Of a stretch of DNA of 64,000 nucleotides, positions 1-64,000 are shown piece after piece; within the stretch, counting starts at the first letter, position 1, and every line of letters starts with the position of its first letter. The stretch is from Acidimicrobiia bacterium (lineage in GTDB: Bacteria > Actinomycetota > Acidimicrobiia > Spongiisociales > ZC4RG35). The notes beneath the pieces were generated by a model. It saw only the letters and a program-made list of their open reading frames with translations, was not told the origin of the DNA and did no database searches. The stretch is from contig JBBDQN010000057.1 in assembly GCA_040905905.1 (NCBI GenBank), positions 165-64,164 on the forward strand, written 5' to 3'. The position numbers were made by a program, and so were the translations under genes.

Positions 1-910
<910 letters not shown>

Positions 911-918
<8 letters not shown>

Positions 919-1966
919 CGACTTCCGTCATCTCACTTCCGTGTTCTGTCTTCTGGCTTCCGACTTTCACTTTGAGACTTCCGTCTTCGTTGTGATAAAT
1001 CCAGCAGCGGACCAGGTGGCTATCGGTGACCGGTAACAACTCCGGTTTGACCCTGGTGCAGATCTCCAGCCCAAGCTGAACCCGGGACTTGCACCTCGAG
1101 GCGAATCGGCAGCCGGGGGGAAGGTCGACCAGTGTGGGGACCACCCCTGGGATCACCTCCAACTCTTCTTTGACGGTTCCGAGAGTCGGAATCGAGCCGA
1201 TCAGGCCCTGGGTATAGGGGTGTTTGGGTTCCCTGAAGAGGGGTCGGACCTCCGACTGCTCGACGATCTCGCCTGCATACATCACCGCCACTCGGTCGGC
1301 CATTTCCGCCACCACACCCAAATCGTGGGTGATGAGAATTACCCCCATCCCCAGGTCGCGGTTGAGCCGGCGGATAAGGTCGAGGATCTGGGCTTGAATG
1401 GTGACATCGAGGGCGGTGGTGGGTTCATCGGCAATCAGCAGCTCCGGTCCCGCTGCCAGGGCCATTGCGATCATCACCCTTTGGGCCATTCCCCCCGACA
1501 GTTCGTGCGGAAAGGCCTGTGCGCGACGCTTTGGATCAGGTATCCCCACCTGCTGCAACAGGTCGAGCACGCGAGCTTCGAGGTCGGCGTCGGAGAGTTC
1601 CAGATGAATCTCGATCGCCTCCCCGATCTGTTCCCCGGCCCGATGAACAGGGTTCAACGAGGACTGGGGTTGCTGAAAGATCATGGCGATTTGCCGTCCC
1701 CGTATCGATGGCATCTCGTCCATCGGCACTGCGAGGAGATTGCGTCCGTCGAACCACACCTCACCCTCGACCACCTTGCCTGGAAACGGGACCAACCTGA
1801 GAATCGACAATGAGGTGATCGACTTACCGCAACCCGATTCACCGACCAGACCCAGGACTTCTCCCCGATCGACGTGGAATGAGACGGCGTCGACGGCTTG
1901 CACGGTGCCATCGCTGGTGAAGAAGTGAGTCCGCAGGTTTTTGACCTCGAGGAGGGGTTCGCTCAC
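911..1966 (-). CDS. oppD: Oligopeptide/dipeptide ABC transporter ATP-binding protein (OppD/DppD-like).
   Basis: Track ORF 911..1966 has [15 protein letters not shown] (Walker A), [15 protein letters not shown] and [12 protein letters not shown]. Its ATG at 1966 forms an ATGA overlap with the stop of the upstream permease. Confidence 0.9.
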
Positions 1967-2922
1967 CGATGCAGCCTCGGATCGAGGGCGTCGCGGAGCC
2001 CGTCACCCAACAGGTTGAAGCCCAGCACCGTGAACATGATGGCCAGGCCCGGGAAGAAGACGAGATGGGGAGAAGAGAAGACCTGATTGCGATCGGCGCC
2101 CAGCATCGATCCCCACTCCGCCGTAGGTGGTTGGGTTCCGAGGCCGAGGAACGAAAGACCGGCAGCCTCGAGGATTGCCCCGGCGATTCCCAGAGTGCCG
2201 AGGACCACGAGGGGGGTGAGGGCGTTAGGGATGATCCGGCTCAACAGAATGCGCCAATTGGAAGCGCCGAGCGCCCTGGAGGCGGCCACAAAGTCCATCT
2301 CCTTGATTTGGAGGACGGAGGCTCGCATCACCCGGGCATATTGAGGGATGGTGACAATGGCGATCGCCAGCAAGGCGTTGGTCAAACCGGGACCGAGCAC
2401 CGCCACGATGGCGATGGCCAACAGCAAGGCCGGGAAGCCGAGCACTACGTCCATAATCCGCATGATGACGTTGTCGATCCAGCCGCCCCAAAACCCGGCA
2501 ATAGCGCCGAGCAATGCCCCGACCACTATTGCCGACGTCACCGTGACGATGCCAATGGTGAGGCTCACCCGGGCTCCGTAGACGATCCGCGAGTATTCGT
2601 CGCGGGCGTTGCCATCGAGACCCAGGAAGTGTTGGGGACGTTCAGCCGGGCAACCGAGCGCATGGATACATGGCGCCTCCCGTCGCTGGATACCGGGCTC
2701 CTCCCCAAGCAGACCCCGGGTAGGGTCGTGGGTGGCGAGCAGCGGTGCGAATAGTGCTACCAACACCCAGAAGCCGATGATGATGAGGCCGGTAACGCCC
2801 GTGCGGCGACGCAGGAGCCTGCGAAAGCCACTCTTCCACACCGACACCGGGCGTTCGAGGAACCGGATCTCCTGGGCCATAACCTCGAACTCTTTGACCT
2901 TTTCGCGAGGGGTGCCGATCAT
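1963..2922 (-). CDS. oppC: Peptide ABC transporter permease (OppC/DppC-like).
   Basis: The C-terminal part of track ORF 1963..3354 matches permeases (PLLATHDP..., ABC TM region). I trimmed the start to the ATG at 2922 (MIGTPREKVKEF...). That ATG makes an ATGA overlap with the oppB stop at 2919-2921. The upstream 144 aa of the track ORF are Arg/Pro-rich junk. Confidence 0.85.
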   Translation of the reverse strand: MIGTPREKVKEFEVMAQEIRFLERPVSVWKSGFRRLLRRRTGVTGLIIIGFWVLVALFAPLLATHDPTRGLLGEEPGIQRREAPCIHALGCPAERPQHFLGLDGNARDEYSRIVYGARVSLTIGIVTVTSAIVVGALLGAIAGFWGGWIDNVIMRIMDVVLGFPALLLAIAIVAVLGPGLTNALLAIAIVTIPQYARVMRASVLQIKEMDFVAASRALGASNWRILLSRIIPNALTPLVVLGTLGIAGAILEAAGLSFLGLGTQPPTAEWGSMLGADRNQVFSSPHLVFFPGLAIMFTVLGFNLLGDGLRDALDPRLHR

Positions 2923-3998
2923 TCGAGCCTGATCCTCGGGTCGAGATATGCGTACGAAACGTCCACCGCCAGGTTCACCAACACATACCCGAACGCGATA
3001 ACGAAGGTGAAGCCCTGGATCACGGCGTAGTCGCGGGCAAAGATGGCATCCACCAGGGCCCGTCCCACTCCGGCCAGGCTGAAGACACTTTCGGTCAACA
3101 CCGCTCCGCCCAGCAGAAGACCAAGTTGAAGCCCCCCGATCGTTACCACCGGCAGGAGCGCATTGCGCAGGGCGTGTCGGCTTACCACCCGGCGTTCGAC
3201 GGCACCTTTGGCCCGGGCGGTTCGCACGTAGTCGGAACCGAGCACTTCCAGGAGGGACGATCGGGTGATGCGGGCGATGATGGAGAGGGGGATGGTGGCA
3301 AGAGCCACTGCGGGAAGAATCAAGTGTTTGATGGCGTCGCCGAGGATCGCCCACTGACCGGTGATGATCGTGTTGAAGATGAAGAAGTTAGAGACGAACT
3401 CCAGCACCGACCCCCGGATGGTGTCGGGCTGGGCGGTCCATCCCCACACTTCATAGAAGGGGATCGGGCTCGTTCCGGCGCTCAGCCGGCCGGAGGGGGG
3501 CAGCGAAAAAGGGGTGTCCTTGAGAACGAGGGCAAACAGATAAGCGAGCATCAGCCCCAGCCAGAAAACCGGCATGGACACGCCGACATTGGCGACCGCC
3601 ATCGTGCCGACATCGACCGCGGTGTTGTGGCGCATAGCGGCAAAGATTCCTAGCGGGACTCCTACGAGCAGCGCCAGAGTCAGGGCAGCCGTCGACAGTT
3701 CGATGGTCATGGGCAGGCGTTCTATGAGTATCGACATGACCGGACGCGATGACCGGACCGAATCGCCGAGGTCGAACTGGAGCAGTCGCACCATGTAGAT
3801 GCCGAGTTGGACCGGGACCGGCTCATCGAGTCCGTTGACCCGGTTAAACGTGTCGCAGGCCTCCTGGGTTGCCCGTTCACCGAGCATCGATCGGCATGGA
3901 TCTCCCGGAATCGCTCTCACCAGCAGGAAGACAACAACCACGATGCCAAGCATCACCGGGATTGCGAAGAGCAGGCGACGGAGGAGAAAGTTGACCAT
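2919..3998 (-). CDS. oppB: Peptide ABC transporter permease (OppB/DppB-like).
   Basis: MVNFLLRRLLFAIPVMLGIVVVVFLLVRAIPGDP is the typical N-terminus of this family. The protein is polytopic with an EAA-type loop. Confidence 0.9.
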   Translation of the reverse strand: MVNFLLRRLLFAIPVMLGIVVVVFLLVRAIPGDPCRSMLGERATQEACDTFNRVNGLDEPVPVQLGIYMVRLLQFDLGDSVRSSRPVMSILIERLPMTIELSTAALTLALLVGVPLGIFAAMRHNTAVDVGTMAVANVGVSMPVFWLGLMLAYLFALVLKDTPFSLPPSGRLSAGTSPIPFYEVWGWTAQPDTIRGSVLEFVSNFFIFNTIITGQWAILGDAIKHLILPAVALATIPLSIIARITRSSLLEVLGSDYVRTARAKGAVERRVVSRHALRNALLPVVTIGGLQLGLLLGGAVLTESVFSLAGVGRALVDAIFARDYAVIQGFTFVIAFGYVLVNLAVDVSYAYLDPRIRLE

Positions 3999-4004
3999 AA
4001 AGGT

Positions 4005-4030
4005 GAGGGGGGCGCTAGTGCGCCCCCCTC
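4005..4030 (-). promoter_or_regulatory. Intercistronic GC-rich hairpin between the SBP gene and the first permease gene: a perfect 11-bp stem with a 4-nt loop and no U-tract.
   Basis: GAGGGGGGCGC-tagt-GCGCCCCCCTC read directly. It sits between the oppA stop (4046-4048) and the oppB ATG (3998). Confidence 0.5.
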
Positions 4031-4045
4031 AGTCGCGATTATCGA

Positions 4046-5761
4046 TCAACCCGCTAGTGCGTTCATCAATTGGGTCCATAGGTAGGTGTAGTACTCGAAG
4101 ACCCCGCTGTTGCCCACATGCAGCGGGCTCGCTGCATCGATGCCGGCCTCCCACGAGGTGACGACATCGTTGGCGTCGAACGTGCTCCCGTCGTGGAAGG
4201 TGACACCTTCCCGCAGGGTGCAGGTCCACACGGTCGAGTCTTCGTTCGGCACACACTCGGTGGCGAGCTTGGGCACGACCTGCCCGTCGTTGTCGTAGCC
4301 GAGCAGGCCTTCAACGACTGGCTGGCAAGCAGCCAGGGACTCGCCGTCGGTCTCGTCGGCGCAGTACAAGCTGATGGGCTCGGCGTTTTGGACGAAGACC
4401 AGGGTGTCTTTGCCCGGGTTCATCGACTGGAATTGAGGCGCACCGAACACCGGGCTCACGCCACCTTCGAGCGAAGCCAGAGCGGCATCGTTCGAGGCGG
4501 CGTGGGACACGGGAACCATCGGGATGTTGGTCCTGATGGCGTTGTTGGCTGCCTCGTAGAGTGGTTCGGTCGCCGCCACATCTGCCAGGGCCGAGGCCTC
4601 AACCAGCGGTTCGTAAATGTCGGCATAGGTCGCCCCGAACTGCGGGTTGGCTTCCCCGAAGTGGAAATCGAGGAAGTTGGTGATGTGCGGATAGTCCGCG
4701 GTCCAACCCAAAAGGTACAGGGAGTAGGCGCCGATTGTGGCGGCTTCGATAAACTCGCCCGACTCCACCACCTGGACGGTGACGGTGATCCCGAGATTCT
4801 CAGACAAGTCCTGAGCAATCTCCTGGGCCACCGGTCCCGCCTCAGGCAAGTAAGGACGGACGACATCGCGGTAGTAAAGGGTCACCTCGAGGTCGGAGGC
4901 GCCGGCATCAGCCAGGAGCTCTTGTGCCGCATCGGCGTCGAAGTCGTACCACGGATCACCGGTACAGGCGTTGGGCACCGAGCACGGCACGAAGTGGGAG
5001 GCCACTTCCGAGCCCGGAGCGAAGAAGTTGTCGACGAGCTGTTGGCGGTTGAGACCCATCGCAAATGCCTGGCGCACCTCGACCTGGTCGAAGGGCTCGT
5101 GTATGACTTCCGTGCCATTCGCGTCGAAATAACCAGTGGACATGCCCAGATACATCACGTTTGGTGCCCGGTTCGGTAGGAGGACCAAGCTGGAATCGCC
5201 TTCGACGGTGGCGATGTCGGACGGAGCCACATTGGTTATGTAGTCCGCGTCGTTGCCCGATTGGAGTTCGAGCAACCGCGCCGCGCTCTCAGTACCCCAC
5301 CGATAGACCAGGGTTTGGTACGCCGGAAGGTCGCCCCAGTAGTCGGGGTTCTGCTGATAGACAATCGAGTCACCACGGTTCCACGCTTCGAGCACGAACG
5401 GACCGGTGCCAACCGGGTTGTCGAGTGGAGCTCCACCCGTTGCCTCGAGATGCTCTTCGGGCTGGACACCAAAGACGTTGAAGGCCACGATCTGTTGGAA
5501 CGCCGGAACCGGCGAGCACAGCGTGAAAGTCACCTCATGTTGACCGGTGGCTTCAATCGAGCTGATCTTGCCGCCGTAACCGCAATCTACGGCAGCCACA
5601 CGCTTACCCTCGAAGTCGGTTCCATCAGTGGTGGTGGGTGGGGCAGCGGTTGTGGCGGTGGTTGTAGGGGCGGCGGTTGTGGTAGTTGCCGCCGGGGTTC
5701 CACAGGCTGCAATAACCAAGGCCAGAACGCTCAAGAGCGTTAACCAGCGCAATCGCGACAT
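4046..5761 (-). CDS. oppA: Peptide/nickel-family (family 5) ABC transporter substrate-binding lipoprotein.
   Basis: I trimmed the track ORF to the ATG at 5761, which is preceded by AAGGAGG 6 nt upstream. It has a lipobox (LALVIAAC), a Thr/Ala-rich linker (GTPAATTTTAAPTTTATTAAPPTTT) and then an SBP_bac_5-like body. Confidence 0.85.
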   Translation of the reverse strand: MSRLRWLTLLSVLALVIAACGTPAATTTTAAPTTTATTAAPPTTTDGTDFEGKRVAAVDCGYGGKISSIEATGQHEVTFTLCSPVPAFQQIVAFNVFGVQPEEHLEATGGAPLDNPVGTGPFVLEAWNRGDSIVYQQNPDYWGDLPAYQTLVYRWGTESAARLLELQSGNDADYITNVAPSDIATVEGDSSLVLLPNRAPNVMYLGMSTGYFDANGTEVIHEPFDQVEVRQAFAMGLNRQQLVDNFFAPGSEVASHFVPCSVPNACTGDPWYDFDADAAQELLADAGASDLEVTLYYRDVVRPYLPEAGPVAQEIAQDLSENLGITVTVQVVESGEFIEAATIGAYSLYLLGWTADYPHITNFLDFHFGEANPQFGATYADIYEPLVEASALADVAATEPLYEAANNAIRTNIPMVPVSHAASNDAALASLEGGVSPVFGAPQFQSMNPGKDTLVFVQNAEPISLYCADETDGESLAACQPVVEGLLGYDNDGQVVPKLATECVPNEDSTVWTCTLREGVTFHDGSTFDANDVVTSWEAGIDAASPLHVGNSGVFEYYTYLWTQLMNALAG

Positions 5762-5873
5762 TGATTTCCTCCTTGGGGTTGCGACCGATGGTCGCCTCAG
5801 AACGGTACTTGTCCGCTCGGGCTCCTGCATGTCACCAGAGCGTATTTGGGCTTATCTCGGTGGTCTTCTGGCC

Positions 5874-6725
5874 TCAAATAAGGTGTTGGTAGCTATCCGG
5901 CTGAGCGGTCAGGAACTCTTCCAAGCTCAGGGGTGGGCGGCCTGACACAGATTCGACGTCGTGAGTCACCGTCTCCATTTCCCCGGCTGCGATAGCCAGG
6001 TACGACGAAACCCAACCTTCCACCTCGAAGGCGGGAGCGTTGTAAACGGCCCGCGAGGTGTATGCCTCTTCCTCGGTCTCGGGTTGGTAGCTAATGGCGC
6101 GGCCAGTGGCCTGACCGAGGATGGCGGCGACATCGTCCAGGTTGAGGTTCTCAGGTCCAGTCAGACGGTAGGTCTTGCCGTCGTGTTTGTCGTCAAGCAG
6201 AACCGCGGTTGCAACCCCAGCGATATCTTCCCGGGCAACACCACTGAACCTGCCGTGTCCAGCCGGAGCACGGATCACCCCGTCCGGTCCCGGGAAGTAG
6301 GGGAGGACATCGAGATAGAGGTTGTCTCTGAGAAAGACGAACCGGAGACCAGAAGCGCGGATGTGCTCCTCGGTGTACCAATGCTGGCGTGCGAGGGTAA
6401 AGGTGGCATTGGACGCGGCGCCAAAAAATGATGTGTAGACGACCCGTTCAACTCCGGCCCGGACTGCCGCATCGATGGCTGTCTTGTGTTGATCGAGACG
6501 GTCGGCGGCCTCACGGCCCGAGACCAGGAACAACGTTGCGGCGCCATCAAGGGCGCTCTTCATCGCCCCGCCGTCCGCATAGGCTGCCTCCGTCACGGTG
6601 GCATCGGCCAGAGCTGGGGCGCGATCCGCCCGCCGGCAGATCAAACGTTGCTGGATCCCGAGGTCGGCCAGACGATGGGCAACCAGTCCTCCCAGAGCGC
6701 CTGTCGCTCCCGTAACCGCGATCAA
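5874..6725 (-). CDS. NmrA-like/atypical SDR NAD(P)H-binding oxidoreductase.
   Basis: MIAVTGATGALGGLVAHRL is a Rossmann GxxGxxG N-terminus. It is about 283 aa, in line with NmrA/SDR-a family proteins. Confidence 0.7.
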   Translation of the reverse strand: MIAVTGATGALGGLVAHRLADLGIQQRLICRRADRAPALADATVTEAAYADGGAMKSALDGAATLFLVSGREAADRLDQHKTAIDAAVRAGVERVVYTSFFGAASNATFTLARQHWYTEEHIRASGLRFVFLRDNLYLDVLPYFPGPDGVIRAPAGHGRFSGVAREDIAGVATAVLLDDKHDGKTYRLTGPENLNLDDVAAILGQATGRAISYQPETEEEAYTSRAVYNAPAFEVEGWVSSYLAIAAGEMETVTHDVESVSGRPPLSLEEFLTAQPDSYQHLI

Positions 6726-7408
6726 GCCGTTGATGGTGCTGAACCTCCCTGCGACAACAACGACACTACTTCCGCATCTGAGGTGGGCGAGAAGTCGCCG
6801 TAGAACTCTCCGATCGAGAGAAAACCGGCGGGGGCTGCCAGGAAGACGACCTCGTTGGCGATGTTTGAAAGCAGACGAACCGCTTCCGGTGAGGCGACGG
6901 GTGCGGCCACCACAACCTTTCGGGCTCCGAGTTTTCGCACCACCTCGGTTGCAGCCCGAGCAGTCGATCCGGTGGCGATCCCGTCGTCGATTACGAGTGC
7001 CGTCGCTCCGTTGAGGTTGAGGCGGTCCCGCCCCCGACGGAACTCCACCGCTCGGCGTGCCAGTTCGACGCGCTCACGGTCTTCAACCAGGCGGATCTGG
7101 GCCTCGTTGACGCCGGCCGTACTTATCACCCGGGCATCGAGCACCCGGACCCCATCCTCGCCGATGGCTCCCATCGCCAGTTCGGGTTGATAGGGAACAC
7201 CGAGCTTGCGGACGACGATCACGTCGAGAGGGATGTCGAGGGCTCTTGCCACTTCGTACGCGATGACAACGCCGCCCCGGGGCAGCCCCAACGCAACCGC
7301 ATCTTGTAGATCGAGTTTCTCTAGCCGGCTGGCCAGCCGGCGCCCTGCCTCGACGCGATCACGAAAGTACAAAGCAACCCGGGATGATATGGGTCCGGGC
7401 ACCGCCAC
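6722..7408 (-). CDS. Predicted phosphoribosyltransferase (type I PRTase fold). The start is uncertain.
   Basis: ALYFRDRVEAGRRLASRL...LPRGGVVIAYEVARAL...VIDDGIATGSTARAA is a PRPP-binding loop. The track start at 7480 would overlap the divergent gene. GTG at 7408/7402 or TTG at 7372 are more likely starts. Confidence 0.6.
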   Translation of the reverse strand: MAVPGPISSRVALYFRDRVEAGRRLASRLEKLDLQDAVALGLPRGGVVIAYEVARALDIPLDVIVVRKLGVPYQPELAMGAIGEDGVRVLDARVISTAGVNEAQIRLVEDRERVELARRAVEFRRGRDRLNLNGATALVIDDGIATGSTARAATEVVRKLGARKVVVAAPVASPEAVRLLSNIANEVVFLAAPAGFLSIGEFYGDFSPTSDAEVVSLLSQGGSAPSTA

Positions 7409-9306
7409 AATGGCTCCCCGTGACTGTTTCCCCCCACACGATCGCGATCGCCATCGTGGTCGCCCTGGTGCCGCTGGCATTCGACCCGGGGGGCATGTTC
7501 CCTTTCGGACCGATCAAGTGGGTGCTGGCGACTGTCGGGGTTTTCGTCGCAACCGCCCTCCTGTTTCAACAGCCTGAAATTCGAGTCCATCGAACGAGTG
7601 CCATCGGCTGGGGCGCCTTCCTGGTTGTCGGTGCGATGTCTGCGGTGGCCGGACTGGATCCCATCCATGCCTGGCTCGGGACTCCGGACCGTCACCTCGG
7701 CATGGTCGCCTATCTGATATTCGGACTTGCCTTTCTGGTCGGACAGAACATCGACGAAGATCGACAGTTGCTCGGCCGCGCAGCCGTGGTGGGGCTCTCC
7801 GGCATCGGTGTCTACGCATTAGCCGAACTCACGGGGGTGGCTCCAGTTTCGCTGGCCATTGCCTCGGACCGGCTAGGTGGCCCGTTCGGGTCACCCTCCT
7901 ATCTCGGGGCGGCGTGTGTCCTGCTGGTCCCCATTGCATTGGGTGTTGGCTTCGACGTCGACCAATCCCGCCGATGGCGAGCCACTGCCTTTCTGGCAGC
8001 AACGACGGGGCTCGGTGCTCTCATCGGCAGCCAGTCCAGGGCCGCCTTGATCGGGCTCGCGGTCGCGGTGGCGTTTTTGGTTCCCATCGTGACCCAACGG
8101 CGGGTCGCGGTTCTTGCCGGCATCACCCTGCTAGCTGGGGCTGTGCTGTTGACCCCGGCCGGAGCCCGTCTGCTCGAGCTGGCGGACGTCAACTCTTCCG
8201 ACTCCCGGGGCCGACTCGACGAGTGGAGAATTGGTGTCCGCGTGCTGGTCGCCCATCCGATTCTCGGGGTCGGTCCCGAGGGGTATCGGATTGCGTTTCC
8301 GGCTGCAGTCGATGCTGATTACGAGCGCCGCTATACGCGGCAGGTGACACCCGACCGCGCCCACAACGGGCTCCTCGACTCGGGGATTTCCATAGGCGTT
8401 TCCGGGCTCGTCCTGTACTCCGCCGCTCTCGGATGGTTAGCGGTGAGAGGCCTGCGAGCCACGCGTACCGGGGCTCCGACCCTGATCGGGATCGCCGCCG
8501 GTGTTGTCGGCTACCTCACCCACCAGCAGTTCCTCTTTCCGCTGGCCGAGGTCGATCCGGTCCTCTGGGTCATGGCCGGCTCTCTGGTCAGGGCCACCAA
8601 CGGTCCAGGGGCGACGATGGTTTGGCACCGGTCTCGAACGATCGCGTTTGCCGCCGGCGCCATCGGAGTCCTTGTCTTGACTATGGGTTCGCTCGAACTC
8701 GTCGCCGATCGTCGGGCCGCCCGCTCATACCAACTTCTCGGTACCGGTGCCTACGCCGCCGCGGTGGCTTCCGCAGACGGCGCCGCTCTGCTCCGGCCGG
8801 ACTCAATCCGCTATTGGTTTGTCGCCGCCGATGTTGTGTCCCGGCCAGGCACTGCTGATGGCATGGCCGCGGCGCTGCTGCGGGTCGACCGAGCCCTGAT
8901 GGTCTCTCCCGATGACCCCATCCTCCTGGCCACTAGTTCCCGGCTGCTGCTCGATCGCGCCCAGGTGACCGGATCAAGCAGCGACCTTGGCCTCGCCCTC
9001 GTTGCACTTTCCGAGCTGATTGCCAGCGACCCCAACAATGCCGGTCACCGTTTGTCGCTCGGTTTGGCGCTGGTGCTGGCAGGAGATTTGGAGGGCGCTG
9101 AACGTGAGTGGTTGATCAGTCAGGACCTGGCTCCCGGTTCGGCGGTGCCCTCGATCAACCTGGCCCGTCTGTACCTGGAGCAAGGTCGTCTGGCAGAGGC
9201 CGAGGCCTCTTATCGCCGGGCTCTTTCTATCGATTCGTCGGCGCCAGGTCTGGTCGATCTGGCGAACCAGTTGGTCGCGGTCGGACGGGAAGTCCCGTTA
9301 CCGTGA
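7384..9306 (+). CDS. O-antigen ligase (Wzy_C) family polytopic membrane protein with a C-terminal TPR-repeat domain.
   Basis: Multiple TM segments and a GSQSRAALIGLAVAVAFLV-type Wzy_C core. C-terminal TPR-like repeats (LGLALVLAGDLEGAEREW...LARLYLEQGRLAEAEASYRRAL). An alternative GTG start lies at 7420. Confidence 0.65.
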   Translation: MIWVRAPPQWLPVTVSPHTIAIAIVVALVPLAFDPGGMFPFGPIKWVLATVGVFVATALLFQQPEIRVHRTSAIGWGAFLVVGAMSAVAGLDPIHAWLGTPDRHLGMVAYLIFGLAFLVGQNIDEDRQLLGRAAVVGLSGIGVYALAELTGVAPVSLAIASDRLGGPFGSPSYLGAACVLLVPIALGVGFDVDQSRRWRATAFLAATTGLGALIGSQSRAALIGLAVAVAFLVPIVTQRRVAVLAGITLLAGAVLLTPAGARLLELADVNSSDSRGRLDEWRIGVRVLVAHPILGVGPEGYRIAFPAAVDADYERRYTRQVTPDRAHNGLLDSGISIGVSGLVLYSAALGWLAVRGLRATRTGAPTLIGIAAGVVGYLTHQQFLFPLAEVDPVLWVMAGSLVRATNGPGATMVWHRSRTIAFAAGAIGVLVLTMGSLELVADRRAARSYQLLGTGAYAAAVASADGAALLRPDSIRYWFVAADVVSRPGTADGMAAALLRVDRALMVSPDDPILLATSSRLLLDRAQVTGSSSDLGLALVALSELIASDPNNAGHRLSLGLALVLAGDLEGAEREWLISQDLAPGSAVPSINLARLYLEQGRLAEAEASYRRALSIDSSAPGLVDLANQLVAVGREVPLP

Positions 9307-9353
9307 ACCGATTGACTGCCTCAGGCGTGTAACAGGAGACCGAGGGAGGGCAG

Positions 9354-10610
9354 ATGAGCAGACGGAACCTGGTGGTCGGGTTGTTGGGCGCGGCAGCATT
9401 GGCCGGGCTGATCTGGGCCGCGGTCGTCGCGGTCCCGATGCTGACAGGCGAGCTGACCGCCTCCACCCCTCCCGGCGGCCGCCTGGCGGCCACCCCGAAC
9501 GTGATCGAGTCCAACCTGGTCTGGTCCACCGGCGACGGCACCATCGGAAGCTATGTGACCACTGCCTCCGTCTTCGGGAACGACGGTTTCATCTACGCCC
9601 TCTCCACTGCCCCCGGAGTCCGCGATATGGGCTTCGGTGTGCCGGTGGAGCACGCCGTCTACCGGTCCCAGGACGGCCTGGAGTGGACCCATGAGCTTCT
9701 GGCCGGGTTCGGTGCCGACCTGTATCCCCGCGACATCGCCTTCTCCGGCCCCAACCTCTACCTGGTAGGCACCGCTCCCAGCGCGGTCGACCCGTCCCGG
9801 GCGGTGGTCCGGGTGGGCACCTCGGCCGATTCTGGCCACACCTGGGAGGCAGTCGACCTCGAGGTGGCCAACCAGGGTGGCGACCCTGCCGTCGCCTCGG
9901 CCGGATCGATGATTACCGACGTTGCGGCCAATGGAATCGGGACGGTGGTGGGGGTGACCAGTGGGCATCAGTTCGACCAGTTCAACCCATCCAACGTGGC
10001 GCTGTACGTGGGCGGGGGTCCCCTCGGGTTCGAATCGACCGACACACCATTCGCCTCCGGCCATGCGCTCGACAGGCTGGCGGCTACACCAGACATGTTC
10101 TATGCCGTGGTGAGAGCACCCGGGTCCAACCTGCTCGACCTTTGGCAGTCCTCCGATGGCCGGCAGTGGGATCAACTGGAAAACTTCCCTTTCCTCGACT
10201 CGGTTCTCGCCTTCGGACCGATTGGCCAGCGACTTGTTGTGGCCGGGCAGATGGAGGGTCAGCTCGTGGTGGGTGCGACCCTCAACGGTCTCCAATGGGA
10301 CGAGGTGGATCTAGTGGACCTGGTGGCACCGGTTGTGGCCGGAAACCAATGGGTCTCGGCGGCGGGGATCGGACCTGCCGGGCTCTATCTAAATGTGCAA
10401 ACCTGGTTTCCCAACAGCGGGCCCGACGGCGGGGTAGAGGTGGCGCAGTTGGTCGAAACTCCCGACCTCAGCAACTGGTCGTCGATCCCAACCGGCAGTA
10501 TCTCTCAGGGTTTTGTCGACCAGGTGATCGTCGGAGACGACTTCGTGTTCGTCAACTCCACCACCGGACTCATCCAAGGAAGGGTGCACCTAATCGGCAC
10601 ACGGGCGTAG
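9354..10610 (+). CDS. Membrane-anchored BNR/Asp-box repeat protein (sialidase/glycosidase-like beta-propeller) of unknown function.
   Basis: N-terminal TM segment. Three Asp-box motifs, SQDGLEWT, SADSGHTWE and SSDGRQWD (S-x-D-G-x-x-W). A GGGAGGG RBS precedes the ATG. Confidence 0.6.
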   Translation: MSRRNLVVGLLGAAALAGLIWAAVVAVPMLTGELTASTPPGGRLAATPNVIESNLVWSTGDGTIGSYVTTASVFGNDGFIYALSTAPGVRDMGFGVPVEHAVYRSQDGLEWTHELLAGFGADLYPRDIAFSGPNLYLVGTAPSAVDPSRAVVRVGTSADSGHTWEAVDLEVANQGGDPAVASAGSMITDVAANGIGTVVGVTSGHQFDQFNPSNVALYVGGGPLGFESTDTPFASGHALDRLAATPDMFYAVVRAPGSNLLDLWQSSDGRQWDQLENFPFLDSVLAFGPIGQRLVVAGQMEGQLVVGATLNGLQWDEVDLVDLVAPVVAGNQWVSAAGIGPAGLYLNVQTWFPNSGPDGGVEVAQLVETPDLSNWSSIPTGSISQGFVDQVIVGDDFVFVNSTTGLIQGRVHLIGTRA

Positions 10611-10615
10611 CCGCT

Positions 10616-10930
10616 TCAGTCGAGGCCGAGATCGGACCGGAGATGGGCGTAGCCCTCCACTCGGCGGATGTGGTCGGGTCCCCGCCGGAACCGGTGACCG
10701 ATCTCCTCGTAACTGAGGCCGTCGGTGCGTAGATCGAGCACCCGTCGTTCGATCGGACTCAGACCCTGCGGACGAGCGACCTTACGGCGGGGGATCTCGG
10801 TCCAGGCGATCACGCGCTCGATGAAGTCCTCGCTCCGTTTGAACCGGCGAGCGATCTCGGCGATTTCGACCCCTTGCCCCTTCATGGCCAGGATCCGCCG
10901 TTCAACCGGGCGCAATACGTCGGTCGTCAT
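10616..10930 (-). CDS. Small DNA-binding protein with two tandem sigma-70 region-4/LuxR-like HTH repeats.
   Basis: Internal duplication LRPVERRILAMKGQGVEIAEIARRFKRSEDFIERV // LSPIERRVLDLRTDGLSYEEIGHRFRRGPDHIRRV. I trimmed the start to the ATG at 10930 (MTTDVLRP). Confidence 0.5.
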   Translation of the reverse strand: MTTDVLRPVERRILAMKGQGVEIAEIARRFKRSEDFIERVIAWTEIPRRKVARPQGLSPIERRVLDLRTDGLSYEEIGHRFRRGPDHIRRVEGYAHLRSDLGLD

Positions 10931-10969
10931 CCTTGGAAGGTAGCAGTCCGGGGTGCGTAGCAAAGAGCC

Positions 10970-12001
10970 TCACCTGGTCCTGGTCACTTTCTGAAGCCCG
11001 CGAGGCTGATCGGGGTCGAGACCCTTGGCCATCGCCAGGTGATAAGTGAATATCTGGGCAGCGACGATGCTGACGATTGGACTTAGCCAGTCGGGGGCAG
11101 CCGGAAGCAGGATTTGATGAGAAGCGGGACAACCTGAGTCATCGGTGATCCCGACCACTTCGGCTCCACGGGCGAGGACCTCAGTCAGCACCCCGGATAC
11201 TTCGGCGTGGAGGGGTCCGATCGTAGAGACCGCCATAACTGCAAATCCGGGCTCGACCATTGCCAGGGGGCCGTGGCGAAAGTCAGCGGTGGAGAAGGGC
11301 TGTGCGACGACATAAGTGAGCTCTGCCATCTTCAGCGCCCATTCGAAGGCCGTTGCCTGGTGATAACCCCTGCCCAGGACCGCGCACCGATCGACCAGCT
11401 TCATCGCCACCGCAGCAACCATGTTTGGCTCCGAGACAGCCACAACCCGGTCCACCAGCTCGGGCACTTGCGCGAGCGAGCGGCCTCTCTCCGTGTCGTC
11501 GGACATGGCCGCCGAGATCTGGGCAATCGCGACCAGTTCGGTCGTGTAGGTCTTGGTGGCGGCTACCGCCAGCTCGGTGCCGGCCCGGAGCTCGAGGACC
11601 CGGTCGGCAACCCGAGCCAGGGGAGAGCCACGGTGATTGGTGATCGCCAGTGTGGGTCGACCCTGGCGTCGGCCCTCTTCCACCACTGCGACAAGGTCGG
11701 GTGACTCGCCCGACTGGGAAATGCCCACCACTAGCGCATGGGCGAGATCGGGGGGACCACGGAGCGGGCCGAATAGGGAAGGGGCAGCGAGGGCGACGCT
11801 GAGTCGATTGTGATGACCCCACAGGTATTGGGCGTACCGAGCCGCGTTGTCCGAGGTCCCCCGGGCAGCGATCAGCGCATACGCGTAGTCCTGGCCGGAA
11901 AGCCACGAGGCGATTTCGGCAACCACGGGCTCGTTGACAGTCAGGGCGAAGGAGAGGACTTCGGGTTGTTGTTGGATCTCGTCCCAGAACTTGCTTGTCA
12001 T
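10970..12001 (-). CDS. SIS-domain sugar-phosphate isomerase/deaminase-like protein (AgaS/GlmS-C-terminal-like, probable amino-sugar-6-P deaminase/isomerase).
   Basis: Two SIS motifs (ARGTSDNAARYAQYL; VVGISQSGESPDLV). ATGA overlap with the upstream NagZ-like gene. Operon context with GH3 and ROK genes. Confidence 0.7.
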   Translation of the reverse strand: MTSKFWDEIQQQPEVLSFALTVNEPVVAEIASWLSGQDYAYALIAARGTSDNAARYAQYLWGHHNRLSVALAAPSLFGPLRGPPDLAHALVVGISQSGESPDLVAVVEEGRRQGRPTLAITNHRGSPLARVADRVLELRAGTELAVAATKTYTTELVAIAQISAAMSDDTERGRSLAQVPELVDRVVAVSEPNMVAAVAMKLVDRCAVLGRGYHQATAFEWALKMAELTYVVAQPFSTADFRHGPLAMVEPGFAVMAVSTIGPLHAEVSGVLTEVLARGAEVVGITDDSGCPASHQILLPAAPDWLSPIVSIVAAQIFTYHLAMAKGLDPDQPRGLQKVTRTR

Positions 12002-13518
12002 CCCGCCAGCCCCGAATGCCCTACCGGGTAGAGACCAGGAATGGAAACCGGCAGGTGTCCCGGAAAGGTGGCCTTGCCGAAGAGGGCGGCGGCCACCGCT
12101 TGAAGGGAGGGTGGGTGAATTCCGTAGGTGCAGACGTAGGTTGGCAACTCGGGAAACAGCGCCAGGTCGTAGGGAGTGCGAAGGGCTACTCCGACCAGAG
12201 GTTTGCCGGTGGCAAGACAGGTCTGCATCAGATCCGCTTGCTCCCGGTTGGCATCGATGGTGCCAACTATCAGCACGTCGTGCCCATCTGCCTGCTCCAC
12301 TACCGATTCGATCTCACCCGGGGTCGGGTGAGCCGCCACCACTATCTCGGTCACAACAGGATGATGGTGGCGGATCGCCGCGGCCAGACCCGGTTCGACA
12401 TAGGAGGAAGTGTCGGCCGGGGTGAGGTCGATCGGTCGCGGCATGACCACGAGGACTCGCCCTCCCGAGTCGAGCGGAAGCAGGCCATTGAGATCGCGCA
12501 CATGGGTGATCGACCTGGCAGCGAGTTCGTCCGCCAGCAGTCGGTGGGCGCTGCAACCAACCACCGTGAGCTTTGGCTGCGGAAACTGGTCCAGCCACTT
12601 GAGCAGGTCGTCTACCCGGCCCGACTGATCCGCCATCCCGGTTACCGACGCCCCGGCCTGGGCCGGACCTAACAGGAGGAGATCGGCGCCGGCTCGAAGC
12701 GGCGTCTCCGGCGCCAATCCACCAAAGGCTCCCATGTCGAGGGCATCGGTGACGATGACACCGCCAAACCCCAACGACCCCCGGATAAGGCCCTGGAGCA
12801 CTCCCGGAGATGCAGAAGCGGGCAAAGCCCGATCTCCCGTGACCGCAGGAAGGCCGTAGTGGCCGACCATGACCAGACGGGCTCCGGCTTCGATCCCGGC
12901 CCGGAAGGGCGCGAACTCCACCCGCTCCAGTCGTTCCAGGTCGAGGTCGAGGACCGGCAACTCGTAGTGAGGGTCGACGGTTGCCTCCCCTTTTCCCGGG
13001 AAGTGTTTGAGGGTTGCAGCCACACCGGCCTGCTGAAGCCCGCTCACCATTGCCGCGGTCATCCGGGCGACCTCACCTGGTTCTTCGCCGAAGGAGCGAA
13101 TGCCCAGAGAGGGGTTGTAGGGGCGGCTAGCCACATCGGCCACAGGTGCGTAGTTGAGGTTGATGCCGAGCGCCCGCAACTCAAGTCCGATTGCGTTTCC
13201 AACCCGCCGGGTCAGGTCAGCGTCGCCCACGGCGCCGAGGGCAAGGTTGCCCGCAAAGGCGGTGGTCTCCGCACCCGCCCCCAAGAGCTGTCCGCCTTCT
13301 TGATCGATGGCGATGAGCAGCCGGCCCCCGCCCGCTCGCTGGAGTTCGTCGGTCAGACGGCGGGTCTGGGCGGCGGACTCGATATTGAGGCCCCGGAACA
13401 GTGTCACTCCTGCCACCTGGGGCTGTCGGATGAGCCTGGCTACCTCGTCGGTGACGCTGAAGCCGTGGAAGGCCACGAGCGCAACCAGAGCGACCTCCTC
13501 CGCCGCAGCCGCGGGCAT
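11998..13518 (-). CDS. nagZ: Glycoside hydrolase family 3 beta-N-acetylhexosaminidase (NagZ-like).
   Basis: GH3 N-terminal domain motifs: IDQEGG, KHFPGKG, VMVGHY, VIVTDALDMGA. Confidence 0.85.
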   Translation of the reverse strand: MPAAAAEEVALVALVAFHGFSVTDEVARLIRQPQVAGVTLFRGLNIESAAQTRRLTDELQRAGGGRLLIAIDQEGGQLLGAGAETTAFAGNLALGAVGDADLTRRVGNAIGLELRALGINLNYAPVADVASRPYNPSLGIRSFGEEPGEVARMTAAMVSGLQQAGVAATLKHFPGKGEATVDPHYELPVLDLDLERLERVEFAPFRAGIEAGARLVMVGHYGLPAVTGDRALPASASPGVLQGLIRGSLGFGGVIVTDALDMGAFGGLAPETPLRAGADLLLLGPAQAGASVTGMADQSGRVDDLLKWLDQFPQPKLTVVGCSAHRLLADELAARSITHVRDLNGLLPLDSGGRVLVVMPRPIDLTPADTSSYVEPGLAAAIRHHHPVVTEIVVAAHPTPGEIESVVEQADGHDVLIVGTIDANREQADLMQTCLATGKPLVGVALRTPYDLALFPELPTYVCTYGIHPPSLQAVAAALFGKATFPGHLPVSIPGLYPVGHSGLAG

Positions 13519-13526
13519 GGAGTGGC

Positions 13527-14399
13527 TCAGCCTTTGACCGAGCCGGCCAGGAGCCCTCTGACGAAGAAGCGCTGGAGGGACAGAAAAACTACGAGGGGGA
13601 TCAACATTGAAACGAATGCGGCGGCAGTAAGGAGGTGGAAAGCCTCACCACGGGAACCGACGATTGATGCCAGCTCGATCGTGAGCACGGCTACGTCCGA
13701 CGACGTACCCAGGAACACAAGTGCCACGAGGAAGTCGTTCCACACCCAGAGGAATTGGAAGATGGCGAAGGAAGCAAGGGCCGGAACTGACAGAGGCAGG
13801 ACCAGCCTGGTGAATGCCGTGAAAGGGGTAGCACCATCGAGGTATGCCGACTCAAAGATGTCTTTGGGTAGCTGCGATATGTAGTTGTAGAGGAGGAAGA
13901 CCGCCAGCGGGAGACCGAAACCGGTGTGTGCTAGCCAGATGCCGATGAAGCTGCCGGTCAGGTCGGTAGCTTGATATATCTTGAGCAAGGGCACCAGTGA
14001 GAGCTGCAGTGGTACCACCAGGAGCCCAACCACCACGCCAAAGAGGAGGCTGCGGCCGCGGAATTTGATCCACGCAAACCCGTAGGCGGCAAAGGCCGCA
14101 AGGGTGATGGGGATGACGGTGGCTGGAATGGCGACGATCAAGCTGTTCATCAATGCGTCAAACATGCCTCCGGAGGTGAGAACCCTGTTGTAGTTGTCAA
14201 GGGTCCACTCCGTGGTAAATGGGCTGAACAGCGACGTCCACCAGCCCGTACCGCTGCTGTCGACCGACGTTCGAAAAGAGTTGACCAGCAAGCCGAGGCT
14301 GGGCACGGTCCAAACCGCCACGATGAGAAACACCGTCAGCTTGACCAGCCAGCCACTTTGTTCGGTCGGCTCTTCGATCCGGGCGGCCTTGGCGGTCAT
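13527..14399 (-). CDS. Carbohydrate ABC transporter permease (MalG/CUT1-like).
   Basis: A roughly 290-aa polytopic protein with an EAA-loop region (SAYLDGATPFTAFTRLVLP). Confidence 0.85.
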   Translation of the reverse strand: MTAKAARIEEPTEQSGWLVKLTVFLIVAVWTVPSLGLLVNSFRTSVDSSGTGWWTSLFSPFTTEWTLDNYNRVLTSGGMFDALMNSLIVAIPATVIPITLAAFAAYGFAWIKFRGRSLLFGVVVGLLVVPLQLSLVPLLKIYQATDLTGSFIGIWLAHTGFGLPLAVFLLYNYISQLPKDIFESAYLDGATPFTAFTRLVLPLSVPALASFAIFQFLWVWNDFLVALVFLGTSSDVAVLTIELASIVGSRGEAFHLLTAAAFVSMLIPLVVFLSLQRFFVRGLLAGSVKG

Positions 14400-15544
14400 G
14401 CTCCAATCCCCTGTCGGCGAAGGTTGCGGATGTTGACCACCATGATCGGTACCACGGCGACCAGGAGGATCACAGCCATGGTCGTCGCCTGGCCGAAGTT
14501 TCTGAAACGGAACATCTCCTGATACATCCTGTAGGCAACCACCGAGGTGTCGAAGTTGCCGCCGGTCGTAACGAAAATGATGTCAAAGACCTTGAGAACT
14601 GCGATAGCGATAGTCGTAAAAACGGTGAGAACCGAACCACGGATGGAGGGCAACATGACCCGGAAGAAGTTCTGGGCTTCGGTCGCCCCATCGATACGAG
14701 CCGCCTCGGTTAGTTCGCGCGGCACACCCTTGATGGCAGCAGACAGGATGACCATGGCGAAGCCCACCTGAAGCCAGATCATGATGACTATGAGAGCGAG
14801 GGTGTTGAGGGGGATGACCTGCAGCCAGGCCACCGGTTCCACCTCGTCGACCCATCCGAGGTTGACAAAAACCTGGCCCGCTGACACCCAAATTGCGTTG
14901 AGAACTCCGATCTGGGGCTGTCCGGGAGGTTTCCATGCGTAGACGAATTTCCAAATGACCGAGGCACCCACAAACGAGACCGCGAGAGGCAAGAACACGA
15001 ATGCCTTTGCCAGAGACTCACGCTTGATTCTGTCCACCAGCGCCGCGAAAGCCAGGCCGATGGTCACAGCTCCAGCAGGTGCCAGCACCAACCAGATGAG
15101 GTTGTTGCGGAGAGAGATTATGACTTCTTCGTTGGTGAACGCCTGTGCATAGTTGTAGAACGGACCTTCGCCCTCCGGAACGGCGGTGAAGCTCTCGATG
15201 ATGGTTCCGACCGTTGGGTATATGAGGTAGAGCCCAACGACGGCCACTGCAGGAAGAACGAAGACATAAGGGCGGAGAAAGACCGTTGCCCGAGCAGGGA
15301 GAGCTTCGATGATTGAGTTGGCGGCAATGAAGAGCGCCCAGATCCCGCCGACACCGAGGACGATCGCCACCAGCGCCTTGACAATCTTTGCCGGAGTGGG
15401 GCCAAAACCGGAGAATGCGGTGGGGTCGCGCAGCAACCTGATTCCGAGCCAGAGGAGGACTCCAACACCGGCTGCGATCACGGCAGCGCGAAGCGCCTTT
15501 AGCCCCGATCCTGGGGCAGGTCGCCCGACTGCGATGTCGACCAT
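14396..15544 (-). CDS. Carbohydrate ABC transporter permease (MalF/CUT1-like).
   Basis: I trimmed the start to the ATG at 15544, which has AAGGAGG 6 nt upstream. It has an EAA loop (EAARIDGATEAQNFFRVMLP) and an ATGA overlap with the downstream permease. Confidence 0.85.
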   Translation of the reverse strand: MVDIAVGRPAPGSGLKALRAAVIAAGVGVLLWLGIRLLRDPTAFSGFGPTPAKIVKALVAIVLGVGGIWALFIAANSIIEALPARATVFLRPYVFVLPAVAVVGLYLIYPTVGTIIESFTAVPEGEGPFYNYAQAFTNEEVIISLRNNLIWLVLAPAGAVTIGLAFAALVDRIKRESLAKAFVFLPLAVSFVGASVIWKFVYAWKPPGQPQIGVLNAIWVSAGQVFVNLGWVDEVEPVAWLQVIPLNTLALIVIMIWLQVGFAMVILSAAIKGVPRELTEAARIDGATEAQNFFRVMLPSIRGSVLTVFTTIAIAVLKVFDIIFVTTGGNFDTSVVAYRMYQEMFRFRNFGQATTMAVILLVAVVPIMVVNIRNLRRQGIGA

Positions 15545-15562
15545 TACTCCCTCCTTGCGAAA

Positions 15563-15595
15563 AAGGTGCCGGGGGGCTGAACCCCCCGGCACCTT
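15563..15595 (-). promoter_or_regulatory. Intercistronic GC-rich hairpin between the sugar SBP gene and the first permease gene. It has a perfect 14-bp stem and a 5-nt loop. On the transcribed strand it is followed by a short T-run, so it may act as a partial terminator or as an mRNA stabiliser.
   Basis: AAGGTGCCGGGGGG-ctgaa-CCCCCCGGCACCTT read directly. It sits between the SBP stop (15613) and the permease RBS. Confidence 0.5.
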
Positions 15596-15612
15596 AATCT
15601 CCGATTGGACGG

Positions 15613-17058
15613 CTAGCTGGGCCAGCTGTCTTCTATCGATTGGAAGACCCCCTCGGTGCCGTCACCGTTGGCAGCCACCCAATCGACCATTCCGCTCCAG
15701 AACGTTCCGACGCCGACGGCTGCCGGCATCAGGTCAGAAGCGTCGAAGCCCACTGTGGTGGCGCCTTGCACCATCTCCGCCAGCCCCGTGTTGGGATACG
15801 TGTACCAATCGATCGGTACGGTTGTGAGCGGTGAGAGGAATCCGCCCTTCTCGATCCAACCTTCAGCTGCCTCGGGGGTGGCCAACCACTCCAGTAGTGC
15901 ACGTACTTCGTCGCGGTCGTTGAACATAACGAACATGTCGGCCGCGCCGAGGACCGGGGTGCCGAACTCTTCTTCGATCATCGGGAAGTAGAAGAAGTCG
16001 ACGTCGGTTTCCGGCTTGATCGGCCATTCCGATGCCGGCAAAGTCGGCTCGTCAGCTAAGGCGTCACGGTTGGCACCCCAGAAACCACCGATCCAGGCTG
16101 CCTGCTTCTGCATCCAGCACTGCGGTCCGCCTTCGGCGAACATCGGGTCCTGAGTCTCACCGATCCAGGTCTGGTTGATGTAGGTATTCCCGCCATAGGC
16201 GTAGTCGGGCGTGAACCAGATCTGGCTCATGTATCCGGCCGCCTCCAGCACCTCTGGGTGATTGAAGGGGATCTCGTGGGTGATCCACTGGTTATAGATG
16301 TCGACCGGGGCTGTCCTAAGGAGAATGTCCTCCATCCAGTCGGTGGCCACCCAACCATCGGCTTCCTGGCTCTCGATAGAGATACACCACGGGTTGCCGT
16401 TGCCGTCGGCGACGATTTGGTCGCTGAGGGCGATCAGCTCATCCCACGTGGTAGGCACCGAGTAGCCGTTGTCGGCAAATCCCTGCACCGGATACCACAC
16501 GATCGACTTGACGTCGGTCTTGTAGTACACGCCATACAGGTTGCCGTTGTATACGCCGAGCTCGTAGAAGGCCGGCACCATATCGGCGCTCAACTTGTCC
16601 TGGTTGAAGAACTCGCTGAGGTTGACCAGCGAACCGGCATCTGCGTACTGGTGCATCTTGCCGGGCTGGGCGATCTGTGCCAGGTCGGGGGCGTTGCCGC
16701 CATCAACTGCGACCTGCAAAGCCGTCTCGTAGTCGGGTGTCGCCTGGAAGTTCACGGTTATGCCCGTGGCTTCCTGGAACGGCTCCAGCGTGTAGAGGAA
16801 GTTGGCCTCCTCCGAGGATTCGGGCAGCCACTGCGCCCAAACCTCAACGGTGGTGCCGCTGAATTCGCCTGCCATGGCCCGATCCAGGTGCTCATAGCCG
16901 GTCGATTCCATTGGCTCGCCGGTTGTGGTCGTTTCGCCGACTGCCGTGGTGGCTGTCGTGGTTGGGGCGCCCGTCGTGGTGGTGGCGGCTGGCGTTCCGC
17001 ACGCCGTTGCCACCAAAGCCAGGACGGCTACCAAGACCAACCATCGGTATTTGGTCAT
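15613..17058 (-). CDS. Carbohydrate (CUT1-type) ABC transporter substrate-binding lipoprotein.
   Basis: Lipobox LALVATAC. Thr/Ala linker GTPAATTTTGAPTTTATTA, near-identical to the oppA-like linker. SBP_bac_1-like body. A GGGAGGAG RBS precedes the ATG at 17058. Confidence 0.85.
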   Translation of the reverse strand: MTKYRWLVLVAVLALVATACGTPAATTTTGAPTTTATTAVGETTTTGEPMESTGYEHLDRAMAGEFSGTTVEVWAQWLPESSEEANFLYTLEPFQEATGITVNFQATPDYETALQVAVDGGNAPDLAQIAQPGKMHQYADAGSLVNLSEFFNQDKLSADMVPAFYELGVYNGNLYGVYYKTDVKSIVWYPVQGFADNGYSVPTTWDELIALSDQIVADGNGNPWCISIESQEADGWVATDWMEDILLRTAPVDIYNQWITHEIPFNHPEVLEAAGYMSQIWFTPDYAYGGNTYINQTWIGETQDPMFAEGGPQCWMQKQAAWIGGFWGANRDALADEPTLPASEWPIKPETDVDFFYFPMIEEEFGTPVLGAADMFVMFNDRDEVRALLEWLATPEAAEGWIEKGGFLSPLTTVPIDWYTYPNTGLAEMVQGATTVGFDASDLMPAAVGVGTFWSGMVDWVAANGDGTEGVFQSIEDSWPS

Positions 17059-18023
17059 TTGTCTCCTCCCATTGTTGGGTTCTTTTCTGTCGCTAGCGCA
17101 AGAACAAACTGCGTGGCAGCCAGAGAGGCCGCTCCCAGCGCCCCATGATGATCGCCTGCGGGGGCTAGGCGTATTCGGGACGGGGCAAGTGTTTGGGCGG
17201 CCAGATTCGAACCTCCGGCAGCCCGGATCAGCGCGGCCCGCACTGCGTCAAGGAAAGGAGGCCCGGCTGAGGCCACCCCCCCGCCCAGATAGATCGTGGT
17301 GACATCGTAGGCCGCGGCAAGCCAGTGAACAGCTATCGCCAGGTGTTTGGTTATTCGTTGGGCCTCTTCGACAGCCTTCGGATCCCCCTGGACTGCTGCC
17401 CCGAAAAGTGAGGAGGCGGCTCGATCGGGGTTGCCGTGGGGCCAGGCGGCGGAGATAGCCGGGCCGGCGGCCACGGTCTCGAGACAGCCGCGTTGACCGC
17501 ACCTGCACAACCGTCCATCGGGTTCGACGACGACATGCCCGATTTCACCGGCCATGCCTGTCGAGCCTCGTCTCAAGCTCCCCTCGATCACTACCCCGGC
17601 GGAAATCCCTGTCCCCAGGCTGATGAGGGCCATATCTGTCACGGCTTCTCCGGCCGCTCGGACCGTCTCATAAACACCGACTGCAGCGGCACGGACATCG
17701 TTCTCAACCAGAACCGGCCGACCGATCATGTGAGAGATACGGTCGCCCAGGGGAAAAGGGTTTTGGTCGATGCCGAGGTTGACGGCTAACCGGACCGTGC
17801 CACTGGTCGAATCGACCTGCCCGGGGATGCCTACTCCGACTCCGGTCACATGACTGAGGTCGAATTCCCGTAAGACTTGCAAAACCGCACCGAGCACGGC
17901 CTCACCCCCGGGGGTAGATGTCGCCACACGGCTCGATTGCAGCAGATCACCATCAGCCGAACGCATCACCGCCTGGGTGGAGGTTCCTCCCACATCGATT
18001 CCGATGGTCGTCGGGTTGTTCAT
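17055..18023 (-). CDS. ROK-family sugar kinase (glucokinase or N-acetylglucosamine kinase).
   Basis: I trimmed the start to the ATG at 18023 (MNNPTTIGIDVGGTS), which makes an ATGA overlap with the regulator stop. Zn motif CRCGQRGCLE. The track ORF start at 18428 is an Arg/Pro-rich artefact. Confidence 0.8.
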   Translation of the reverse strand: MNNPTTIGIDVGGTSTQAVMRSADGDLLQSSRVATSTPGGEAVLGAVLQVLREFDLSHVTGVGVGIPGQVDSTSGTVRLAVNLGIDQNPFPLGDRISHMIGRPVLVENDVRAAAVGVYETVRAAGEAVTDMALISLGTGISAGVVIEGSLRRGSTGMAGEIGHVVVEPDGRLCRCGQRGCLETVAAGPAISAAWPHGNPDRAASSLFGAAVQGDPKAVEEAQRITKHLAIAVHWLAAAYDVTTIYLGGGVASAGPPFLDAVRAALIRAAGGSNLAAQTLAPSRIRLAPAGDHHGALGAASLAATQFVLALATEKNPTMGGDK

Positions 18024-19198
18024 CGCAACAACACCCCGAGGCGGTCGGTCAATACGGCCGTGGCGGCGCCGGCCAGAACGAGGTCGCTGCCGAGCGGAGA
18101 GAGTTCGACCTCGACCAGCCCGGCCGTGGCCGGTAGAACCCTGGATGCCAGCTCTGCCCGGATCTCGTCGACCAGTTGGTCGCCACAGTTGCGAATCTCG
18201 GGGGCGATGACGATGTGGGTTATGTCGAGAAGCGCCACGGCATGGGCGAGCACTGATCCGAGGTGACGGCCGGCCATGCCAAGGGCCCGGCGGAGTGGTT
18301 CTTCTCCGGCGATGGCGGCCAACGCAATCGCGTCCCAAGGATGGCGGTCGGGGTCGGCTCCGACGCTGCGGAGGATGGCCGGGACACTCGCCACGGTCTC
18401 GAGACACCCGGAGTTGCCACACGAGCACAGCAGACCATCAGTCACTACCTTGACGTGGCCGATTTCGCCGGCGGCAGAGTTTTCGCCCCGATGAAGGCGG
18501 GCGCCCAGGACAACGCCGGCCCCTACCCCGCGGCCGAGCTTCACCACCAATACGTTGTCACGTCCGGCGTGACGACGCACCTCGGCCAGTGCGGCGAGTT
18601 GGGCGTCGTTGGCAATCGAGACTGGAAGAGAAAAGGTGTTGCGAATGGCAGCACCCAGATCGAGATTGTGCCAACCGAGATTGGCGGCTTCGACGACCAG
18701 ACCGGCTTGGTCGACCACACCCGGGGTGCCGATGCCGATTCCCAGAACCGGGGCTTGCGCCATGGCCAGGAGTTCGGCGATCAGGGCCAACGTCGCCTCG
18801 ACGGCCTCCGATTGGGCCAGGTCGGGCGTCGGCGCTTCCACTCGATCGCGAATATGTCCGCTGAGATCAACCAGAGCTGCCTGAAAGGGTCGGCGGCCCA
18901 GGTCGAGAGCAACGATGTCGCGGCCTCGTTCGTTGAGCGCCACCATGGTCGGAGGTTTGCCTCCGGCAGAAATGCCCCGACCGAGCTCTCTCACCAGACC
19001 CTCGTCGATGAGTTCGCCGATGAGGCTGGAAACGGCGGCCCTGGTCAGACCGGTCAATCGCGAGATCTCGGCCCGACTGGTTGAACCCTGGATCGAGACG
19101 AGATCGAGGGTGTTGCTCAGGTTCGTGCGACGCGAGTCGTGTTTAGTCGCTTTGTGGTGTTTGGTCGGCTCGATCATTGCCAGTCCATGAAAGTTCAC
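18020..19198 (-). CDS. ROK-family transcriptional regulator (NagC/XylR-like), an N-terminal HTH plus a ROK sugar-binding domain.
   Basis: HTH LVSIQGSTSRAEISRLTGLTRAAVSSLIGEL. ROK body with CSCGNSGCLE. It is the first gene of the minus-strand amino-sugar operon. Start is GTG 19198 or ATG 19177. Confidence 0.75.
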   Translation of the reverse strand: MNFHGLAMIEPTKHHKATKHDSRRTNLSNTLDLVSIQGSTSRAEISRLTGLTRAAVSSLIGELIDEGLVRELGRGISAGGKPPTMVALNERGRDIVALDLGRRPFQAALVDLSGHIRDRVEAPTPDLAQSEAVEATLALIAELLAMAQAPVLGIGIGTPGVVDQAGLVVEAANLGWHNLDLGAAIRNTFSLPVSIANDAQLAALAEVRRHAGRDNVLVVKLGRGVGAGVVLGARLHRGENSAAGEIGHVKVVTDGLLCSCGNSGCLETVASVPAILRSVGADPDRHPWDAIALAAIAGEEPLRRALGMAGRHLGSVLAHAVALLDITHIVIAPEIRNCGDQLVDEIRAELASRVLPATAGLVEVELSPLGSDLVLAGAATAVLTDRLGVLLR

Positions 19199-19279
19199 TA
19201 AACATACAAAGTATTTACCCCGGATGCCGTGAAATGCGAGGGTTTTCTGAGCAGTCTTAACACACTGTCAACAATCACC

Positions 19280-20026
19280 ATGCGCCGTCTCGCCGCTGCC
19301 TCGGCCCTTGTCGTTGCTTTTCTCCCCACCGCTGCAATGGCGGCAGAGAGCCGGCTGCCCGACTACACAGACGACGAGTTCGTCCGTCTAACCGAACTGG
19401 CTGAGTTGGCGAATCTCGCTCCGTCTGGTGACCCGATCGCGATCACCGGCGACGGGGGAATCGACGAACAGATTCGCCTGCTGGCCGAGGCCAGGGGGTA
19501 TGTGCTCCGACCAGTTCCTATTGATCCGCTGGTCGAGGTCGATGGTGAGCTACTTCAGGCTCCAGCCGCGGTCGCCTGGAAGGTGTTGCAGGCAGAAGCT
19601 GCCAGCGCTGGATTTTCGATTCGGCTCGTGTCGGGATACCGCAGCGTCTCTTCCCAGGCCGGAGTATTCGTAGCCGGGGCGGGTGGTTCGACGCTGAGGG
19701 CACTCGAGGCTCGTCTGGCCTGGTCGGCGCCTCCCGGGTATTCCAAACACCACACGGGTTATGTCATCGACCTGGCCCTCCCGGGCGAGTCACACAACAG
19801 CTTCGGACAGTCCGAGGCCCATAGCTGGCTCGTGGCCGACAATTACGAAGTACTCAAAGGCTTGGGATTTGTCCCGAGCTACCCACCGGGAGGGCCACCG
19901 CAGGGCCCCAACCCTGAGGCTTGGGAGTATTCGTTTGTGGGAATCGCGGTGATCCGCTGTGGTCATCAGATGATGCTCGGACCCCTGGCACCGAGCCGAG
20001 GAGATCCACCAGCTTGTCCCGACTAA
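19280..20026 (+). CDS. VanY-like D-alanyl-D-alanine carboxypeptidase (peptidase M15B), secreted.
   Basis: Signal peptide MRRLAAASALVVAFLPTAAMAA. M15 motifs SGYRS and SKHHTGYVIDL. I trimmed the start to the ATG at 19280. Confidence 0.7.
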   Translation: MRRLAAASALVVAFLPTAAMAAESRLPDYTDDEFVRLTELAELANLAPSGDPIAITGDGGIDEQIRLLAEARGYVLRPVPIDPLVEVDGELLQAPAAVAWKVLQAEAASAGFSIRLVSGYRSVSSQAGVFVAGAGGSTLRALEARLAWSAPPGYSKHHTGYVIDLALPGESHNSFGQSEAHSWLVADNYEVLKGLGFVPSYPPGGPPQGPNPEAWEYSFVGIAVIRCGHQMMLGPLAPSRGDPPACPD

Positions 20027-20040
20027 GAGACTTGGAGACT

Positions 20041-20066
20041 CAGAGAGACAGAATCCGGTCTCTCTG
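20041..20066. terminator. Hairpin with a perfect 9-bp stem between convergent genes. Probably a bidirectional terminator; the U-tract is weak.
   Basis: CAGAGAGAC-agaatccg-GTCTCTCTG followed by TACTCTTA. It lies between the VanY stop (20026) and the stop of the small minus-strand ORF (20072). Confidence 0.4.
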
Positions 20067-20071
20067 TACTC

Positions 20072-20266
20072 TTAGGGGGCAATAGTCGATTCAGTGCCGG
20101 GGTCGTCGGTATTGATGGTGACGGTAACTCCGGGGTCGGCGTCCAGGTTGCCGGAGTTGGCGTACCAGATCGCCAGAATGACGACCACGACCAGGATCAC
20201 GGCCGCGATCAGCGTTCCCTGACCGACTCGACCATCATCCACAGGGGGTCGCTTGGCCTCGCCCAT
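20072..20266 (-). CDS. Small hypothetical membrane protein of about 64 aa.
   Basis: A single TM segment (LIAAVILVVVVILAIWY). The ATG at 20266 was chosen, with an alternative GTG at 20284. There is no homology support. Confidence 0.3.
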   Translation of the reverse strand: MGEAKRPPVDDGRVGQGTLIAAVILVVVVILAIWYANSGNLDADPGVTVTINTDDPGTESTIAP

Positions 20267-20282
20267 ACCTGGCAAGTATCCC

Positions 20283-20299
20283 ACCTACGCTACGTAGGT
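20283..20299. promoter_or_regulatory. A 17-bp perfect palindrome, ACCTACG-cta-CGTAGGT, in the divergent promoter region. It overlaps the GTG start of the DmpA-like gene and is a candidate operator.
   Basis: Read directly from the sequence. Confidence 0.3.
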
Positions 20300-21365
20300 G
20301 ACAAGGCTGCGCGATCTTGGTGTTGTCATCGGTCGCCTGCCCGTCGGCGAGAACAACGCGATCACCGATGTTCCGGGAATCCAGGTCGGCCACGTCACCG
20401 TCACCCGCGACGAACCAACCGTCGTGCGGACCGGGGTCACGATGGTTGTCCCCCGCGAGAACACGATCTGGGACGACTACGCCTTCTGCGGTTGGCACTC
20501 CTTCAATGGCAACGGGGAGATGACCGGCCTGCCGTGGATCGACGAAAGCGGGATGCTTGGCTCTCCGATTGGAATCACCAACACTCACCAGGTCGGGCTG
20601 GTGCGTGATTCCCTGGTCAGATACGCGGTGGACAACCGCCAGGAGAAAGGTTTCATCCTTCCCGTCGTGGCCGAGACCTACGACGGGTGGTTGTCCGATG
20701 CCGGTTCGTTCCCACTGGTCGAAGCCGACGCCCTGGCTGCGGTGGATGGGGCCGCCGGAGGCAAGATAGCCGAGGGCAACGTTGGCGGTGGCACCGGCAT
20801 GATCTGTCACGAGTTCAAGGGAGGCATAGGCACCTCGTCGCGCGTGGTCGATCTGGCCATGCACACATACACGGTCGGCGTTCTCGTTCAAGCCAACTAC
20901 GGGTCCCGATCCGACCTTCGAATCGATGGAGTCCCGATCGGACGTTATCTCGGCTACGACCGGGTTCCGGCCCCCTGGCCCGACCAGGAGAGAGACGGCT
21001 CGATCATCGTCGTGATCGCCACCGACGCCCCGCTCATCCCCGTGCAGTGCAGCCGGCTGGCTCGCCGGGCGACAGTCGGCCTTGCCCGGGTAGGAGGCGT
21101 TGGACACAACGGCTCGGGCGACCTCTTTCTGGCCTTCGCTACCGGCAATCGTCTCCCGGCGGCAGTGAAGACGCCCCGGGAATTGCGGATGCTGCCCCAC
21201 GAATCTCTAGACAAGTTCTTCGTCGCCGTGGCCGACGCCACCGAAGAAGCGATTCTCAATGCGTTGCTGGCGGCCGAAACGATGACGGGTTACCGGAATC
21301 GAACCGCCCATGCCCTGCCCGTGGACGATGTGGTCGAGGTGCTCAAGCGTTACCCGGCCGTCTGA
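20298..21365 (+). CDS. DmpA/OAT-family (peptidase S58/P1) L-aminopeptidase/D-esterase.
   Basis: The N-terminus LRDLGVVIGRLPVGENNAITDVPGIQVGHVTV is typical of DmpA. GTG start. Confidence 0.8.
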   Translation: MTRLRDLGVVIGRLPVGENNAITDVPGIQVGHVTVTRDEPTVVRTGVTMVVPRENTIWDDYAFCGWHSFNGNGEMTGLPWIDESGMLGSPIGITNTHQVGLVRDSLVRYAVDNRQEKGFILPVVAETYDGWLSDAGSFPLVEADALAAVDGAAGGKIAEGNVGGGTGMICHEFKGGIGTSSRVVDLAMHTYTVGVLVQANYGSRSDLRIDGVPIGRYLGYDRVPAPWPDQERDGSIIVVIATDAPLIPVQCSRLARRATVGLARVGGVGHNGSGDLFLAFATGNRLPAAVKTPRELRMLPHESLDKFFVAVADATEEAILNALLAAETMTGYRNRTAHALPVDDVVEVLKRYPAV

Positions 21366-22482
21366 ACCGTGCCGGTGAAAGTGCGGCCAGGTCGAGACCC
21401 ACAGCCATCTGGGCGGGAGGAGCTTCACCCTTGGTGACCAAGAAAGCGGTCAACTCGCCCGCGGCCGGGGCGGTTTGGATCCCGGTGCCCCCCTGGCCGA
21501 CCAGCCAGAAAAACCCGGGATGATCGACATCAAAGCCGATCACCATGGCCCGATCGGGCACAAAACTGCGGAGCCCTGCCCAGGCGGATCGCACGGTCGT
21601 GATGTCGAGGGTGGTGGCGGCATTGATCCGTTCGATCGCTAGCGCCACATCGAGTTGATCCGGTCTGGCATCACCAGGAGGCACCGGGGTCTCGTCTGCC
21701 AGGGAACAGAGGATCTGGGTACCGTCGGGCCGGAGGTAGAAGCCGTTGTCCACGTCGGCCACCAGCGGCCACCCGGCGTAGGAGATATCCCCGGGAACCA
21801 TGAAGGCCGTCCGCCGCCTGGGCTCCAACCCCACCGGCTCCACCCCCCCAAGCGAGGCGACGATGTCGCCCCACGCCCCGGCCGCATCAATCACCACGTC
21901 AGCCGCCATGCTGTGGTGGGGGGTGGTCACCAGCCATCCTGTACCGGTCTCGGCAAGAGCGGTTACGGGGGCAGAGGTGACGATGGCCGCACCTACCTTG
22001 CGCATTCCCCGGACAAACGACTGGTGGATCGATGCCACATCGAGATCGAGGGCATCGGGTACGAGAATTGCGCCGGAGAGCTGGTCCGGTCGCAGAACGG
22101 GAACCAGGGCCATGGCTTCCGCGGGGCTGAGGCGCACGGCCGACGATCCCGCTAAGTCGAATTCTCGATCCAACGAGCCAACTTGATGATGCCGACCTAT
22201 CCACATCGCCCCTCGCCGCTCGAGAAACCTCACATCGGCCAGACCCTCAGGGGGGTCCTCGAAGAAGGACCGGCTGGCTTTGGTCAGCGGGCGGATCGCG
22301 GCGGCGCCGTACTCTTCGAAATAGAGCGCTGCCGACCGGCCGGTGGAGTGGTAGGCGAGCGTCTTCTCCTGCTCGAACAAAGTGACCTCACACCCTGCGA
22401 GGGCGAGGTGGTATCCGGCAGAAACTCCGGCGATGCCTCCACCGACCACTACCACGGTTGGCATCGAGCGGCCTGTCGCCAT
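21343..22482 (-). CDS. FAD-dependent oxidoreductase (DAO family; glycine/D-amino-acid oxidase-like).
   Basis: TVVVVGGGIAGVSAGYHLALAG is an FAD GxGxxG motif. I trimmed the start to the ATG at 22482, with an alternative at 22464. The track start at 22617 is an extension. Confidence 0.75.
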   Translation of the reverse strand: MATGRSMPTVVVVGGGIAGVSAGYHLALAGCEVTLFEQEKTLAYHSTGRSAALYFEEYGAAAIRPLTKASRSFFEDPPEGLADVRFLERRGAMWIGRHHQVGSLDREFDLAGSSAVRLSPAEAMALVPVLRPDQLSGAILVPDALDLDVASIHQSFVRGMRKVGAAIVTSAPVTALAETGTGWLVTTPHHSMAADVVIDAAGAWGDIVASLGGVEPVGLEPRRRTAFMVPGDISYAGWPLVADVDNGFYLRPDGTQILCSLADETPVPPGDARPDQLDVALAIERINAATTLDITTVRSAWAGLRSFVPDRAMVIGFDVDHPGFFWLVGQGGTGIQTAPAAGELTAFLVTKGEAPPAQMAVGLDLAALSPARFRRPGNA

Positions 22483-22519
22483 CGCCGCGCCAGGGTAAAC
22501 CGACCGGTACCTTGCTCGA

Positions 22520-23185
22520 ATGCCGGTCGAGCCGCCACCGAGCCGTTTCCGATTTCCCTCACCGACAACGAGTGACGACGACGTAGTGGCGGTCGGGGGA
22601 GATCTTGAGCCCGGCACTCTTCTGATGGCCTACCGATCCGGCCTTTTCCCCATGCACCTTCCCGATGGGCGGCTGGGATGGTGGTCACCGCTCCGCCGTG
22701 GCGTGCTCCCTCTGGACGGCATGAGAGTAAGCCGCTCCTTGCGGAAGTCCTACGGTCGTTTTTCGTATACGGTCGATACCGATCCCGGGGCGGTGATCGC
22801 AGGCTGTAGCGACCCATCCCGTACCCAGGGCTGGATCACCCCCGAGATCGGTGCCGCCTACTTACGGCTTCAGCACCTGGGCTGGGTCCATTCGATTGAG
22901 GTGTGGTCGTCGACTGGCGAACTCGCCGGGGGTCTTTACGGCGTCGGGATCGGGGGTTTGTTCGCGGGTGAGTCGATGTTCACCCGCCGCTCCGACGCCT
23001 CCAAGTGTGCGTTGCTCCATCTGGTCGAGCTGCTCCGCAACGGGGGGGCCACGCTGCTTGATACGCAATGGGCGACAACCCATCTCCAGTCTCTGGGGGT
23101 GATCGAACTCGATCGCAGCGACTACCTCGCGCAGTTGCGAGACGCCCTAGCCCACCAGGGACCATGGGGGTCGGGCGACCGGTAG
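22520..23185 (+). CDS. aat: Leucyl/phenylalanyl-tRNA--protein transferase.
   Basis: LLMAYRSGLFPM, GESMFTRRSDASK and a Leu_Phe_trans family C-terminus. 221 aa. Confidence 0.8.
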   Translation: MPVEPPPSRFRFPSPTTSDDDVVAVGGDLEPGTLLMAYRSGLFPMHLPDGRLGWWSPLRRGVLPLDGMRVSRSLRKSYGRFSYTVDTDPGAVIAGCSDPSRTQGWITPEIGAAYLRLQHLGWVHSIEVWSSTGELAGGLYGVGIGGLFAGESMFTRRSDASKCALLHLVELLRNGGATLLDTQWATTHLQSLGVIELDRSDYLAQLRDALAHQGPWGSGDR

Positions 23186-23197
23186 AGTCGAAACGCC

Positions 23198-24070
23198 TTG
23201 GAGGGTGGATCAGCAGCTGGACGGGTCGTGGCCGGCGTCGACCTAACACCAATCGGTCGCAGAGTGGCCGAACGCGGCCGTTTGGTGGCCGAAGCCCACG
23301 GCCTCGACCTGCACCTGGTCACCGTGAGCGAGTCCTCATCTGAGGCCCTTCTGGATGACGGGTTGGGAAAGATCCTGTTTGATCACCACCGCCAACATGT
23401 GAACGATCTGGCGGCGTGGTGCCAGAGCCGGAGTCAGCTGACGGTGAGCCATGAGGCAGTGAAAGGTTCCATCGGCTGGGAACTGGTCCGGCGGGCGAAA
23501 ACCGCGTCATTGGTGGTGGTAGGGACATCGTCGGTGGACGTCGAGCGTTGTGGTCCTATAGCCCGCCGTATAGCGATCATGTCGACGGGGGACGTTCTCG
23601 TGGTTCGCCGGCAACCTCGCACCGGCTACCGAAAAGTGATGGCGGCCGTCGACCTCTCCGCCCATTCGCGACAGGCCGTTGACAAGGCCTTGGCGTGGAA
23701 TCCCGAGGCCGACGTTACCGCGATATTTGCCCTCCCCTCCCGCTGGGACCCCGCCCTGACCGGGGCCGGGCTCTTTGACGTCGAGCTTGCGGCCTCCCGC
23801 AGGTCACGCATGCAGCGGGCCGTCGAGGAGATGGAGGAGTTCGCCGCCAATTGGCCCGGAAGGGTCAAGCCGATGGTCGTCGATGGACCCCCCCACACTG
23901 CCATCGATGAGGCCGTCCGGCGCCGGGGAGCCGATTTGGTGGTTGTCGCCAATCGCGGCGCCGGGGCCACGAAGATGGTCTTGCTGGGGACGGTCGCCGA
24001 CGGCGTTTTGGAGGCCATGCCCTGCGATGTCCTGGTAGCGAGGGTCCCCGGGGAGTTTCGCCGCCCCTAG
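23198..24070 (+). CDS. Universal stress protein with tandem UspA domains.
   Basis: Two Usp-like halves. The C-terminal half carries the ATP-binding-type motif VVVANRGAGATKMVLLGTVADGVL. Confidence 0.7.
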   Translation: MEGGSAAGRVVAGVDLTPIGRRVAERGRLVAEAHGLDLHLVTVSESSSEALLDDGLGKILFDHHRQHVNDLAAWCQSRSQLTVSHEAVKGSIGWELVRRAKTASLVVVGTSSVDVERCGPIARRIAIMSTGDVLVVRRQPRTGYRKVMAAVDLSAHSRQAVDKALAWNPEADVTAIFALPSRWDPALTGAGLFDVELAASRRSRMQRAVEEMEEFAANWPGRVKPMVVDGPPHTAIDEAVRRRGADLVVVANRGAGATKMVLLGTVADGVLEAMPCDVLVARVPGEFRRP

Positions 24071-24117
24071 GGGTGAAAATGCTCACTATCAGGCGCCGGG
24101 ATGCCGACATATGAGGT

Positions 24118-24801
24118 GTGGCCAACGTAACCAAAATGGACCACATTTCCGATGCACGGATCCTGGTGGTCGAAGACCAACCAGCCGACCGACATCTGAT
24201 CGAGCAGGTCCTGGCAGCAGCCGGCTTTCGCAATGTCGGCCTTTCCTCCGACCCGCGCGCGGTGGCAACCGAGTTCGATCCTCTCCGGCTCGACCTTCTC
24301 GTACTGGACCTGTGGATGCCAGGTATGGATGGCTTTGCCCTCTTGCGCCAACTCCGGGAGCGGATCCCATCCGATTCGTATTTTCCGGTTTTGGTTATCA
24401 CAGCCGATGTCACTGTGGACACACGGCGACGGGCGCTGCTGGCCGGTGCCACCGACTTTCTCACCAAACCGATCGATGTGGTCGAGGTGACACTCCGGGT
24501 GAGACAGTTGCTAGAGACCCGCAGGCTCCAGGTTGAGCTCGCTCACCAGCGCAGACAGGTAGAGGTCACCATAAATGAACTACGGACGCCGCTGGCCAAT
24601 GTGCTTGAGGTGGCCCGGAAGCTCACGGAATCGATCAGTTCCCTGCCTTCGGATGAGACCGAGTACTTGATCCGGCTGATCGCCGAAGAGGCAAACGAGG
24701 CGGCGGTGATCATCAACGACCTGTTGGCCGGGGCACAGACAGACACCAACGGCGCCGCCGGCCACAACGATCCAGTCACGCTGCGCGTCCGGGCCCTTTA
24801 G
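24118..24801 (+). CDS. Response-regulator receiver domain fused to a degenerate HisKA/DHp-like helix in which the conserved His is replaced by Asn. It has no ATPase domain.
   Basis: REC: ILVVEDQPADR...LLVLDLWMPGMDG...TKP. The C-terminus carries INELRTPLANVLEVARKL, which can be compared with the H-box MSHELRTPLNSIIGFAQLL of the adjacent kinase. Confidence 0.8.
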   Translation: MANVTKMDHISDARILVVEDQPADRHLIEQVLAAAGFRNVGLSSDPRAVATEFDPLRLDLLVLDLWMPGMDGFALLRQLRERIPSDSYFPVLVITADVTVDTRRRALLAGATDFLTKPIDVVEVTLRVRQLLETRRLQVELAHQRRQVEVTINELRTPLANVLEVARKLTESISSLPSDETEYLIRLIAEEANEAAVIINDLLAGAQTDTNGAAGHNDPVTLRVRAL

Positions 24802-24804
24802 CTC

Positions 24805-26748
24805 ATGTACGAAAGCGGGTCCCTGCCCGGCACATTCGAGGACCACCAGGACGTTCTCGAGCATCTCATCGACTCCGGGCCGATCTTGATGTTCAGCGAG
24901 AGCCTCCCGGACCGAAGGATCTCATACGCAAGCGCAAACTTCGAGCGCCTCCTTGGTTATGCCCTCAGCGACGTAATAGGTGCTCGGCGGTTCTTTGCGG
25001 CTCTGATCGTCCCCGATGACCGGTCCCGATATGAGGAGCTGATGACCCGACTCGTCGCCGGTGAATCTGAAACTCGGGAAGGTGAATATGAGCTCATCGA
25101 CGGCCACGGCAACCGGCGGTGGTTCATGATCGCTTCCCGTCTGGACACCCGGGCAGACCTGCCCCACTCGCTCTTGGGGTACGCGGCCGACGTCACCGAT
25201 CGGGTGGTGGCCTTTCGCTTTGCCCGGGAGGCCGTCGAGAAGTACGAGGCGATTTTCACAGGAGTGCCCTCGGGGATTTTTCGCAGCTCGCCAGAAGGGA
25301 CGATTCTCGAAGCCAATCCAAAACTGGCAGAAATCCTTGGCTATGACTCCACCGACGACCTCAAACGCTTGGTACCCGATGTGGCTTCTCTCTATGTCGA
25401 TCCTCGCGAGCGACTTGGTTTCATGGAGCAGGTGGGCACCCACGGTTCGGTGCAGAACTTTGAGACCAAGCTCAGACGCCGCACGGGGGAGATAATCGAC
25501 ATTTCGATGAATGCCAGCGTCGTGCGCGACCGTGATGGGAGTGTGCTCGGTTTCGAAGGGACCCTGGTTGATGTGACCGACCAACGCCAGGCCGAAGCAG
25601 AGGCCCGCAAGGCGCGGGCGGAAGCCGATCGGGCTAACCAGGCCAAGAGTGTTTTCCTGTCTCGCATGAGCCACGAGCTGCGGACTCCGCTCAACTCGAT
25701 CATTGGGTTTGCCCAACTGCTCGAGTTTCGCGAGCCGGAACCAGGCGTGGCCGACGCCGCCCATCACATCATCAAGGGCGGGCAACACCTACTGGAGTTG
25801 ATAAACGAAGTCTTGGACATTGCCCGCGTCGAGGCCGGCCGTATTGCCATGAGCCTGGAACCGGTACACCTTGGTGATGCTATTGCGGATGCCCTGGAGC
25901 TGATTCGTCCACTGGCTGAGGCACGCCAGATTGCTGTCACCGGTGGCGGACATCAAGGCTGCCAACATCTCGTCCTGAGTGATCGACAACGGCTGAAGCA
26001 GGTCCTACTCAATTTGCTCTCGAATGCGGTCAAGTACAACCGTGAAGGCGGCAGCGTCGATGTCACCTGCAGCTGCGACGATCACCATGCGAGCGTGTCC
26101 GTCACCGACACGGGACCCGGGATCGCTCCCGAGCACCTCGGTCGTCTATTCGCTCCTTTTGACCGGCTGGCGGCCGATATCTCAGGCGAGGAGGGGACGG
26201 GATTGGGCCTCACCCTCTCGCGCCACCTCACAGAGGCGATGGGGGGAGTCCTCGATGTCGTTTCCGTCGTCGGTCATGGGTCAACATTCACAGTGACCCT
26301 GGCGTCCACCAACGCCACCGAGCGTCCGCGGCCAAGCGAGAACGGCGACGGCTCGGGGGCGGTAGCGAGGATGGTCGAAGAACGTTCGATCCTGTACGTC
26401 GAAGACAACCTCGCAAGTGTGACTCTCATCGAGCAGATCATGACCCTTCGACCCGGGATAACCTTGAAATCGGTGATGCAAGGCCGGCTAGGGCTTGACT
26501 TTGCTCGCGAACACCACCCCGACCTGATCCTGCTCGACATGAACCTCCCGGACACGTCGGGCAAAGAAGTGCTGAGCGAGCTGAAAATCGACCCACGGAC
26601 AGCGGATATCCCGGTTCTCATGCTCTCAGCGGATGCCAGTCCGGGCCAGATCCAGCGCCTGATGGACAGCGGCGCCGATGGGTATATAACAAAACCCCTC
26701 GACCTCCCTCACTTTTTGGAAGAGATCGACCGATTACTTCACCTGTGA
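24805..26748 (+). CDS. Hybrid sensor histidine kinase (PAS - HisKA - HATPase_c - REC).
   Basis: H-box SHELRTPLNSIIGF. N/G boxes NLLSNAVKYN and DTGPGI...GTGLGL. C-terminal REC (ILYVEDN...LLDMNLPDTSG...TKP). Confidence 0.9.
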   Translation: MYESGSLPGTFEDHQDVLEHLIDSGPILMFSESLPDRRISYASANFERLLGYALSDVIGARRFFAALIVPDDRSRYEELMTRLVAGESETREGEYELIDGHGNRRWFMIASRLDTRADLPHSLLGYAADVTDRVVAFRFAREAVEKYEAIFTGVPSGIFRSSPEGTILEANPKLAEILGYDSTDDLKRLVPDVASLYVDPRERLGFMEQVGTHGSVQNFETKLRRRTGEIIDISMNASVVRDRDGSVLGFEGTLVDVTDQRQAEAEARKARAEADRANQAKSVFLSRMSHELRTPLNSIIGFAQLLEFREPEPGVADAAHHIIKGGQHLLELINEVLDIARVEAGRIAMSLEPVHLGDAIADALELIRPLAEARQIAVTGGGHQGCQHLVLSDRQRLKQVLLNLLSNAVKYNREGGSVDVTCSCDDHHASVSVTDTGPGIAPEHLGRLFAPFDRLAADISGEEGTGLGLTLSRHLTEAMGGVLDVVSVVGHGSTFTVTLASTNATERPRPSENGDGSGAVARMVEERSILYVEDNLASVTLIEQIMTLRPGITLKSVMQGRLGLDFAREHHPDLILLDMNLPDTSGKEVLSELKIDPRTADIPVLMLSADASPGQIQRLMDSGADGYITKPLDLPHFLEEIDRLLHL

Positions 26749-27773
26749 CGGTGACCGACCAGCAGCTTTGGACCAGGCGCATCCTGGTGGTCGACGACCA
26801 TCAGGAGAACGTGTTGCTGTTGAGGGGCCTGCTCGCCGCGGGTGGCTATGTCAATGTCAGGGACACTCGCGATTCCAGACAGGTCATGTCGATCGTCGAC
26901 GCTTGGAACCCGGATCTGATCCTCCTCGATCTTCACATGCCTCACATCGACGGTCACACCTTGTTGACTCAGCTTGGCACGAGACGGTCTGATAGCTTCT
27001 TGCCCGTCCTGGTCCTTACCGCCGACGACACCATCGAGGCCAAACGCCGGGCGCTCGACGCCGGGGCGTCCGACTTTCTCCTCAAACCATTCGATCTGGT
27101 CGAGGTGCGGTTGCGGGTTCGCAACCTGCTCTTCACTCGATGTCTCCATCAGCAATTACTCGAGGGGCAGGCGCTTCTGGAGAATCGGGTTGAGGAGCGC
27201 ACTGCTGAACTGGCAGCCTCGCAACGGGAGATGATCGATCGCCTGGCATTGGCGGCCGAGTACCGCGACTATGCCACCGCCAAACACACCCAACGAGTCG
27301 GCATTCTCTCGGCCCGGATCGCGCTCGCATTGGGGTTGGACGACCGTGAGTTGGAGGTCATCCGGCTGGCGGCGCCCTTGCATGACATCGGCAAGATCGG
27401 TGTGCCTGACCACATCCTTCTGAAACCTGGACCCTTGACCGATCAGGAGTACGTCGAGGTCAAGAAACATGTGACCATCGGGGCGTCAATCCTCTCCGGT
27501 GGCACCACCGAGTTGCTCCACCGTGCCGAGCAGGTGGCCCTGACCCACCATGAACGCTGGGACGGCACCGGCTACCTGGGACTGGTCGGAGAGGACATTC
27601 CGTTATCCGCTCGGATAGTTTCCGTGGCCGACGTTTACGACGCGTTGATCTCGGTTCGTCCGTACAAGGATGCCTGGCCTCACGATGAGGCTGTTGGGGA
27701 GATCACCCGTCTGGCTGGTCTGCATTTTGACCCGAAGGTTGTTGAGGCCTTCTTGCAGACTTTCGAAGACTGA
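26745..27773 (+). CDS. Response regulator with an HD-GYP domain (probable c-di-GMP phosphodiesterase, RpfG-like).
   Basis: REC (ILVVDDHQ...LLDLHMPHIDG...LKP), then HD (PLHDIGKIGVPD) and HHERWDGTGYLGL, a GYP-motif variant. The start overlaps the kinase stop by 4 nt. Confidence 0.85.
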   Translation: MTVTDQQLWTRRILVVDDHQENVLLLRGLLAAGGYVNVRDTRDSRQVMSIVDAWNPDLILLDLHMPHIDGHTLLTQLGTRRSDSFLPVLVLTADDTIEAKRRALDAGASDFLLKPFDLVEVRLRVRNLLFTRCLHQQLLEGQALLENRVEERTAELAASQREMIDRLALAAEYRDYATAKHTQRVGILSARIALALGLDDRELEVIRLAAPLHDIGKIGVPDHILLKPGPLTDQEYVEVKKHVTIGASILSGGTTELLHRAEQVALTHHERWDGTGYLGLVGEDIPLSARIVSVADVYDALISVRPYKDAWPHDEAVGEITRLAGLHFDPKVVEAFLQTFED

Positions 27774-27857
27774 TCCGGTCTGCGACCACGGCTGCCATAG
27801 CGGCAGGGGGCTGCGTGCAGCATCCCTTCGTAAGATATCCAAGCACGGAGAGAGAGA

Positions 27858-28334
27858 ATGAGGACTGCACTCTGGGGGCTGGCCTTCCTGGTGATTGGTG
27901 TGGCGGCGAGTTTCGCCATCGGCCAACAGGAGGCGACCTCGGCCGATCCCTGTCGGTACGGAGCGGTAAGTTCAGCCTTGCTACCTCCCGAAATGACTCC
28001 GGAGCTTGAAGTGATCTCAACCGAGTCCAAAGAGGAACTGCTTAACACCCTCGCCAGCTTTTACACCAGCGGGCCAGCACCTGATGGAACTTTGGCAGGA
28101 GTAACAGCCGCCCTGAGTCGAATACCAAACAACACCGATCGTTTCGCTCAGGCCCAGGTGAACATACCCGAGGGCACCGTCGCCTTCATCGACAATGCTG
28201 GAAATGAACTAGCCAAAGTGACGATCATCGAGTTCAAAGGCCGCTGGCTGCCCATACATTCGGACGTGTGCGAAGCCACGCCTGGTGCCTCAAGGTTCGA
28301 GCTTCTTGGTTTGTACGTAGAGGACAATTCATGA
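27858..28334 (+). CDS. Small secreted hypothetical protein (signal peptide, 2 Cys) in a lower-GC segment.
   Basis: MRTALWGLAFLVIGVAASFAIGQQ is a signal peptide. There are many A/T-ending codons, and local GC drops to about 50% towards the 3' end. No recognisable domain. Confidence 0.45.
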   Translation: MRTALWGLAFLVIGVAASFAIGQQEATSADPCRYGAVSSALLPPEMTPELEVISTESKEELLNTLASFYTSGPAPDGTLAGVTAALSRIPNNTDRFAQAQVNIPEGTVAFIDNAGNELAKVTIIEFKGRWLPIHSDVCEATPGASRFELLGLYVEDNS

Positions 28335-28453
28335 GGCGTGTCCGAATAATCTGTACTTCTATTCGCATTTGTTCTTATGCGGAGAGCGGCCTCGACTTGG
28401 CGGGTCTTGGTTAAGGGTCCGCTATAAACATCGAAGACTTCGTCTCTTCTCGA

Positions 28454-28529
28454 GGGCCGGTAGCTCAATGGTCAGAGCAGCGGACTCATAATCCGTTGGT
28501 TGCAGGTTCGAGCCCTGCCCGGCCCACCA
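28454..28529 (+). tRNA. tRNA with anticodon CAT (elongator tRNA-Met, or a tRNA-Ile2 that would be lysidine-modified). CCA is encoded.
   Basis: Cloverleaf folded by hand. Acceptor GGGCCGG/CCGGCCC, D-stem GCTC/GAGC, anticodon stem GCGGA/TCCGT with loop CTCATAA, and T-arm GCAGG-TTCGAGC-CCTGC. G1-C72 is paired, so it is not an initiator. Confidence 0.9.
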
Positions 28530-29143
28530 TGACCACAGTGAGTGCAATTGAGGCCCGCATCCTCGGGGTGCTAGTGGAGAAACAGATGACCACTCCCGAC
28601 ATCTATCCGCTCACACTGGCCGGCGTGGTGGCGGGAAGCAACCAATCCACCAACCGTGACCCTGTGATGTCAGTGAGTGAAAGGGAGGCCGAGGCCGCCT
28701 TGACTCGGCTCCATGAGATCGGATTGGCGACACCGGTTCGAAGGCCTGCCGACCGGGCCCTCAAGTATCGGCACAAGCTCACCGAAGCGCTGGAGCTCGA
28801 TCAGCCCACGCTGGCGGTGTTGGCTGTGCTTCTGCTCCGTGGACCGCAAACGGTTGGTGAACTGCGCCAACGCACCGAGCGCTACGTGACGTTCGACACC
28901 ATCGAAGACGTCGAGCGGATCGTCGACCGCCTCGAAGAGTTAGATCTGGCCAGGCGTCTAGCCCGGCAGCCGGGTCAGAGCCAGCGGCGCGTCAAGGAAC
29001 TCATGTCGGATGGCGGCACAGATGTCGACCAAGCACACACGCCAACAGTTGACGTGGGGACCAATGAGCTTGAAATACGTGTTGCCGCGCTGGAAAAGCG
29101 CTTCGACGAACTCTTACGCAGACTTGGTGTGGACGACTTATGA
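28529..29143 (+). CDS. YceH/DUF480 (UPF0502) family protein.
   Basis: MTTVSAIEARILGVLVEKQMTTPDIYPLTLAGVVAGSNQSTNRDPVMSVSEREAEAAL aligns closely with the E. coli YceH N-terminus. The homologous start ATG at 28529 shares its A with the tRNA 3'-terminal CCA. The track's TTG at 28496 would lie inside the tRNA. Confidence 0.8.
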   Translation: MTTVSAIEARILGVLVEKQMTTPDIYPLTLAGVVAGSNQSTNRDPVMSVSEREAEAALTRLHEIGLATPVRRPADRALKYRHKLTEALELDQPTLAVLAVLLLRGPQTVGELRQRTERYVTFDTIEDVERIVDRLEELDLARRLARQPGQSQRRVKELMSDGGTDVDQAHTPTVDVGTNELEIRVAALEKRFDELLRRLGVDDL

Positions 29144-30244
29144 CGCTGGCGGTCCGTGGTTGTGTTGTCTTATGAGTCGTCGGCGTTGGGGTGGACTGTC
29201 GGGGTCGATCCGATAGCCGAGCCCGTGGATAGCGACATGATGATGAAACCAACACAACAGAGCCAGGTTGGTGGGGTCGTGATCGCCGCCTTGTGACCAT
29301 TCCCTGATGTGGTGGGGTTGGAGCCGATAGCGGGATCGGCAGCCGTCGATGACACAGATCCCCTGGTCCCGGTTCCACACATGCGAACGGACCGCCGGGG
29401 GGATCGTCTCTGATAGGTCGGATACTCCGATTGGCCGGCTGTCGTCACCGGCGAAGATGATCCTGACCCTCCCGGTGCAGAGAATCTCGGAGAGGGTGTT
29501 GGGTCCAGCCCGCAGTCCTGACGACAACGTCACCCCGGCTTCCCCGAAGGTGGGGGCGGCCAGGTGGGCGTCGATGAAGATCTCGGCGACGGTCACTTCC
29601 CGACCCTCGGATCCTTCCGAGCCGCCGGTGAGAGAGTCGAGACAGACCGAGGTCAATGCATCCGCCAACCGTTGGTTCCGACTTTCACCTGGAAGAGGTG
29701 TGAACCCGTCGGCCTTCTGCAACAAGGCCTTCTCCACCAGTTGACCGTCCATACCGGCCAGCAACCCCCACAGCCGCCAGGCAGATTCGTCCAGGTTGGG
29801 CTGGATCACCAGGAAACGGTCAGCAACAGTTGCGACCTCATCGGTGGCGGCGATCCGCTTGCGGGCAGCCACGAGCCGTTCCAACCCCGCCAGATCAAAC
29901 CCCAAAGACGCAGCCATCTCGGAATCGGAAGCGCCCGCCAGGCGGAGACGGGCCATCAGCACCGCCCGCTCCAACCCGATCTCCCCGGAAGCCAACAGGC
30001 CCTCCACCTTGCGGTCTTCGGCTCGGGCAAGAAACACGAGGTCCCGGGCTATCGGATGCGACACATCGAGACGGGAAGCCACCCACTCCACCATGGTCCG
30101 GGACCCGTCAGCAGTAGCTACCTGGTCGAGATCCAACCTGCGGAGAAGCTCCAACTGACGGGCCCACACCTGTCCATGGACCCGGTGGGAGACCAACAGG
30201 TCCTGTTCCAAGGTATCGATTGTCCGGTTTCCCACTCCGTACAT
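29138..30244 (-). CDS. DUF222 + HNH endonuclease domain protein (REP13E12-like family).
   Basis: C-terminal HNH motif CVIDGCRSRYRLQPHHIREWSQGGDHDPTNLALLCWFHH. The N-terminal DUF222-like region is Ala/Leu-rich. Confidence 0.8.
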   Translation of the reverse strand: MYGVGNRTIDTLEQDLLVSHRVHGQVWARQLELLRRLDLDQVATADGSRTMVEWVASRLDVSHPIARDLVFLARAEDRKVEGLLASGEIGLERAVLMARLRLAGASDSEMAASLGFDLAGLERLVAARKRIAATDEVATVADRFLVIQPNLDESAWRLWGLLAGMDGQLVEKALLQKADGFTPLPGESRNQRLADALTSVCLDSLTGGSEGSEGREVTVAEIFIDAHLAAPTFGEAGVTLSSGLRAGPNTLSEILCTGRVRIIFAGDDSRPIGVSDLSETIPPAVRSHVWNRDQGICVIDGCRSRYRLQPHHIREWSQGGDHDPTNLALLCWFHHHVAIHGLGYRIDPDSPPQRRRLIRQHNHGPPAS

Positions 30245-30266
30245 ATGTTCGTTATACCAACCACCC

Positions 30267-30300
30267 CCGACAGTTAATAGACCCCTGTCGGATTTTTTCT
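30267..30300 (+). terminator. Intrinsic-terminator-like hairpin with a U-tract, only on the plus strand, in an intergenic region that has no upstream plus-strand gene.
   Basis: CCGACAG-ttaatagaccc-CTGTCGG followed by ATTTTTTCT. A T6 run is very unusual in this GC-rich DNA. Confidence 0.35.
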
Positions 30301-30482
30301 ATGGGGTGGGCGGTCGGGGTCGACTCCGCCTCTCCCTCCCGGAGCGGAGCGATGAAGTACGGCAAAGCCGGGAGGGGGTGGCGAACCCGTGGAGCCGTTC
30401 TCGGACAGCCGCCTTGCCCCCTCCGGCCCTTTGGGCCACCTCCCCCAAGGCTCACTCCGTTGGCTGGGGGAGGAAACAAGGT

Positions 30483-30983
30483 CTACGGCTCAACTACCTC
30501 GACATAGACGAACCCGGTGACACCGCCACGCGTTTCGTCGCTGATTCGATAAATGCCGGTCGGCACCGCGGGAATAGTGACCTCGTATTCGCTGGGGACC
30601 GGAAACCAAATGCCCACCACTGTGGTGACAGAGCCCGGCTTGATCCGATTTGGCTCCGTTTGCCCTCCGATGTCTCGAATTACCTGATAGGTCCCTACCC
30701 AACGGACGCCGTTCCAGCAGCCCCACCGTGCGCTCTGGCTAACTGCATCACCTTCGCGCATAGCGCCACCCACGTCGATCGACAACACTGCCCGTTCCCC
30801 AGACCGCAGGGGGTTGGGCTCCAATGAGATCATCACTTCGGAACGTTTCTCGAGTTCCTCAGGCGGAGGACCCCTGTTGCATTCGGGGGGGTGCAACTTG
30901 GTTTGGACGGTGCAGGCGACAATCAAAAGAGTCACGGCCACAACCACGATTGAGCGGAACTTCGTCACGTCAAACCGAACCAC
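30483..30983 (-). CDS. Hypothetical lipoprotein.
   Basis: Signal plus lipobox (VVVAVTLLIVAC). No recognisable domain. Slightly lower GC than the surrounding DNA. Confidence 0.45.
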   Translation of the reverse strand: MVRFDVTKFRSIVVVAVTLLIVACTVQTKLHPPECNRGPPPEELEKRSEVMISLEPNPLRSGERAVLSIDVGGAMREGDAVSQSARWGCWNGVRWVGTYQVIRDIGGQTEPNRIKPGSVTTVVGIWFPVPSEYEVTIPAVPTGIYRISDETRGGVTGFVYVEVVEP

Positions 30984-31468
30984 TCGCCCTTGCCAATCTC
31001 GGCCTCGAGAATCTCCCGATCCTCCCCGTCCTTGACAGTTGCCGCGATCCGTTGAGCTTTCTCCAAGTGTTCTCGACCTTTATCGATGTCTCCGTTGGCT
31101 GCCAGTGCCCGCGCCAAGGCTTCATGAGCAAAACCGAAGTCCCAATCCTCGACCTCCTCGGGGTTGGCGCCCGCCAGGTCCAAACACCGGCGAGCGTGGG
31201 TCAATGCCAACGCCACCTCGCCCACCCGGAGGGCGGTCCTCGAAATCAAGTGTTCGCCCCTCACTCGATTCGCTGCGGTCCCAATCTGTGTCCAGTGGTA
31301 AGCCGACGCAAAAGCTCCCACCAGTAGTTGTGTTCTCTCCTCGGCGGGACTGGTGGCGTTGGGCGAGCCGTCGTCAAGCTGGCGCCAGGTCTGATTGTTG
31401 AGTTCCACCCCAAACCATCGATGAAGGCCGGGAAGGTCATCGGGGTCGACTCTCACTGAATCTGCCAT
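30965..31468 (-). CDS. Hypothetical protein (helical, acidic), no recognised family.
   Basis: A 167-aa ORF with reasonable codon bias. It overlaps the downstream lipoprotein gene by 19 nt. Function unknown. Confidence 0.4.
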   Translation of the reverse strand: MADSVRVDPDDLPGLHRWFGVELNNQTWRQLDDGSPNATSPAEERTQLLVGAFASAYHWTQIGTAANRVRGEHLISRTALRVGEVALALTHARRCLDLAGANPEEVEDWDFGFAHEALARALAANGDIDKGREHLEKAQRIAATVKDGEDREILEAEIGKGEWFGLT

Positions 31469-31516
31469 GTGCCGAGTCTGCCACGTGCGATTCGCCGTTT
31501 AGCCTCGTTGCCTCTC

Positions 31517-33127
31517 ATGCCCGCTGACCTCATCATCGACGGTGGTCCCATCTTCAGCGGGAGCGGTCTCGAACCGGAAGCGGTTGCGATCAGGGCCGGG
31601 ATAATCGTTGCCGTCGGGAGTCTGCGAGACCTCAGAGCTGAACGCGGCCCACGCACGCAAACCCTCGACCTCAAAGGTCGAACACTGGCGCCCGGTTTCA
31701 TCGATGCTCACGTCCACCCCTTGACCGGTGGGCTGAAGCTCCTCAGGTGTTCCCTCTACAACGCCGGCAGCGCCCAAGGATCCCTCAATGCTGTCGCCGA
31801 CTACGCAGGAGCTCATCCCGATCGTCCCTGGATATGGGGTGGTGGGTGGTCGCTCAGTTGGTTCCCCCGCGGAACCCCCGACGCTGCCAGTCTCGATCGG
31901 GTAACCGGCAACCGTCCAGCGCTGCTCTACAACTCCGATGGTCACGGCGCCTGGGTCAATAGTGCCGCCCTGCGGTTGGCGGGGATCGATGCGTCCACCG
32001 CCGATCCTCCCGACGGCCGAATCGAACGGCTGCCCGATGGCTCGCCCCAGGGCACCCTCCATGAGGGGGCGATGTCACTGGTCGAGCGCCTGCTTCCGGT
32101 CGTGACGGCCGCCGAGTGGGAGGAGGCCTTGTTGGAGGGTCAGCGTTATCTCTTGTCGTGTGGCCTCACCGGTTGGCAGGATGCCGATGTAGCCCCACAG
32201 CAGCATGCCGCCTATCTGGCCGTGGCCGGGCGTGGACAATTGCGAGCGAGTGTCGTTGGAGCGTCATGGTGGGAGCGCGGGCAGGGACTAGAGCAGATTG
32301 AAAATCTCATCGCTCGGCGGGCCGAGATGGCACCCCGATACCGGGCCACTGCGGTGAAGTTGATGCTCGATGGCATCGCTGAGAACTACACCGCAGCCAT
32401 GTTTGGAAGCTATCTCGACGAACAAGGCCAAGCGACCTCGAATTCAGGGATTGAATTCCTAACGCGAGAAGACCTGCGACAAATCGTCCCGGTCCTCGAC
32501 CGCTTGGGATTCCATTGCCACTTCCACGCCATCGGCGACAGAGCCGTCCGCAACGCTCTCGACGCCATCGAAGCGACCCGCAATGCCCAATCCACCGGTC
32601 ACGGACGTCATCACATCGCTCACATCCAGGTGGTGAATCCCACCGATCGGGGGCGCTTCGCTGCCCTTGACGTGACCGCCAATGCCCAGCCGCTTTGGGC
32701 TGCACACGAGCCCCAGATGGACGAACTCACCCTGCCCTTCTTGCCGCCGGGGGCGGCGATCAATCAATACCCCTTTGCCTCGCTGCTAAAAGCAGGCGCC
32801 CGGCTCGCGATGGGTTCTGATTGGTCTGTGTCGACCGCCGATGTGATGCGCCAGATTCAGGTGGCGGTGACTCGCCGTCCGATCGATGATCGCCTGGCAC
32901 CGCCCTTCCTTCCCGACGAAGCCTTGTCGGTGGACCAGGCTCTCAAGGCGTTTACCGCTGGTTCTGCCTGGGTCAATGGCGTGGAGAACTCGGCCGGGGT
33001 CATTGCGGTCGGAAACCGCGCCGATCTCGTCATCCTCGAGGCCGATCCTCGCACTGAAACGCCGATCGGCGACATCCGGGTCGACGAGACGATTGCGGCA
33101 GGCTCGGTTGTCTATTCGCGCGGCTGA
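31517..33127 (+). CDS. Amidohydrolase-3 family metal-dependent hydrolase (YtcJ-like).
   Basis: ADLIIDGGPIF...GRTLAPGFIDAHVHP (HxH metal site) and HCHFHAIGDRAV. I trimmed the start to the ATG at 31517 to leave a divergent promoter gap. Confidence 0.8.
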   Translation: MPADLIIDGGPIFSGSGLEPEAVAIRAGIIVAVGSLRDLRAERGPRTQTLDLKGRTLAPGFIDAHVHPLTGGLKLLRCSLYNAGSAQGSLNAVADYAGAHPDRPWIWGGGWSLSWFPRGTPDAASLDRVTGNRPALLYNSDGHGAWVNSAALRLAGIDASTADPPDGRIERLPDGSPQGTLHEGAMSLVERLLPVVTAAEWEEALLEGQRYLLSCGLTGWQDADVAPQQHAAYLAVAGRGQLRASVVGASWWERGQGLEQIENLIARRAEMAPRYRATAVKLMLDGIAENYTAAMFGSYLDEQGQATSNSGIEFLTREDLRQIVPVLDRLGFHCHFHAIGDRAVRNALDAIEATRNAQSTGHGRHHIAHIQVVNPTDRGRFAALDVTANAQPLWAAHEPQMDELTLPFLPPGAAINQYPFASLLKAGARLAMGSDWSVSTADVMRQIQVAVTRRPIDDRLAPPFLPDEALSVDQALKAFTAGSAWVNGVENSAGVIAVGNRADLVILEADPRTETPIGDIRVDETIAAGSVVYSRG

Positions 33128-33131
33128 CCTG

Positions 33132-33887
33132 TCACCGCTCACGAAGCAGCTTTTCAGCCAGAAGCCGGATAAGGAAGCTGTCGTCGTCTGCCGGCGGATC
33201 GGGGGCGGCAACCTTGGCTCGCAAGGGGCCGGCCATATTTGCGGCCAGTTGGGCACGGCTGACCTGGTTGAGGGTCTGTCGTCGCTCGGCAAATTGACGG
33301 ATCAATCCCACTTCTTCTTCCGACACCGCTGAGGTGTCCCAGGCCGGCAGACCCGCTAGGTCGATCGCGCCCACCAGACTGGATGGCGCCACCGCCACCT
33401 TGCGATCGCGGATCACCACCGTGCCGGCGGCGAGGTCGCCTATACGTTGATTACGGCTGCTGGTGACGATGGCGATGATGCCGACGGCGTAGAAGCCGGG
33501 CAGTGAGTCGACTAGTCGAACGAGGTTGCGGATCGCTACCGCGCCAAATCCGAGGGGCGCCCCATCCATCTTGATCACCCTGATCCCGAAGGCTGCTTTC
33601 CCGGGAGTGCGACCGCCGTTGAGGGTCTCGAACAACAGGAAGTAACCAACGGTCAGAACCAGGGAGCCCAACGCAGCCAACCCGAGGACCACCAAATAGA
33701 AATCGAAGGAGGACTCCTCGGCGAAGGCGCCCAGCATGGTTGCCCCGATCAGGACAACGACCAACGCTGCGCCGATGATGAGAGAGTCGACGAAACTGGC
33801 GCCGGCCCGCGACCCGAGTCCCGCTAGCGTCACTTCGAGATCGACCCCTTCCGGGGTTTCGATTCGTAAGCGGTCCTCGATTTCCAC
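33132..33887 (-). CDS. RDD-family membrane protein.
   Basis: ETPEGVDLEVTLAGLGSRAGASFVDSLI, TM helices, and a GRTPGKAAFGIRV...RIGDLAAGTVV RDD-type core. Confidence 0.7.
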   Translation of the reverse strand: MEIEDRLRIETPEGVDLEVTLAGLGSRAGASFVDSLIIGAALVVVLIGATMLGAFAEESSFDFYLVVLGLAALGSLVLTVGYFLLFETLNGGRTPGKAAFGIRVIKMDGAPLGFGAVAIRNLVRLVDSLPGFYAVGIIAIVTSSRNQRIGDLAAGTVVIRDRKVAVAPSSLVGAIDLAGLPAWDTSAVSEEEVGLIRQFAERRQTLNQVSRAQLAANMAGPLRAKVAAPDPPADDDSFLIRLLAEKLLRER

Positions 33888-33890
33888 ACC

Positions 33891-34865
33891 TTGAAACTAC
33901 CGGCATTCCTCGACGAGCGGCGCCCCGACTGGCAGCGCCTTGAGCTTCTGCTCAAGTCCGCGGGTCGTCGGCCGGAGAGACTTCCCCCGGGGGATTTGCG
34001 TGAGCTTGCCATGCTCTATCGGGCGGCGGCCGCCGACCTCGCCACTGCTCGGCGCCGGTTTCCGACCGACCCGGTTGTGCGCCAACTCGAACTCCTGGTG
34101 GGTCGGGGAAGGGCGGTTGTCTACGAACGGGCCGCACGCCGCGCCAACTTGATTGATCTCTTCGCCGATCGATACTGGCTCCTGCTCGCAGAACGCGCTG
34201 GACCGCTGGGTCTCGCCGCAGCCGTCCTTTTGGTACCCGCTGTCCTGGCGGGGCTGTGGGCGTCCGCCGATCCGGAGACGATGGCGGGTTTGATGCCGAC
34301 CGAGTTCCTGTGGGTGACCGAGGCCCAAACTACCGACCAGGGTTTGGGGCCGGTGGGCCTCGCCGGATTTTCGACATATGTCTTCGTCAACAACATCCGG
34401 ATAACCCTCATCGCTTTTGTTCTCGGTGTAACGGCCGGGCTTGGCACCGCCTGGTTGGTCGGGTACAACGGTTTGATCCTGGGCGGGCTCACCGGATTGG
34501 CTATCTCGACCGGTAACGGAGGGCTGCTAGCCGCAGCGGTTCTCGCTCACGGCATCCTCGAGCTGACCTGCATCGTCGTGGGGGCCGGGGCCGGATTCTC
34601 TCTCGCCCGGGCGATGCTGCGACCGGGGCTGGCTACTCGCCGCTCGGCTATCCGAACCGAGGCGTTGCCTGCTCTCGCCATTGCTGGCGCCACCCTTCCC
34701 TGGTTGGTGCTGGCAGGGCTGGTCGAGGGGTTCGTCAGTCGTGTGGGGCTGGGGGCCGTCCCAACAGCAGTCGTGGGTTTGACTCTGGGTGCCGTGTTCT
34801 GGGGGCTCTTCTATTGGCGGGGCTGGCTGCCTCAAAGAAGGGCGCGTCGTTTGGCCGCCAGGTAG
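33891..34865 (+). CDS. SpoIIM-like (stage II sporulation protein M family, DUF95) polytopic membrane protein.
   Basis: N-terminus MKLPAFLDERRPDWQRLELLL, then about 6 TM segments containing the NN(I/L)R(I/V) motif FVNNIRITLIAF. It is divergent from the RDD gene, with only a 3-bp gap. Confidence 0.65.
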   Translation: MKLPAFLDERRPDWQRLELLLKSAGRRPERLPPGDLRELAMLYRAAAADLATARRRFPTDPVVRQLELLVGRGRAVVYERAARRANLIDLFADRYWLLLAERAGPLGLAAAVLLVPAVLAGLWASADPETMAGLMPTEFLWVTEAQTTDQGLGPVGLAGFSTYVFVNNIRITLIAFVLGVTAGLGTAWLVGYNGLILGGLTGLAISTGNGGLLAAAVLAHGILELTCIVVGAGAGFSLARAMLRPGLATRRSAIRTEALPALAIAGATLPWLVLAGLVEGFVSRVGLGAVPTAVVGLTLGAVFWGLFYWRGWLPQRRARRLAAR

Positions 34866-36094
34866 GCGTCCACACAAACAGCTGCAAGCTTTTCGGGTGC
34901 CGCCTCGACCACCCGGGCCCCGAGCCCGCTCAACCTCGCCGCCACTCGTTCCCGGGCTTCGATCACCTCGACCGCGACCGCCTGGCGGAGGGCCGCGGCC
35001 TCGCTGGGAACGGACGGTGCCAGGGCCGTGGCCACCGAAGGATCGGTGACCGACGCCACGACTACCGCATGATGGCGAGAGAGCACCGGCATGGCGCCCA
35101 CCAACGGGCGAGCAGCGGTCTCCTCGAGCAGATCGGTGAGGATCAGGACAAAAGCACGTTTCGCATGGGCAACTGTGCGGAAGGCAAGTTCATAGTCGCT
35201 GTCGTTGATCGAAGGCTCCAGGTCGTAGACGGCTTCGAGCACGGCGTTGGCCCCTTCCCTACGGGGCGACAACTGCCTCCGAATTGTGTGATCAAAGGCG
35301 ACGACGCCGATTCGATCGCCGATTTCGTCGGCCACGGCTGCCATGGCTGCCACGACATCCACCGCGGCATCGAGCCGGGTGAGCGGTGGACGTCCTTCAC
35401 GCGAGGGAAGAGGGGAGGCCATCAACCGCCCGCAGTCGAGTAGACAAACGATCTCGCGGTCTTGTTCCACCCGGTAGGTGTTGGACATGGGATGGCCAAC
35501 GCGGGCGGTGGCGCGCCAGTTGACCTGGCGGATGTCGTCGTCGGGTGAATATTCCCTGATCGATTCCAGTTCAGTCCCCAACCCGAGCGGACCCCGCGAC
35601 CGGCGGCCTTCTCCCCGGAAACGACCAAGCCGAACTTCGGTCGCCAGACGGCGGGCGGCCGGTAGGTCGGGGTACACAAGGACAGCGCGTTCTTCGCCGG
35701 AGCGGTGGAACCACCAGCCGAGCCCGAACGGTCCGGTGGCTCTGGTGGCGGGCAACGGGAAAACGTGGCGACCACGTCGAAGCGCCACTACGTCGGCTTC
35801 CAGCCCACCGTCGCCCTCTTGGGGGATGAGGCGAATGTCGGGGCCAGAGGGCTGGCGGATCCGCAAGGCCGAGGTCCACCCCACCGGTTTGATCGACAAC
35901 GCCGAGGTCACGCCTCTCGACAGTGTGGGTGACACCTGGACCAACAGGACAGGCACCTGTCTCACCAACCATGCGTCGGTGATGGTGACGGCCAGCACGG
36001 CAGCCATCAACATGGCGGCTAGCGCCACCGGTAGCACGAGAGCAGTCAGGGCCACCATGGCCATGAGTGCCGCGGCCCGGGGAGTGGGGCTCAT
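34832..36094 (-). CDS. DUF58-domain protein (vWA-like fold, partner of MoxR ATPases).
   Basis: N-terminal TM helices. DUF58 core ESIREYSPDDDIRQVNWRATARVGHPMSNTYRVEQDREIVCLLDCGRLM. Confidence 0.8.
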   Translation of the reverse strand: MSPTPRAAALMAMVALTALVLPVALAAMLMAAVLAVTITDAWLVRQVPVLLVQVSPTLSRGVTSALSIKPVGWTSALRIRQPSGPDIRLIPQEGDGGLEADVVALRRGRHVFPLPATRATGPFGLGWWFHRSGEERAVLVYPDLPAARRLATEVRLGRFRGEGRRSRGPLGLGTELESIREYSPDDDIRQVNWRATARVGHPMSNTYRVEQDREIVCLLDCGRLMASPLPSREGRPPLTRLDAAVDVVAAMAAVADEIGDRIGVVAFDHTIRRQLSPRREGANAVLEAVYDLEPSINDSDYELAFRTVAHAKRAFVLILTDLLEETAARPLVGAMPVLSRHHAVVVASVTDPSVATALAPSVPSEAAALRQAVAVEVIEARERVAARLSGLGARVVEAAPEKLAAVCVDAYLAAKRRALL

Positions 36095-36104
36095 ATGGGA
36101 GCGG

Positions 36105-37034
36105 TCATCGCGGCACGGTCACAGCGGCCAGGGCCGCTTTTACCGCGTCGTCAGACGAGTACCTCTCGAGTTCCGCCTCAGGTCGCACGAGGATCCGGTG
36201 ACGGAGGACGGGGGTCGACATCCTTGCCACATCATCGGGGGTGACGAAGTCACGACCCGACATGCGGGCAATGGCCTTGGAGGCGGCGAGAAGGTGAATC
36301 GAGGCTCGGGGACTCGCCCCCAGCTCCACCGACGGGAGCGTCCTGGTGTGTCTGACCACCGCGGCCAAATAGGCAAGGACTTCAGCGGCGATCTCGGTGC
36401 CGCTGGCGACCTGTCGCATCTCCAGCAAGTGGTCAGCATTGGTGACGGCACTGACGTCTGAAAGCGTGGCCGGAGCCAGGCCGTCACGGGCCATTCGCAG
36501 CATCGCCAGCTCCTGGTCGGCATTGGGGTAGCCGACCTCGATCTTCATCAAGAAGCGATCCAGTTGAGCCTCGGGCAACGGATAGGTGCCCTCGTACTCG
36601 ATCGGATTCTGGGTTGCGACGACCAGGAACGGGCGGGGGAGAGGGTGAGTGGTACGGTCGACCGAGACCTGGCCCTCGGACATCGCCTCCAGCAGGGCGG
36701 CCTGGGTTTTGGGAGGTGTCCTATTGATCTCGTCGGCCAAGAGGAGTTGGGTGAAAACCGGCCCGGGCCGAAATACGAGGTCGCCTCCTCGCAACGTCAT
36801 TGTCCCGGTGAGATCGGAGGGGAGCATGTCGGGCGTGAACTGGGCCCGGGCGAACGACAACCCCAGAGTCCGAGCCACTGCCTGGGCGAGCAGCGTTTTA
36901 GCGGTCCCTGGCACCCCTTCCAGGAGGACATGTCCACCAACGATGGCCGCCGCCAGGAGTGCGTCGATGGTGGCGGTCTGGCCGATTACCACCTTGCCGA
37001 CCTCTAAGTGCACCTTGTCGCGCAATTCCTTCAC
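36105..37034 (-). CDS. moxR: MoxR-family AAA+ ATPase.
   Basis: VLLEGVPGTAKT (Walker A), LLADEINRTPPKTQAALLEAM (Walker B / sensor), ATQNPIEYEGTYPLPEAQLDRF. Confidence 0.9.
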   Translation of the reverse strand: MKELRDKVHLEVGKVVIGQTATIDALLAAAIVGGHVLLEGVPGTAKTLLAQAVARTLGLSFARAQFTPDMLPSDLTGTMTLRGGDLVFRPGPVFTQLLLADEINRTPPKTQAALLEAMSEGQVSVDRTTHPLPRPFLVVATQNPIEYEGTYPLPEAQLDRFLMKIEVGYPNADQELAMLRMARDGLAPATLSDVSAVTNADHLLEMRQVASGTEIAAEVLAYLAAVVRHTRTLPSVELGASPRASIHLLAASKAIARMSGRDFVTPDDVARMSTPVLRHRILVRPEAELERYSSDDAVKAALAAVTVPR

Positions 37035-37052
37035 GTCACCTCCAACGTTTGA

Positions 37053-38189
37053 TCATGGCAGGGGTACACCAGGCCCCTGGCTGAGCCTCGTCAGGGCCCG
37101 GCCGGCGGCAATCGGATCCCCCGTCTCATCGAGAACGGCCTCGATCTCATCGCTGCTGAGGTCGGCGGCCAGGCCAGCCCGACGAAGAGCATCGTCCGAG
37201 GGCTCCTGACCTAGCCCGGCACGGGTGGCGAGGAGCCTCCGGGTACGGGCCCGTACCGGCCTGATCGACTCGTTGAGACGGCGGGTGCGTCCCAACATCG
37301 CCGCTACAGATTCGATGTAGGCAGCCCGGTCAGGTCGTAGCCGTCGTTCCAGGTCCTCGGGGGGTCCTAGCCGGCGGGCATAGGCGATCATTCCGGCCAA
37401 CCCTGCCACCGCGAGCAATAAGAGAGTCGCTGCCCAACCATCAGGGAGCGCCTGCCAGAAGGAGTCACCCCCGAACCCGTGACGGTATTCGTCGAACACG
37501 GCTGCCCGCCCGTCAAGCAGGGCAACGGCGAGTGCGGCCGAATCGCCCAGCGCCAGGCCCAGATTGAGCAGAGGTGCGGAGTCGGCCAGCCAAACCACCG
37601 AGCCTCGTCCCACCTCCCAGCTGACCCCTACCGGCGTCCCGTCGTCGCCCACCAGAAATGGTGTGGTTCGTCCTGTTCCGGAGAATGAGGCGCCGCCTGA
37701 CAGAGGCACCTCGTCAACGCCGGGGAGCGCCTCGGTTGCAATCGAGGAGGTTGGTCCGCCGACCTGCCAGACGGGTAGGCCAGAACCAAGAACCTCGAGC
37801 AGATGATCGGGGACAGGTCCGGCGAGCACGAGCCGGCCTCCTTCTTGGAGAAGACCGGTGACAGCCTCAAGCTCGGAGTCGGCGAACTCGGCAAATCCGG
37901 CCTCCACCAACAACAGCGTTTGGTCCGGTCGGAGCCGGGACGAGTTGTACGGGCTGCGCATCCGGATCACGTTGATTCCCTCGCTATCGAACAGCTCTGC
38001 CAGAGCGGCGGTGCCGTAAGCAGTGGTCACATACGAGGAGCCGTCGGGCCCGCTGACCCGCTCGCTGGCAGTGAGGTTCCCAAGGATCCATACCAACAGG
38101 TTGACAATGACTATTAAACCTGTGGCCCCGAGCAGCGCCGCTCGGATCCGGCGGCCCTCCGGAGTGATGGTCGTCGACCGAGGAATCAT
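37053..38189 (-). CDS. DUF4350-domain protein.
   Basis: N-terminal TM (LLGATGLIVIVNLLVWILG), then an extracytoplasmic domain, a second TM near the C-terminus, and a cytoplasmic tail. The architecture and operon position are typical of DUF4350. I trimmed the start to the ATG at 38189. Confidence 0.6.
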   Translation of the reverse strand: MIPRSTTITPEGRRIRAALLGATGLIVIVNLLVWILGNLTASERVSGPDGSSYVTTAYGTAALAELFDSEGINVIRMRSPYNSSRLRPDQTLLLVEAGFAEFADSELEAVTGLLQEGGRLVLAGPVPDHLLEVLGSGLPVWQVGGPTSSIATEALPGVDEVPLSGGASFSGTGRTTPFLVGDDGTPVGVSWEVGRGSVVWLADSAPLLNLGLALGDSAALAVALLDGRAAVFDEYRHGFGGDSFWQALPDGWAATLLLLAVAGLAGMIAYARRLGPPEDLERRLRPDRAAYIESVAAMLGRTRRLNESIRPVRARTRRLLATRAGLGQEPSDDALRRAGLAADLSSDEIEAVLDETGDPIAAGRALTRLSQGPGVPLP

Positions 38190-38791
38190 CCACCCACCCC
38201 TGCCACGACCCCGAGGTTGAGCAGTTGTTGCCAACCCTGACGGGCCAAGGCGAAGTCGTCGGCCGTTGCCGTCCGATGACCGTACACGACCTCGTCGAAG
38301 CGTCTCGCCAGCATCTCGAACTCGGGTGATGCCAACAGTTCGGCTACTTCCGCGCTGGTGAGACCCGGCCGGTAGCGAATCTGGCCGGTCTCGTCGAGCC
38401 GTAGCAGCCCAGCCCTGAAAGTAAGCCTGAGGGCGGTGGAGTAATCAGCCCCCGAGGCGGCTCTCTGGGCTTGTCGCTCCAGCTCGGCCGGGTCGGCACC
38501 CCGGGCAAGGACCTGCTCGCGCATGATCCGTAACTCGATCTCGCGAACTCGTCGTTGGCCGAGGTTGCGGGTCACCAAAACGGCGGCGATCACGACAACC
38601 AAAAACAGGATCAGGCCCAAAACCAACGGGCCCCCGATCAAGTTGGCGACGCTCGCCAGGAACTCCACAAACCTGAACCAGAGTTGCTCGAGCCACTCAC
38701 CAAATCTCTCCGAGTTGGTCGGTTGTGCCCGGTATCGCGGTTGGGCGAGAATTCGTTCCGCTTCCTCTCGCAGTCGCTCCGAGTCGACCAC
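38186..38791 (-). CDS. DUF4129-domain protein.
   Basis: One TM (LVLGLILFLVVVIAAVLV) followed by a C-terminal DUF4129-like helical domain. It sits upstream of DUF4350 and MoxR, the canonical gene order. Confidence 0.6.
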   Translation of the reverse strand: MVDSERLREEAERILAQPRYRAQPTNSERFGEWLEQLWFRFVEFLASVANLIGGPLVLGLILFLVVVIAAVLVTRNLGQRRVREIELRIMREQVLARGADPAELERQAQRAASGADYSTALRLTFRAGLLRLDETGQIRYRPGLTSAEVAELLASPEFEMLARRFDEVVYGHRTATADDFALARQGWQQLLNLGVVAGVGG

Positions 38792-38797
38792 CGTTGT

Positions 38798-39757
38798 CTA
38801 TTCGCGACCTGGTGACCCCAAACCGAATGGGTCGTCTGGTTCGGTGGGCGGAAGCGCCGATGGCTGGATCTGTTGCATCTCGGCAGCCATCACTTGGAGG
38901 TCGTATCCCTCGGCCCGCACTCGGAGGTCGAAGTAGAGAACGATCAAGACTGCGGCCAGAAACGGCAGAACCAACACTGATCTGATGGTGGAGCCAACCG
39001 TCGAGACCCAAAGGTCGGCGCTGGTGGTCGTGGTCCCTCCGGTGAAGGTGATGGCAGAGGTGATCAGGCTGATGACCTGGCCAAAGGCGAAGAACACGAG
39101 ATAGGTGAGAGAGACAGCCCCCAACACGGGCCAGAAGCGATGTCGGACCAACTCAAAAGACCGACCCATGGCTTGCACAGGACCTTTGTTCTCGACCACG
39201 AGAGCCGGAATCGCCACCGACCAGGAGGTGAACAACCAGATGCCGGGTGCCAGATAGAACAGAAGGCCAACGCTGGCAGCCGTATAGATGAGGATGGTCG
39301 CCCCCAGGATCGGGAAAAACCTCCTGAAACCAAACTGGATGGAGTCCTGCCAGGTGGGTTCCGCTCCCTGGTAGACGTCGGCAAGAGCCTTGGCGGTCGC
39401 TCCCTGCACGAGGACTGTGCCCAGCCCGGTGATGATGAGGATGCCGACTCCCAATGCCAGAAGCTGAAACGCGTTGCTCAACATCTCCTCGGCCTCTTCC
39501 TGGGTAACCGTTTGGTCGACGGTCAGGGATTCAAAGAATTGGAGTTGGTCAGGAAGACCGAAGGCGGTGACCAACCCCTGAGCCAGCCCGAGAGGGATCA
39601 ACACGATCGCCGAGATCGAGAACAAAACCCGAGCGTTGGCTAACACCAACTTGATGGCGGCATCGACGATTTCACCAACACCAAGCGGGCGCAATTGGGG
39701 TCCGGTCACGGTCGGCAACGGTAGCCGACCGGCCCCTGGTTTGATCCCGCGCACCAA
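38798..39757 (-). CDS. Polytopic membrane protein, possibly of the glycerophosphodiester-phosphodiesterase membrane-domain (GPDPase_memb-like) family. It is the first gene of the MoxR operon.
   Basis: N-terminus RPLGVGEIVDAAIKLVLANARVLF, then 6-7 TM helices. The family assignment is made from memory of that motif and is tentative. Confidence 0.5.
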   Translation of the reverse strand: MVRGIKPGAGRLPLPTVTGPQLRPLGVGEIVDAAIKLVLANARVLFSISAIVLIPLGLAQGLVTAFGLPDQLQFFESLTVDQTVTQEEAEEMLSNAFQLLALGVGILIITGLGTVLVQGATAKALADVYQGAEPTWQDSIQFGFRRFFPILGATILIYTAASVGLLFYLAPGIWLFTSWSVAIPALVVENKGPVQAMGRSFELVRHRFWPVLGAVSLTYLVFFAFGQVISLITSAITFTGGTTTTSADLWVSTVGSTIRSVLVLPFLAAVLIVLYFDLRVRAEGYDLQVMAAEMQQIQPSALPPTEPDDPFGLGSPGRE

Positions 39758-39785
39758 CTTGAACGGTCATTCAGCCGAGATCTCC

Positions 39786-41207
39786 ATGGCGCCCGGAAAA
39801 GCGCGATACTCGCAGGTGCCAAGCCACTATCAGGAGAGCCCGTTGGCCACCACAACCTCCAGCATTCGCCTCGTCACCGATGTCCCGGGACCCCGGAGCC
39901 GTGCGATTTTGTCACGACGGGAAGCGGCCACCCCCCAGGGCAACGCCAAGTTGACCCCGATTTCGATCGAATCGGCCCACGGCTCGGTGGTGGTAGACGT
40001 CGATGGCAATCAGTACATCGATCTGGCTGGCGGAATCGGAGTCTTGGCAGTCGGACATACACCGGAGAAAGTGGTCTCGGCCCTCCAGGAGCAGGCCGCC
40101 CGGCTGATCCACATGTGCGCCATCGTCTCCACCTACGAGCCCTTCGTCGCGGTAGCCGAACGCCTGAACCAGCTTGCTCCGGGTGACTTTGACAAGAAGA
40201 CGGTTTTGATGAGCACCGGGGCCGAAGCAGTCGAAACCGCCGTTCATATCTCGCGGGCCTTCTCCAAACGACAAGGGATCGTCGTCTTTGAAGGCGGTTA
40301 CCACGGGCGCACCAACCTGACCATGGCAATGACCTCGAAGTTCAACTTGTTCAAGAAGGGTTTTGGACCTTTCGCTCCCGAGGTCTATCGATTCCCCTTC
40401 CCCAACCTCTACCGGAGACCGGTGGGGATGAGTGAGGAAAGTTTCATCGACTGGCATCTCTCGTTGCTCGACCATGCCTTTATGGCCCAGGTCGATCCTG
40501 CTCACGTGGCGGCGATGTTTGTCGAACCTGTCCAGGGCGAAGGCGGGTTTGTGCCTGCGCCGGCGGTCTGGTTGCAGCGGCTCCGGCAATTGGCCGACCA
40601 GCACGGAATCCTCCTGGTATCCGACGAGATCCAGGCGGGCATGGGTCGAACCGGAAAACTCTGGGCCATCGAGCATGCCGAGGTCGTTCCCGACCTCCTG
40701 ACAACCGCCAAGTCGCTGGCGGCCGGCATGCCGCTATCGGCGGTGGTCGGTCGGGCCGAGGTGATGGACGCACCACACCCCGGCGGTCTCGGCGGCACCT
40801 ATTCAGGCAACCCTCTCGCCTGCGTCGCCGCCCTGGCAGCGATCGACCAGATCGCTACTCCCGAGTTTCTCCAACGATCCGTCGAGATCGGGGAGAGACT
40901 GCGCGGTCGTCTGACGGAGATTCAGGTGCGCCATCCTTCGCTGGTAGGCGATGTACGCGGGCTCGGTTCGATGTTGGTCATGGAGATCGTCAAAGATGCG
41001 GTATCCAAGGTGCCCTGGATGGAGGCGACGGCGGCGATCACAGCTGCCACCGTCAAACGCGGAGTCATCACCATCCGGGCTGGCCTCTACTCCAACTGTG
41101 TGCGGTTCCTGCCACCGCTCACGATCACCGATGCAGAGCTTGACGAGGCCCTCGATGTCGTTGCCATCGCGGTTGACGAGGTGGCGGCGGAGATGGGCGC
41201 CGCGTAA
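39786..41207 (+). CDS. gabT: Class-III PLP aminotransferase (4-aminobutyrate or putrescine aminotransferase, GabT/PatA-like).
   Basis: GGYHGRT, DEIQAGMGRTGKLWA and TTAKSLAAGMPLSA (Lys site). I trimmed the start to the ATG at 39786. TAATG coupling to the next gene. Confidence 0.8.
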   Translation: MAPGKARYSQVPSHYQESPLATTTSSIRLVTDVPGPRSRAILSRREAATPQGNAKLTPISIESAHGSVVVDVDGNQYIDLAGGIGVLAVGHTPEKVVSALQEQAARLIHMCAIVSTYEPFVAVAERLNQLAPGDFDKKTVLMSTGAEAVETAVHISRAFSKRQGIVVFEGGYHGRTNLTMAMTSKFNLFKKGFGPFAPEVYRFPFPNLYRRPVGMSEESFIDWHLSLLDHAFMAQVDPAHVAAMFVEPVQGEGGFVPAPAVWLQRLRQLADQHGILLVSDEIQAGMGRTGKLWAIEHAEVVPDLLTTAKSLAAGMPLSAVVGRAEVMDAPHPGGLGGTYSGNPLACVAALAAIDQIATPEFLQRSVEIGERLRGRLTEIQVRHPSLVGDVRGLGSMLVMEIVKDAVSKVPWMEATAAITAATVKRGVITIRAGLYSNCVRFLPPLTITDAELDEALDVVAIAVDEVAAEMGAA

Positions 41208-42640
41208 TGGAGTACCGCCAGTACATCGGCGGCCAATGGAACGGCGCCAACAACGGCGGCACCTGGGAACTCGTCAACCCCGCTACCGAGGAGATCATCG
41301 ACCTCTTGCCTTACGGCGATGCCGATGACGCCCTAGCGGCTCTAGATGCGGCGGACCACATCTTCGCGACATGGTCGCAGACGACCCCATACGAGCGGGC
41401 GGCAATCCTCCACAAGGCGGCCGACATCATGGAAACCCGCGCCGGTGACTTCGCAGCCGTCACAACCGAGGAGTCGGGGAAGCCGCTAGGTCAATCCAAG
41501 GCCGAATGGCTGTCGTGCCCCAACTATTTCCGTTGGGCGGCGGAGGAAGCCAAGCGGGTCTATGGGCGGTGGATCCCATCGCGAATGGCCAATCGTCGCA
41601 TCGATGTGACCTATCGCCCGGTGGGCGTAGTCGGTCTGATCACGGCCTGGAACTTTCCCGTCTACAACCAGGCCCGCGCGATAAGTTCGGCACTTGCGGC
41701 CGGATGCACGATGGTTTCCCGACCAAGCGAATTCACGCCGCGCTCGGCCATGCTGATCACCGCATGTCTGGAGGAGGCCGGGTTGCCGGCCGGCGTCCTC
41801 AACCTTGTCAACGGTGAACCGTACCCCATCGGTCAGGTGATGTTGAATGATCCGCGCTGTCGCAAGATCAGCTTCACCGGATCGACCAGGGTTGGAAAAC
41901 TCCTCATGGACGGTGCCAGTCGAACGGTCACCCGCCTTGCCCTGGAGATGGGGGGAAACGCCCCGGTGATCATCTTCCCGGATGCCGGTGATGTCGCCAC
42001 TCTGGCGAACAACGGTCTCTCGGCCAAGGTACGCAATGCCGGCCAGGTTTGTGTCGCCCCGCAGCGGTTCTACGTCCACGGGAAGATCTCCGAACAGTTC
42101 ACCCACGCGGCGGTCGAGGCGGCTCGCGCCCAGGTGGTGGGAGATGGCAGCGACCCCGCCACCACTATTGGACCGCTCATCAACGCCACCCAACGCGATC
42201 GGGTCGAACGGATCGTGGCTGACACGGTCGATCAGGGAGGTACGGTCCGAACCGGCGGTACCCGCCTCGATCGCCGGGGGTACTTCTTCCAGCCGACCGT
42301 AGTGACCGACGTCAAACCGGGCAGCCCTCTCCACGAAGAGGAGGTATTCGGGCCGGTGCTTCCGATTATCGAGTTCGAATCGATAGAAGAGGTCCTGGCA
42401 ATGGCCAACTCCACCGAATACGGCCTGGCCGCCTTCGTCCACACTCGAGACATCGCCACCGCCATGGCCGTTTCGGAACAACTCGACTACGGGATGGTGG
42501 GTGTGAACGACTGGTACGTCGCAACTCCCGAAGCTCCGTTCGGGGGGATGAAGCAATCCGGTTTGGGCCGGGAGTCAGGCAGTGAAGGGGTCTTCGAATA
42601 CCTCGAGCCCAAGACCAGATACTTCGGAGGAATCGTTTGA
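41207..42640 (+). CDS. gabD: NAD(P)+-dependent succinate-semialdehyde / aminobutyraldehyde dehydrogenase (ALDH family).
   Basis: FTGSTRVGK, LEMGGNAP (catalytic Glu region), GQVCVAP (catalytic Cys) and EEEVFGPVL. Confidence 0.85.
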   Translation: MEYRQYIGGQWNGANNGGTWELVNPATEEIIDLLPYGDADDALAALDAADHIFATWSQTTPYERAAILHKAADIMETRAGDFAAVTTEESGKPLGQSKAEWLSCPNYFRWAAEEAKRVYGRWIPSRMANRRIDVTYRPVGVVGLITAWNFPVYNQARAISSALAAGCTMVSRPSEFTPRSAMLITACLEEAGLPAGVLNLVNGEPYPIGQVMLNDPRCRKISFTGSTRVGKLLMDGASRTVTRLALEMGGNAPVIIFPDAGDVATLANNGLSAKVRNAGQVCVAPQRFYVHGKISEQFTHAAVEAARAQVVGDGSDPATTIGPLINATQRDRVERIVADTVDQGGTVRTGGTRLDRRGYFFQPTVVTDVKPGSPLHEEEVFGPVLPIIEFESIEEVLAMANSTEYGLAAFVHTRDIATAMAVSEQLDYGMVGVNDWYVATPEAPFGGMKQSGLGRESGSEGVFEYLEPKTRYFGGIV

Positions 42641-43713
42641 AGGACCGTCCAATTCGACTTCTCCAACTCGAGGGGGACCCCTTCGACCGCGGGGCCGCCC
42701 ATGGGGCGGCCTATCACAACGAGATACGTCGCTACGCGTCAGAGCGAGTGCGGTTGTCGGCGAACGGCTCCTGGGCTGGCCGTCCTGCCACCGCCTCCGA
42801 CGCGCTGCTACTGGCCGAGAAAATGCTGCCCGCCCACCGAAGCTACGCCCCTGATCTCTTCGAGGAGTTGGAGGGCCTGGCCAGGACGTCCACCATCTCG
42901 CTCGCCGAGGCGGTCATCGTCGGTGGTTTCACCGATTTCGTCGATGCGGTCTGGGCGCAGGGGGCGGTGCCGGTGGTCGAGGAAGACGATTGCACGGCGG
43001 TGATGGCCCCGCCCGAGGCCACTGAGGACAGCGGCCTTTTCGGCCAGACCTGGGATATGCACGACAGCGCCACCGAACATGTCAGCCTCATCAGGGTGGT
43101 GCCGGCCGCCGGACCCCGCGCCCTCATCTTCACAACGGTCGGCTGCTTGGGCCAGATCGGCCTCAACTCGGCGGGCATATCGGTTGGCATAAACAACCTG
43201 GTGGCGGCATATGGCGGTGTGGGGGTGACCTGGCCGTTTGTCGTGCGCAAGGTCCTGCAGCAGACCAATCTCGAGGCGGCGCTTGAATGTGTACTCGAAG
43301 CCGAACTGGCCGGCGCTCACAACTACCTGTTGATGGACCGCACCGGCAAGGGTTACAACATCGAGGCCATGCCGGGCCATCGGGCAGTGACGGCGCTCGG
43401 AGACGATCCTTTCATTCACACCAACCATTGCCTCGATCCCGAGGCGCGGGCCAGGGAGGCGGTGCGCCCGGCCGATCTCCTTGCCTCCTCCGAGGCGCGG
43501 CTGGCCAGGGCCACAGAGTTGATGAAGGTCCGTCCGATCACACCGGAGGACCTGATGGCGCTAACCCGAGATCCGGAGGCGATCTGTCGGCGTTCGACTG
43601 CGCCCCATCACAACGAATCGTCGGGCGCCGCCATCATGCGCCCGAGCAGCGGGGAGTTCTGGGCTTGTTGGGGTGTCCCCGCTGACAACGAATACGAGAG
43701 CTTCACAGTATGA
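42637..43713 (+). CDS. Peptidase C45 / acyl-CoA:6-APA acyltransferase-like Ntn-hydrolase family protein.
   Basis: About 358 aa with an EEDDCTAV segment carrying the candidate nucleophile Cys. TTG start 6 nt after GGAGG. The family call is moderately confident. Confidence 0.6.
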   Translation: MKDRPIRLLQLEGDPFDRGAAHGAAYHNEIRRYASERVRLSANGSWAGRPATASDALLLAEKMLPAHRSYAPDLFEELEGLARTSTISLAEAVIVGGFTDFVDAVWAQGAVPVVEEDDCTAVMAPPEATEDSGLFGQTWDMHDSATEHVSLIRVVPAAGPRALIFTTVGCLGQIGLNSAGISVGINNLVAAYGGVGVTWPFVVRKVLQQTNLEAALECVLEAELAGAHNYLLMDRTGKGYNIEAMPGHRAVTALGDDPFIHTNHCLDPEARAREAVRPADLLASSEARLARATELMKVRPITPEDLMALTRDPEAICRRSTAPHHNESSGAAIMRPSSGEFWACWGVPADNEYESFTV

Positions 43714-44351
43714 ATGATCTTCGCGTCGTCAACTTGACGCAAGACCTGGCGGCGCAGTGTGCCGCCCTCGAACGCCTCGCCTTTCCCCACGCCGATCCCG
43801 CCGACCTGCTTGATGAAGAAGACATCCGCGTCTACGCCAACACCTTCCCCGAGGGGTTTTTCGTCGTCCTCGATGGAAACCGGGTGGTGGGGCAAGGCGC
43901 CGGGATCTTTCTCGACTTCGATTTCGATCATCCGCAACACACGATCGCCGAGATCACCGGGGATCATCAATGCGGGAACCACGATCCGGAGGGGGAGTGG
44001 TACTACGGCACCGACATGGTCGTTCACCCCGACTACCGGCGCCGGGGGATCGGGAGCCGCCTCTACGAGGTGCGCAAGGACCTGGTCATGGAAAGCAACA
44101 AGGCCGGAATCATCGCCGGAGGTCACATCCCCGGTTATCCCGAACACCGGGATGCGATGACTGCTCCGGAGTACATCAACAGCGTCGCAGCCGGCAAGTT
44201 GTACGACCCCACCCTTAGCTTCCAGATTGAGAACGGCTTCCGTGTCGCCGGCGCCCTGGAGAACTACCTCAAGGACGAGGAAACGGATAGCTATTCGGCC
44301 TTGATCGTGTGGGACAACCCGGAATACCAAAGGAGCAAGGCAGGCCGATGA
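43710..44351 (+). CDS. GNAT-family N-acetyltransferase.
   Basis: HPDYRRRGIGSRLYE is the acetyl-CoA binding motif A. ATGA overlap with the upstream gene. Confidence 0.7.
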   Translation: MNDLRVVNLTQDLAAQCAALERLAFPHADPADLLDEEDIRVYANTFPEGFFVVLDGNRVVGQGAGIFLDFDFDHPQHTIAEITGDHQCGNHDPEGEWYYGTDMVVHPDYRRRGIGSRLYEVRKDLVMESNKAGIIAGGHIPGYPEHRDAMTAPEYINSVAAGKLYDPTLSFQIENGFRVAGALENYLKDEETDSYSALIVWDNPEYQRSKAGR

Positions 44352-44400
44352 GGGCTTGTCATACAATCGGCCAAGGCGGCTGGAAAAAGGAGAAATTGAA

Positions 44401-45609
44401 ATGAATCGGATTCAAACCCCGCGGCGCCGCGGCAACCGCGACACCCTGCTGGCATTGTTGGCATCGAATCGCATCGATCGTCGCCAGTTCCTCAAGCGAG
44501 TGGGAGCAGGTGGCGTTCTCATGTTGGGCGGCCCGGCGCTGCTGGCCGCCTGCGGGGGCGAGACCGGGGGCACCACCGGCCCCGGCGGCGATACCAACCA
44601 GCTTTTCGTCGACAACTGGATCGAGTACATCGACCTGGCCGAAGACGGCACCAACCCGACCATCGACAAGTTCACCGCCGACACCGGCATCTCGGTCACC
44701 TATACCGAAGGCGTCAACTCCAACGAGGATTGGTTCGGTAAGTACCAGCCGCAATTGGCGGCGGGTCAACCCCTCGGAATCGACCTGACCGTGCTCACCG
44801 ACTACATGGCGGCCCGGATGATCCGGCTGGGGTACGTCGAAACCCTTGATCACGCCAACATTCCCAACATGTCCAATCTGGCGGCCGCGCTCCAGAGTCC
44901 CGACTTTGACCCCAATCGCGACTACACCCTGCCCTGGCAATCCGGCTTTACCGGTATCGGATATGACATCGAGTTGACCGGCCGCGAGATCACCAGTCTC
45001 GAGGATCTGCTTGACCCGGCATTTGCGGGCAGGGTGGGCCTGTTGGAGGGATACAACGACACTGTGCCCCTGTTCCTGTTGATGGAGGGCAAAGATCCAG
45101 CCACAGCCTCGGTAGACGAGTACGTCGCCGCCGCCGGCCGAATCGGGGAAGCCGTCTCCTCGGGCCAGGTTCGCCAGATCTACGGCAACGATTACCTCGA
45201 CGCGTTACTGGCCGGCGATCTCGCGGTGGCATTGGCCTGGTCGGGCGACATCGTCGTCAACCAGGAGAGTGTTCCGTCGTTGCGATGGTCCTTCCCTCAG
45301 GAGGGGTTCATGATCTGGAACGACAACATGATCGTGCCCAAGGGGGCGGCCAACAAAGCCGGCGCCGAGGCGTGGATGAACCACTACTACGCTCCGGATA
45401 TCGCTGCCGAGTTGGCCGCATACATCTGGTACGTTTCCCCAGTTAGCGGTGCCCGCGAGGCGGTTGCTGCCATCGACCCGACCTTGGCCGATGAGCCGCT
45501 CATCTTTCCCACGGCCGAGCTACTGGCTAATTCCCACATTGTCCGGGCGTTCACGGAAGAAGAGGAGGCGATCGTCAACGTGGCCGTAGCCGAAGCTGCC
45601 GGGGTCTGA
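44401..45609 (+). CDS. Polyamine (spermidine/putrescine) ABC transporter substrate-binding protein with a twin-arginine signal, PotD/PotF-like.
   Basis: The ATG at 44401 is preceded by AAGGAG. RRQFLKRVGAGG is a Tat motif, followed by the lipobox-like LLAAC. SBP_bac_8-like body. Confidence 0.8.
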   Translation: MNRIQTPRRRGNRDTLLALLASNRIDRRQFLKRVGAGGVLMLGGPALLAACGGETGGTTGPGGDTNQLFVDNWIEYIDLAEDGTNPTIDKFTADTGISVTYTEGVNSNEDWFGKYQPQLAAGQPLGIDLTVLTDYMAARMIRLGYVETLDHANIPNMSNLAAALQSPDFDPNRDYTLPWQSGFTGIGYDIELTGREITSLEDLLDPAFAGRVGLLEGYNDTVPLFLLMEGKDPATASVDEYVAAAGRIGEAVSSGQVRQIYGNDYLDALLAGDLAVALAWSGDIVVNQESVPSLRWSFPQEGFMIWNDNMIVPKGAANKAGAEAWMNHYYAPDIAAELAAYIWYVSPVSGAREAVAAIDPTLADEPLIFPTAELLANSHIVRAFTEEEEAIVNVAVAEAAGV

Positions 45610-46703
45610 TGAGACCGAGTGCGGTTACAACCAACGATGGTGTCCCGGCGGTCGAGTTAGACAGCATCACCAAGCGGTTCGTTGACTTCACCGCGGTCGA
45701 GGATCTCAACCTCCAGATCGATGACGGTCATTTCTTCGCGCTGTTGGGTCCCTCTGGATGCGGGAAAACGACCACGTTGCGGATGATCGGAGGATTTGAG
45801 GAGCCCACCTCCGGGGTGATCCGTCTGCATGGCGAGGATGTCACCGGGCTCAAGCCGTACAAACGACCGGTGAATACCGTTTTCCAGAGCTATGCGCTCT
45901 TCCCCCATCTGACCATCTTCGAAAACATCGCCTTTGGCTTGCGCAGGCAGGGAGTCGACGACGCCGACGTGACCAAGCGGGTGGGAGACGTTCTGGAACT
46001 CGTGCAACTCACGGGTCGCGATCGCCAACGGCCCCGGCAACTGTCGGGTGGCCAACAACAGCGAGTGGCCGTAGCCCGGGCCTTAGTCAACCATCCCCGG
46101 GTGTTGTTGCTCGATGAGCCCCTTGGAGCCCTCGACCTGAAACTTCGCAAAGAGATGCAGATAGAGCTGAAACGGATCCAACAGGAGGTCGGGGTCACCT
46201 TTATCCATGTCACGCACGATCAGGAGGAGGCCATGACCATGGCCGACACCATCGCCGTGATGCACGGCGGCAGGATCGAGCGAATGGGGGGGCCGACTGA
46301 GATCTACGAAGATCCCAAGACCGAATTTGTCGCCGGTTTCCTGGGTGCCTCCAATCTGATGGGCGGCCGTCTCGAAGGCAACCGGGTGGGATTGGTGGGA
46401 GGGACCGTCGTCCATCTCACCGCGGCGGCCGCCGCCAACCAGGCGGGGGCCGTCAACATCGGGGTACGGCCCGAGAAGATCCGGCTACACGCTCCCAACG
46501 ACGAAACCGCCGCCCCCAACCGACTGGCGGGCAAGGTCACTGACGCCAGCTTCATCGGAGTCAGTACTCACTATCGGATCATGAATCCGGATCTCGGGGA
46601 GCTGGCGGTGGTTGTGCAGAACCTGGACGACCGCCGATTTGCCCTCGGCGAAGATGTGGTCGCGGCCTGGCAACCCGAGCACACCTTTGTGGTTTCGCCT
46701 TGA
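45609..46703 (+). CDS. potA: Polyamine ABC transporter ATP-binding protein (PotA-like).
   Basis: [26 protein letters not shown] and LLLDEPLGALD, plus a C-terminal TOBE-like domain. Confidence 0.9.
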   Translation: MRPSAVTTNDGVPAVELDSITKRFVDFTAVEDLNLQIDDGHFFALLGPSGCGKTTTLRMIGGFEEPTSGVIRLHGEDVTGLKPYKRPVNTVFQSYALFPHLTIFENIAFGLRRQGVDDADVTKRVGDVLELVQLTGRDRQRPRQLSGGQQQRVAVARALVNHPRVLLLDEPLGALDLKLRKEMQIELKRIQQEVGVTFIHVTHDQEEAMTMADTIAVMHGGRIERMGGPTEIYEDPKTEFVAGFLGASNLMGGRLEGNRVGLVGGTVVHLTAAAAANQAGAVNIGVRPEKIRLHAPNDETAAPNRLAGKVTDASFIGVSTHYRIMNPDLGELAVVVQNLDDRRFALGEDVVAAWQPEHTFVVSP

Positions 46704-47599
46704 CGGCGATCGCAGCTCCTACCCCGGTGAATCCAATCGCCGCGGCGGCAGCCAGGCGCCGCCGGCGCGTTCCCTATCTGCTGCTGCTGCCCGGTCTGCT
46801 CTATCTTTTTGTGTTCTATCTGATTCCGCTGATCAGTCTCGGACGGATGGCACTCCAGAGCGGCAACCTGCAAGCGGGGTACGAGCTGACGTGGCAGTGG
46901 GCGAATTTCTTGCAGGTATTCACCACCTATCGGCCCCAGTTGTTGCGCTCGCTCGGATATTCGGTTGGAGCCACCCTCATCACGCTGGCGCTTGGTTATC
47001 CCTTGGCATACGCCATCGCTTTCCGCGGCGGTCGCTGGAAGAACCTGCTTCTAGTCCTGTTGCTGATGCCCTTCCTGGTGCCGTTCCTACTGCGAACCCT
47101 GGCCTGGCGGATCATCCTCGCCGATCAGGGACTGGTGGTTGAGACCCTTAAGACGATCGGGATCCTGCCCGACGCGAATGGGCGGTTGCTGGCGACCGGA
47201 TGGGCCGTGATTGCCGGGTTGGTCTACGCATTTCTTCCCTTCATGACCCTCCCCATCTATGTGGCCCTGGAGAAGATCGATCGGTCACTGTTGGAGGCCT
47301 CAGGTGACCTCTATGCCACGCCTGCCACCGCCTTCTTCAAGGTGACCTGGCCTTTGTCGCTCACCGGTGTGATCTCCGGAACCCTTTTGACGGCGATCCC
47401 GGCGGCGGGCGATTACATCAACTCGCAACTTCTCGGTAGCCCTGCTCAGACAATGATGGGCAACGTGGTGGAGAGCAAGTTCCTATCCATCATCGACTAC
47501 CCGTCAGCTGCCGCAATCTCGCTCACCTTGATGTTGGCGATTGTGGTGGCGGTTGTCCTCTATGTTCGCTCCGTAGGCTCCGAGGAGTTGATCGCATGA
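46700..47599 (+). CDS. Polyamine ABC transporter permease (PotB-like).
   Basis: Six TM segments and an EAA loop (EASGDLYATPATAFFKVTWP). Confidence 0.85.
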   Translation: MTAIAAPTPVNPIAAAAARRRRRVPYLLLLPGLLYLFVFYLIPLISLGRMALQSGNLQAGYELTWQWANFLQVFTTYRPQLLRSLGYSVGATLITLALGYPLAYAIAFRGGRWKNLLLVLLLMPFLVPFLLRTLAWRIILADQGLVVETLKTIGILPDANGRLLATGWAVIAGLVYAFLPFMTLPIYVALEKIDRSLLEASGDLYATPATAFFKVTWPLSLTGVISGTLLTAIPAAGDYINSQLLGSPAQTMMGNVVESKFLSIIDYPSAAAISLTLMLAIVVAVVLYVRSVGSEELIA

Positions 47600-48384
47600 A
47601 GTGGCGGCGCGCCCTCCTGCCGATCTATCTGGTGGCGGCCCTTACCTACATGTTCATACCGGTCATGGTGGTGATCGCTTTCTCCTTCAATGACAACCAG
47701 GGCCGTTTCAACGTTGTCTGGCAGGGGTTCACCCTCAAACACTGGCTCGACCCCTTCGCCGACCCGGGGATCATCGAGGCCCTTGGAGTGAGCCTGGTGA
47801 TTGCGCTGCTGGCGGCAGCGGTGGCGACCGTCCTTGGCACCCTGATCGCTCTCGCCCTGGCGAGGTACAACTTCAAAGGTCGGTCGGCCACCAACGTCTT
47901 GTTGTTCTTCCCCATGGCGACGCCTGAAGTGGTCATGGGCTCGTCGCTCCTGGGGCTCTTCGTGGCGCTCAGGGTGGGAACTGGCTTTCTGACAGTTCTC
48001 CTGGCGCACGTGCTCTTTATCATTTCGTATGCGGTGGCCACGGTCCGCGCCCGCATCGTCGGCTTCGACCGACACCTCGAAGAGGCAGCGATGGATCTGT
48101 ACGCCAATGAATGGGATACCTTCAGGAAGGTCACCCTGCCCATGATCATGCCCGGTGTGTTTGCCGCCTTTCTCCTCGGGTTCGCGCTGTCGGTGGACGA
48201 CTTCATCGTGACCAACTTCACCTCGGGGTCAATTCAGACCTTCCCGGTCTACGTTTGGGGGGCGGCCCGCCGCGGAATACCGCCCCAGGTCAACGTGGTC
48301 GGGACGGCGCTGTTCATCATCACCGTCTCAGCGATGTTGTTCTATCTCCGCTGGCAGCGCCGGAGCGCCCTCAAGAAGGCCTAA
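47596..48384 (+). CDS. Polyamine ABC transporter permease (PotC-like).
   Basis: Six TM segments and an EAA loop (EAAMDLYANEWDTFRKVTLP). Confidence 0.85.
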   Translation: MKWRRALLPIYLVAALTYMFIPVMVVIAFSFNDNQGRFNVVWQGFTLKHWLDPFADPGIIEALGVSLVIALLAAAVATVLGTLIALALARYNFKGRSATNVLLFFPMATPEVVMGSSLLGLFVALRVGTGFLTVLLAHVLFIISYAVATVRARIVGFDRHLEEAAMDLYANEWDTFRKVTLPMIMPGVFAAFLLGFALSVDDFIVTNFTSGSIQTFPVYVWGAARRGIPPQVNVVGTALFIITVSAMLFYLRWQRRSALKKA

Positions 48385-49292
48385 GTCGTGGGCGTCACCG
48401 GCACGGCGTGACGGTGCCACCGACGCCAGGCCAGCCAAGCGATCCCCGCGATGGGGCCAACTGTTATGACCAAGATGGGCAGCACGTTGAGAACGAACCG
48501 GATCAGGAAGTCGGCAACGGCTTGCAGCGCCTGGATCGTGTCACGCAGCGCTCCTTTGGCAACCGTCAATGGCTCCCAGGCCGGTTCCCCGACGATCGGA
48601 GCCGAAGCCGGTGAGGGACTGATCCCGATCTCAAGTGTGGCCATCGCCACTAGGTTCTCTAGGAGCTGTTTACGACCCTCGAGCCGTTCGATTTCACCGC
48701 GGGTTTGCCGGATCTGATCGAAGACTTGAAGGAGCTTGGAGGGATCGGCGTCTTCGTTGTCGCGGAGCTCGGCAAGCAGTGCCAGCAACTCTGTCTCCAG
48801 GGCCTCGAGGTTGCGTAGCTGGGCTTGGATGTCGACGAACTCTTCGGTCACGTCCTGGCTCGACAACGACTCGCTCACGACCCTGTCAGCCTCCTGTCGG
48901 ATCGCCGTCAGGGTGGCGGTCAGCCGATCGGCCGGGACCCGCACCGTCATCGAGATGAACGGCTGGTCATCATCGTCTTCGACCTCCTGCACGGTTGCCG
49001 CCGCCACGAAGCCACCGGATCCTTGCACCAGGGCCGTGAGCCGGTCGAAGACCAACCGGGTCTTGGCAGCCTCGAGTTGCATGCTGGCGTCGTAGATCAC
49101 TTTGCGGTCGATCGGGGGGACGACACCGACGTCGTATTCATCAAAGTCTGCACGGGCGAAGCCAGCGCCGGTTTCTTCCGCTGCGGCTGTCGTGGTTGCG
49201 GCTGCCTGGCTCGTCGTGGTGGTGGCGGCTCCTTGTGCACACGCCGCCAACGTCAATACAGACATCATCAACAAGGCGATACGCCTTTTCAT
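48381..49292 (-). CDS. DUF4349-like lipoprotein with a coiled-coil region and a C-terminal TM anchor.
   Basis: I trimmed the start to the ATG at 49292, with AAGGAGG 6 nt upstream. MKRRIALLMMSVLTLAAC lipobox. Central EEFVDIQAQLRNLEALETELLALL coiled coil. C-terminal TM helices. The family assignment is tentative. Confidence 0.55.
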   Translation of the reverse strand: MKRRIALLMMSVLTLAACAQGAATTTTSQAAATTTAAAEETGAGFARADFDEYDVGVVPPIDRKVIYDASMQLEAAKTRLVFDRLTALVQGSGGFVAAATVQEVEDDDDQPFISMTVRVPADRLTATLTAIRQEADRVVSESLSSQDVTEEFVDIQAQLRNLEALETELLALLAELRDNEDADPSKLLQVFDQIRQTRGEIERLEGRKQLLENLVAMATLEIGISPSPASAPIVGEPAWEPLTVAKGALRDTIQALQAVADFLIRFVLNVLPILVITVGPIAGIAWLAWRRWHRHAVPVTPTT

Positions 49293-49385
49293 TTGCTCCT
49301 CCTTGGGGAGGCGGCGTTGCCTGCGACGACCACGCCGCTGACAGTTCGACGCCGGCGGTGGGGCAGAGGTTCCTGAGAAACCCCA

Positions 49386-49445
49386 TTTTGGTTCGGACGA
49401 TCGACACCAGGGGAGCAGAACTACGCGCCAGAACGGAAGGGTCTT
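49386..49445. repeat. A 60-bp direct repeat, copy A. It lies non-coding, 10-34 bp upstream of the DUF559 gene start, and is 59/60 identical to copy B.
   Basis: TTTTGGTTCGGACGATCGACACCAGGGGAGCAGAACTACGCGCCAGAACGGAAGGGTCTT read directly. Confidence 0.9.
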
Positions 49446-49478
49446 CCCTTTGAGGTGGGGTTCCGCCACGGTCGCGCC

Positions 49479-50450
49479 ATGAATGATGCGCGAGAGGTGA
49501 TCGTGGGTTTGTCGGAGCTTCAACATGGAGTAGTCAACCGGAAGCAGCTGCACCAATCGGGAGTTGGTTCTCGGGCGCTGCGCCATCAGATCGAGTCTGG
49601 GTTCATCGAACCAATGTCACCCCAGGTCTTGCGACTGGTCGGCAGTCCCAGGACCGATGCCCATCTAGCGATGGCCGGCGTGCTTGACGCTCCTGGCACC
49701 GCGTACCTGTCTCATGTGGCGGCCGCGGCGTGGTGGAGGATCCCCGGATTCGATCTCAAGCCACCAATCGAGGTTGTCATACCCTGGCAAGGCACCAATC
49801 GCAGGACCCGACTCGCCCAGGTCCACTATCACCGGGGTCTTCCACCTGAACACCTCGCCACCCTCGCGGGCATTCCCGTCGTCTCCCCGGCTCTCCTCAT
49901 TTTCCTTCTGGCCGGGACCGAGGCTACCGGTCGAGCCGAAAGAGCTCTGGATCATGCTCTGTCGATGCGGATCCTGAAACTTCGAACAATGCACGATTTG
50001 CTCAAACAGCTCGGGGCCCGAGGCCGCGATGGCATTACGGCGGTTCGTTGCATGCTTGCTGTCAGACCACCAGACTATGTGGCGCCGCAAAGTGGGCTCG
50101 AGTCGCGGGTGGAGCGTTTGGCTCTGGACGTTGGAGTCCAGCTCCGCCGACAGGTCGATGTAGGGGATGATCTGGGTTGGATTGGACGGGTCGACTACGA
50201 ACTCGACGACTGCACTGACGTGATCGAGGTTTTATCCGACCGCTACCACTCCGCTCTGCTTGACCGCACCGCCGACTCGATCCGCTTCGCCCGTCTGCAA
50301 GCGTCAGGTCGCCGGCTGCTCACGATCTGGGACCACGATGTCTGGTCGCGACCAGAAGAGGTTCGCCACCAAATCCACCTGTTTTGGCTCGGACGATCGA
50401 CACCAGGGGAGCAGAACTACGCGCCAGAACGGAAGGGTCTTGGGGTCTAA
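49479..50450 (+). CDS. AbiEi_4-like N-terminal domain + DUF559 (Vsr-like endonuclease fold) C-terminal domain protein.
   Basis: N-terminus GVVNRKQLHQSGVGSRALRHQIESGFIE. C-terminus ESRVERLALDVGVQLRRQVDV...VDYELDDCTDVIEVLSDRYH...IRFARLQASGRRLLTIWDHDVW. ATG 49479 preferred; the track start is GTG 49455. Confidence 0.7.
   Translation: MNDAREVIVGLSELQHGVVNRKQLHQSGVGSRALRHQIESGFIEPMSPQVLRLVGSPRTDAHLAMAGVLDAPGTAYLSHVAAAAWWRIPGFDLKPPIEVVIPWQGTNRRTRLAQVHYHRGLPPEHLATLAGIPVVSPALLIFLLAGTEATGRAERALDHALSMRILKLRTMHDLLKQLGARGRDGITAVRCMLAVRPPDYVAPQSGLESRVERLALDVGVQLRRQVDVGDDLGWIGRVDYELDDCTDVIEVLSDRYHSALLDRTADSIRFARLQASGRRLLTIWDHDVWSRPEEVRHQIHLFWLGRSTPGEQNYAPERKGLGV
50382..50441. repeat. A 60-bp direct repeat, copy B. 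It forms the last 20 codons of the DUF559 gene (FWLGRSTPGEQNYAPERKGL).
   Basis: TTTTGGCTCGGACGATCGACACCAGGGGAGCAGAACTACGCGCCAGAACGGAAGGGTCTT. It has one mismatch to copy A, and the spacing between copies is 996 bp. Confidence 0.9.
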
Positions 50451-51466
50451 ACTCCGGCCGCTCGTTCGGCCATGCCGTTGAGGATCTCGAGGACCACCCG
50501 GTTGGCCAAGTAGGCGGTTATCTCGCCGGGGCCGTCATAGGGGGGCGATACCTCGACTACGTCGGCACCTATCACGTTGAGCTCTCTACCCAGCCTGCGG
50601 ACCGTGTCGAGGATCTGGCGAGAGGTGAGCCCGCCGGGCTCGGGGGTGCCGGTGCCGGGGGCGAAACCCGGATCCACCACGTCTATGTCGACCGAAATGA
50701 ACACTCCCTTGGCGCCTCCACCAATGGCAAAGTCGACCGCCTCGTCGACAACTGTGCGAAGGCCACGATCTTCGATCTCGTTCATCATGTAGCTGCGCAT
50801 CTTCTGGGTCTTCATCCAGGCCATCACGTGCGGCTCCGGCCAGTAGCCACGAAGCCCGATCTGGACGAAGCGGTGACCGGGAACCGCTCCCGACTCGATC
50901 AGACGTCGCATCGGAGTGCCGTGTCCGTAGAGCTGGCCGTTCTGGAGCTCGCCGGTGTCGGCGTGGGCGTCGAAGTGGATCAGTGCCACCTCACCAAAAC
51001 CAAACGCGCGCGCCACACCTGTGGCGTTCGAGAAGGTGACGGTGTGGTCGCCGCCGAGCACGATCGGAACCTTGCCCGCTCGTGCCACCGTCTCCACAGT
51101 GTCGGTGATCCGCTCCAAAGAGAGCTCAATGTTGCCCGGGACGACGTAGACATCGCCGATGTCGACCACTTTGAGCAATCGCAGCGGGTCGATGCCTGTG
51201 GGGAGATGAGGCCGGTACCCGTCCATCGCCCCGTAGTCGGCTTCGCGGATTGCGGCCGGGCCAAACCGGGCACCGGGGCGGTAGGTAGTGCCCCAGTCGA
51301 AGGGAGCACCAAGGATCACAACACCGGCGTCGTCTATCTCGTCCAGCCGACGGGCGGGGACCCCGAGGAAGGAATTGCGGGAGGCAAACGAGACGTACTC
51401 GGCCGAAGCAAAGGGTATTTCGGAGGCCCTTTTCTCGTATGGAACCGAAACCGGGTCGTGCTGCAT
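50447..51466 (-). CDS. speB: Agmatinase / ureohydrolase (arginase family).
   Basis: Mn-binding motifs GGDHTVT, DAHADT and SVDIDVVDP. Sharper substrate assignment (agmatine vs guanidinobutyrate etc.) is not possible from the sequence. Confidence 0.8.
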   Translation of the reverse strand: MQHDPVSVPYEKRASEIPFASAEYVSFASRNSFLGVPARRLDEIDDAGVVILGAPFDWGTTYRPGARFGPAAIREADYGAMDGYRPHLPTGIDPLRLLKVVDIGDVYVVPGNIELSLERITDTVETVARAGKVPIVLGGDHTVTFSNATGVARAFGFGEVALIHFDAHADTGELQNGQLYGHGTPMRRLIESGAVPGHRFVQIGLRGYWPEPHVMAWMKTQKMRSYMMNEIEDRGLRTVVDEAVDFAIGGGAKGVFISVDIDVVDPGFAPGTGTPEPGGLTSRQILDTVRRLGRELNVIGADVVEVSPPYDGPGEITAYLANRVVLEILNGMAERAAGV

Positions 51467-51553
51467 TGGCCGATAACGCTAACCCGAAGGAGACCGGAAA
51501 TTGCTGTTGGGTGCGTCACCCGTCGAGGTTGTCTCAATAGTCTGCTTTGAGGA

Positions 51554-52735
51554 GTGCAAGCACCACAGGGGATAGAGACTTCGCTGGGATCAACGGCCGG
51601 TTCTAATCGGCGCGGGCAAGTCTTTACCTTGTTGTTGTGGGGTTTGGTGGCAACGCTCTATTTCACAAGCCCTTTCCTACTGGTGGTTCTCGGGTGGTTC
51701 CAGGAGCCTTTTTCCGACCTGGGCGGAGGCGACAGGGTTTCCCACCGGGTCCATGAGATTCTTTTTGGTGTGACCTTTGCCCAGGTGATGGCCGGGGCGA
51801 TCAGTCAGCTCCTGCGGCCCCGACAGTGGTCAGCAGGGATGCTGCAAACACTGATCGCTATCGCCGCTTTCGTGTTGGTCCTGGCGGCGGTAGGCAGAAG
51901 GGAATGGCTCGGAGTTCTGTTTCTGTCCCTGGCGGGCGCCGCCGCTTGGCTGCATCCAGCCGGGAGAGAACTCTGGCGTGGTCGATGGCGACCGAGCCCG
52001 TTTCTCCTTGTGTTGGCTGTCGCCGGGGTAATGCCGTGGGTATCAGTGGCTGAAGCGAACCTCCTCAAGGCTCAGCTTGAAGCAGCGGACCACCTGACTC
52101 ATTGGGGTGGGGTGGCAACGTTTGCAGTGGTGCAGTTGCTCCTGGCTTTCCTGGCGGCAATGCGTCCCCCGGGCTTTCGTTTGGTCGCAGCCTCGGTGGG
52201 AGCAGCCGGCCTTATCTACTTCGCGGCATCCCAGCTCTTTCCGTTTGATGCTTCCGCCGAACCTCTGACCTTTTCTCCGTGGCTCTTGTTGTGGTCGTTG
52301 GCATGGATGGCCATTCCGTTTCTGCCGGAGGAGAAACGCCGGAGAGTGGGCTGGCCCCGGTTGGTTAGGGGGGGCCTGGCTGGGCTCGGGCTCATGATCC
52401 TGATCCTGGGAGGAACAATCGCCGGCGCAGACGAGGAATCCAACATCCCTCATGGACTCTCTGTCGATTACACCGCGGCGGATCGGCTGACTTGCCTTGA
52501 ATGCCACGCCACGGCATTAAAAGGCGCCACCGTCATTCCCCACGAGTTGGGGAGAATCTGCGAGGGAGACGTCTGCTGGGACGGTCGCAGTGACTGCATG
52601 GGCTGTCACCGGTATGACCCGTCCTTGATCGCCGCGGCGTCCCTACCCGTCATGGAAACAACAACGGGCGTACGCCAGGGTGGGATTGGCTTGCTGGCCG
52701 ATCAGGTGCTCGCCCTGAGACGTTATGGCCGTTGA
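51554..52735 (+). CDS. Polytopic membrane protein with a C-terminal extracytoplasmic segment carrying two CXXCH haem-c binding motifs.
   Basis: About 8 predicted TM helices. The C-terminus carries CLECH and CMGCH within 45 aa. GTG start at 51554; the start is uncertain. Confidence 0.5.
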   Translation: MQAPQGIETSLGSTAGSNRRGQVFTLLLWGLVATLYFTSPFLLVVLGWFQEPFSDLGGGDRVSHRVHEILFGVTFAQVMAGAISQLLRPRQWSAGMLQTLIAIAAFVLVLAAVGRREWLGVLFLSLAGAAAWLHPAGRELWRGRWRPSPFLLVLAVAGVMPWVSVAEANLLKAQLEAADHLTHWGGVATFAVVQLLLAFLAAMRPPGFRLVAASVGAAGLIYFAASQLFPFDASAEPLTFSPWLLLWSLAWMAIPFLPEEKRRRVGWPRLVRGGLAGLGLMILILGGTIAGADEESNIPHGLSVDYTAADRLTCLECHATALKGATVIPHELGRICEGDVCWDGRSDCMGCHRYDPSLIAAASLPVMETTTGVRQGGIGLLADQVLALRRYGR

Positions 52736-54995
52736 ATTCGTCGGGCGTAGTCCGATAATGCGCACGGCGTGGTGGGGGATCACGTTGGTCACGATCTCGG
52801 TGGCGGTCATTGGCTTCGGGAATGTCTTGGACGGCCCAACTGAAACTCTGATCCAGGGGCCTTTTGCGGTTGATCCCAATCTGGGAGACCGGCTGGAAGC
52901 AGTGCTGTCGGCCTCCTTCATCTCCTGGAGCCAGCTCGCGATCCATATCGTCGGTTTCGGGCTCTTTGTCGCGCTCGGAATGCTCATTGCGGCCCGATCG
53001 TCGGAGCGAATGCCGCTCCTGGCGTCCGCCATGCTCATCACCCTGGCCACGAGCCTGTTCGTGCCCTTTTCAAAGATCTCTGGACCCTGGGCGGCGATAG
53101 CGCGGGTGATAGGCGAGGTCACACCCGACCAAATGGCAGGTTTCTGGATCTCGCTATCGGGGATATTGCTGCTGGCGTTCTTGTTGTTGGTCCCGTCGGG
53201 GCGACCAAAGCGGGCGGCCTTGGTGGTCCTCGCATCGTTACTGCTCTTGGGGATAGCCGCGGCGGTTTTCCCGGGATGGGCGTTTGACCCGCACACCCTG
53301 CCATCGCCCTGGCGTCAGCTGTGGACCATCGCCGTTCCGGTCGGGGCAATGGCGACAACATGGATCAGGCTGACCAGGCTCGATGACGCAGTACGTCGGC
53401 AATGGCAGCCCGTACTGGTAGCACTCTCCGTGATCGTCGGCACTTACCTGGTGCTGGTGTTGCTGCGGCCCGAGTTGCAAACCGACGCCTTCGGGCTGGT
53501 CCTGGTCACGCCTCGACTGCAGGCGCTGTACGGACTCAACACCTTGCTTCTGCTCACGGGTGCCGTGTTTGCGCTCCCGTTCTCGATAGTTCTGGCCGTG
53601 GTTCGATATCGATTGTTCGAGATCGACCTCCTGGTCAACCGGGCGCTGGTCTACGGCTCACTGACGGCGATTGTCACAGTGATGTTCGGAGCGGTCACTC
53701 TGGTGACCGTCGTCGTGATCGGAGGATTGCTGGGTCAGGGTATGACCGGTCTGCCGATTGGACAGACGGCCGCTCTCGCCGGAGTTCTGACTGGATCCGT
53801 CCTGGCCGGAAGCTTGCGACCGCTCCGCAAGCGCGTGCAACGAGCCGTCGATCGACGGTTCTATCGCGAGAAGTTCAACGCGGAAGAGGCTCTCGAGAGG
53901 CTTGTGGCCCGATTGGGCGATGTGGTCGATCGGGAGCTGCTCAACGCCGAAGTCGACTCTCTGTTTGCGGCCACCCTGCAGCCCACATGGGCCACCCTCG
54001 TCCGTGCCGATCAGCTCCCCCCCGGCTTGGATCCTGCCGGCACCGAGCCCCAGATTTCCTCGCAACCGGGCATCGCAGTGGTTGTTCCCTTGCTGGTAAG
54101 TGGTGATCCAATTGGGGCCCTGCTGATGGGTCATCGCAAATCGGGCGTTCCCTATCGGGGGATTGAGCTTGCCTTTCTCCGCAGGGTTGCTGATCGGCTC
54201 GGCCCAGCCCTCCGGATCGTCGAACTGGTTGAGCGTCAGGAGGCCGATCGCACGCGTCGGGAAAGCGTAGAGCAGGAACTGTCCGTTGCCAGACGTATCC
54301 AGCGCGAGTTGCTGCCCCGTGAGGTTCCTCAGCCCCAAGGGTGGGCATTTACCGTCCACTACGAACCCGCCCGTGAGGTAGGAGGTGACTTCTATGACTT
54401 CTACAAGCTTGGGCCGAGAAGGATGGGAATCGCCGTCGGCGATGTGACTGACAAGGGAATGCCGGCAGCGCTGGTCATGGCGTCTTGTCGCACGGTCTTA
54501 CGCGGAACTGCTCTTGGTGCTCTCGCTCTGACTCCGGGCGGGGTGCTGGCTCAGGCCAACGGCCTTCTGGTGGGCGACATTCCGAGGGGAATGTTCATCA
54601 CTTGCCTCTTCGGAGTTCTCGAACTCGATACCGGCCGGTTCTGGTTTGCCAACGCCGGTCACAATCCTCCCCAACACCGCCATCGGGACGGATCGTCCGA
54701 GGTACGGGCGCGGGGGATGCCACTCGGGCTTTTGGCGGGAATGGATTACGAAGAGATGGAAGTGGTGCTGGAACCGGGCGATGGCCTCATCCTCTCCTCC
54801 GATGGTATTACGGAGTGCCGTAATCCGACCGGAGAGATGTTCGGATTTGATCGGTTGAGCGAGACGATTTCGTCGGCGACCCGGAGCGCGATAGAGACGT
54901 TGTTGGCCGCTCAGTCCGAGTTCGTTGGGAAGGACTGGGTGCAGGAGGACGACATCACGCTGGTCGAGATCACTCGAGATCCTTCCGCAGGTTGA
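52725..54995 (+). CDS. Membrane-embedded sensor with GAF and a PP2C-type Ser/Thr phosphatase (SpoIIE/RsbU-like) domain.
   Basis: About 10 N-terminal TM helices. A GAF-like middle region. PP2C motifs GGDFYDF, GDVTDKGMPAALVMA and ILSSDGITE. Alternative ATG at 52758. Confidence 0.8.
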   Translation: MAVEFVGRSPIMRTAWWGITLVTISVAVIGFGNVLDGPTETLIQGPFAVDPNLGDRLEAVLSASFISWSQLAIHIVGFGLFVALGMLIAARSSERMPLLASAMLITLATSLFVPFSKISGPWAAIARVIGEVTPDQMAGFWISLSGILLLAFLLLVPSGRPKRAALVVLASLLLLGIAAAVFPGWAFDPHTLPSPWRQLWTIAVPVGAMATTWIRLTRLDDAVRRQWQPVLVALSVIVGTYLVLVLLRPELQTDAFGLVLVTPRLQALYGLNTLLLLTGAVFALPFSIVLAVVRYRLFEIDLLVNRALVYGSLTAIVTVMFGAVTLVTVVVIGGLLGQGMTGLPIGQTAALAGVLTGSVLAGSLRPLRKRVQRAVDRRFYREKFNAEEALERLVARLGDVVDRELLNAEVDSLFAATLQPTWATLVRADQLPPGLDPAGTEPQISSQPGIAVVVPLLVSGDPIGALLMGHRKSGVPYRGIELAFLRRVADRLGPALRIVELVERQEADRTRRESVEQELSVARRIQRELLPREVPQPQGWAFTVHYEPAREVGGDFYDFYKLGPRRMGIAVGDVTDKGMPAALVMASCRTVLRGTALGALALTPGGVLAQANGLLVGDIPRGMFITCLFGVLELDTGRFWFANAGHNPPQHRHRDGSSEVRARGMPLGLLAGMDYEEMEVVLEPGDGLILSSDGITECRNPTGEMFGFDRLSETISSATRSAIETLLAAQSEFVGKDWVQEDDITLVEITRDPSAG

Positions 54996-56391
54996 AGACG
55001 ACGGTTTGTAGGTCGGTGAACTCCTCGATCCGCTGCCGTCCCCAGCCGGTCTCGGTACCCGCCGCTCCTCCAAATGGTTGAAACGTCTCCCAGAAGTCGG
55101 TGGAGTCGTTGACGATGACGGTCCCCGCCCGGATCCGATCCGCGTACCAGAACGCCTTGCTGACATCGTTGGTGAAGACGGCTGCCTGGAGGCCAAGATG
55201 AGTGCGGTTGGCGATTCCCACCGCGTCCTCGTCGCTGGAGGCGGTGAGGATCGGTACCACCGGTCCGAACGACTCTTCTCGCGAGACCAAAGACTCTTCC
55301 GGCACGCCGTCGATCACCGTGAACTCGTAGAAGAGGTCGGTGGCGTAGCCGGAGGCGCGGCCCCCTCCCATCAGGACCTCGGCTCCCCGGGCGCGGGCAT
55401 CTTCCACATGGCGATCCATCTTGGCCGCCACCGGTTCGTTGTTGAGCGGACCCATGTTGGTGGAGTCGTCAAAGGGATCACCCAGGCGCACATCTTCAGC
55501 GGCCTTGAGGGTTGCCTCCACGAATTGGTCGTGGAGTTCCTCTACGACGATGACGCGTTCGGTGGCGGTGCAGACCTGACCGGCGTTGTAGTAAGCCCCA
55601 TAGACCGCGGCGGTGGCCGCAGCCTCGACATCAGCGTCGCCCGCCACAATCAACGGACCGTTGCCCGACATCTCCATGATCGATCTCTTCAGACCCATCA
55701 TCGAAACGATGCGCTTGCCGGTCTCGGACGACCCAGTGAAGCTGATGCCGTCGACGTCGGGGTGGGTCACCAGCCATTCACCGATGTCGCCTGCCCCCGG
55801 GATCACCGACAGAGCGCCGCGGGGAAATCCGGCCTCCTCGATGGCTTTGGCCGCCTCCAGCATCGCCCAGCAAGTGTTGAGGGGCGGTTTGACTATCACC
55901 GCGTTCCCGGTGGCCAGCCCTGGCCCCACAGTCTCCATCGGGATCATCACCGGAAAGTTCCACGGTGTGATGGCCACCCAGACGCCGACGGGGCGGCGAA
56001 CAGTGAACATCCTGCGGTTGCGTTCCGTCGTGGGGATGAGGTCGCCTTTCATTCTCTTGACGTCCTCGGCGGCGATGTGGAGGTAGTCACCGGATTCGGC
56101 GATGTCATCGATGGCCTCGGCCTTGAACGGCTTCCCTTGTTCCAGGGTGAGGATGCGGGCGATGTCCTCGATGCGATCCTGCCAGATCGCGTAGGCCCGC
56201 AGGCAGAGTTCGGCTCGTTCGAATGCCGACCAATGACGCATCTCTTCGGAGGCCCGGCGACCGGCCGCCACCGCCCCGTCGATATCGGCCTTGCTGGCTA
56301 ACGGCACGTTGGCAATGTGGCTGCCGGTGGCGGGTGAACGTAACTCGTAGTGCTCCGAACCGCTGCCTTCGGTCCATTCCCCGGCGATCAA
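54970..56391 (-). CDS. Aldehyde dehydrogenase family protein.
   Basis: FTGSSETGKRI, EMSGNGP and GQVCTATERV (catalytic Cys). TTG start at 56391 per the track; the true start may differ. Confidence 0.85.
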   Translation of the reverse strand: MIAGEWTEGSGSEHYELRSPATGSHIANVPLASKADIDGAVAAGRRASEEMRHWSAFERAELCLRAYAIWQDRIEDIARILTLEQGKPFKAEAIDDIAESGDYLHIAAEDVKRMKGDLIPTTERNRRMFTVRRPVGVWVAITPWNFPVMIPMETVGPGLATGNAVIVKPPLNTCWAMLEAAKAIEEAGFPRGALSVIPGAGDIGEWLVTHPDVDGISFTGSSETGKRIVSMMGLKRSIMEMSGNGPLIVAGDADVEAAATAAVYGAYYNAGQVCTATERVIVVEELHDQFVEATLKAAEDVRLGDPFDDSTNMGPLNNEPVAAKMDRHVEDARARGAEVLMGGGRASGYATDLFYEFTVIDGVPEESLVSREESFGPVVPILTASSDEDAVGIANRTHLGLQAAVFTNDVSKAFWYADRIRAGTVIVNDSTDFWETFQPFGGAAGTETGWGRQRIEEFTDLQTVVFNLRKDLE

Positions 56392-56739
56392 GAGTTTGAG
56401 ATCAACTGTTATGACTGCCTCCTGTCGCCAGCGACGCTAGTGGCCCGAGGTGGCTCCGTCAGCTAGCCTCGGCCACGGGTGAGAGCTTGCTCGAACTGAT
56501 CATCGTTGAAACAGCACCGGGCGTTTTGCCCGTGTTCGGCTGGAGGTGATGGATGGACCGCAGTTCCGTCCCCTCCCGCCGGTGAGGCGCTGACTCCGCC
56601 TTCCGTCGGGTCTGATCCGGGGTTTGCCGCCCCGGCGTCATAGCGGGATGGGAGAAGCGGCAGAAGTGCCGCCCAACCCTCACACGACGAAATTCATGGC
56701 ATCGACCGATGCCGGCAGACACCCGGAGGAATTCCCCTC

Positions 56740-58089
56740 ATGAGTATGCAAGGCGCCCATACAGCCGAGTGGTTCAACCGCGCACGAGCGGTTTTGGTCA
56801 ACGGCGTTTCCAGCGGTTTCCGCTATCTGGGAGACGACGACACCCTCGTGATCTCTCGCGGCGAAGGCGGCCACGTCTTCGACATGGATGGCAAGCGTTA
56901 CATCGACTACCAGTGTGCGTGGGGGCCGATAATCCTCGGGCACGCCGATCCCTACGTCACTGAGGCCGTAGTACAGGCCGCCCGCGACGGAACCACTTTC
57001 GCCATGACCCAGCGGCGCGAGGTGGAAGCGGCCGAGGCGTTGCTGGGCGCCGTCAAGTGGGCCGACAAGATTCGTTTCACCAACACCGGGACGGAAGCGA
57101 CCATGCATGCGCTCCGGCTTGCCCGGGGATGGGCTGGCCGCGACCTGGTGCTGAAGTTCGAGGGTCACTACCACGGCACCCATGACTACTTGTTGTTCAC
57201 TACCGCCGGCGCACCGCCCGCCCACCTCGGGTCGAGGCTCCGACCCATTCCCTACCAGGCGTCGTCGGGCATACCCGACGCTATCCGCACCTACGTCAGG
57301 ACCCTGCCGTTCAATGACATTGAGGCTGTCAACGACTTCTTCGACGATCATGGTCACGAAATCGCGGCGGTGATCGTCGAACCTATGGCCGGCAACGCTT
57401 TTGGAATCCTGCCGGAGCCGGGGTTTCTGGAGGCCCTGCGGGCCCGGTGTAGCGAGCACTATGCAGTCCTGATCTTCGACGAGGTAAAAACCGGCTTCAG
57501 GCTCTCATTGGGCGGGGCGGTCGAGACCTTTGGAGTGGTGCCCGACATCGCGACCTATGCCAAGGCGCTCGGCAACGGTTTCCCGGTTGCCGCTATCGCC
57601 CTCAGTTCTGACCTCGTCGAAGGCTGGAAACTCGGAGGCATCGCCCAGGCCGGCACCTATTCGGGCAACGGCGTCGCCACCGCGGCGGCGATCGCCACGC
57701 TCGACCGGCTTCAGAACACGGACGCATATGACCGGATCTACAAAGTCGGGCGGGCTCTCATGGAGGGCCTGGAACGAGTCCTCGCCGAGTTTGGGGTCGA
57801 AGGCAAGGTCCTCGGGCACCCTGGGATGTTCTCGGTCTATCTTGGTGAGGGCCGACCCACCGAATACCGCGACATCGCCAATCACAACGCCCGCCTCTAC
57901 ACGGCCGTGGTCGAAGGCATGATCGAACGAGGGGTCATGCCCTGCGTCGATGCCCGCGAACCATGGTTCACATGTGCAGCTCACACCATGGAAGACGTCG
58001 ACCAGACCCTCGTCGCATTCGCGATGTCGTTAAAAGAGTCGTTGGCCCGAGCCGGGTCTCTGCCGTCACATCTTGACGAGGCTGAGTGA
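56740..58089 (+). CDS. Class-III PLP aminotransferase (glutamate-1-semialdehyde aminomutase-like subfamily).
   Basis: LVNGVSSGFRY, FEGHYHGT, IFDEVKTGFRL and TYAKALGNGFPVAA (Lys). Confidence 0.85.
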   Translation: MSMQGAHTAEWFNRARAVLVNGVSSGFRYLGDDDTLVISRGEGGHVFDMDGKRYIDYQCAWGPIILGHADPYVTEAVVQAARDGTTFAMTQRREVEAAEALLGAVKWADKIRFTNTGTEATMHALRLARGWAGRDLVLKFEGHYHGTHDYLLFTTAGAPPAHLGSRLRPIPYQASSGIPDAIRTYVRTLPFNDIEAVNDFFDDHGHEIAAVIVEPMAGNAFGILPEPGFLEALRARCSEHYAVLIFDEVKTGFRLSLGGAVETFGVVPDIATYAKALGNGFPVAAIALSSDLVEGWKLGGIAQAGTYSGNGVATAAAIATLDRLQNTDAYDRIYKVGRALMEGLERVLAEFGVEGKVLGHPGMFSVYLGEGRPTEYRDIANHNARLYTAVVEGMIERGVMPCVDAREPWFTCAAHTMEDVDQTLVAFAMSLKESLARAGSLPSHLDEAE

Positions 58090-59465
58090 CCTCGTATAGG
58101 TCGTTGAGCTTTTGGCACGACACCGCCGGTGAGGACCTGGTGCCGCGGCCAGCTCTTGATGGTCTCGTTGAGGCTGACCTCGCCATCGTAGGAGCCGGGT
58201 ACACGGGCCTCTGGACCGCCTATTACTTGAAGAAGGTTCGGCCCGACCTGCGAGTCGTAGTCGTCGAAGCCGAGGTAGCCGGGTTTGGGGCTTCGGGTCG
58301 CAATGGCGGGTGGGCCACCGGGGAAATCGCCGGCAACCGAGCGGCGATGGCCCGCCTCCATGGCCGCGAACCGGTCCAGCGGTTGGTGCGGACAATGTTT
58401 GAGACAGTCGACGAGATCGCCCGGGTGTTGGGAGAGGAGGGGATCGAGTGCCATTTCGAAAAGGGTGGGATCCTCTGCTTCGCAACGAATTCCGCCCATG
58501 TCGTGCGCCTTCAACACGAGCTTGACCACCAGCGATCATGGGGACTGGGAGAGGACGACTATCGCTGGCTGACGGCCGATGAGCTGGACGACCGAGCCCG
58601 GGTGGCCGGGTCGCTGGGTGCCGTCTACACCCCCCATGCCGCAGCAATCCATCCCGGTCGGTTGGTGCGCGGTCTGGCCGCGGCGGTCGAGCGCTCCGGA
58701 GTGACGATCTATGAAAGGAGCCGGGCGGGGATTGTGGAGCCGGGCATCGTTGTCACCGATCACGGCAGCGTGCGTGCCAAGACGGTGTTGCGTTGCACCG
58801 AGGCCTTTACTCGCGACCTCCCCGGTCAGCGCCGCAACTACCTCCCCGTCTACTCGTTGATGGTGGCCACCGAGCCGCTCGGCGGGGCCTTCTGGACCGA
58901 TGTGGGCTTCGGTCGACGCGAGGTTTTCAACGACGCCCGTCACCTGGTCATCTACGGCCAACGCACTTTTGACGGACGGCTCGCGTTTGGGGGGCGGGGT
59001 GGCCGTTATCACTTCGGGTCGATGGTCGATCCTTCGCTCGATCGTCAGCCCCGGGTCCACGAGGCAGTCGCCCGCATCCTTCGCACGCTCTTTCCGGCGG
59101 CTGCCGATGCGCGGATCACCCACACCTGGGGCGGGGCGGTGGCGATTCCCCGCGACTGGCGCCCGGCCGTGGTCTTCGATCGGACTTCGGGCTTTGGCTG
59201 GGCGGGTGGTTACGTCGGAGAAGGAGTGGCGGCGTCCAACCTGGCCGGTCGAACTTTGGCCGACCTGGTACTGGAACGCGACACCGATCTCACCAGGCTT
59301 CCCTGGGTGCAGCACCGGGTTCGCCGCTGGGAGCCCGAACCGCTGCGGTTCCTGGGTGTTAACGCCGCGATCCGGCTCGCACCCATCGCCGACCGGATGG
59401 AGGCACGCACGGGTCGACCCTCTCGAGTCATGGGAGGCCTGCTCGACACCCTGACGGGCAGATAA
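58086..59465 (+). CDS. FAD-dependent oxidoreductase (DAO family, gamma-glutamylputrescine-oxidase-like).
   Basis: DLAIVGAGYTGLWTAYYL is an FAD dinucleotide motif. 459 aa. ATGA-type coupling to the aminotransferase gene. Confidence 0.8.
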   Translation: MTSYRSLSFWHDTAGEDLVPRPALDGLVEADLAIVGAGYTGLWTAYYLKKVRPDLRVVVVEAEVAGFGASGRNGGWATGEIAGNRAAMARLHGREPVQRLVRTMFETVDEIARVLGEEGIECHFEKGGILCFATNSAHVVRLQHELDHQRSWGLGEDDYRWLTADELDDRARVAGSLGAVYTPHAAAIHPGRLVRGLAAAVERSGVTIYERSRAGIVEPGIVVTDHGSVRAKTVLRCTEAFTRDLPGQRRNYLPVYSLMVATEPLGGAFWTDVGFGRREVFNDARHLVIYGQRTFDGRLAFGGRGGRYHFGSMVDPSLDRQPRVHEAVARILRTLFPAAADARITHTWGGAVAIPRDWRPAVVFDRTSGFGWAGGYVGEGVAASNLAGRTLADLVLERDTDLTRLPWVQHRVRRWEPEPLRFLGVNAAIRLAPIADRMEARTGRPSRVMGGLLDTLTGR

Positions 59466-59498
59466 CCCGACCAACCCGATATAGGTGATAGAAACCAG

Positions 59499-60770
59499 GT
59501 GATGACACCGCTCCCTTGGTCGTTGCTGCCGGATTCCGCCGAGGAGGGTCCCGTCGGGGAGCTGGAGATCGGAGGTTGTTCCACGCTCGAGCTGGCGGAG
59601 CAGTTCGGCACCCCTCTCTTTGTCTATGACGAAGCCCATCTCCGCACTCGCGCCCGACAGGCTCGGGAGCTCTTTGGGGACGGTGCCGTTTACGCAGCGA
59701 AGGCTTTCCTCTGCAAGGCCATGGCCGGGCTGGCGCACGATGAAGGTCTCCGGATCGACGTCGCCACCGGGGGTGAGATGTTCGTGGCCCTGGCGACCGG
59801 GGTCCCTGGTGACCGACTCGTGATGCACGGCAACAACAAAAGTGTCGAGGAGCTGGCCGAGGCCGCTCAGGCCGGAGTGGGCCGGCTGGTGGTCGACAAC
59901 TTTGACGAGTTGGACCGGGTCGAGGAACTCCATGAGCAAACCGGCCACATATTCGATGTTCTCTTGCGGGTGACGCCGGGGGTGGAGGCTCACACTCATC
60001 ACTACATCGCCACAGGTCAGGACGACACCAAGTTCGGATTCACCCTCTCAACCGGCGCCGCTACAGCGGCGGTGAGACGGGCACGATCGATAAGAGGGAT
60101 CCGGCTGCGGGGAATTCACCTTCACATCGGTTCACAGGTGTTCCTGGTCGATTCCTTCGCAGCGGCGCTGGGGGTGGTGGCGTCGTTCGTCAAAATCCAC
60201 GACCTGGAGGAGTTATCGATGGGGGGCGGGCTGGGTGTGGCCTATGTCGAGGGTGAGACGGCGCCGTCGATGGTCGACTGGGCGCGGATGCTGACCACCG
60301 CAGCGGCCGACGCCGGGATCAGTGCTGCCTTGTCGGTGGAGCCCGGCAGGGCGATCGTTGCCCAGGCTGCCATCACCATTTACACCGTCGGAACGATCAA
60401 GGAGATCCCGGGCGTGCGGACCTATGTTGCGGTCGACGGGGGGATGAGTGACAACCCGCGACCGGTCCTCTACGGGAGCGGGTATGAGACTTTCCTGCCA
60501 AGAGCGGTTAGGGCCACCCGGCCGCGGGCTGTACGACTGGTCGGGAAACACTGCGAATCCGGTGATGTCCTCGTGATGAAAGGAATGGTCCCCGACGATC
60601 TCGGGGTGGGCGACCTCATCGCCACGCCCGTCACCGGGGCTTACGGCCACTCGATGGGATCCAACTACAACAAAGTGGGTCGGCCCGCGGTCGTTTTCGC
60701 GAAGGACGGCGTTCCCCGCCTGGTCGTGCGTCGCGAGACGTATGAAGACTTGGTGCGGAACGACCTGTGA
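59499..60770 (+). CDS. Orn/DAP/Arg decarboxylase family-2 PLP enzyme (diaminopimelate-decarboxylase-like).
   Basis: YAAKAF (PLP Lys), HIGSQ, EPGRAIVA and GKHCESGD are hallmark LysA-type motifs. Confidence 0.85.
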   Translation: MMTPLPWSLLPDSAEEGPVGELEIGGCSTLELAEQFGTPLFVYDEAHLRTRARQARELFGDGAVYAAKAFLCKAMAGLAHDEGLRIDVATGGEMFVALATGVPGDRLVMHGNNKSVEELAEAAQAGVGRLVVDNFDELDRVEELHEQTGHIFDVLLRVTPGVEAHTHHYIATGQDDTKFGFTLSTGAATAAVRRARSIRGIRLRGIHLHIGSQVFLVDSFAAALGVVASFVKIHDLEELSMGGGLGVAYVEGETAPSMVDWARMLTTAAADAGISAALSVEPGRAIVAQAAITIYTVGTIKEIPGVRTYVAVDGGMSDNPRPVLYGSGYETFLPRAVRATRPRAVRLVGKHCESGDVLVMKGMVPDDLGVGDLIATPVTGAYGHSMGSNYNKVGRPAVVFAKDGVPRLVVRRETYEDLVRNDL

Positions 60771-61204
60771 TCGTCCGTCGAGCCACTCTCGACGATCTCG
60801 ACATCTTGCTCACGCTGGCAGCGGAGTTCAACGATATCGATCGTCACGATCACGACCCGGTGCGGGTTCGGGCGGCGATGCAACCTCTGTTGGTTTCGGA
60901 TGACCTTGGTGTCGTCTATCTATTCGGCGATGGCCTCGGGTATGCATTGGTAACCTGGGGCTATTCGATCGAATCCGGCGGTCGCGATGCCTTGCTGGAC
61001 GAGATCTACACGAGGGAGCGAGGGAAGGGACGAGGAGGCGAACTGCTCGATGCTGTGCTCGAGGACCTGGCCCAACGGGGATTGCCGCGGGTATTCCTCG
61101 AAACCGAGGCCCACAACAAAGCCGTCCGCCGCTTCTACACCCGCCATGGCTTCCGGACCGAAGACTCGATCTGGATGACGCGAGACCTCTGGCCTTTGTC
61201 GTGA
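60767..61204 (+). CDS. GNAT-family N-acetyltransferase.
   Basis: ERGKGRGGELLDAVLE is motif A. 145 aa. Overlap-coupled to both flanking genes. Confidence 0.7.
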   Translation: MIVRRATLDDLDILLTLAAEFNDIDRHDHDPVRVRAAMQPLLVSDDLGVVYLFGDGLGYALVTWGYSIESGGRDALLDEIYTRERGKGRGGELLDAVLEDLAQRGLPRVFLETEAHNKAVRRFYTRHGFRTEDSIWMTRDLWPLS

Positions 61205-62829
61205 TGAAGATCCACGGGGGCCAAATCATGGCCCGGGCCCTCAAAGCCGAAGGTGTGGATGTCGTCTTCACCTTGTCCGGCGGGCACATCGTCGGTTTTC
61301 TCGACGGGTGTGTGCAAGAGGGGATCCGGGTTGTGGATGTGCGCCACGAGCAGGCCGCTGCCCATGCTGCCGAGGCCTATACACGTTTGACCGGTCGATT
61401 GGGAGTAGCGGCGGTCACCGCCGGGCCAGGAGTCACCGACACCATGACGGCAGTGGCCAACGCCTGGTATGCGTGCACGCCGATGCTGCTGATCGGCGGG
61501 CGTCACTTCATTCGTCAAGAGTTGAAGGGCGGGCTCCAGGAGATGAACCACCCCGCCCTGTTCGGGGCGATCACTGCCTGGTCGGCCACCGCCTGGCAGG
61601 TCGACCGGCTCGCTGACTACATCGCCACCGCCGCTCGTCACGCATTCGGAGGTCGGGGAGGTCCGGTTTTTCTCGACGTGCCGATGGATGTGCAGTTCGA
61701 CATGGTCAATGAAGAGGCCGTTGAGTGGCCTACCCACTACCGATCCCGACAATCACAGGGCGCCGACCAGGCCACTCTTGGGGCAATTCAGAAGGCGTTG
61801 GGCGAGGCCGAGCGGCCGGTGATTTTTGCCGGAGCCGGCGCCCGACCGGGAAACGAGAACCGTTTGTTGGACCTAGCCGAGCTCCTGGGTGCTCCCACCT
61901 ATCTCAACTCTCGCGCTCGAGGTTCGCTGCCGTTCGGTCACCCGTTGCTGGGCAACCACTCCCGCTCGCAAGCGATGGCCGAATGCGATCTCCTCCTTGC
62001 CTTGGGAGTCGATTGGGACTTCCGCACCAACTACGGGGACAAGGTGAACCCGGCGGCAACGGTAATCCACATCGACCTCGAGCCAGACCGAATCGGCTGG
62101 AATCGGGCCGCTCATTTTGGGGTCGTGGCCGACCCGCTCGTGGTGGTATCCCAACTCGGCGATTCCGCCGGCCTTGCCGGTCCGATATCTGGCTGGGCGG
62201 AAAAGATCATGGCCTCCGACAGAGAGCGCCAGGTAGCCCTCGCCGCCGAAGCAGCAACGGCTCCAACTTCACCCGTCAATGCCCAACGGTTCGCATCCGA
62301 AGTGGGCGCATTCTTCGGTACCGACGCCATCGTTTCAGTCGATGGAGGCGACATCGTTTCAACCACTGCTCGCTGGCTCCAAGTCTCGAATCCTGGCCAC
62401 GTCCTCGATCCGGGACCGTTCGGGACCCTAGGCACCGGAGTTCCATTTGCCCTTGCGGCCAAGGTGGTCCATCCCGAGAAACTGGTCGGCATCGTGTTCG
62501 GCGACGGCGCCTTTGGTTTCAACGGTTTCGAGTACGACACGCTCGTCAGGCTGGGGCTTGCGGTGGTGGGAGTGATGGGCAACGACGGCGTGTGGGGCAA
62601 CATCAAGACCTTTCACCGCATGTTGTATCCGGATCGGGTGGTGGCGGCCGATCTCGGACGCCGCCCCTATCACGAGGTGGTGCGTGCCCTTGGGGGCTAC
62701 GGGGAGTTGGTGACCGATGCGTCGGAGATTCGCCCTGCACTGGAGCGGGCCAAAGCCTCAGGGCTACCTGCGCTGGTCAATGTCCACATCGAAGAGACGA
62801 TGCGGATGTCAAGCAACTACAGCCAATAG
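61201..62829 (+). CDS. Thiamine-diphosphate-dependent enzyme (acetolactate-synthase / benzoylformate-decarboxylase-like).
   Basis: The N-terminal Pyr domain ([25 protein letters not shown]), the middle domain and the C-terminal PP domain ([14 protein letters not shown]...FGDGAFGFN, a ThDP motif) are all present. Confidence 0.8.
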
Positions 62830-62886
62830 CCAGTTCGTCGGGACTTTGGGCTAGGTCCCCGGACAGGTATAGGGTGACCAGGTCCT

Positions 62887-64000
62887 ATGCGACGGCTCTC
62901 CCTTGTATTCATTCTCTTCGCCGCGTGCTCGGCCGAACCGACGCGGCCCATCACCACACCCCCGGCTGCCACGTCCTCGACCACTCCTACGACGCAGGCG
63001 ACCACGACGACCGCAGTACCTTTCCTGGCAGGGGCGACCCAGGCTTGGGCCTCAGCAGTGGCCAACGTTTACGGTCCGGCTTGTGGAGGCGATCGCAGCC
63101 TTTTGCCGATCGAGTTGGCGGCCTTGGCCGCACCCGCAACGTGCCCGACCGGCGGAACTACCACGTTCGCCGATGTGCCGGGCGCCGTTCTCGCCGTGGC
63201 AGCCTTCGGTGAAGACCTTGTCTTTGGGGCCGACCAAGGCGCCGGATACGAAATCGTCGCGGTGAGACTGCCCTCGTTGGGCAACACGGATGGGTGGTAC
63301 GGAGCCGTTCCAAAGATCATCGCCGTGGTCGGAGCAGACGCCCGCCCTGGCGAGGACCCTGCCGTCACCCGAGGCGACAGCCTCCACCTCTTGGCCCTAA
63401 ACGGAGCCGGAGCCGGTGGCCTCGTCGGCATTCCCCGCGACTCGTGGGTGCCTATTGGTGGCGGGGGCGCCAACAAGATCAACTCCGCCCTATCCCAGGG
63501 CGGTCCCGACCTCATGATGAACACTCTCACCTCGGTAACGGGGCTAGCTATTGGTGGATATGCCCTCACAGGTTTCGAGGGGTTTCAGCAATTGTGGGGC
63601 AACATTCTCGGCGGGGCAGAGGTGGACGTCCCTATCCGCATCGCCGATGCGGCAGCCGGGGCCGACTTCCAACCCGGGCGCCAGTACCTCAATGGACCGC
63701 AAGCCCTCAGCTTTAGCCGGGCTCGCAAGGCTTTGGCAGGAGGAGACCTCACGCGTCAGTTTCACGGCGGTCTCGTTCTGATCGGCGGACTCCAACGGGC
63801 CCAGTCTTTGGGACCGCTCGGTTTACCGGGTTTGATGGCTGCCAGTGAACCCTGGATCAGGACAAACATCCGATGGGGTGACCTTCTATCGCTAGCGGCC
63901 CTGGCACTGGCCACGCCCACCGAACAGATCGGGAACGTTGTGGTTCCAGCCCGGGTTGGCACCGTTGGCTCAGCCTCGGTGGTCTTCCTGACCGACGGAG
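62887..64000 (+). CDS. LytR-CpsA-Psr (LCP) family cell-envelope phosphotransferase, a lipoprotein. The C-terminus lies outside the window (partial).
   Basis: Hand translation; absent from the ORF track because no stop lies in the window. MRRLSLVFILFAACS lipobox with a Thr-rich linker. LCP core RGDSLHLLALNG...GIPRDSWVPIGGGGANKINSA...GGYALTGFEGFQQLWGNILGGAEVDVP...LNGPQALSFSRAR. Confidence 0.75.
   Translation, partial: MRRLSLVFILFAACSAEPTRPITTPPAATSSTTPTTQATTTTAVPFLAGATQAWASAVANVYGPACGGDRSLLPIELAALAAPATCPTGGTTTFADVPGAVLAVAAFGEDLVFGADQGAGYEIVAVRLPSLGNTDGWYGAVPKIIAVVGADARPGEDPAVTRGDSLHLLALNGAGAGGLVGIPRDSWVPIGGGGANKINSALSQGGPDLMMNTLTSVTGLAIGGYALTGFEGFQQLWGNILGGAEVDVPIRIADAAAGADFQPGRQYLNGPQALSFSRARKALAGGDLTRQFHGGLVLIGGLQRAQSLGPLGLPGLMAASEPWIRTNIRWGDLLSLAALALATPTEQIGNVVVPARVGTVGSASVVFLTDG

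Follow-up and report, generated by a model that had tools for sequence, protein, structure and literature searches.

A putative dihaem cytochrome on a membrane protein overlap-coupled to a GAF-SpoIIE/PP2C phosphatase: a candidate redox input to partner switching

ORF1 and ORF2 are two overlapping genes in a 64-kb stretch of DNA from an uncultured member of the Acidimicrobiia (the window, meaning the whole stretch that was analysed), and they are read here, with a modest lean in favour, as a two-protein transmembrane redox sensor that would feed a partner-switching phosphatase. The reading rests on sequence comparison, which lends support to the earlier note in its proposal of a membrane haem sensor signalling to a PP2C phosphatase. 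Partner-switching phosphatases govern general stress and developmental sigma factors, and the signals that reach them through membrane inputs are mostly unknown. The pair provides a concrete candidate for such an input in the form of a predicted extracytoplasmic dihaem cytochrome carried on a dedicated partner protein; literature searches turned up no account of PP2C partner switching with a c-haem or membrane-redox input. Two membrane domain families without previous description also emerge from the analysis: a His-rich module of eight transmembrane (TM) helices that reaches haloarchaea and a cupredoxin fusion, and a candidate 7TM-receptor-like input domain of ~10 TM helices, found on PP2C phosphatases, part of which resembles a histidine kinase N-terminal region. 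Should the module hold a redox cofactor, bacteria would have in it a new route for reading respiratory or environmental redox across the membrane.

The gene pair and the putative haem tail of ORF1

Both genes lie at the positions and on the strand that the earlier note had assigned to them, and the 11-nt overlap that it described is present, the ATG of ORF2 beginning 11 nt ahead of the end of the ORF1 TGA (Table 1). The ~10 TM helices (hydropathy) and the SpoIIE/PP2C domain proposed for ORF2 were likewise recovered. For ORF1, the hydropathy scan and the AlphaFold2 helices give nine TM helices instead of "about eight", and CLECH and CMGCH occur in the tail as claimed, with a spacing of 34 residues where the note gave about 40. 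ORF1 matched no family when scanned against Pfam and NCBIfam. Its close homologues (n = 42) are all unnamed or "hypothetical", the named ones being from Acidimicrobiia. A scan for promoters and terminators gave nothing above chance.

Table 1. Coordinates of the two genes and of their motifs and domains in the window
Feature	Position	Strand	Basis or remark
ORF1	51554..52735	+	GTG start, 393 aa: 8-TM His-rich module, linker TM helix, NapB-like dihaem cytochrome c tail (predicted)
8-TM His-rich membrane module, residues ~20-258	51611..52327	+	AlphaFold2 pLDDT mostly >90
First HxxH, H64-R-V-H67, outer end of TM2	51743..51754	+	conserved; TM2 helix begins at residue 65 in model
H134-P135, cytoplasmic end of TM4	51953..51958	+	96-99% in stand-alone modules, at least 90% in the 80 diverse module members
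Second HxxH, H180-L-T-H183, outer end of TM6	52091..52102	+	81-95% conserved
Linker TM helix (TM9), residues ~268-292	52355..52429	+	AlphaFold2 helix 268-289; hydropathy segment 274-292
NapB-like dihaem cytochrome c domain (predicted), residues ~297-356	52442..52621	+	tail profile vs NapB
CXXCH motif 1, C314-L-E-C317-H318 (CLECH, 314-318)	52493..52507	+	invariant in the 28 tails
CXXCH motif 2, C348-M-G-C351-H352 (CMGCH, 348-352)	52595..52609	+	invariant in the 28 tails, at least 90% in the 31 close homologues
Stop/start overlap, ORF1 TGA with ORF2 ATG	52725..52735	+	11 nt, read from sequence
ORF2	52725..54995	+	ATG start, 756 aa: ~10-TM receptor-like domain (candidate), GAF, SpoIIE/PP2C phosphatase
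ORF2 membrane input domain, residues 1-~397	52725..53915	+	conserved motifs RYRLxDIDxLxNRALVYG, RRFYR
GAF-like domain, residues ~400-500, approximate borders	53922..54224	+	Pfam GAF match, residues 441-495
SpoIIE/PP2C catalytic domain, residues 564-751	54414..54977	+	Pfam PF07228

The cysteines and histidines of the ORF1 tail are retained in orthologues. In an alignment of 28 tails with identity down to 24%, the sole invariant residues are eight, H300, C314, C317, H318, H330, C348, C351, and H352, and this set of two CXXCH motifs and two extra histidines matches what two bis-His c-type haems would need. Among the 31 close homologues of ORF1, C314 and C317 are invariant and H318 is conserved in at least 90%, the single exception in the first motif being a frameshifted sequence. 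Family members with the C-terminal extension have exactly two CXXCH motifs each, or fewer if truncated. Two further conserved cysteines, C336 and C341, are confined to the close subfamily. Four other CXXCH-containing ORFs of the window (12673-13881, 34517-35440, 39877-40341, and 40948-41325) were rejected as cytochromes, as they are alternative frames overlapping longer ORFs and match no family; together with the invariance of the tail motifs in homologues, this argues that the CXXCH motifs of ORF1 are not a chance occurrence.

The earlier reading of the tail as a dihaem c-type cytochrome is supported by the profile of the 28 tails, which matches NapB chains of known structure over the whole unit (1ogy_B, E = 3.7e-8; 1jni_A, 5.4e-8; 3ml1_B, 4.6e-7). 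The alignment runs through PH, CXXCH, H, and CXXCH, with the distal histidine of the PH included. ORF1 itself has no Pfam NapB match, and two family members reach only E = 0.016-0.087, under the gathering threshold of NapB (PF03892). In the Pfam scan of 80 members, tailed members weakly matched the Cytochrome_CBB3, Paired_CXXCH, C7, and c3 families. AlphaFold2 modelled the tail with low confidence (pLDDT ~40-66), as expected for a fold that would depend on haem, and the tail model therefore gives no support. Bis-His haems would have no open coordination site, which disfavors gas sensing and leaves only the sensing of redox state. Genes for cytochrome c maturation were not seen in the window or in related loci of 10-17 kb, and the WWD (CcsA/ResC) motif was not found in either.

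The nine TM helices of ORF1 comprise the 8-TM module and one linker helix, with the N-terminus predicted inside and the C-terminus outside. Across the 31 homologues, the inner loops have a mean of 1.9-2.5 Lys and Arg residues per loop and the outer loops 0.2-1.2; an Arg-rich inner loop, EEKRRRVGWPRLVR, precedes TM9. Longer variants of ORF1 contain an inserted two-helix hairpin that keeps the parity of the helices. On this positive-inside bias and the parity-preserving insertion, the tail is placed outside the membrane by prediction, in line with the extracytoplasmic C-terminus first suggested. At the position equivalent to the haem tail, the homologue P0150 has a plastocyanin/azurin domain (PF00127, 1.3e-8).

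The His-rich module and the ORF2 phosphatase

The 8-TM module is an undescribed family. It had no Pfam match in any of 80 diverse members and no NCBIfam family, and neither sequence profile nor fold revealed a relative in the PDB. The profiles of Ni_hydr_CYTB/cytochrome b561, ferric reductase, CopD, Caa3_CtaG, and MHYT did not match it. DUF2070, TgpA_N, and AmiS/UreI were each hit in only 3-6 of the 80 members and were set aside as noise. An exhaustive search collected 204 clusters at E<=1e-3, and 113 of 190 classified sequences are stand-alone modules. Elsewhere the module occurs alone, in a plastocyanin-type fusion, or fused directly to an ORF2-like phosphatase.

Five histidines of the module are near-invariant. 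The positions conserved in at least 90% of the 80 members are H64, H67, H134-P135, P161, H180, H183, G207, and S226. H64 and H67 are conserved in 81% of tailed members and in 93-94% of stand-alone members. The conserved residues cluster on both membrane faces, and few conserved polar residues lie in mid-membrane. Two HxxH-helix-RP segments align in register with the same spacing from H to R-P (hhalign E = 0.0096, probability 4%), which is no more than suggestive of an internal duplication of 2x4 TM helices. In stand-alone modules, the second motif is sometimes MTHY or GHY.

No phosphatase lies near the module in Haloferax (locus L012) or in the cupredoxin fusion (locus L019), so the primary role of the module may not be signalling. 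An FTR1 iron permease gene is found near the cupredoxin fusion of L019 on the opposite strand, as a single case.

ORF2 matches PF07228 with 153.5 bits against a cut-off of 25 (E = 8.3e-45). In the alignment of orthologues, conservation is strong for its GGDFYD, GDVTDKG, and AGHN motifs and weaker for SDG and EDDIT, which ORF2 also contains. The nearest solved structures to the catalytic domain are 3eq2 (a response-regulator PP2C), Rv1364c, SiaA, and SpoIIE. The GAF match of ORF2 (E = 0.0026, 18.7 bits) is below the Pfam cut-off of 22.4, and the aligned relatives match GAF_3 and GAF_2 with best E-values of 2e-7 and 1.2e-5, respectively. The membrane domain of ORF2 is a candidate for a 7TM-receptor-like fold, and its C-terminal part resembles the N-terminal region of a HisKA_3 kinase.

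Coupling of the two genes and alternative readings

The pair occurs in strict, overlap-coupled synteny. The earlier note had called for a check of co-occurrence, and an ORF2 orthologue was found 3' of ORF1 in all related loci examined: in all 11 genome loci an orthologue with 39-64% identity is the next gene downstream, and the arrangement recurs in L013, L015, and L020, with ORF1 identity down to 34-36%. Each of the 13 intact related loci has a start codon placed so that it would overlap the end of ORF1 by 1-11 nt, and the recorded gene calls give overlaps of 4-44 nt. The genes flanking the pair vary between loci; a functional link to the flanking polyamine/agmatine genes was discarded on the ground that the flanks differ in other loci.

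Natural fusions join the same parts. In P0069, P0201, and P0202, the His-module is fused directly to an ORF2-like 10TM-GAF-SpoIIE protein, and P0201 adds HATPase_c_2, an RsbW-like kinase domain, followed by two STAS genes. Since these fused versions are without the haem tail, the His-module is probably the part that communicates with the phosphatase, a point that the earlier note did not make, and the tail is dispensable for coupling. The L016 locus has, in order, two stand-alone 10-TM proteins, a GAF-SpoIIE-HATPase_c_2 enzyme that is 48% identical to the GAF-PP2C part of ORF2, and two STAS genes. L016 and L018 are the only related loci that encode phosphatase, STAS, and kinase together; around the pair itself, neither the window nor the orthologous loci showed STAS or RsbW-like genes. 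The suggestion of a partner-switching input gains support from the kinase domains and STAS genes that accompany these fused and split relatives. Variants with a PspC domain also exist and hint at envelope-stress signalling.

The proposed mechanism assembles these parts as follows. ORF1 would be an inner-membrane protein with its N-terminus inside and nine TM helices, and its NapB-like domain outside the membrane would carry two low-spin bis-His c-type haems that exchange electrons with extracytoplasmic carriers or with the respiratory chain. The redox state of the haem domain may be relayed to the adjoining 8-TM module, whose predicted outer surface bears a cluster of four conserved histidines and a usually conserved Met and whose inner surface bears one His-Pro; the histidine cluster is most likely a cofactor site for haem b or copper. 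The module would touch the receptor-like membrane domain of ORF2 within the bilayer, and a conformational change could then run through a conserved juxtamembrane helix and the GAF domain to switch the cytoplasmic SpoIIE/PP2C phosphatase. The phosphatase would act by partner switching, removing phosphate from a STAS-type anti-anti-sigma protein whose gene would lie elsewhere in the genome. A more far-reaching version is offered tentatively, with doubt prevailing. It takes the module as a previously unrecognised haem b/copper transmembrane redox relay that would accept interchangeable electron-carrier domains (NapB-like dihaem in Acidimicrobiia and plastocyanin-like cupredoxin in Chloroflexota) and would be hard-wired to a GPCR-like receptor by translational coupling or fusion in Acidimicrobiia, with extracytoplasmic electron flow directly gating the partner-switching PP2C and sigma-factor activity.

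A serious alternative, though on balance an unlikely one, is that ORF1 is mainly a redox enzyme or transporter, such as a quinol:cytochrome/cupredoxin oxidoreductase or a metal reductase-importer, and that ORF2, as a co-sensor ("transceptor"), follows how active ORF1 is or how much substrate passes through it instead of ambient redox potential. BceB-BceS and DctA-DcuS are comparable co-sensor pairs, and both NapB and plastocyanin act purely as electron carriers. If ORF1 were an importer, Cu or Fe would be captured at the outer His4(Met) site and then reduced by the dihaem or cupredoxin domain. Such a role fits the conserved clusters at both membrane faces, the occurrence of the module alone in Haloferax and in the plastocyanin-type fusion, and the FTR1 gene near the latter, although that gene is one case on the opposite strand. 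It is countered by the absence of likeness to transporter or quinol-oxidoreductase families in 80 members or by fold, by the scarcity of conserved polar residues in mid-membrane, and by the fact that in Acidimicrobiia the pair is never joined by other conserved respiratory or transport genes.

Two further readings concern the tail and the partnership itself. The CXXCH pairs could, improbably, hold no haem and instead make up either a metal site of Cys and His (Zn, Cu, or Fe-S) or disulfides, in an extracytoplasmic domain sensing metal or thiol-oxidative stress. The maturation genes missing from the window and related loci, the extra C336 and C341, and the PspC-domain variants would suit this; however, the invariant set is exactly two CXXCH motifs with two distal histidines, the tail profile aligns end to end with the NapB haem-binding units, and the extra cysteine pair is missing from more distant tails. 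Actinomycetota also generally make c-type cytochromes, e.g., QcrC. Very little weight is given to the idea that ORF1 does no more than help ORF2 to insert into the membrane or to stay stable, with no sensory role, or that the adjacency is functionally meaningless. ORF2-type 10-TM domains do occur without ORF1 in L016 and L017, but ORF1 has near-invariant residues of the cofactor type, the stop/start overlap persists where ORF1 identity falls to 34-38% and the flanks have changed, and the module has been fused to the phosphatase independently.

Comparison with known systems

NapB (PF03892; 1OGY_B, 1JNI, and 3ML1_B) shares with the ORF1 tail the linear unit (V/I)PH...CXXCH...H...CXXCH, an extracytoplasmic location, which is predicted for the tail, and the expectation of two bis-His haems. 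NapB differs in being a secreted soluble subunit, whereas the ORF1 domain forms the C-terminal end of a protein with nine TM helices and has the extra cysteine pair in the close subfamily. NapA, NapC, and molybdopterin nitrate reductase were not found among the immediate neighbours of the pair or in the gene tables of related loci.

The catalytic domain of ORF2 belongs to the same family (PF07228) as the PP2C domains of RsbU, RsbP, SpoIIE, Rv1364c, and SiaA, and close relatives of ORF2 resemble these systems in being fused to an RsbW-like kinase domain and lying beside STAS genes. The differences are that the input of ORF2 is a ~10-TM receptor-like domain with a separate membrane partner predicted to bear a cytochrome, and that STAS and kinase genes are not adjacent in the window.

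CyaC of Sinorhizobium meliloti is an adenylate cyclase anchored in the membrane by a quinone-responsive dihaem-B domain, according to PMC10463352, which cites Wissig et al., 2019. CyaC is similar in that a polytopic membrane domain with redox cofactors conveys respiratory-chain status to a signalling enzyme in the cytoplasm, but it is a single polypeptide with b-type haems within the membrane and a cyclase output, whereas ORF1 and ORF2 would combine outside c-type haems, a separate His-module, and a PP2C output. The Pfam scan of 80 members found no sequence relationship to CyaC.

MHYT is the integral-membrane sensor domain of CoxC, associated with copper-dependent CO sensing (PMC11347149). Like the module, it is membrane-embedded and has conserved His/Met near the outer face that are thought to hold a metal. 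The two differ in helix number and repeat structure, MHYT being built of six TM helices as 3x2 and the module of eight, possibly as 2x4. Covalent c-haem in the periplasm serves as a signalling input in the Geobacter chemoreceptors GSU0582 and GSU0935 and in Desulfovibrio DcrA, which have single-haem PAS-like/periplasmic domains inside the receptor polypeptide and MCP outputs; in the present pair, by contrast, the predicted NapB-like dihaem unit is on a separate partner protein and the output is a PP2C phosphatase.

Conservation and coupling of the gene pair

The two reading frames described in the earlier note are present on the forward strand, and the ATG of ORF2 lies 11 nt ahead of the end of the ORF1 TGA, exactly the overlap that it had reported. 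The ORF1 protein is identical to a database record of a hypothetical protein (locus tag WD651_15965) from an Acidimicrobiia MAG, and Pfam and NCBIfam scans of ORF1 gave no family match. ORF2 carries the expected SpoIIE/PP2C phosphatase domain (profile match E=8.3e-45). The GAF match of the same protein is sub-threshold in ORF2 itself; its aligned relatives score better against GAF models, with GAF_3 reaching E=2e-7 at best. The G+C content of the window is approximately 62% and uniform throughout.

Immediately 3' of the ORF1 homologue there is an ORF2 orthologue (39-64% identical) in 11 of 11 loci, namely those of all nine GTDB species representatives that turned up, every one of them in Acidimicrobiia, and of two further contigs. 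An ORF2-like gene also lies directly 3' of ORF1 in three distant cases, L013 (34% ORF1 identity, a PspC variant), L015 (36%), and L020 (35%), so the co-occurrence that the earlier note had proposed to check holds beyond the close relatives. In every intact locus, an overlapping start codon is on hand at the ORF1 stop. Nine loci share an 8-nt overlap, the window and L008 have one of 11 nt, L013 and L015 one of 4 nt, and L011 one of 1 nt; the gene calls on record give overlaps of 4-44 nt. The flanking genes vary from locus to locus, being polyamine/agmatine catabolism genes in the window. The conserved adjacency and overlapping start amid differing flanks suggest that the pair is an autonomous unit, probably translationally coupled. 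Natural fusions argue decisively for coupling to the phosphatase: in P0069, P0201, and P0202, the N-terminal membrane module of ORF1, without its haem tail, is joined directly to an ORF2-like protein with 10 TM helices, GAF, and SpoIIE. The join fits the predicted topologies, which put both the end of the module and the start of ORF2 inside. Two frameshifted copies, the pair in L009 and the ORF1 homologue P0034, in which the second half of the tail is lost, are probably assembly errors or pseudogenes.

Coordinates of the features discussed, in the window and in related loci
Feature	Position	Strand	Description
ORF1	window, 51554-52735	+	GTG start, 393 aa
ORF2	window, 52725-54995	+	ATG start, 756 aa
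Polyamine/agmatine cluster (apparent)	window, 45609-48384	+
Polyamine/agmatine cluster (apparent)	window, 50447-51466	-
Polyamine/agmatine cluster (apparent)	window, 54970-56391	-
Polyamine/agmatine cluster (apparent)	window, 56740-60770	+
Decarboxylase-like	window, 59499-60770		from sequence alone
DUF4349 gene	window, 48381-49298	-	E=7e-40; N-terminal lipoprotein-like stretch, C-terminal TM segment
331-aa ORF	window, 49455-50450	+	no Pfam match at E<=0.001
tRNA-Met (CAT)	window, 28454-28529	+	sole Rfam or ARAGORN match in the 64-kb window
L009	6001-9558		frameshifted pair, both ORF1 and ORF2 in pieces
L012 (Haloferax genome)	6001-6840		279-aa stand-alone His-module, no signalling gene adjoining
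L013	3914-5886		PspC variant, then ORF2-like membrane protein, 4-nt overlap
L016	3778-8567		in this order: two ORF2-type 10-TM proteins standing alone, a GAF-SpoIIE-HATPase_c_2 protein, two STAS genes
L017	2087-4207		HisKA_3 kinase with ORF2-like N-terminal region
L018	5793-10112		single 1191-aa protein: His-module, 10TM, GAF, SpoIIE, HATPase_c_2
L019	2793-4166		His-module fused to a plastocyanin/cupredoxin domain in place of the dihaem tail; FTR1 iron-permease gene about 1.7 kb off, opposite strand

Architecture of ORF1

Hydropathy and AlphaFold2 helices give nine TM helices in ORF1 instead of about eight. In the alignment of 31 sequences, predicted cytoplasmic loops average 1.9-2.5 Lys+Arg each vs 0.2-1.2 in those predicted outside, the latter being acidic, and this bias places the N-terminus inside and the C-terminal tail outside. 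Longer homologues (about 440 aa) have a two-helix hairpin inserted between TM8 and TM9, which keeps the parity. In P0150, from another branch of the family, a plastocyanin/azurin domain (PF00127, E=1.3e-8), an extracytoplasmic domain type, stands where the tail would be. Loop charge, hairpin parity, and the plastocyanin domain together predict that the CXXCH segment lies outside the membrane, as first supposed, and not in the cytoplasm, the location that the earlier note held to be incompatible with its reading.

The two CXXCH motifs are CLECH (314-318) and CMGCH (348-352), spaced by 34 residues and not by the roughly 40 first estimated. Both motifs are conserved in a set of 31 close homologues (42-87% identity), together with H300, H330, and an extra cysteine pair, C336/C341. 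An alignment of 28 tails, which drew on much more distant family members (identity down to 24%), leaves as invariant only H300, C314, C317, H318, H330, C348, C351, and H352; the Cys and His residues whose loss in orthologues would have spoken against a cytochrome are retained in both CXXCH motifs of these tails. These eight residues are exactly the predicted attachment sites and ligands for two bis-His c-type haems. The profile of the 28 tails matches NapB dihaem cytochromes (1OGY_B, 3.7e-8; 1JNI, 5.4e-8; 3ML1_B, 4.6e-7) over the entire unit, with the distal histidine upstream ('P-x-x-P-H') also aligned, and more weakly NrfA, NrfB, flavocytochrome c3, and MtrC-type units, while single family members weakly match the Cytochrome_CBB3, Paired_CXXCH, and cytochrome c7 and c3 models. 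On the strength of the NapB profile matches and the weak cytochrome family matches, the tail is best described as a predicted NapB-like dihaem cytochrome c domain. It is not classed as a NapB orthologue because it scores below the Pfam NapB threshold, is membrane-anchored, and has no NapA among the genes next to the pair or in the related-locus gene tables. Neither the 64-kb window nor the related loci yielded any cytochrome c maturation genes.

Within the membrane part, residues ~20-258 form an 8-TM histidine-rich module (His-module; AlphaFold2 pLDDT mostly above 90), which the earlier note did not single out. When 1.84 billion cluster representatives were searched exhaustively with HMMER, only 204 clusters reached E<=1e-3. 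A total of 190 sequences were classified (150 listed from that search plus the close ORF1 homologues), among which 113 are stand-alone modules without CXXCH, most about 250-300 aa long, and some 70 are extended at the C-terminus by a segment with exactly two CXXCH. Across 80 diverse members, H64, H67, H134-P135, P161, H180, H183, G207, and S226 are conserved at >=90%, and M187, which is Val in the window's ORF1, at about 80%. The outer ends of TM2 and TM6 carry H64/H67 and H180/H183, respectively, and the inner end of TM4 carries H134-P135. Two HxxH-helix-Arg-Pro segments with identical spacing align in register, weakly (hhalign E=0.0096), and a possible ancient 2x4-TM duplication within the module may account for them.

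In several Haloferax genomes the module stands alone, in unannotated hypothetical proteins of 279 aa, and no phosphatase lies nearby. The plastocyanin-type domain of P0150 is bona fide and joined to the His-module, again with no phosphatase nearby; P0124, from Chloroflexota, is named 'cupredoxin domain-containing protein' by NCBI, and its cupredoxin-type Pfam match, like that of its cluster-mate P0212, is weak and below cut-off. Judged by homology, the His-module is fused, in separate lineages, to two unrelated pure electron-carrier domains, NapB-like dihaem and cupredoxin-type. These fusions, together with the conserved four-His (plus Met) cluster on the surface facing the carriers, would be explained most economically by a redox cofactor, haem b or copper, bound in the module. 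In P0061, P0073, and P0081, an inserted PspC domain (PF04024) separates the His-module from the dihaem tail.

Partner-switching relatives and the proposed signal path

The nearest solved relatives of the ORF2 catalytic domain are 3eq2 (a Pseudomonas response-regulator PP2C), Rv1364c, SiaA, and SpoIIE, all of them partner-switching-type phosphatases. Downstream of the gene for the L018 protein (full-length P0201), which includes an RsbW-like HATPase_c_2 domain, lie two STAS genes that overlap and a gene for a 250-aa protein of no recognised type. L016 is the system split the other way, and its GAF-SpoIIE-HATPase_c_2 enzyme is 48% identical to the GAF-PP2C part of ORF2. By their domain content, both loci are complete partner-switching cassettes made from the same building blocks; in each, a BTAD/AAA_16 regulator gene also lies upstream, a few genes away and on the other strand. 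In the window, neither STAS nor RsbW genes were found near the pair.

The membrane domain of ORF2 has no Pfam family and belongs to a wider family, many members of which are stand-alone proteins of about 400-450 aa. Its most conserved parts are TM7-TM10 and the motif RYRLxDIDxLxNRALVYG...RRFYR. The N-terminal region of the L017 kinase resembles ORF2 residues 284-474 (TM8-10 and the juxtamembrane part; 31% identity), which suggests that this input domain is probably common to PP2C and histidine-kinase outputs.

In the proposed path, the extracytoplasmic NapB-like domain would equilibrate with the respiratory chain or with outside electron carriers, and its redox state would be relayed to the putative cofactor site of the His-module, which would touch the receptor-like bundle of ORF2 within the membrane. 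The signal would then pass through the juxtamembrane helix and the GAF domain to the PP2C, acting on a STAS-type substrate encoded elsewhere. The predicted bis-His haems favour sensing of redox state rather than of gases. In the main alternative, which we regard as less likely, ORF1 would be a working oxidoreductase or a metal reductase-importer whose activity is monitored by ORF2.

Deltaproteobacterial chemoreceptors with c-haem periplasmic sensor domains are comparable in kind to the pair proposed here as a redox sensor, and so are partner-switching phosphatases with sensory N-termini. The membrane redox sensors CyaC, an adenylate cyclase with a quinone-responsive dihaem-B anchor (PMC10463352), and CoxC, a copper-dependent MHYT sensor (PMC11347149), are also alike in kind. 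Literature searches turned up no account of a PP2C that takes its input from a c-type cytochrome or a His-module. Both membrane domain families in the pair are undescribed, and the pair has so far been seen only in uncultured Acidimicrobiia.

Surroundings of the pair in the window

The pair is embedded in an apparent polyamine/agmatine catabolism cluster, among whose genes are one of the arginase family (agmatinase-like) and those for an aldehyde dehydrogenase, a class-III aminotransferase, and an FAD oxidoreductase; these neighbours are not kept beside the pair in the other loci. The aldehyde dehydrogenase gene is convergent with ORF2 and overlaps its end by 26 nt, and the genes upstream of the pair look, judged by sequence alone, like a PotA-like ATPase and two permeases. 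The 331-aa ORF lies between the DUF4349 and agmatinase genes. The ORF listed for the DUF4349 gene reaches upstream to 49586, yet the DUF begins well inside it.
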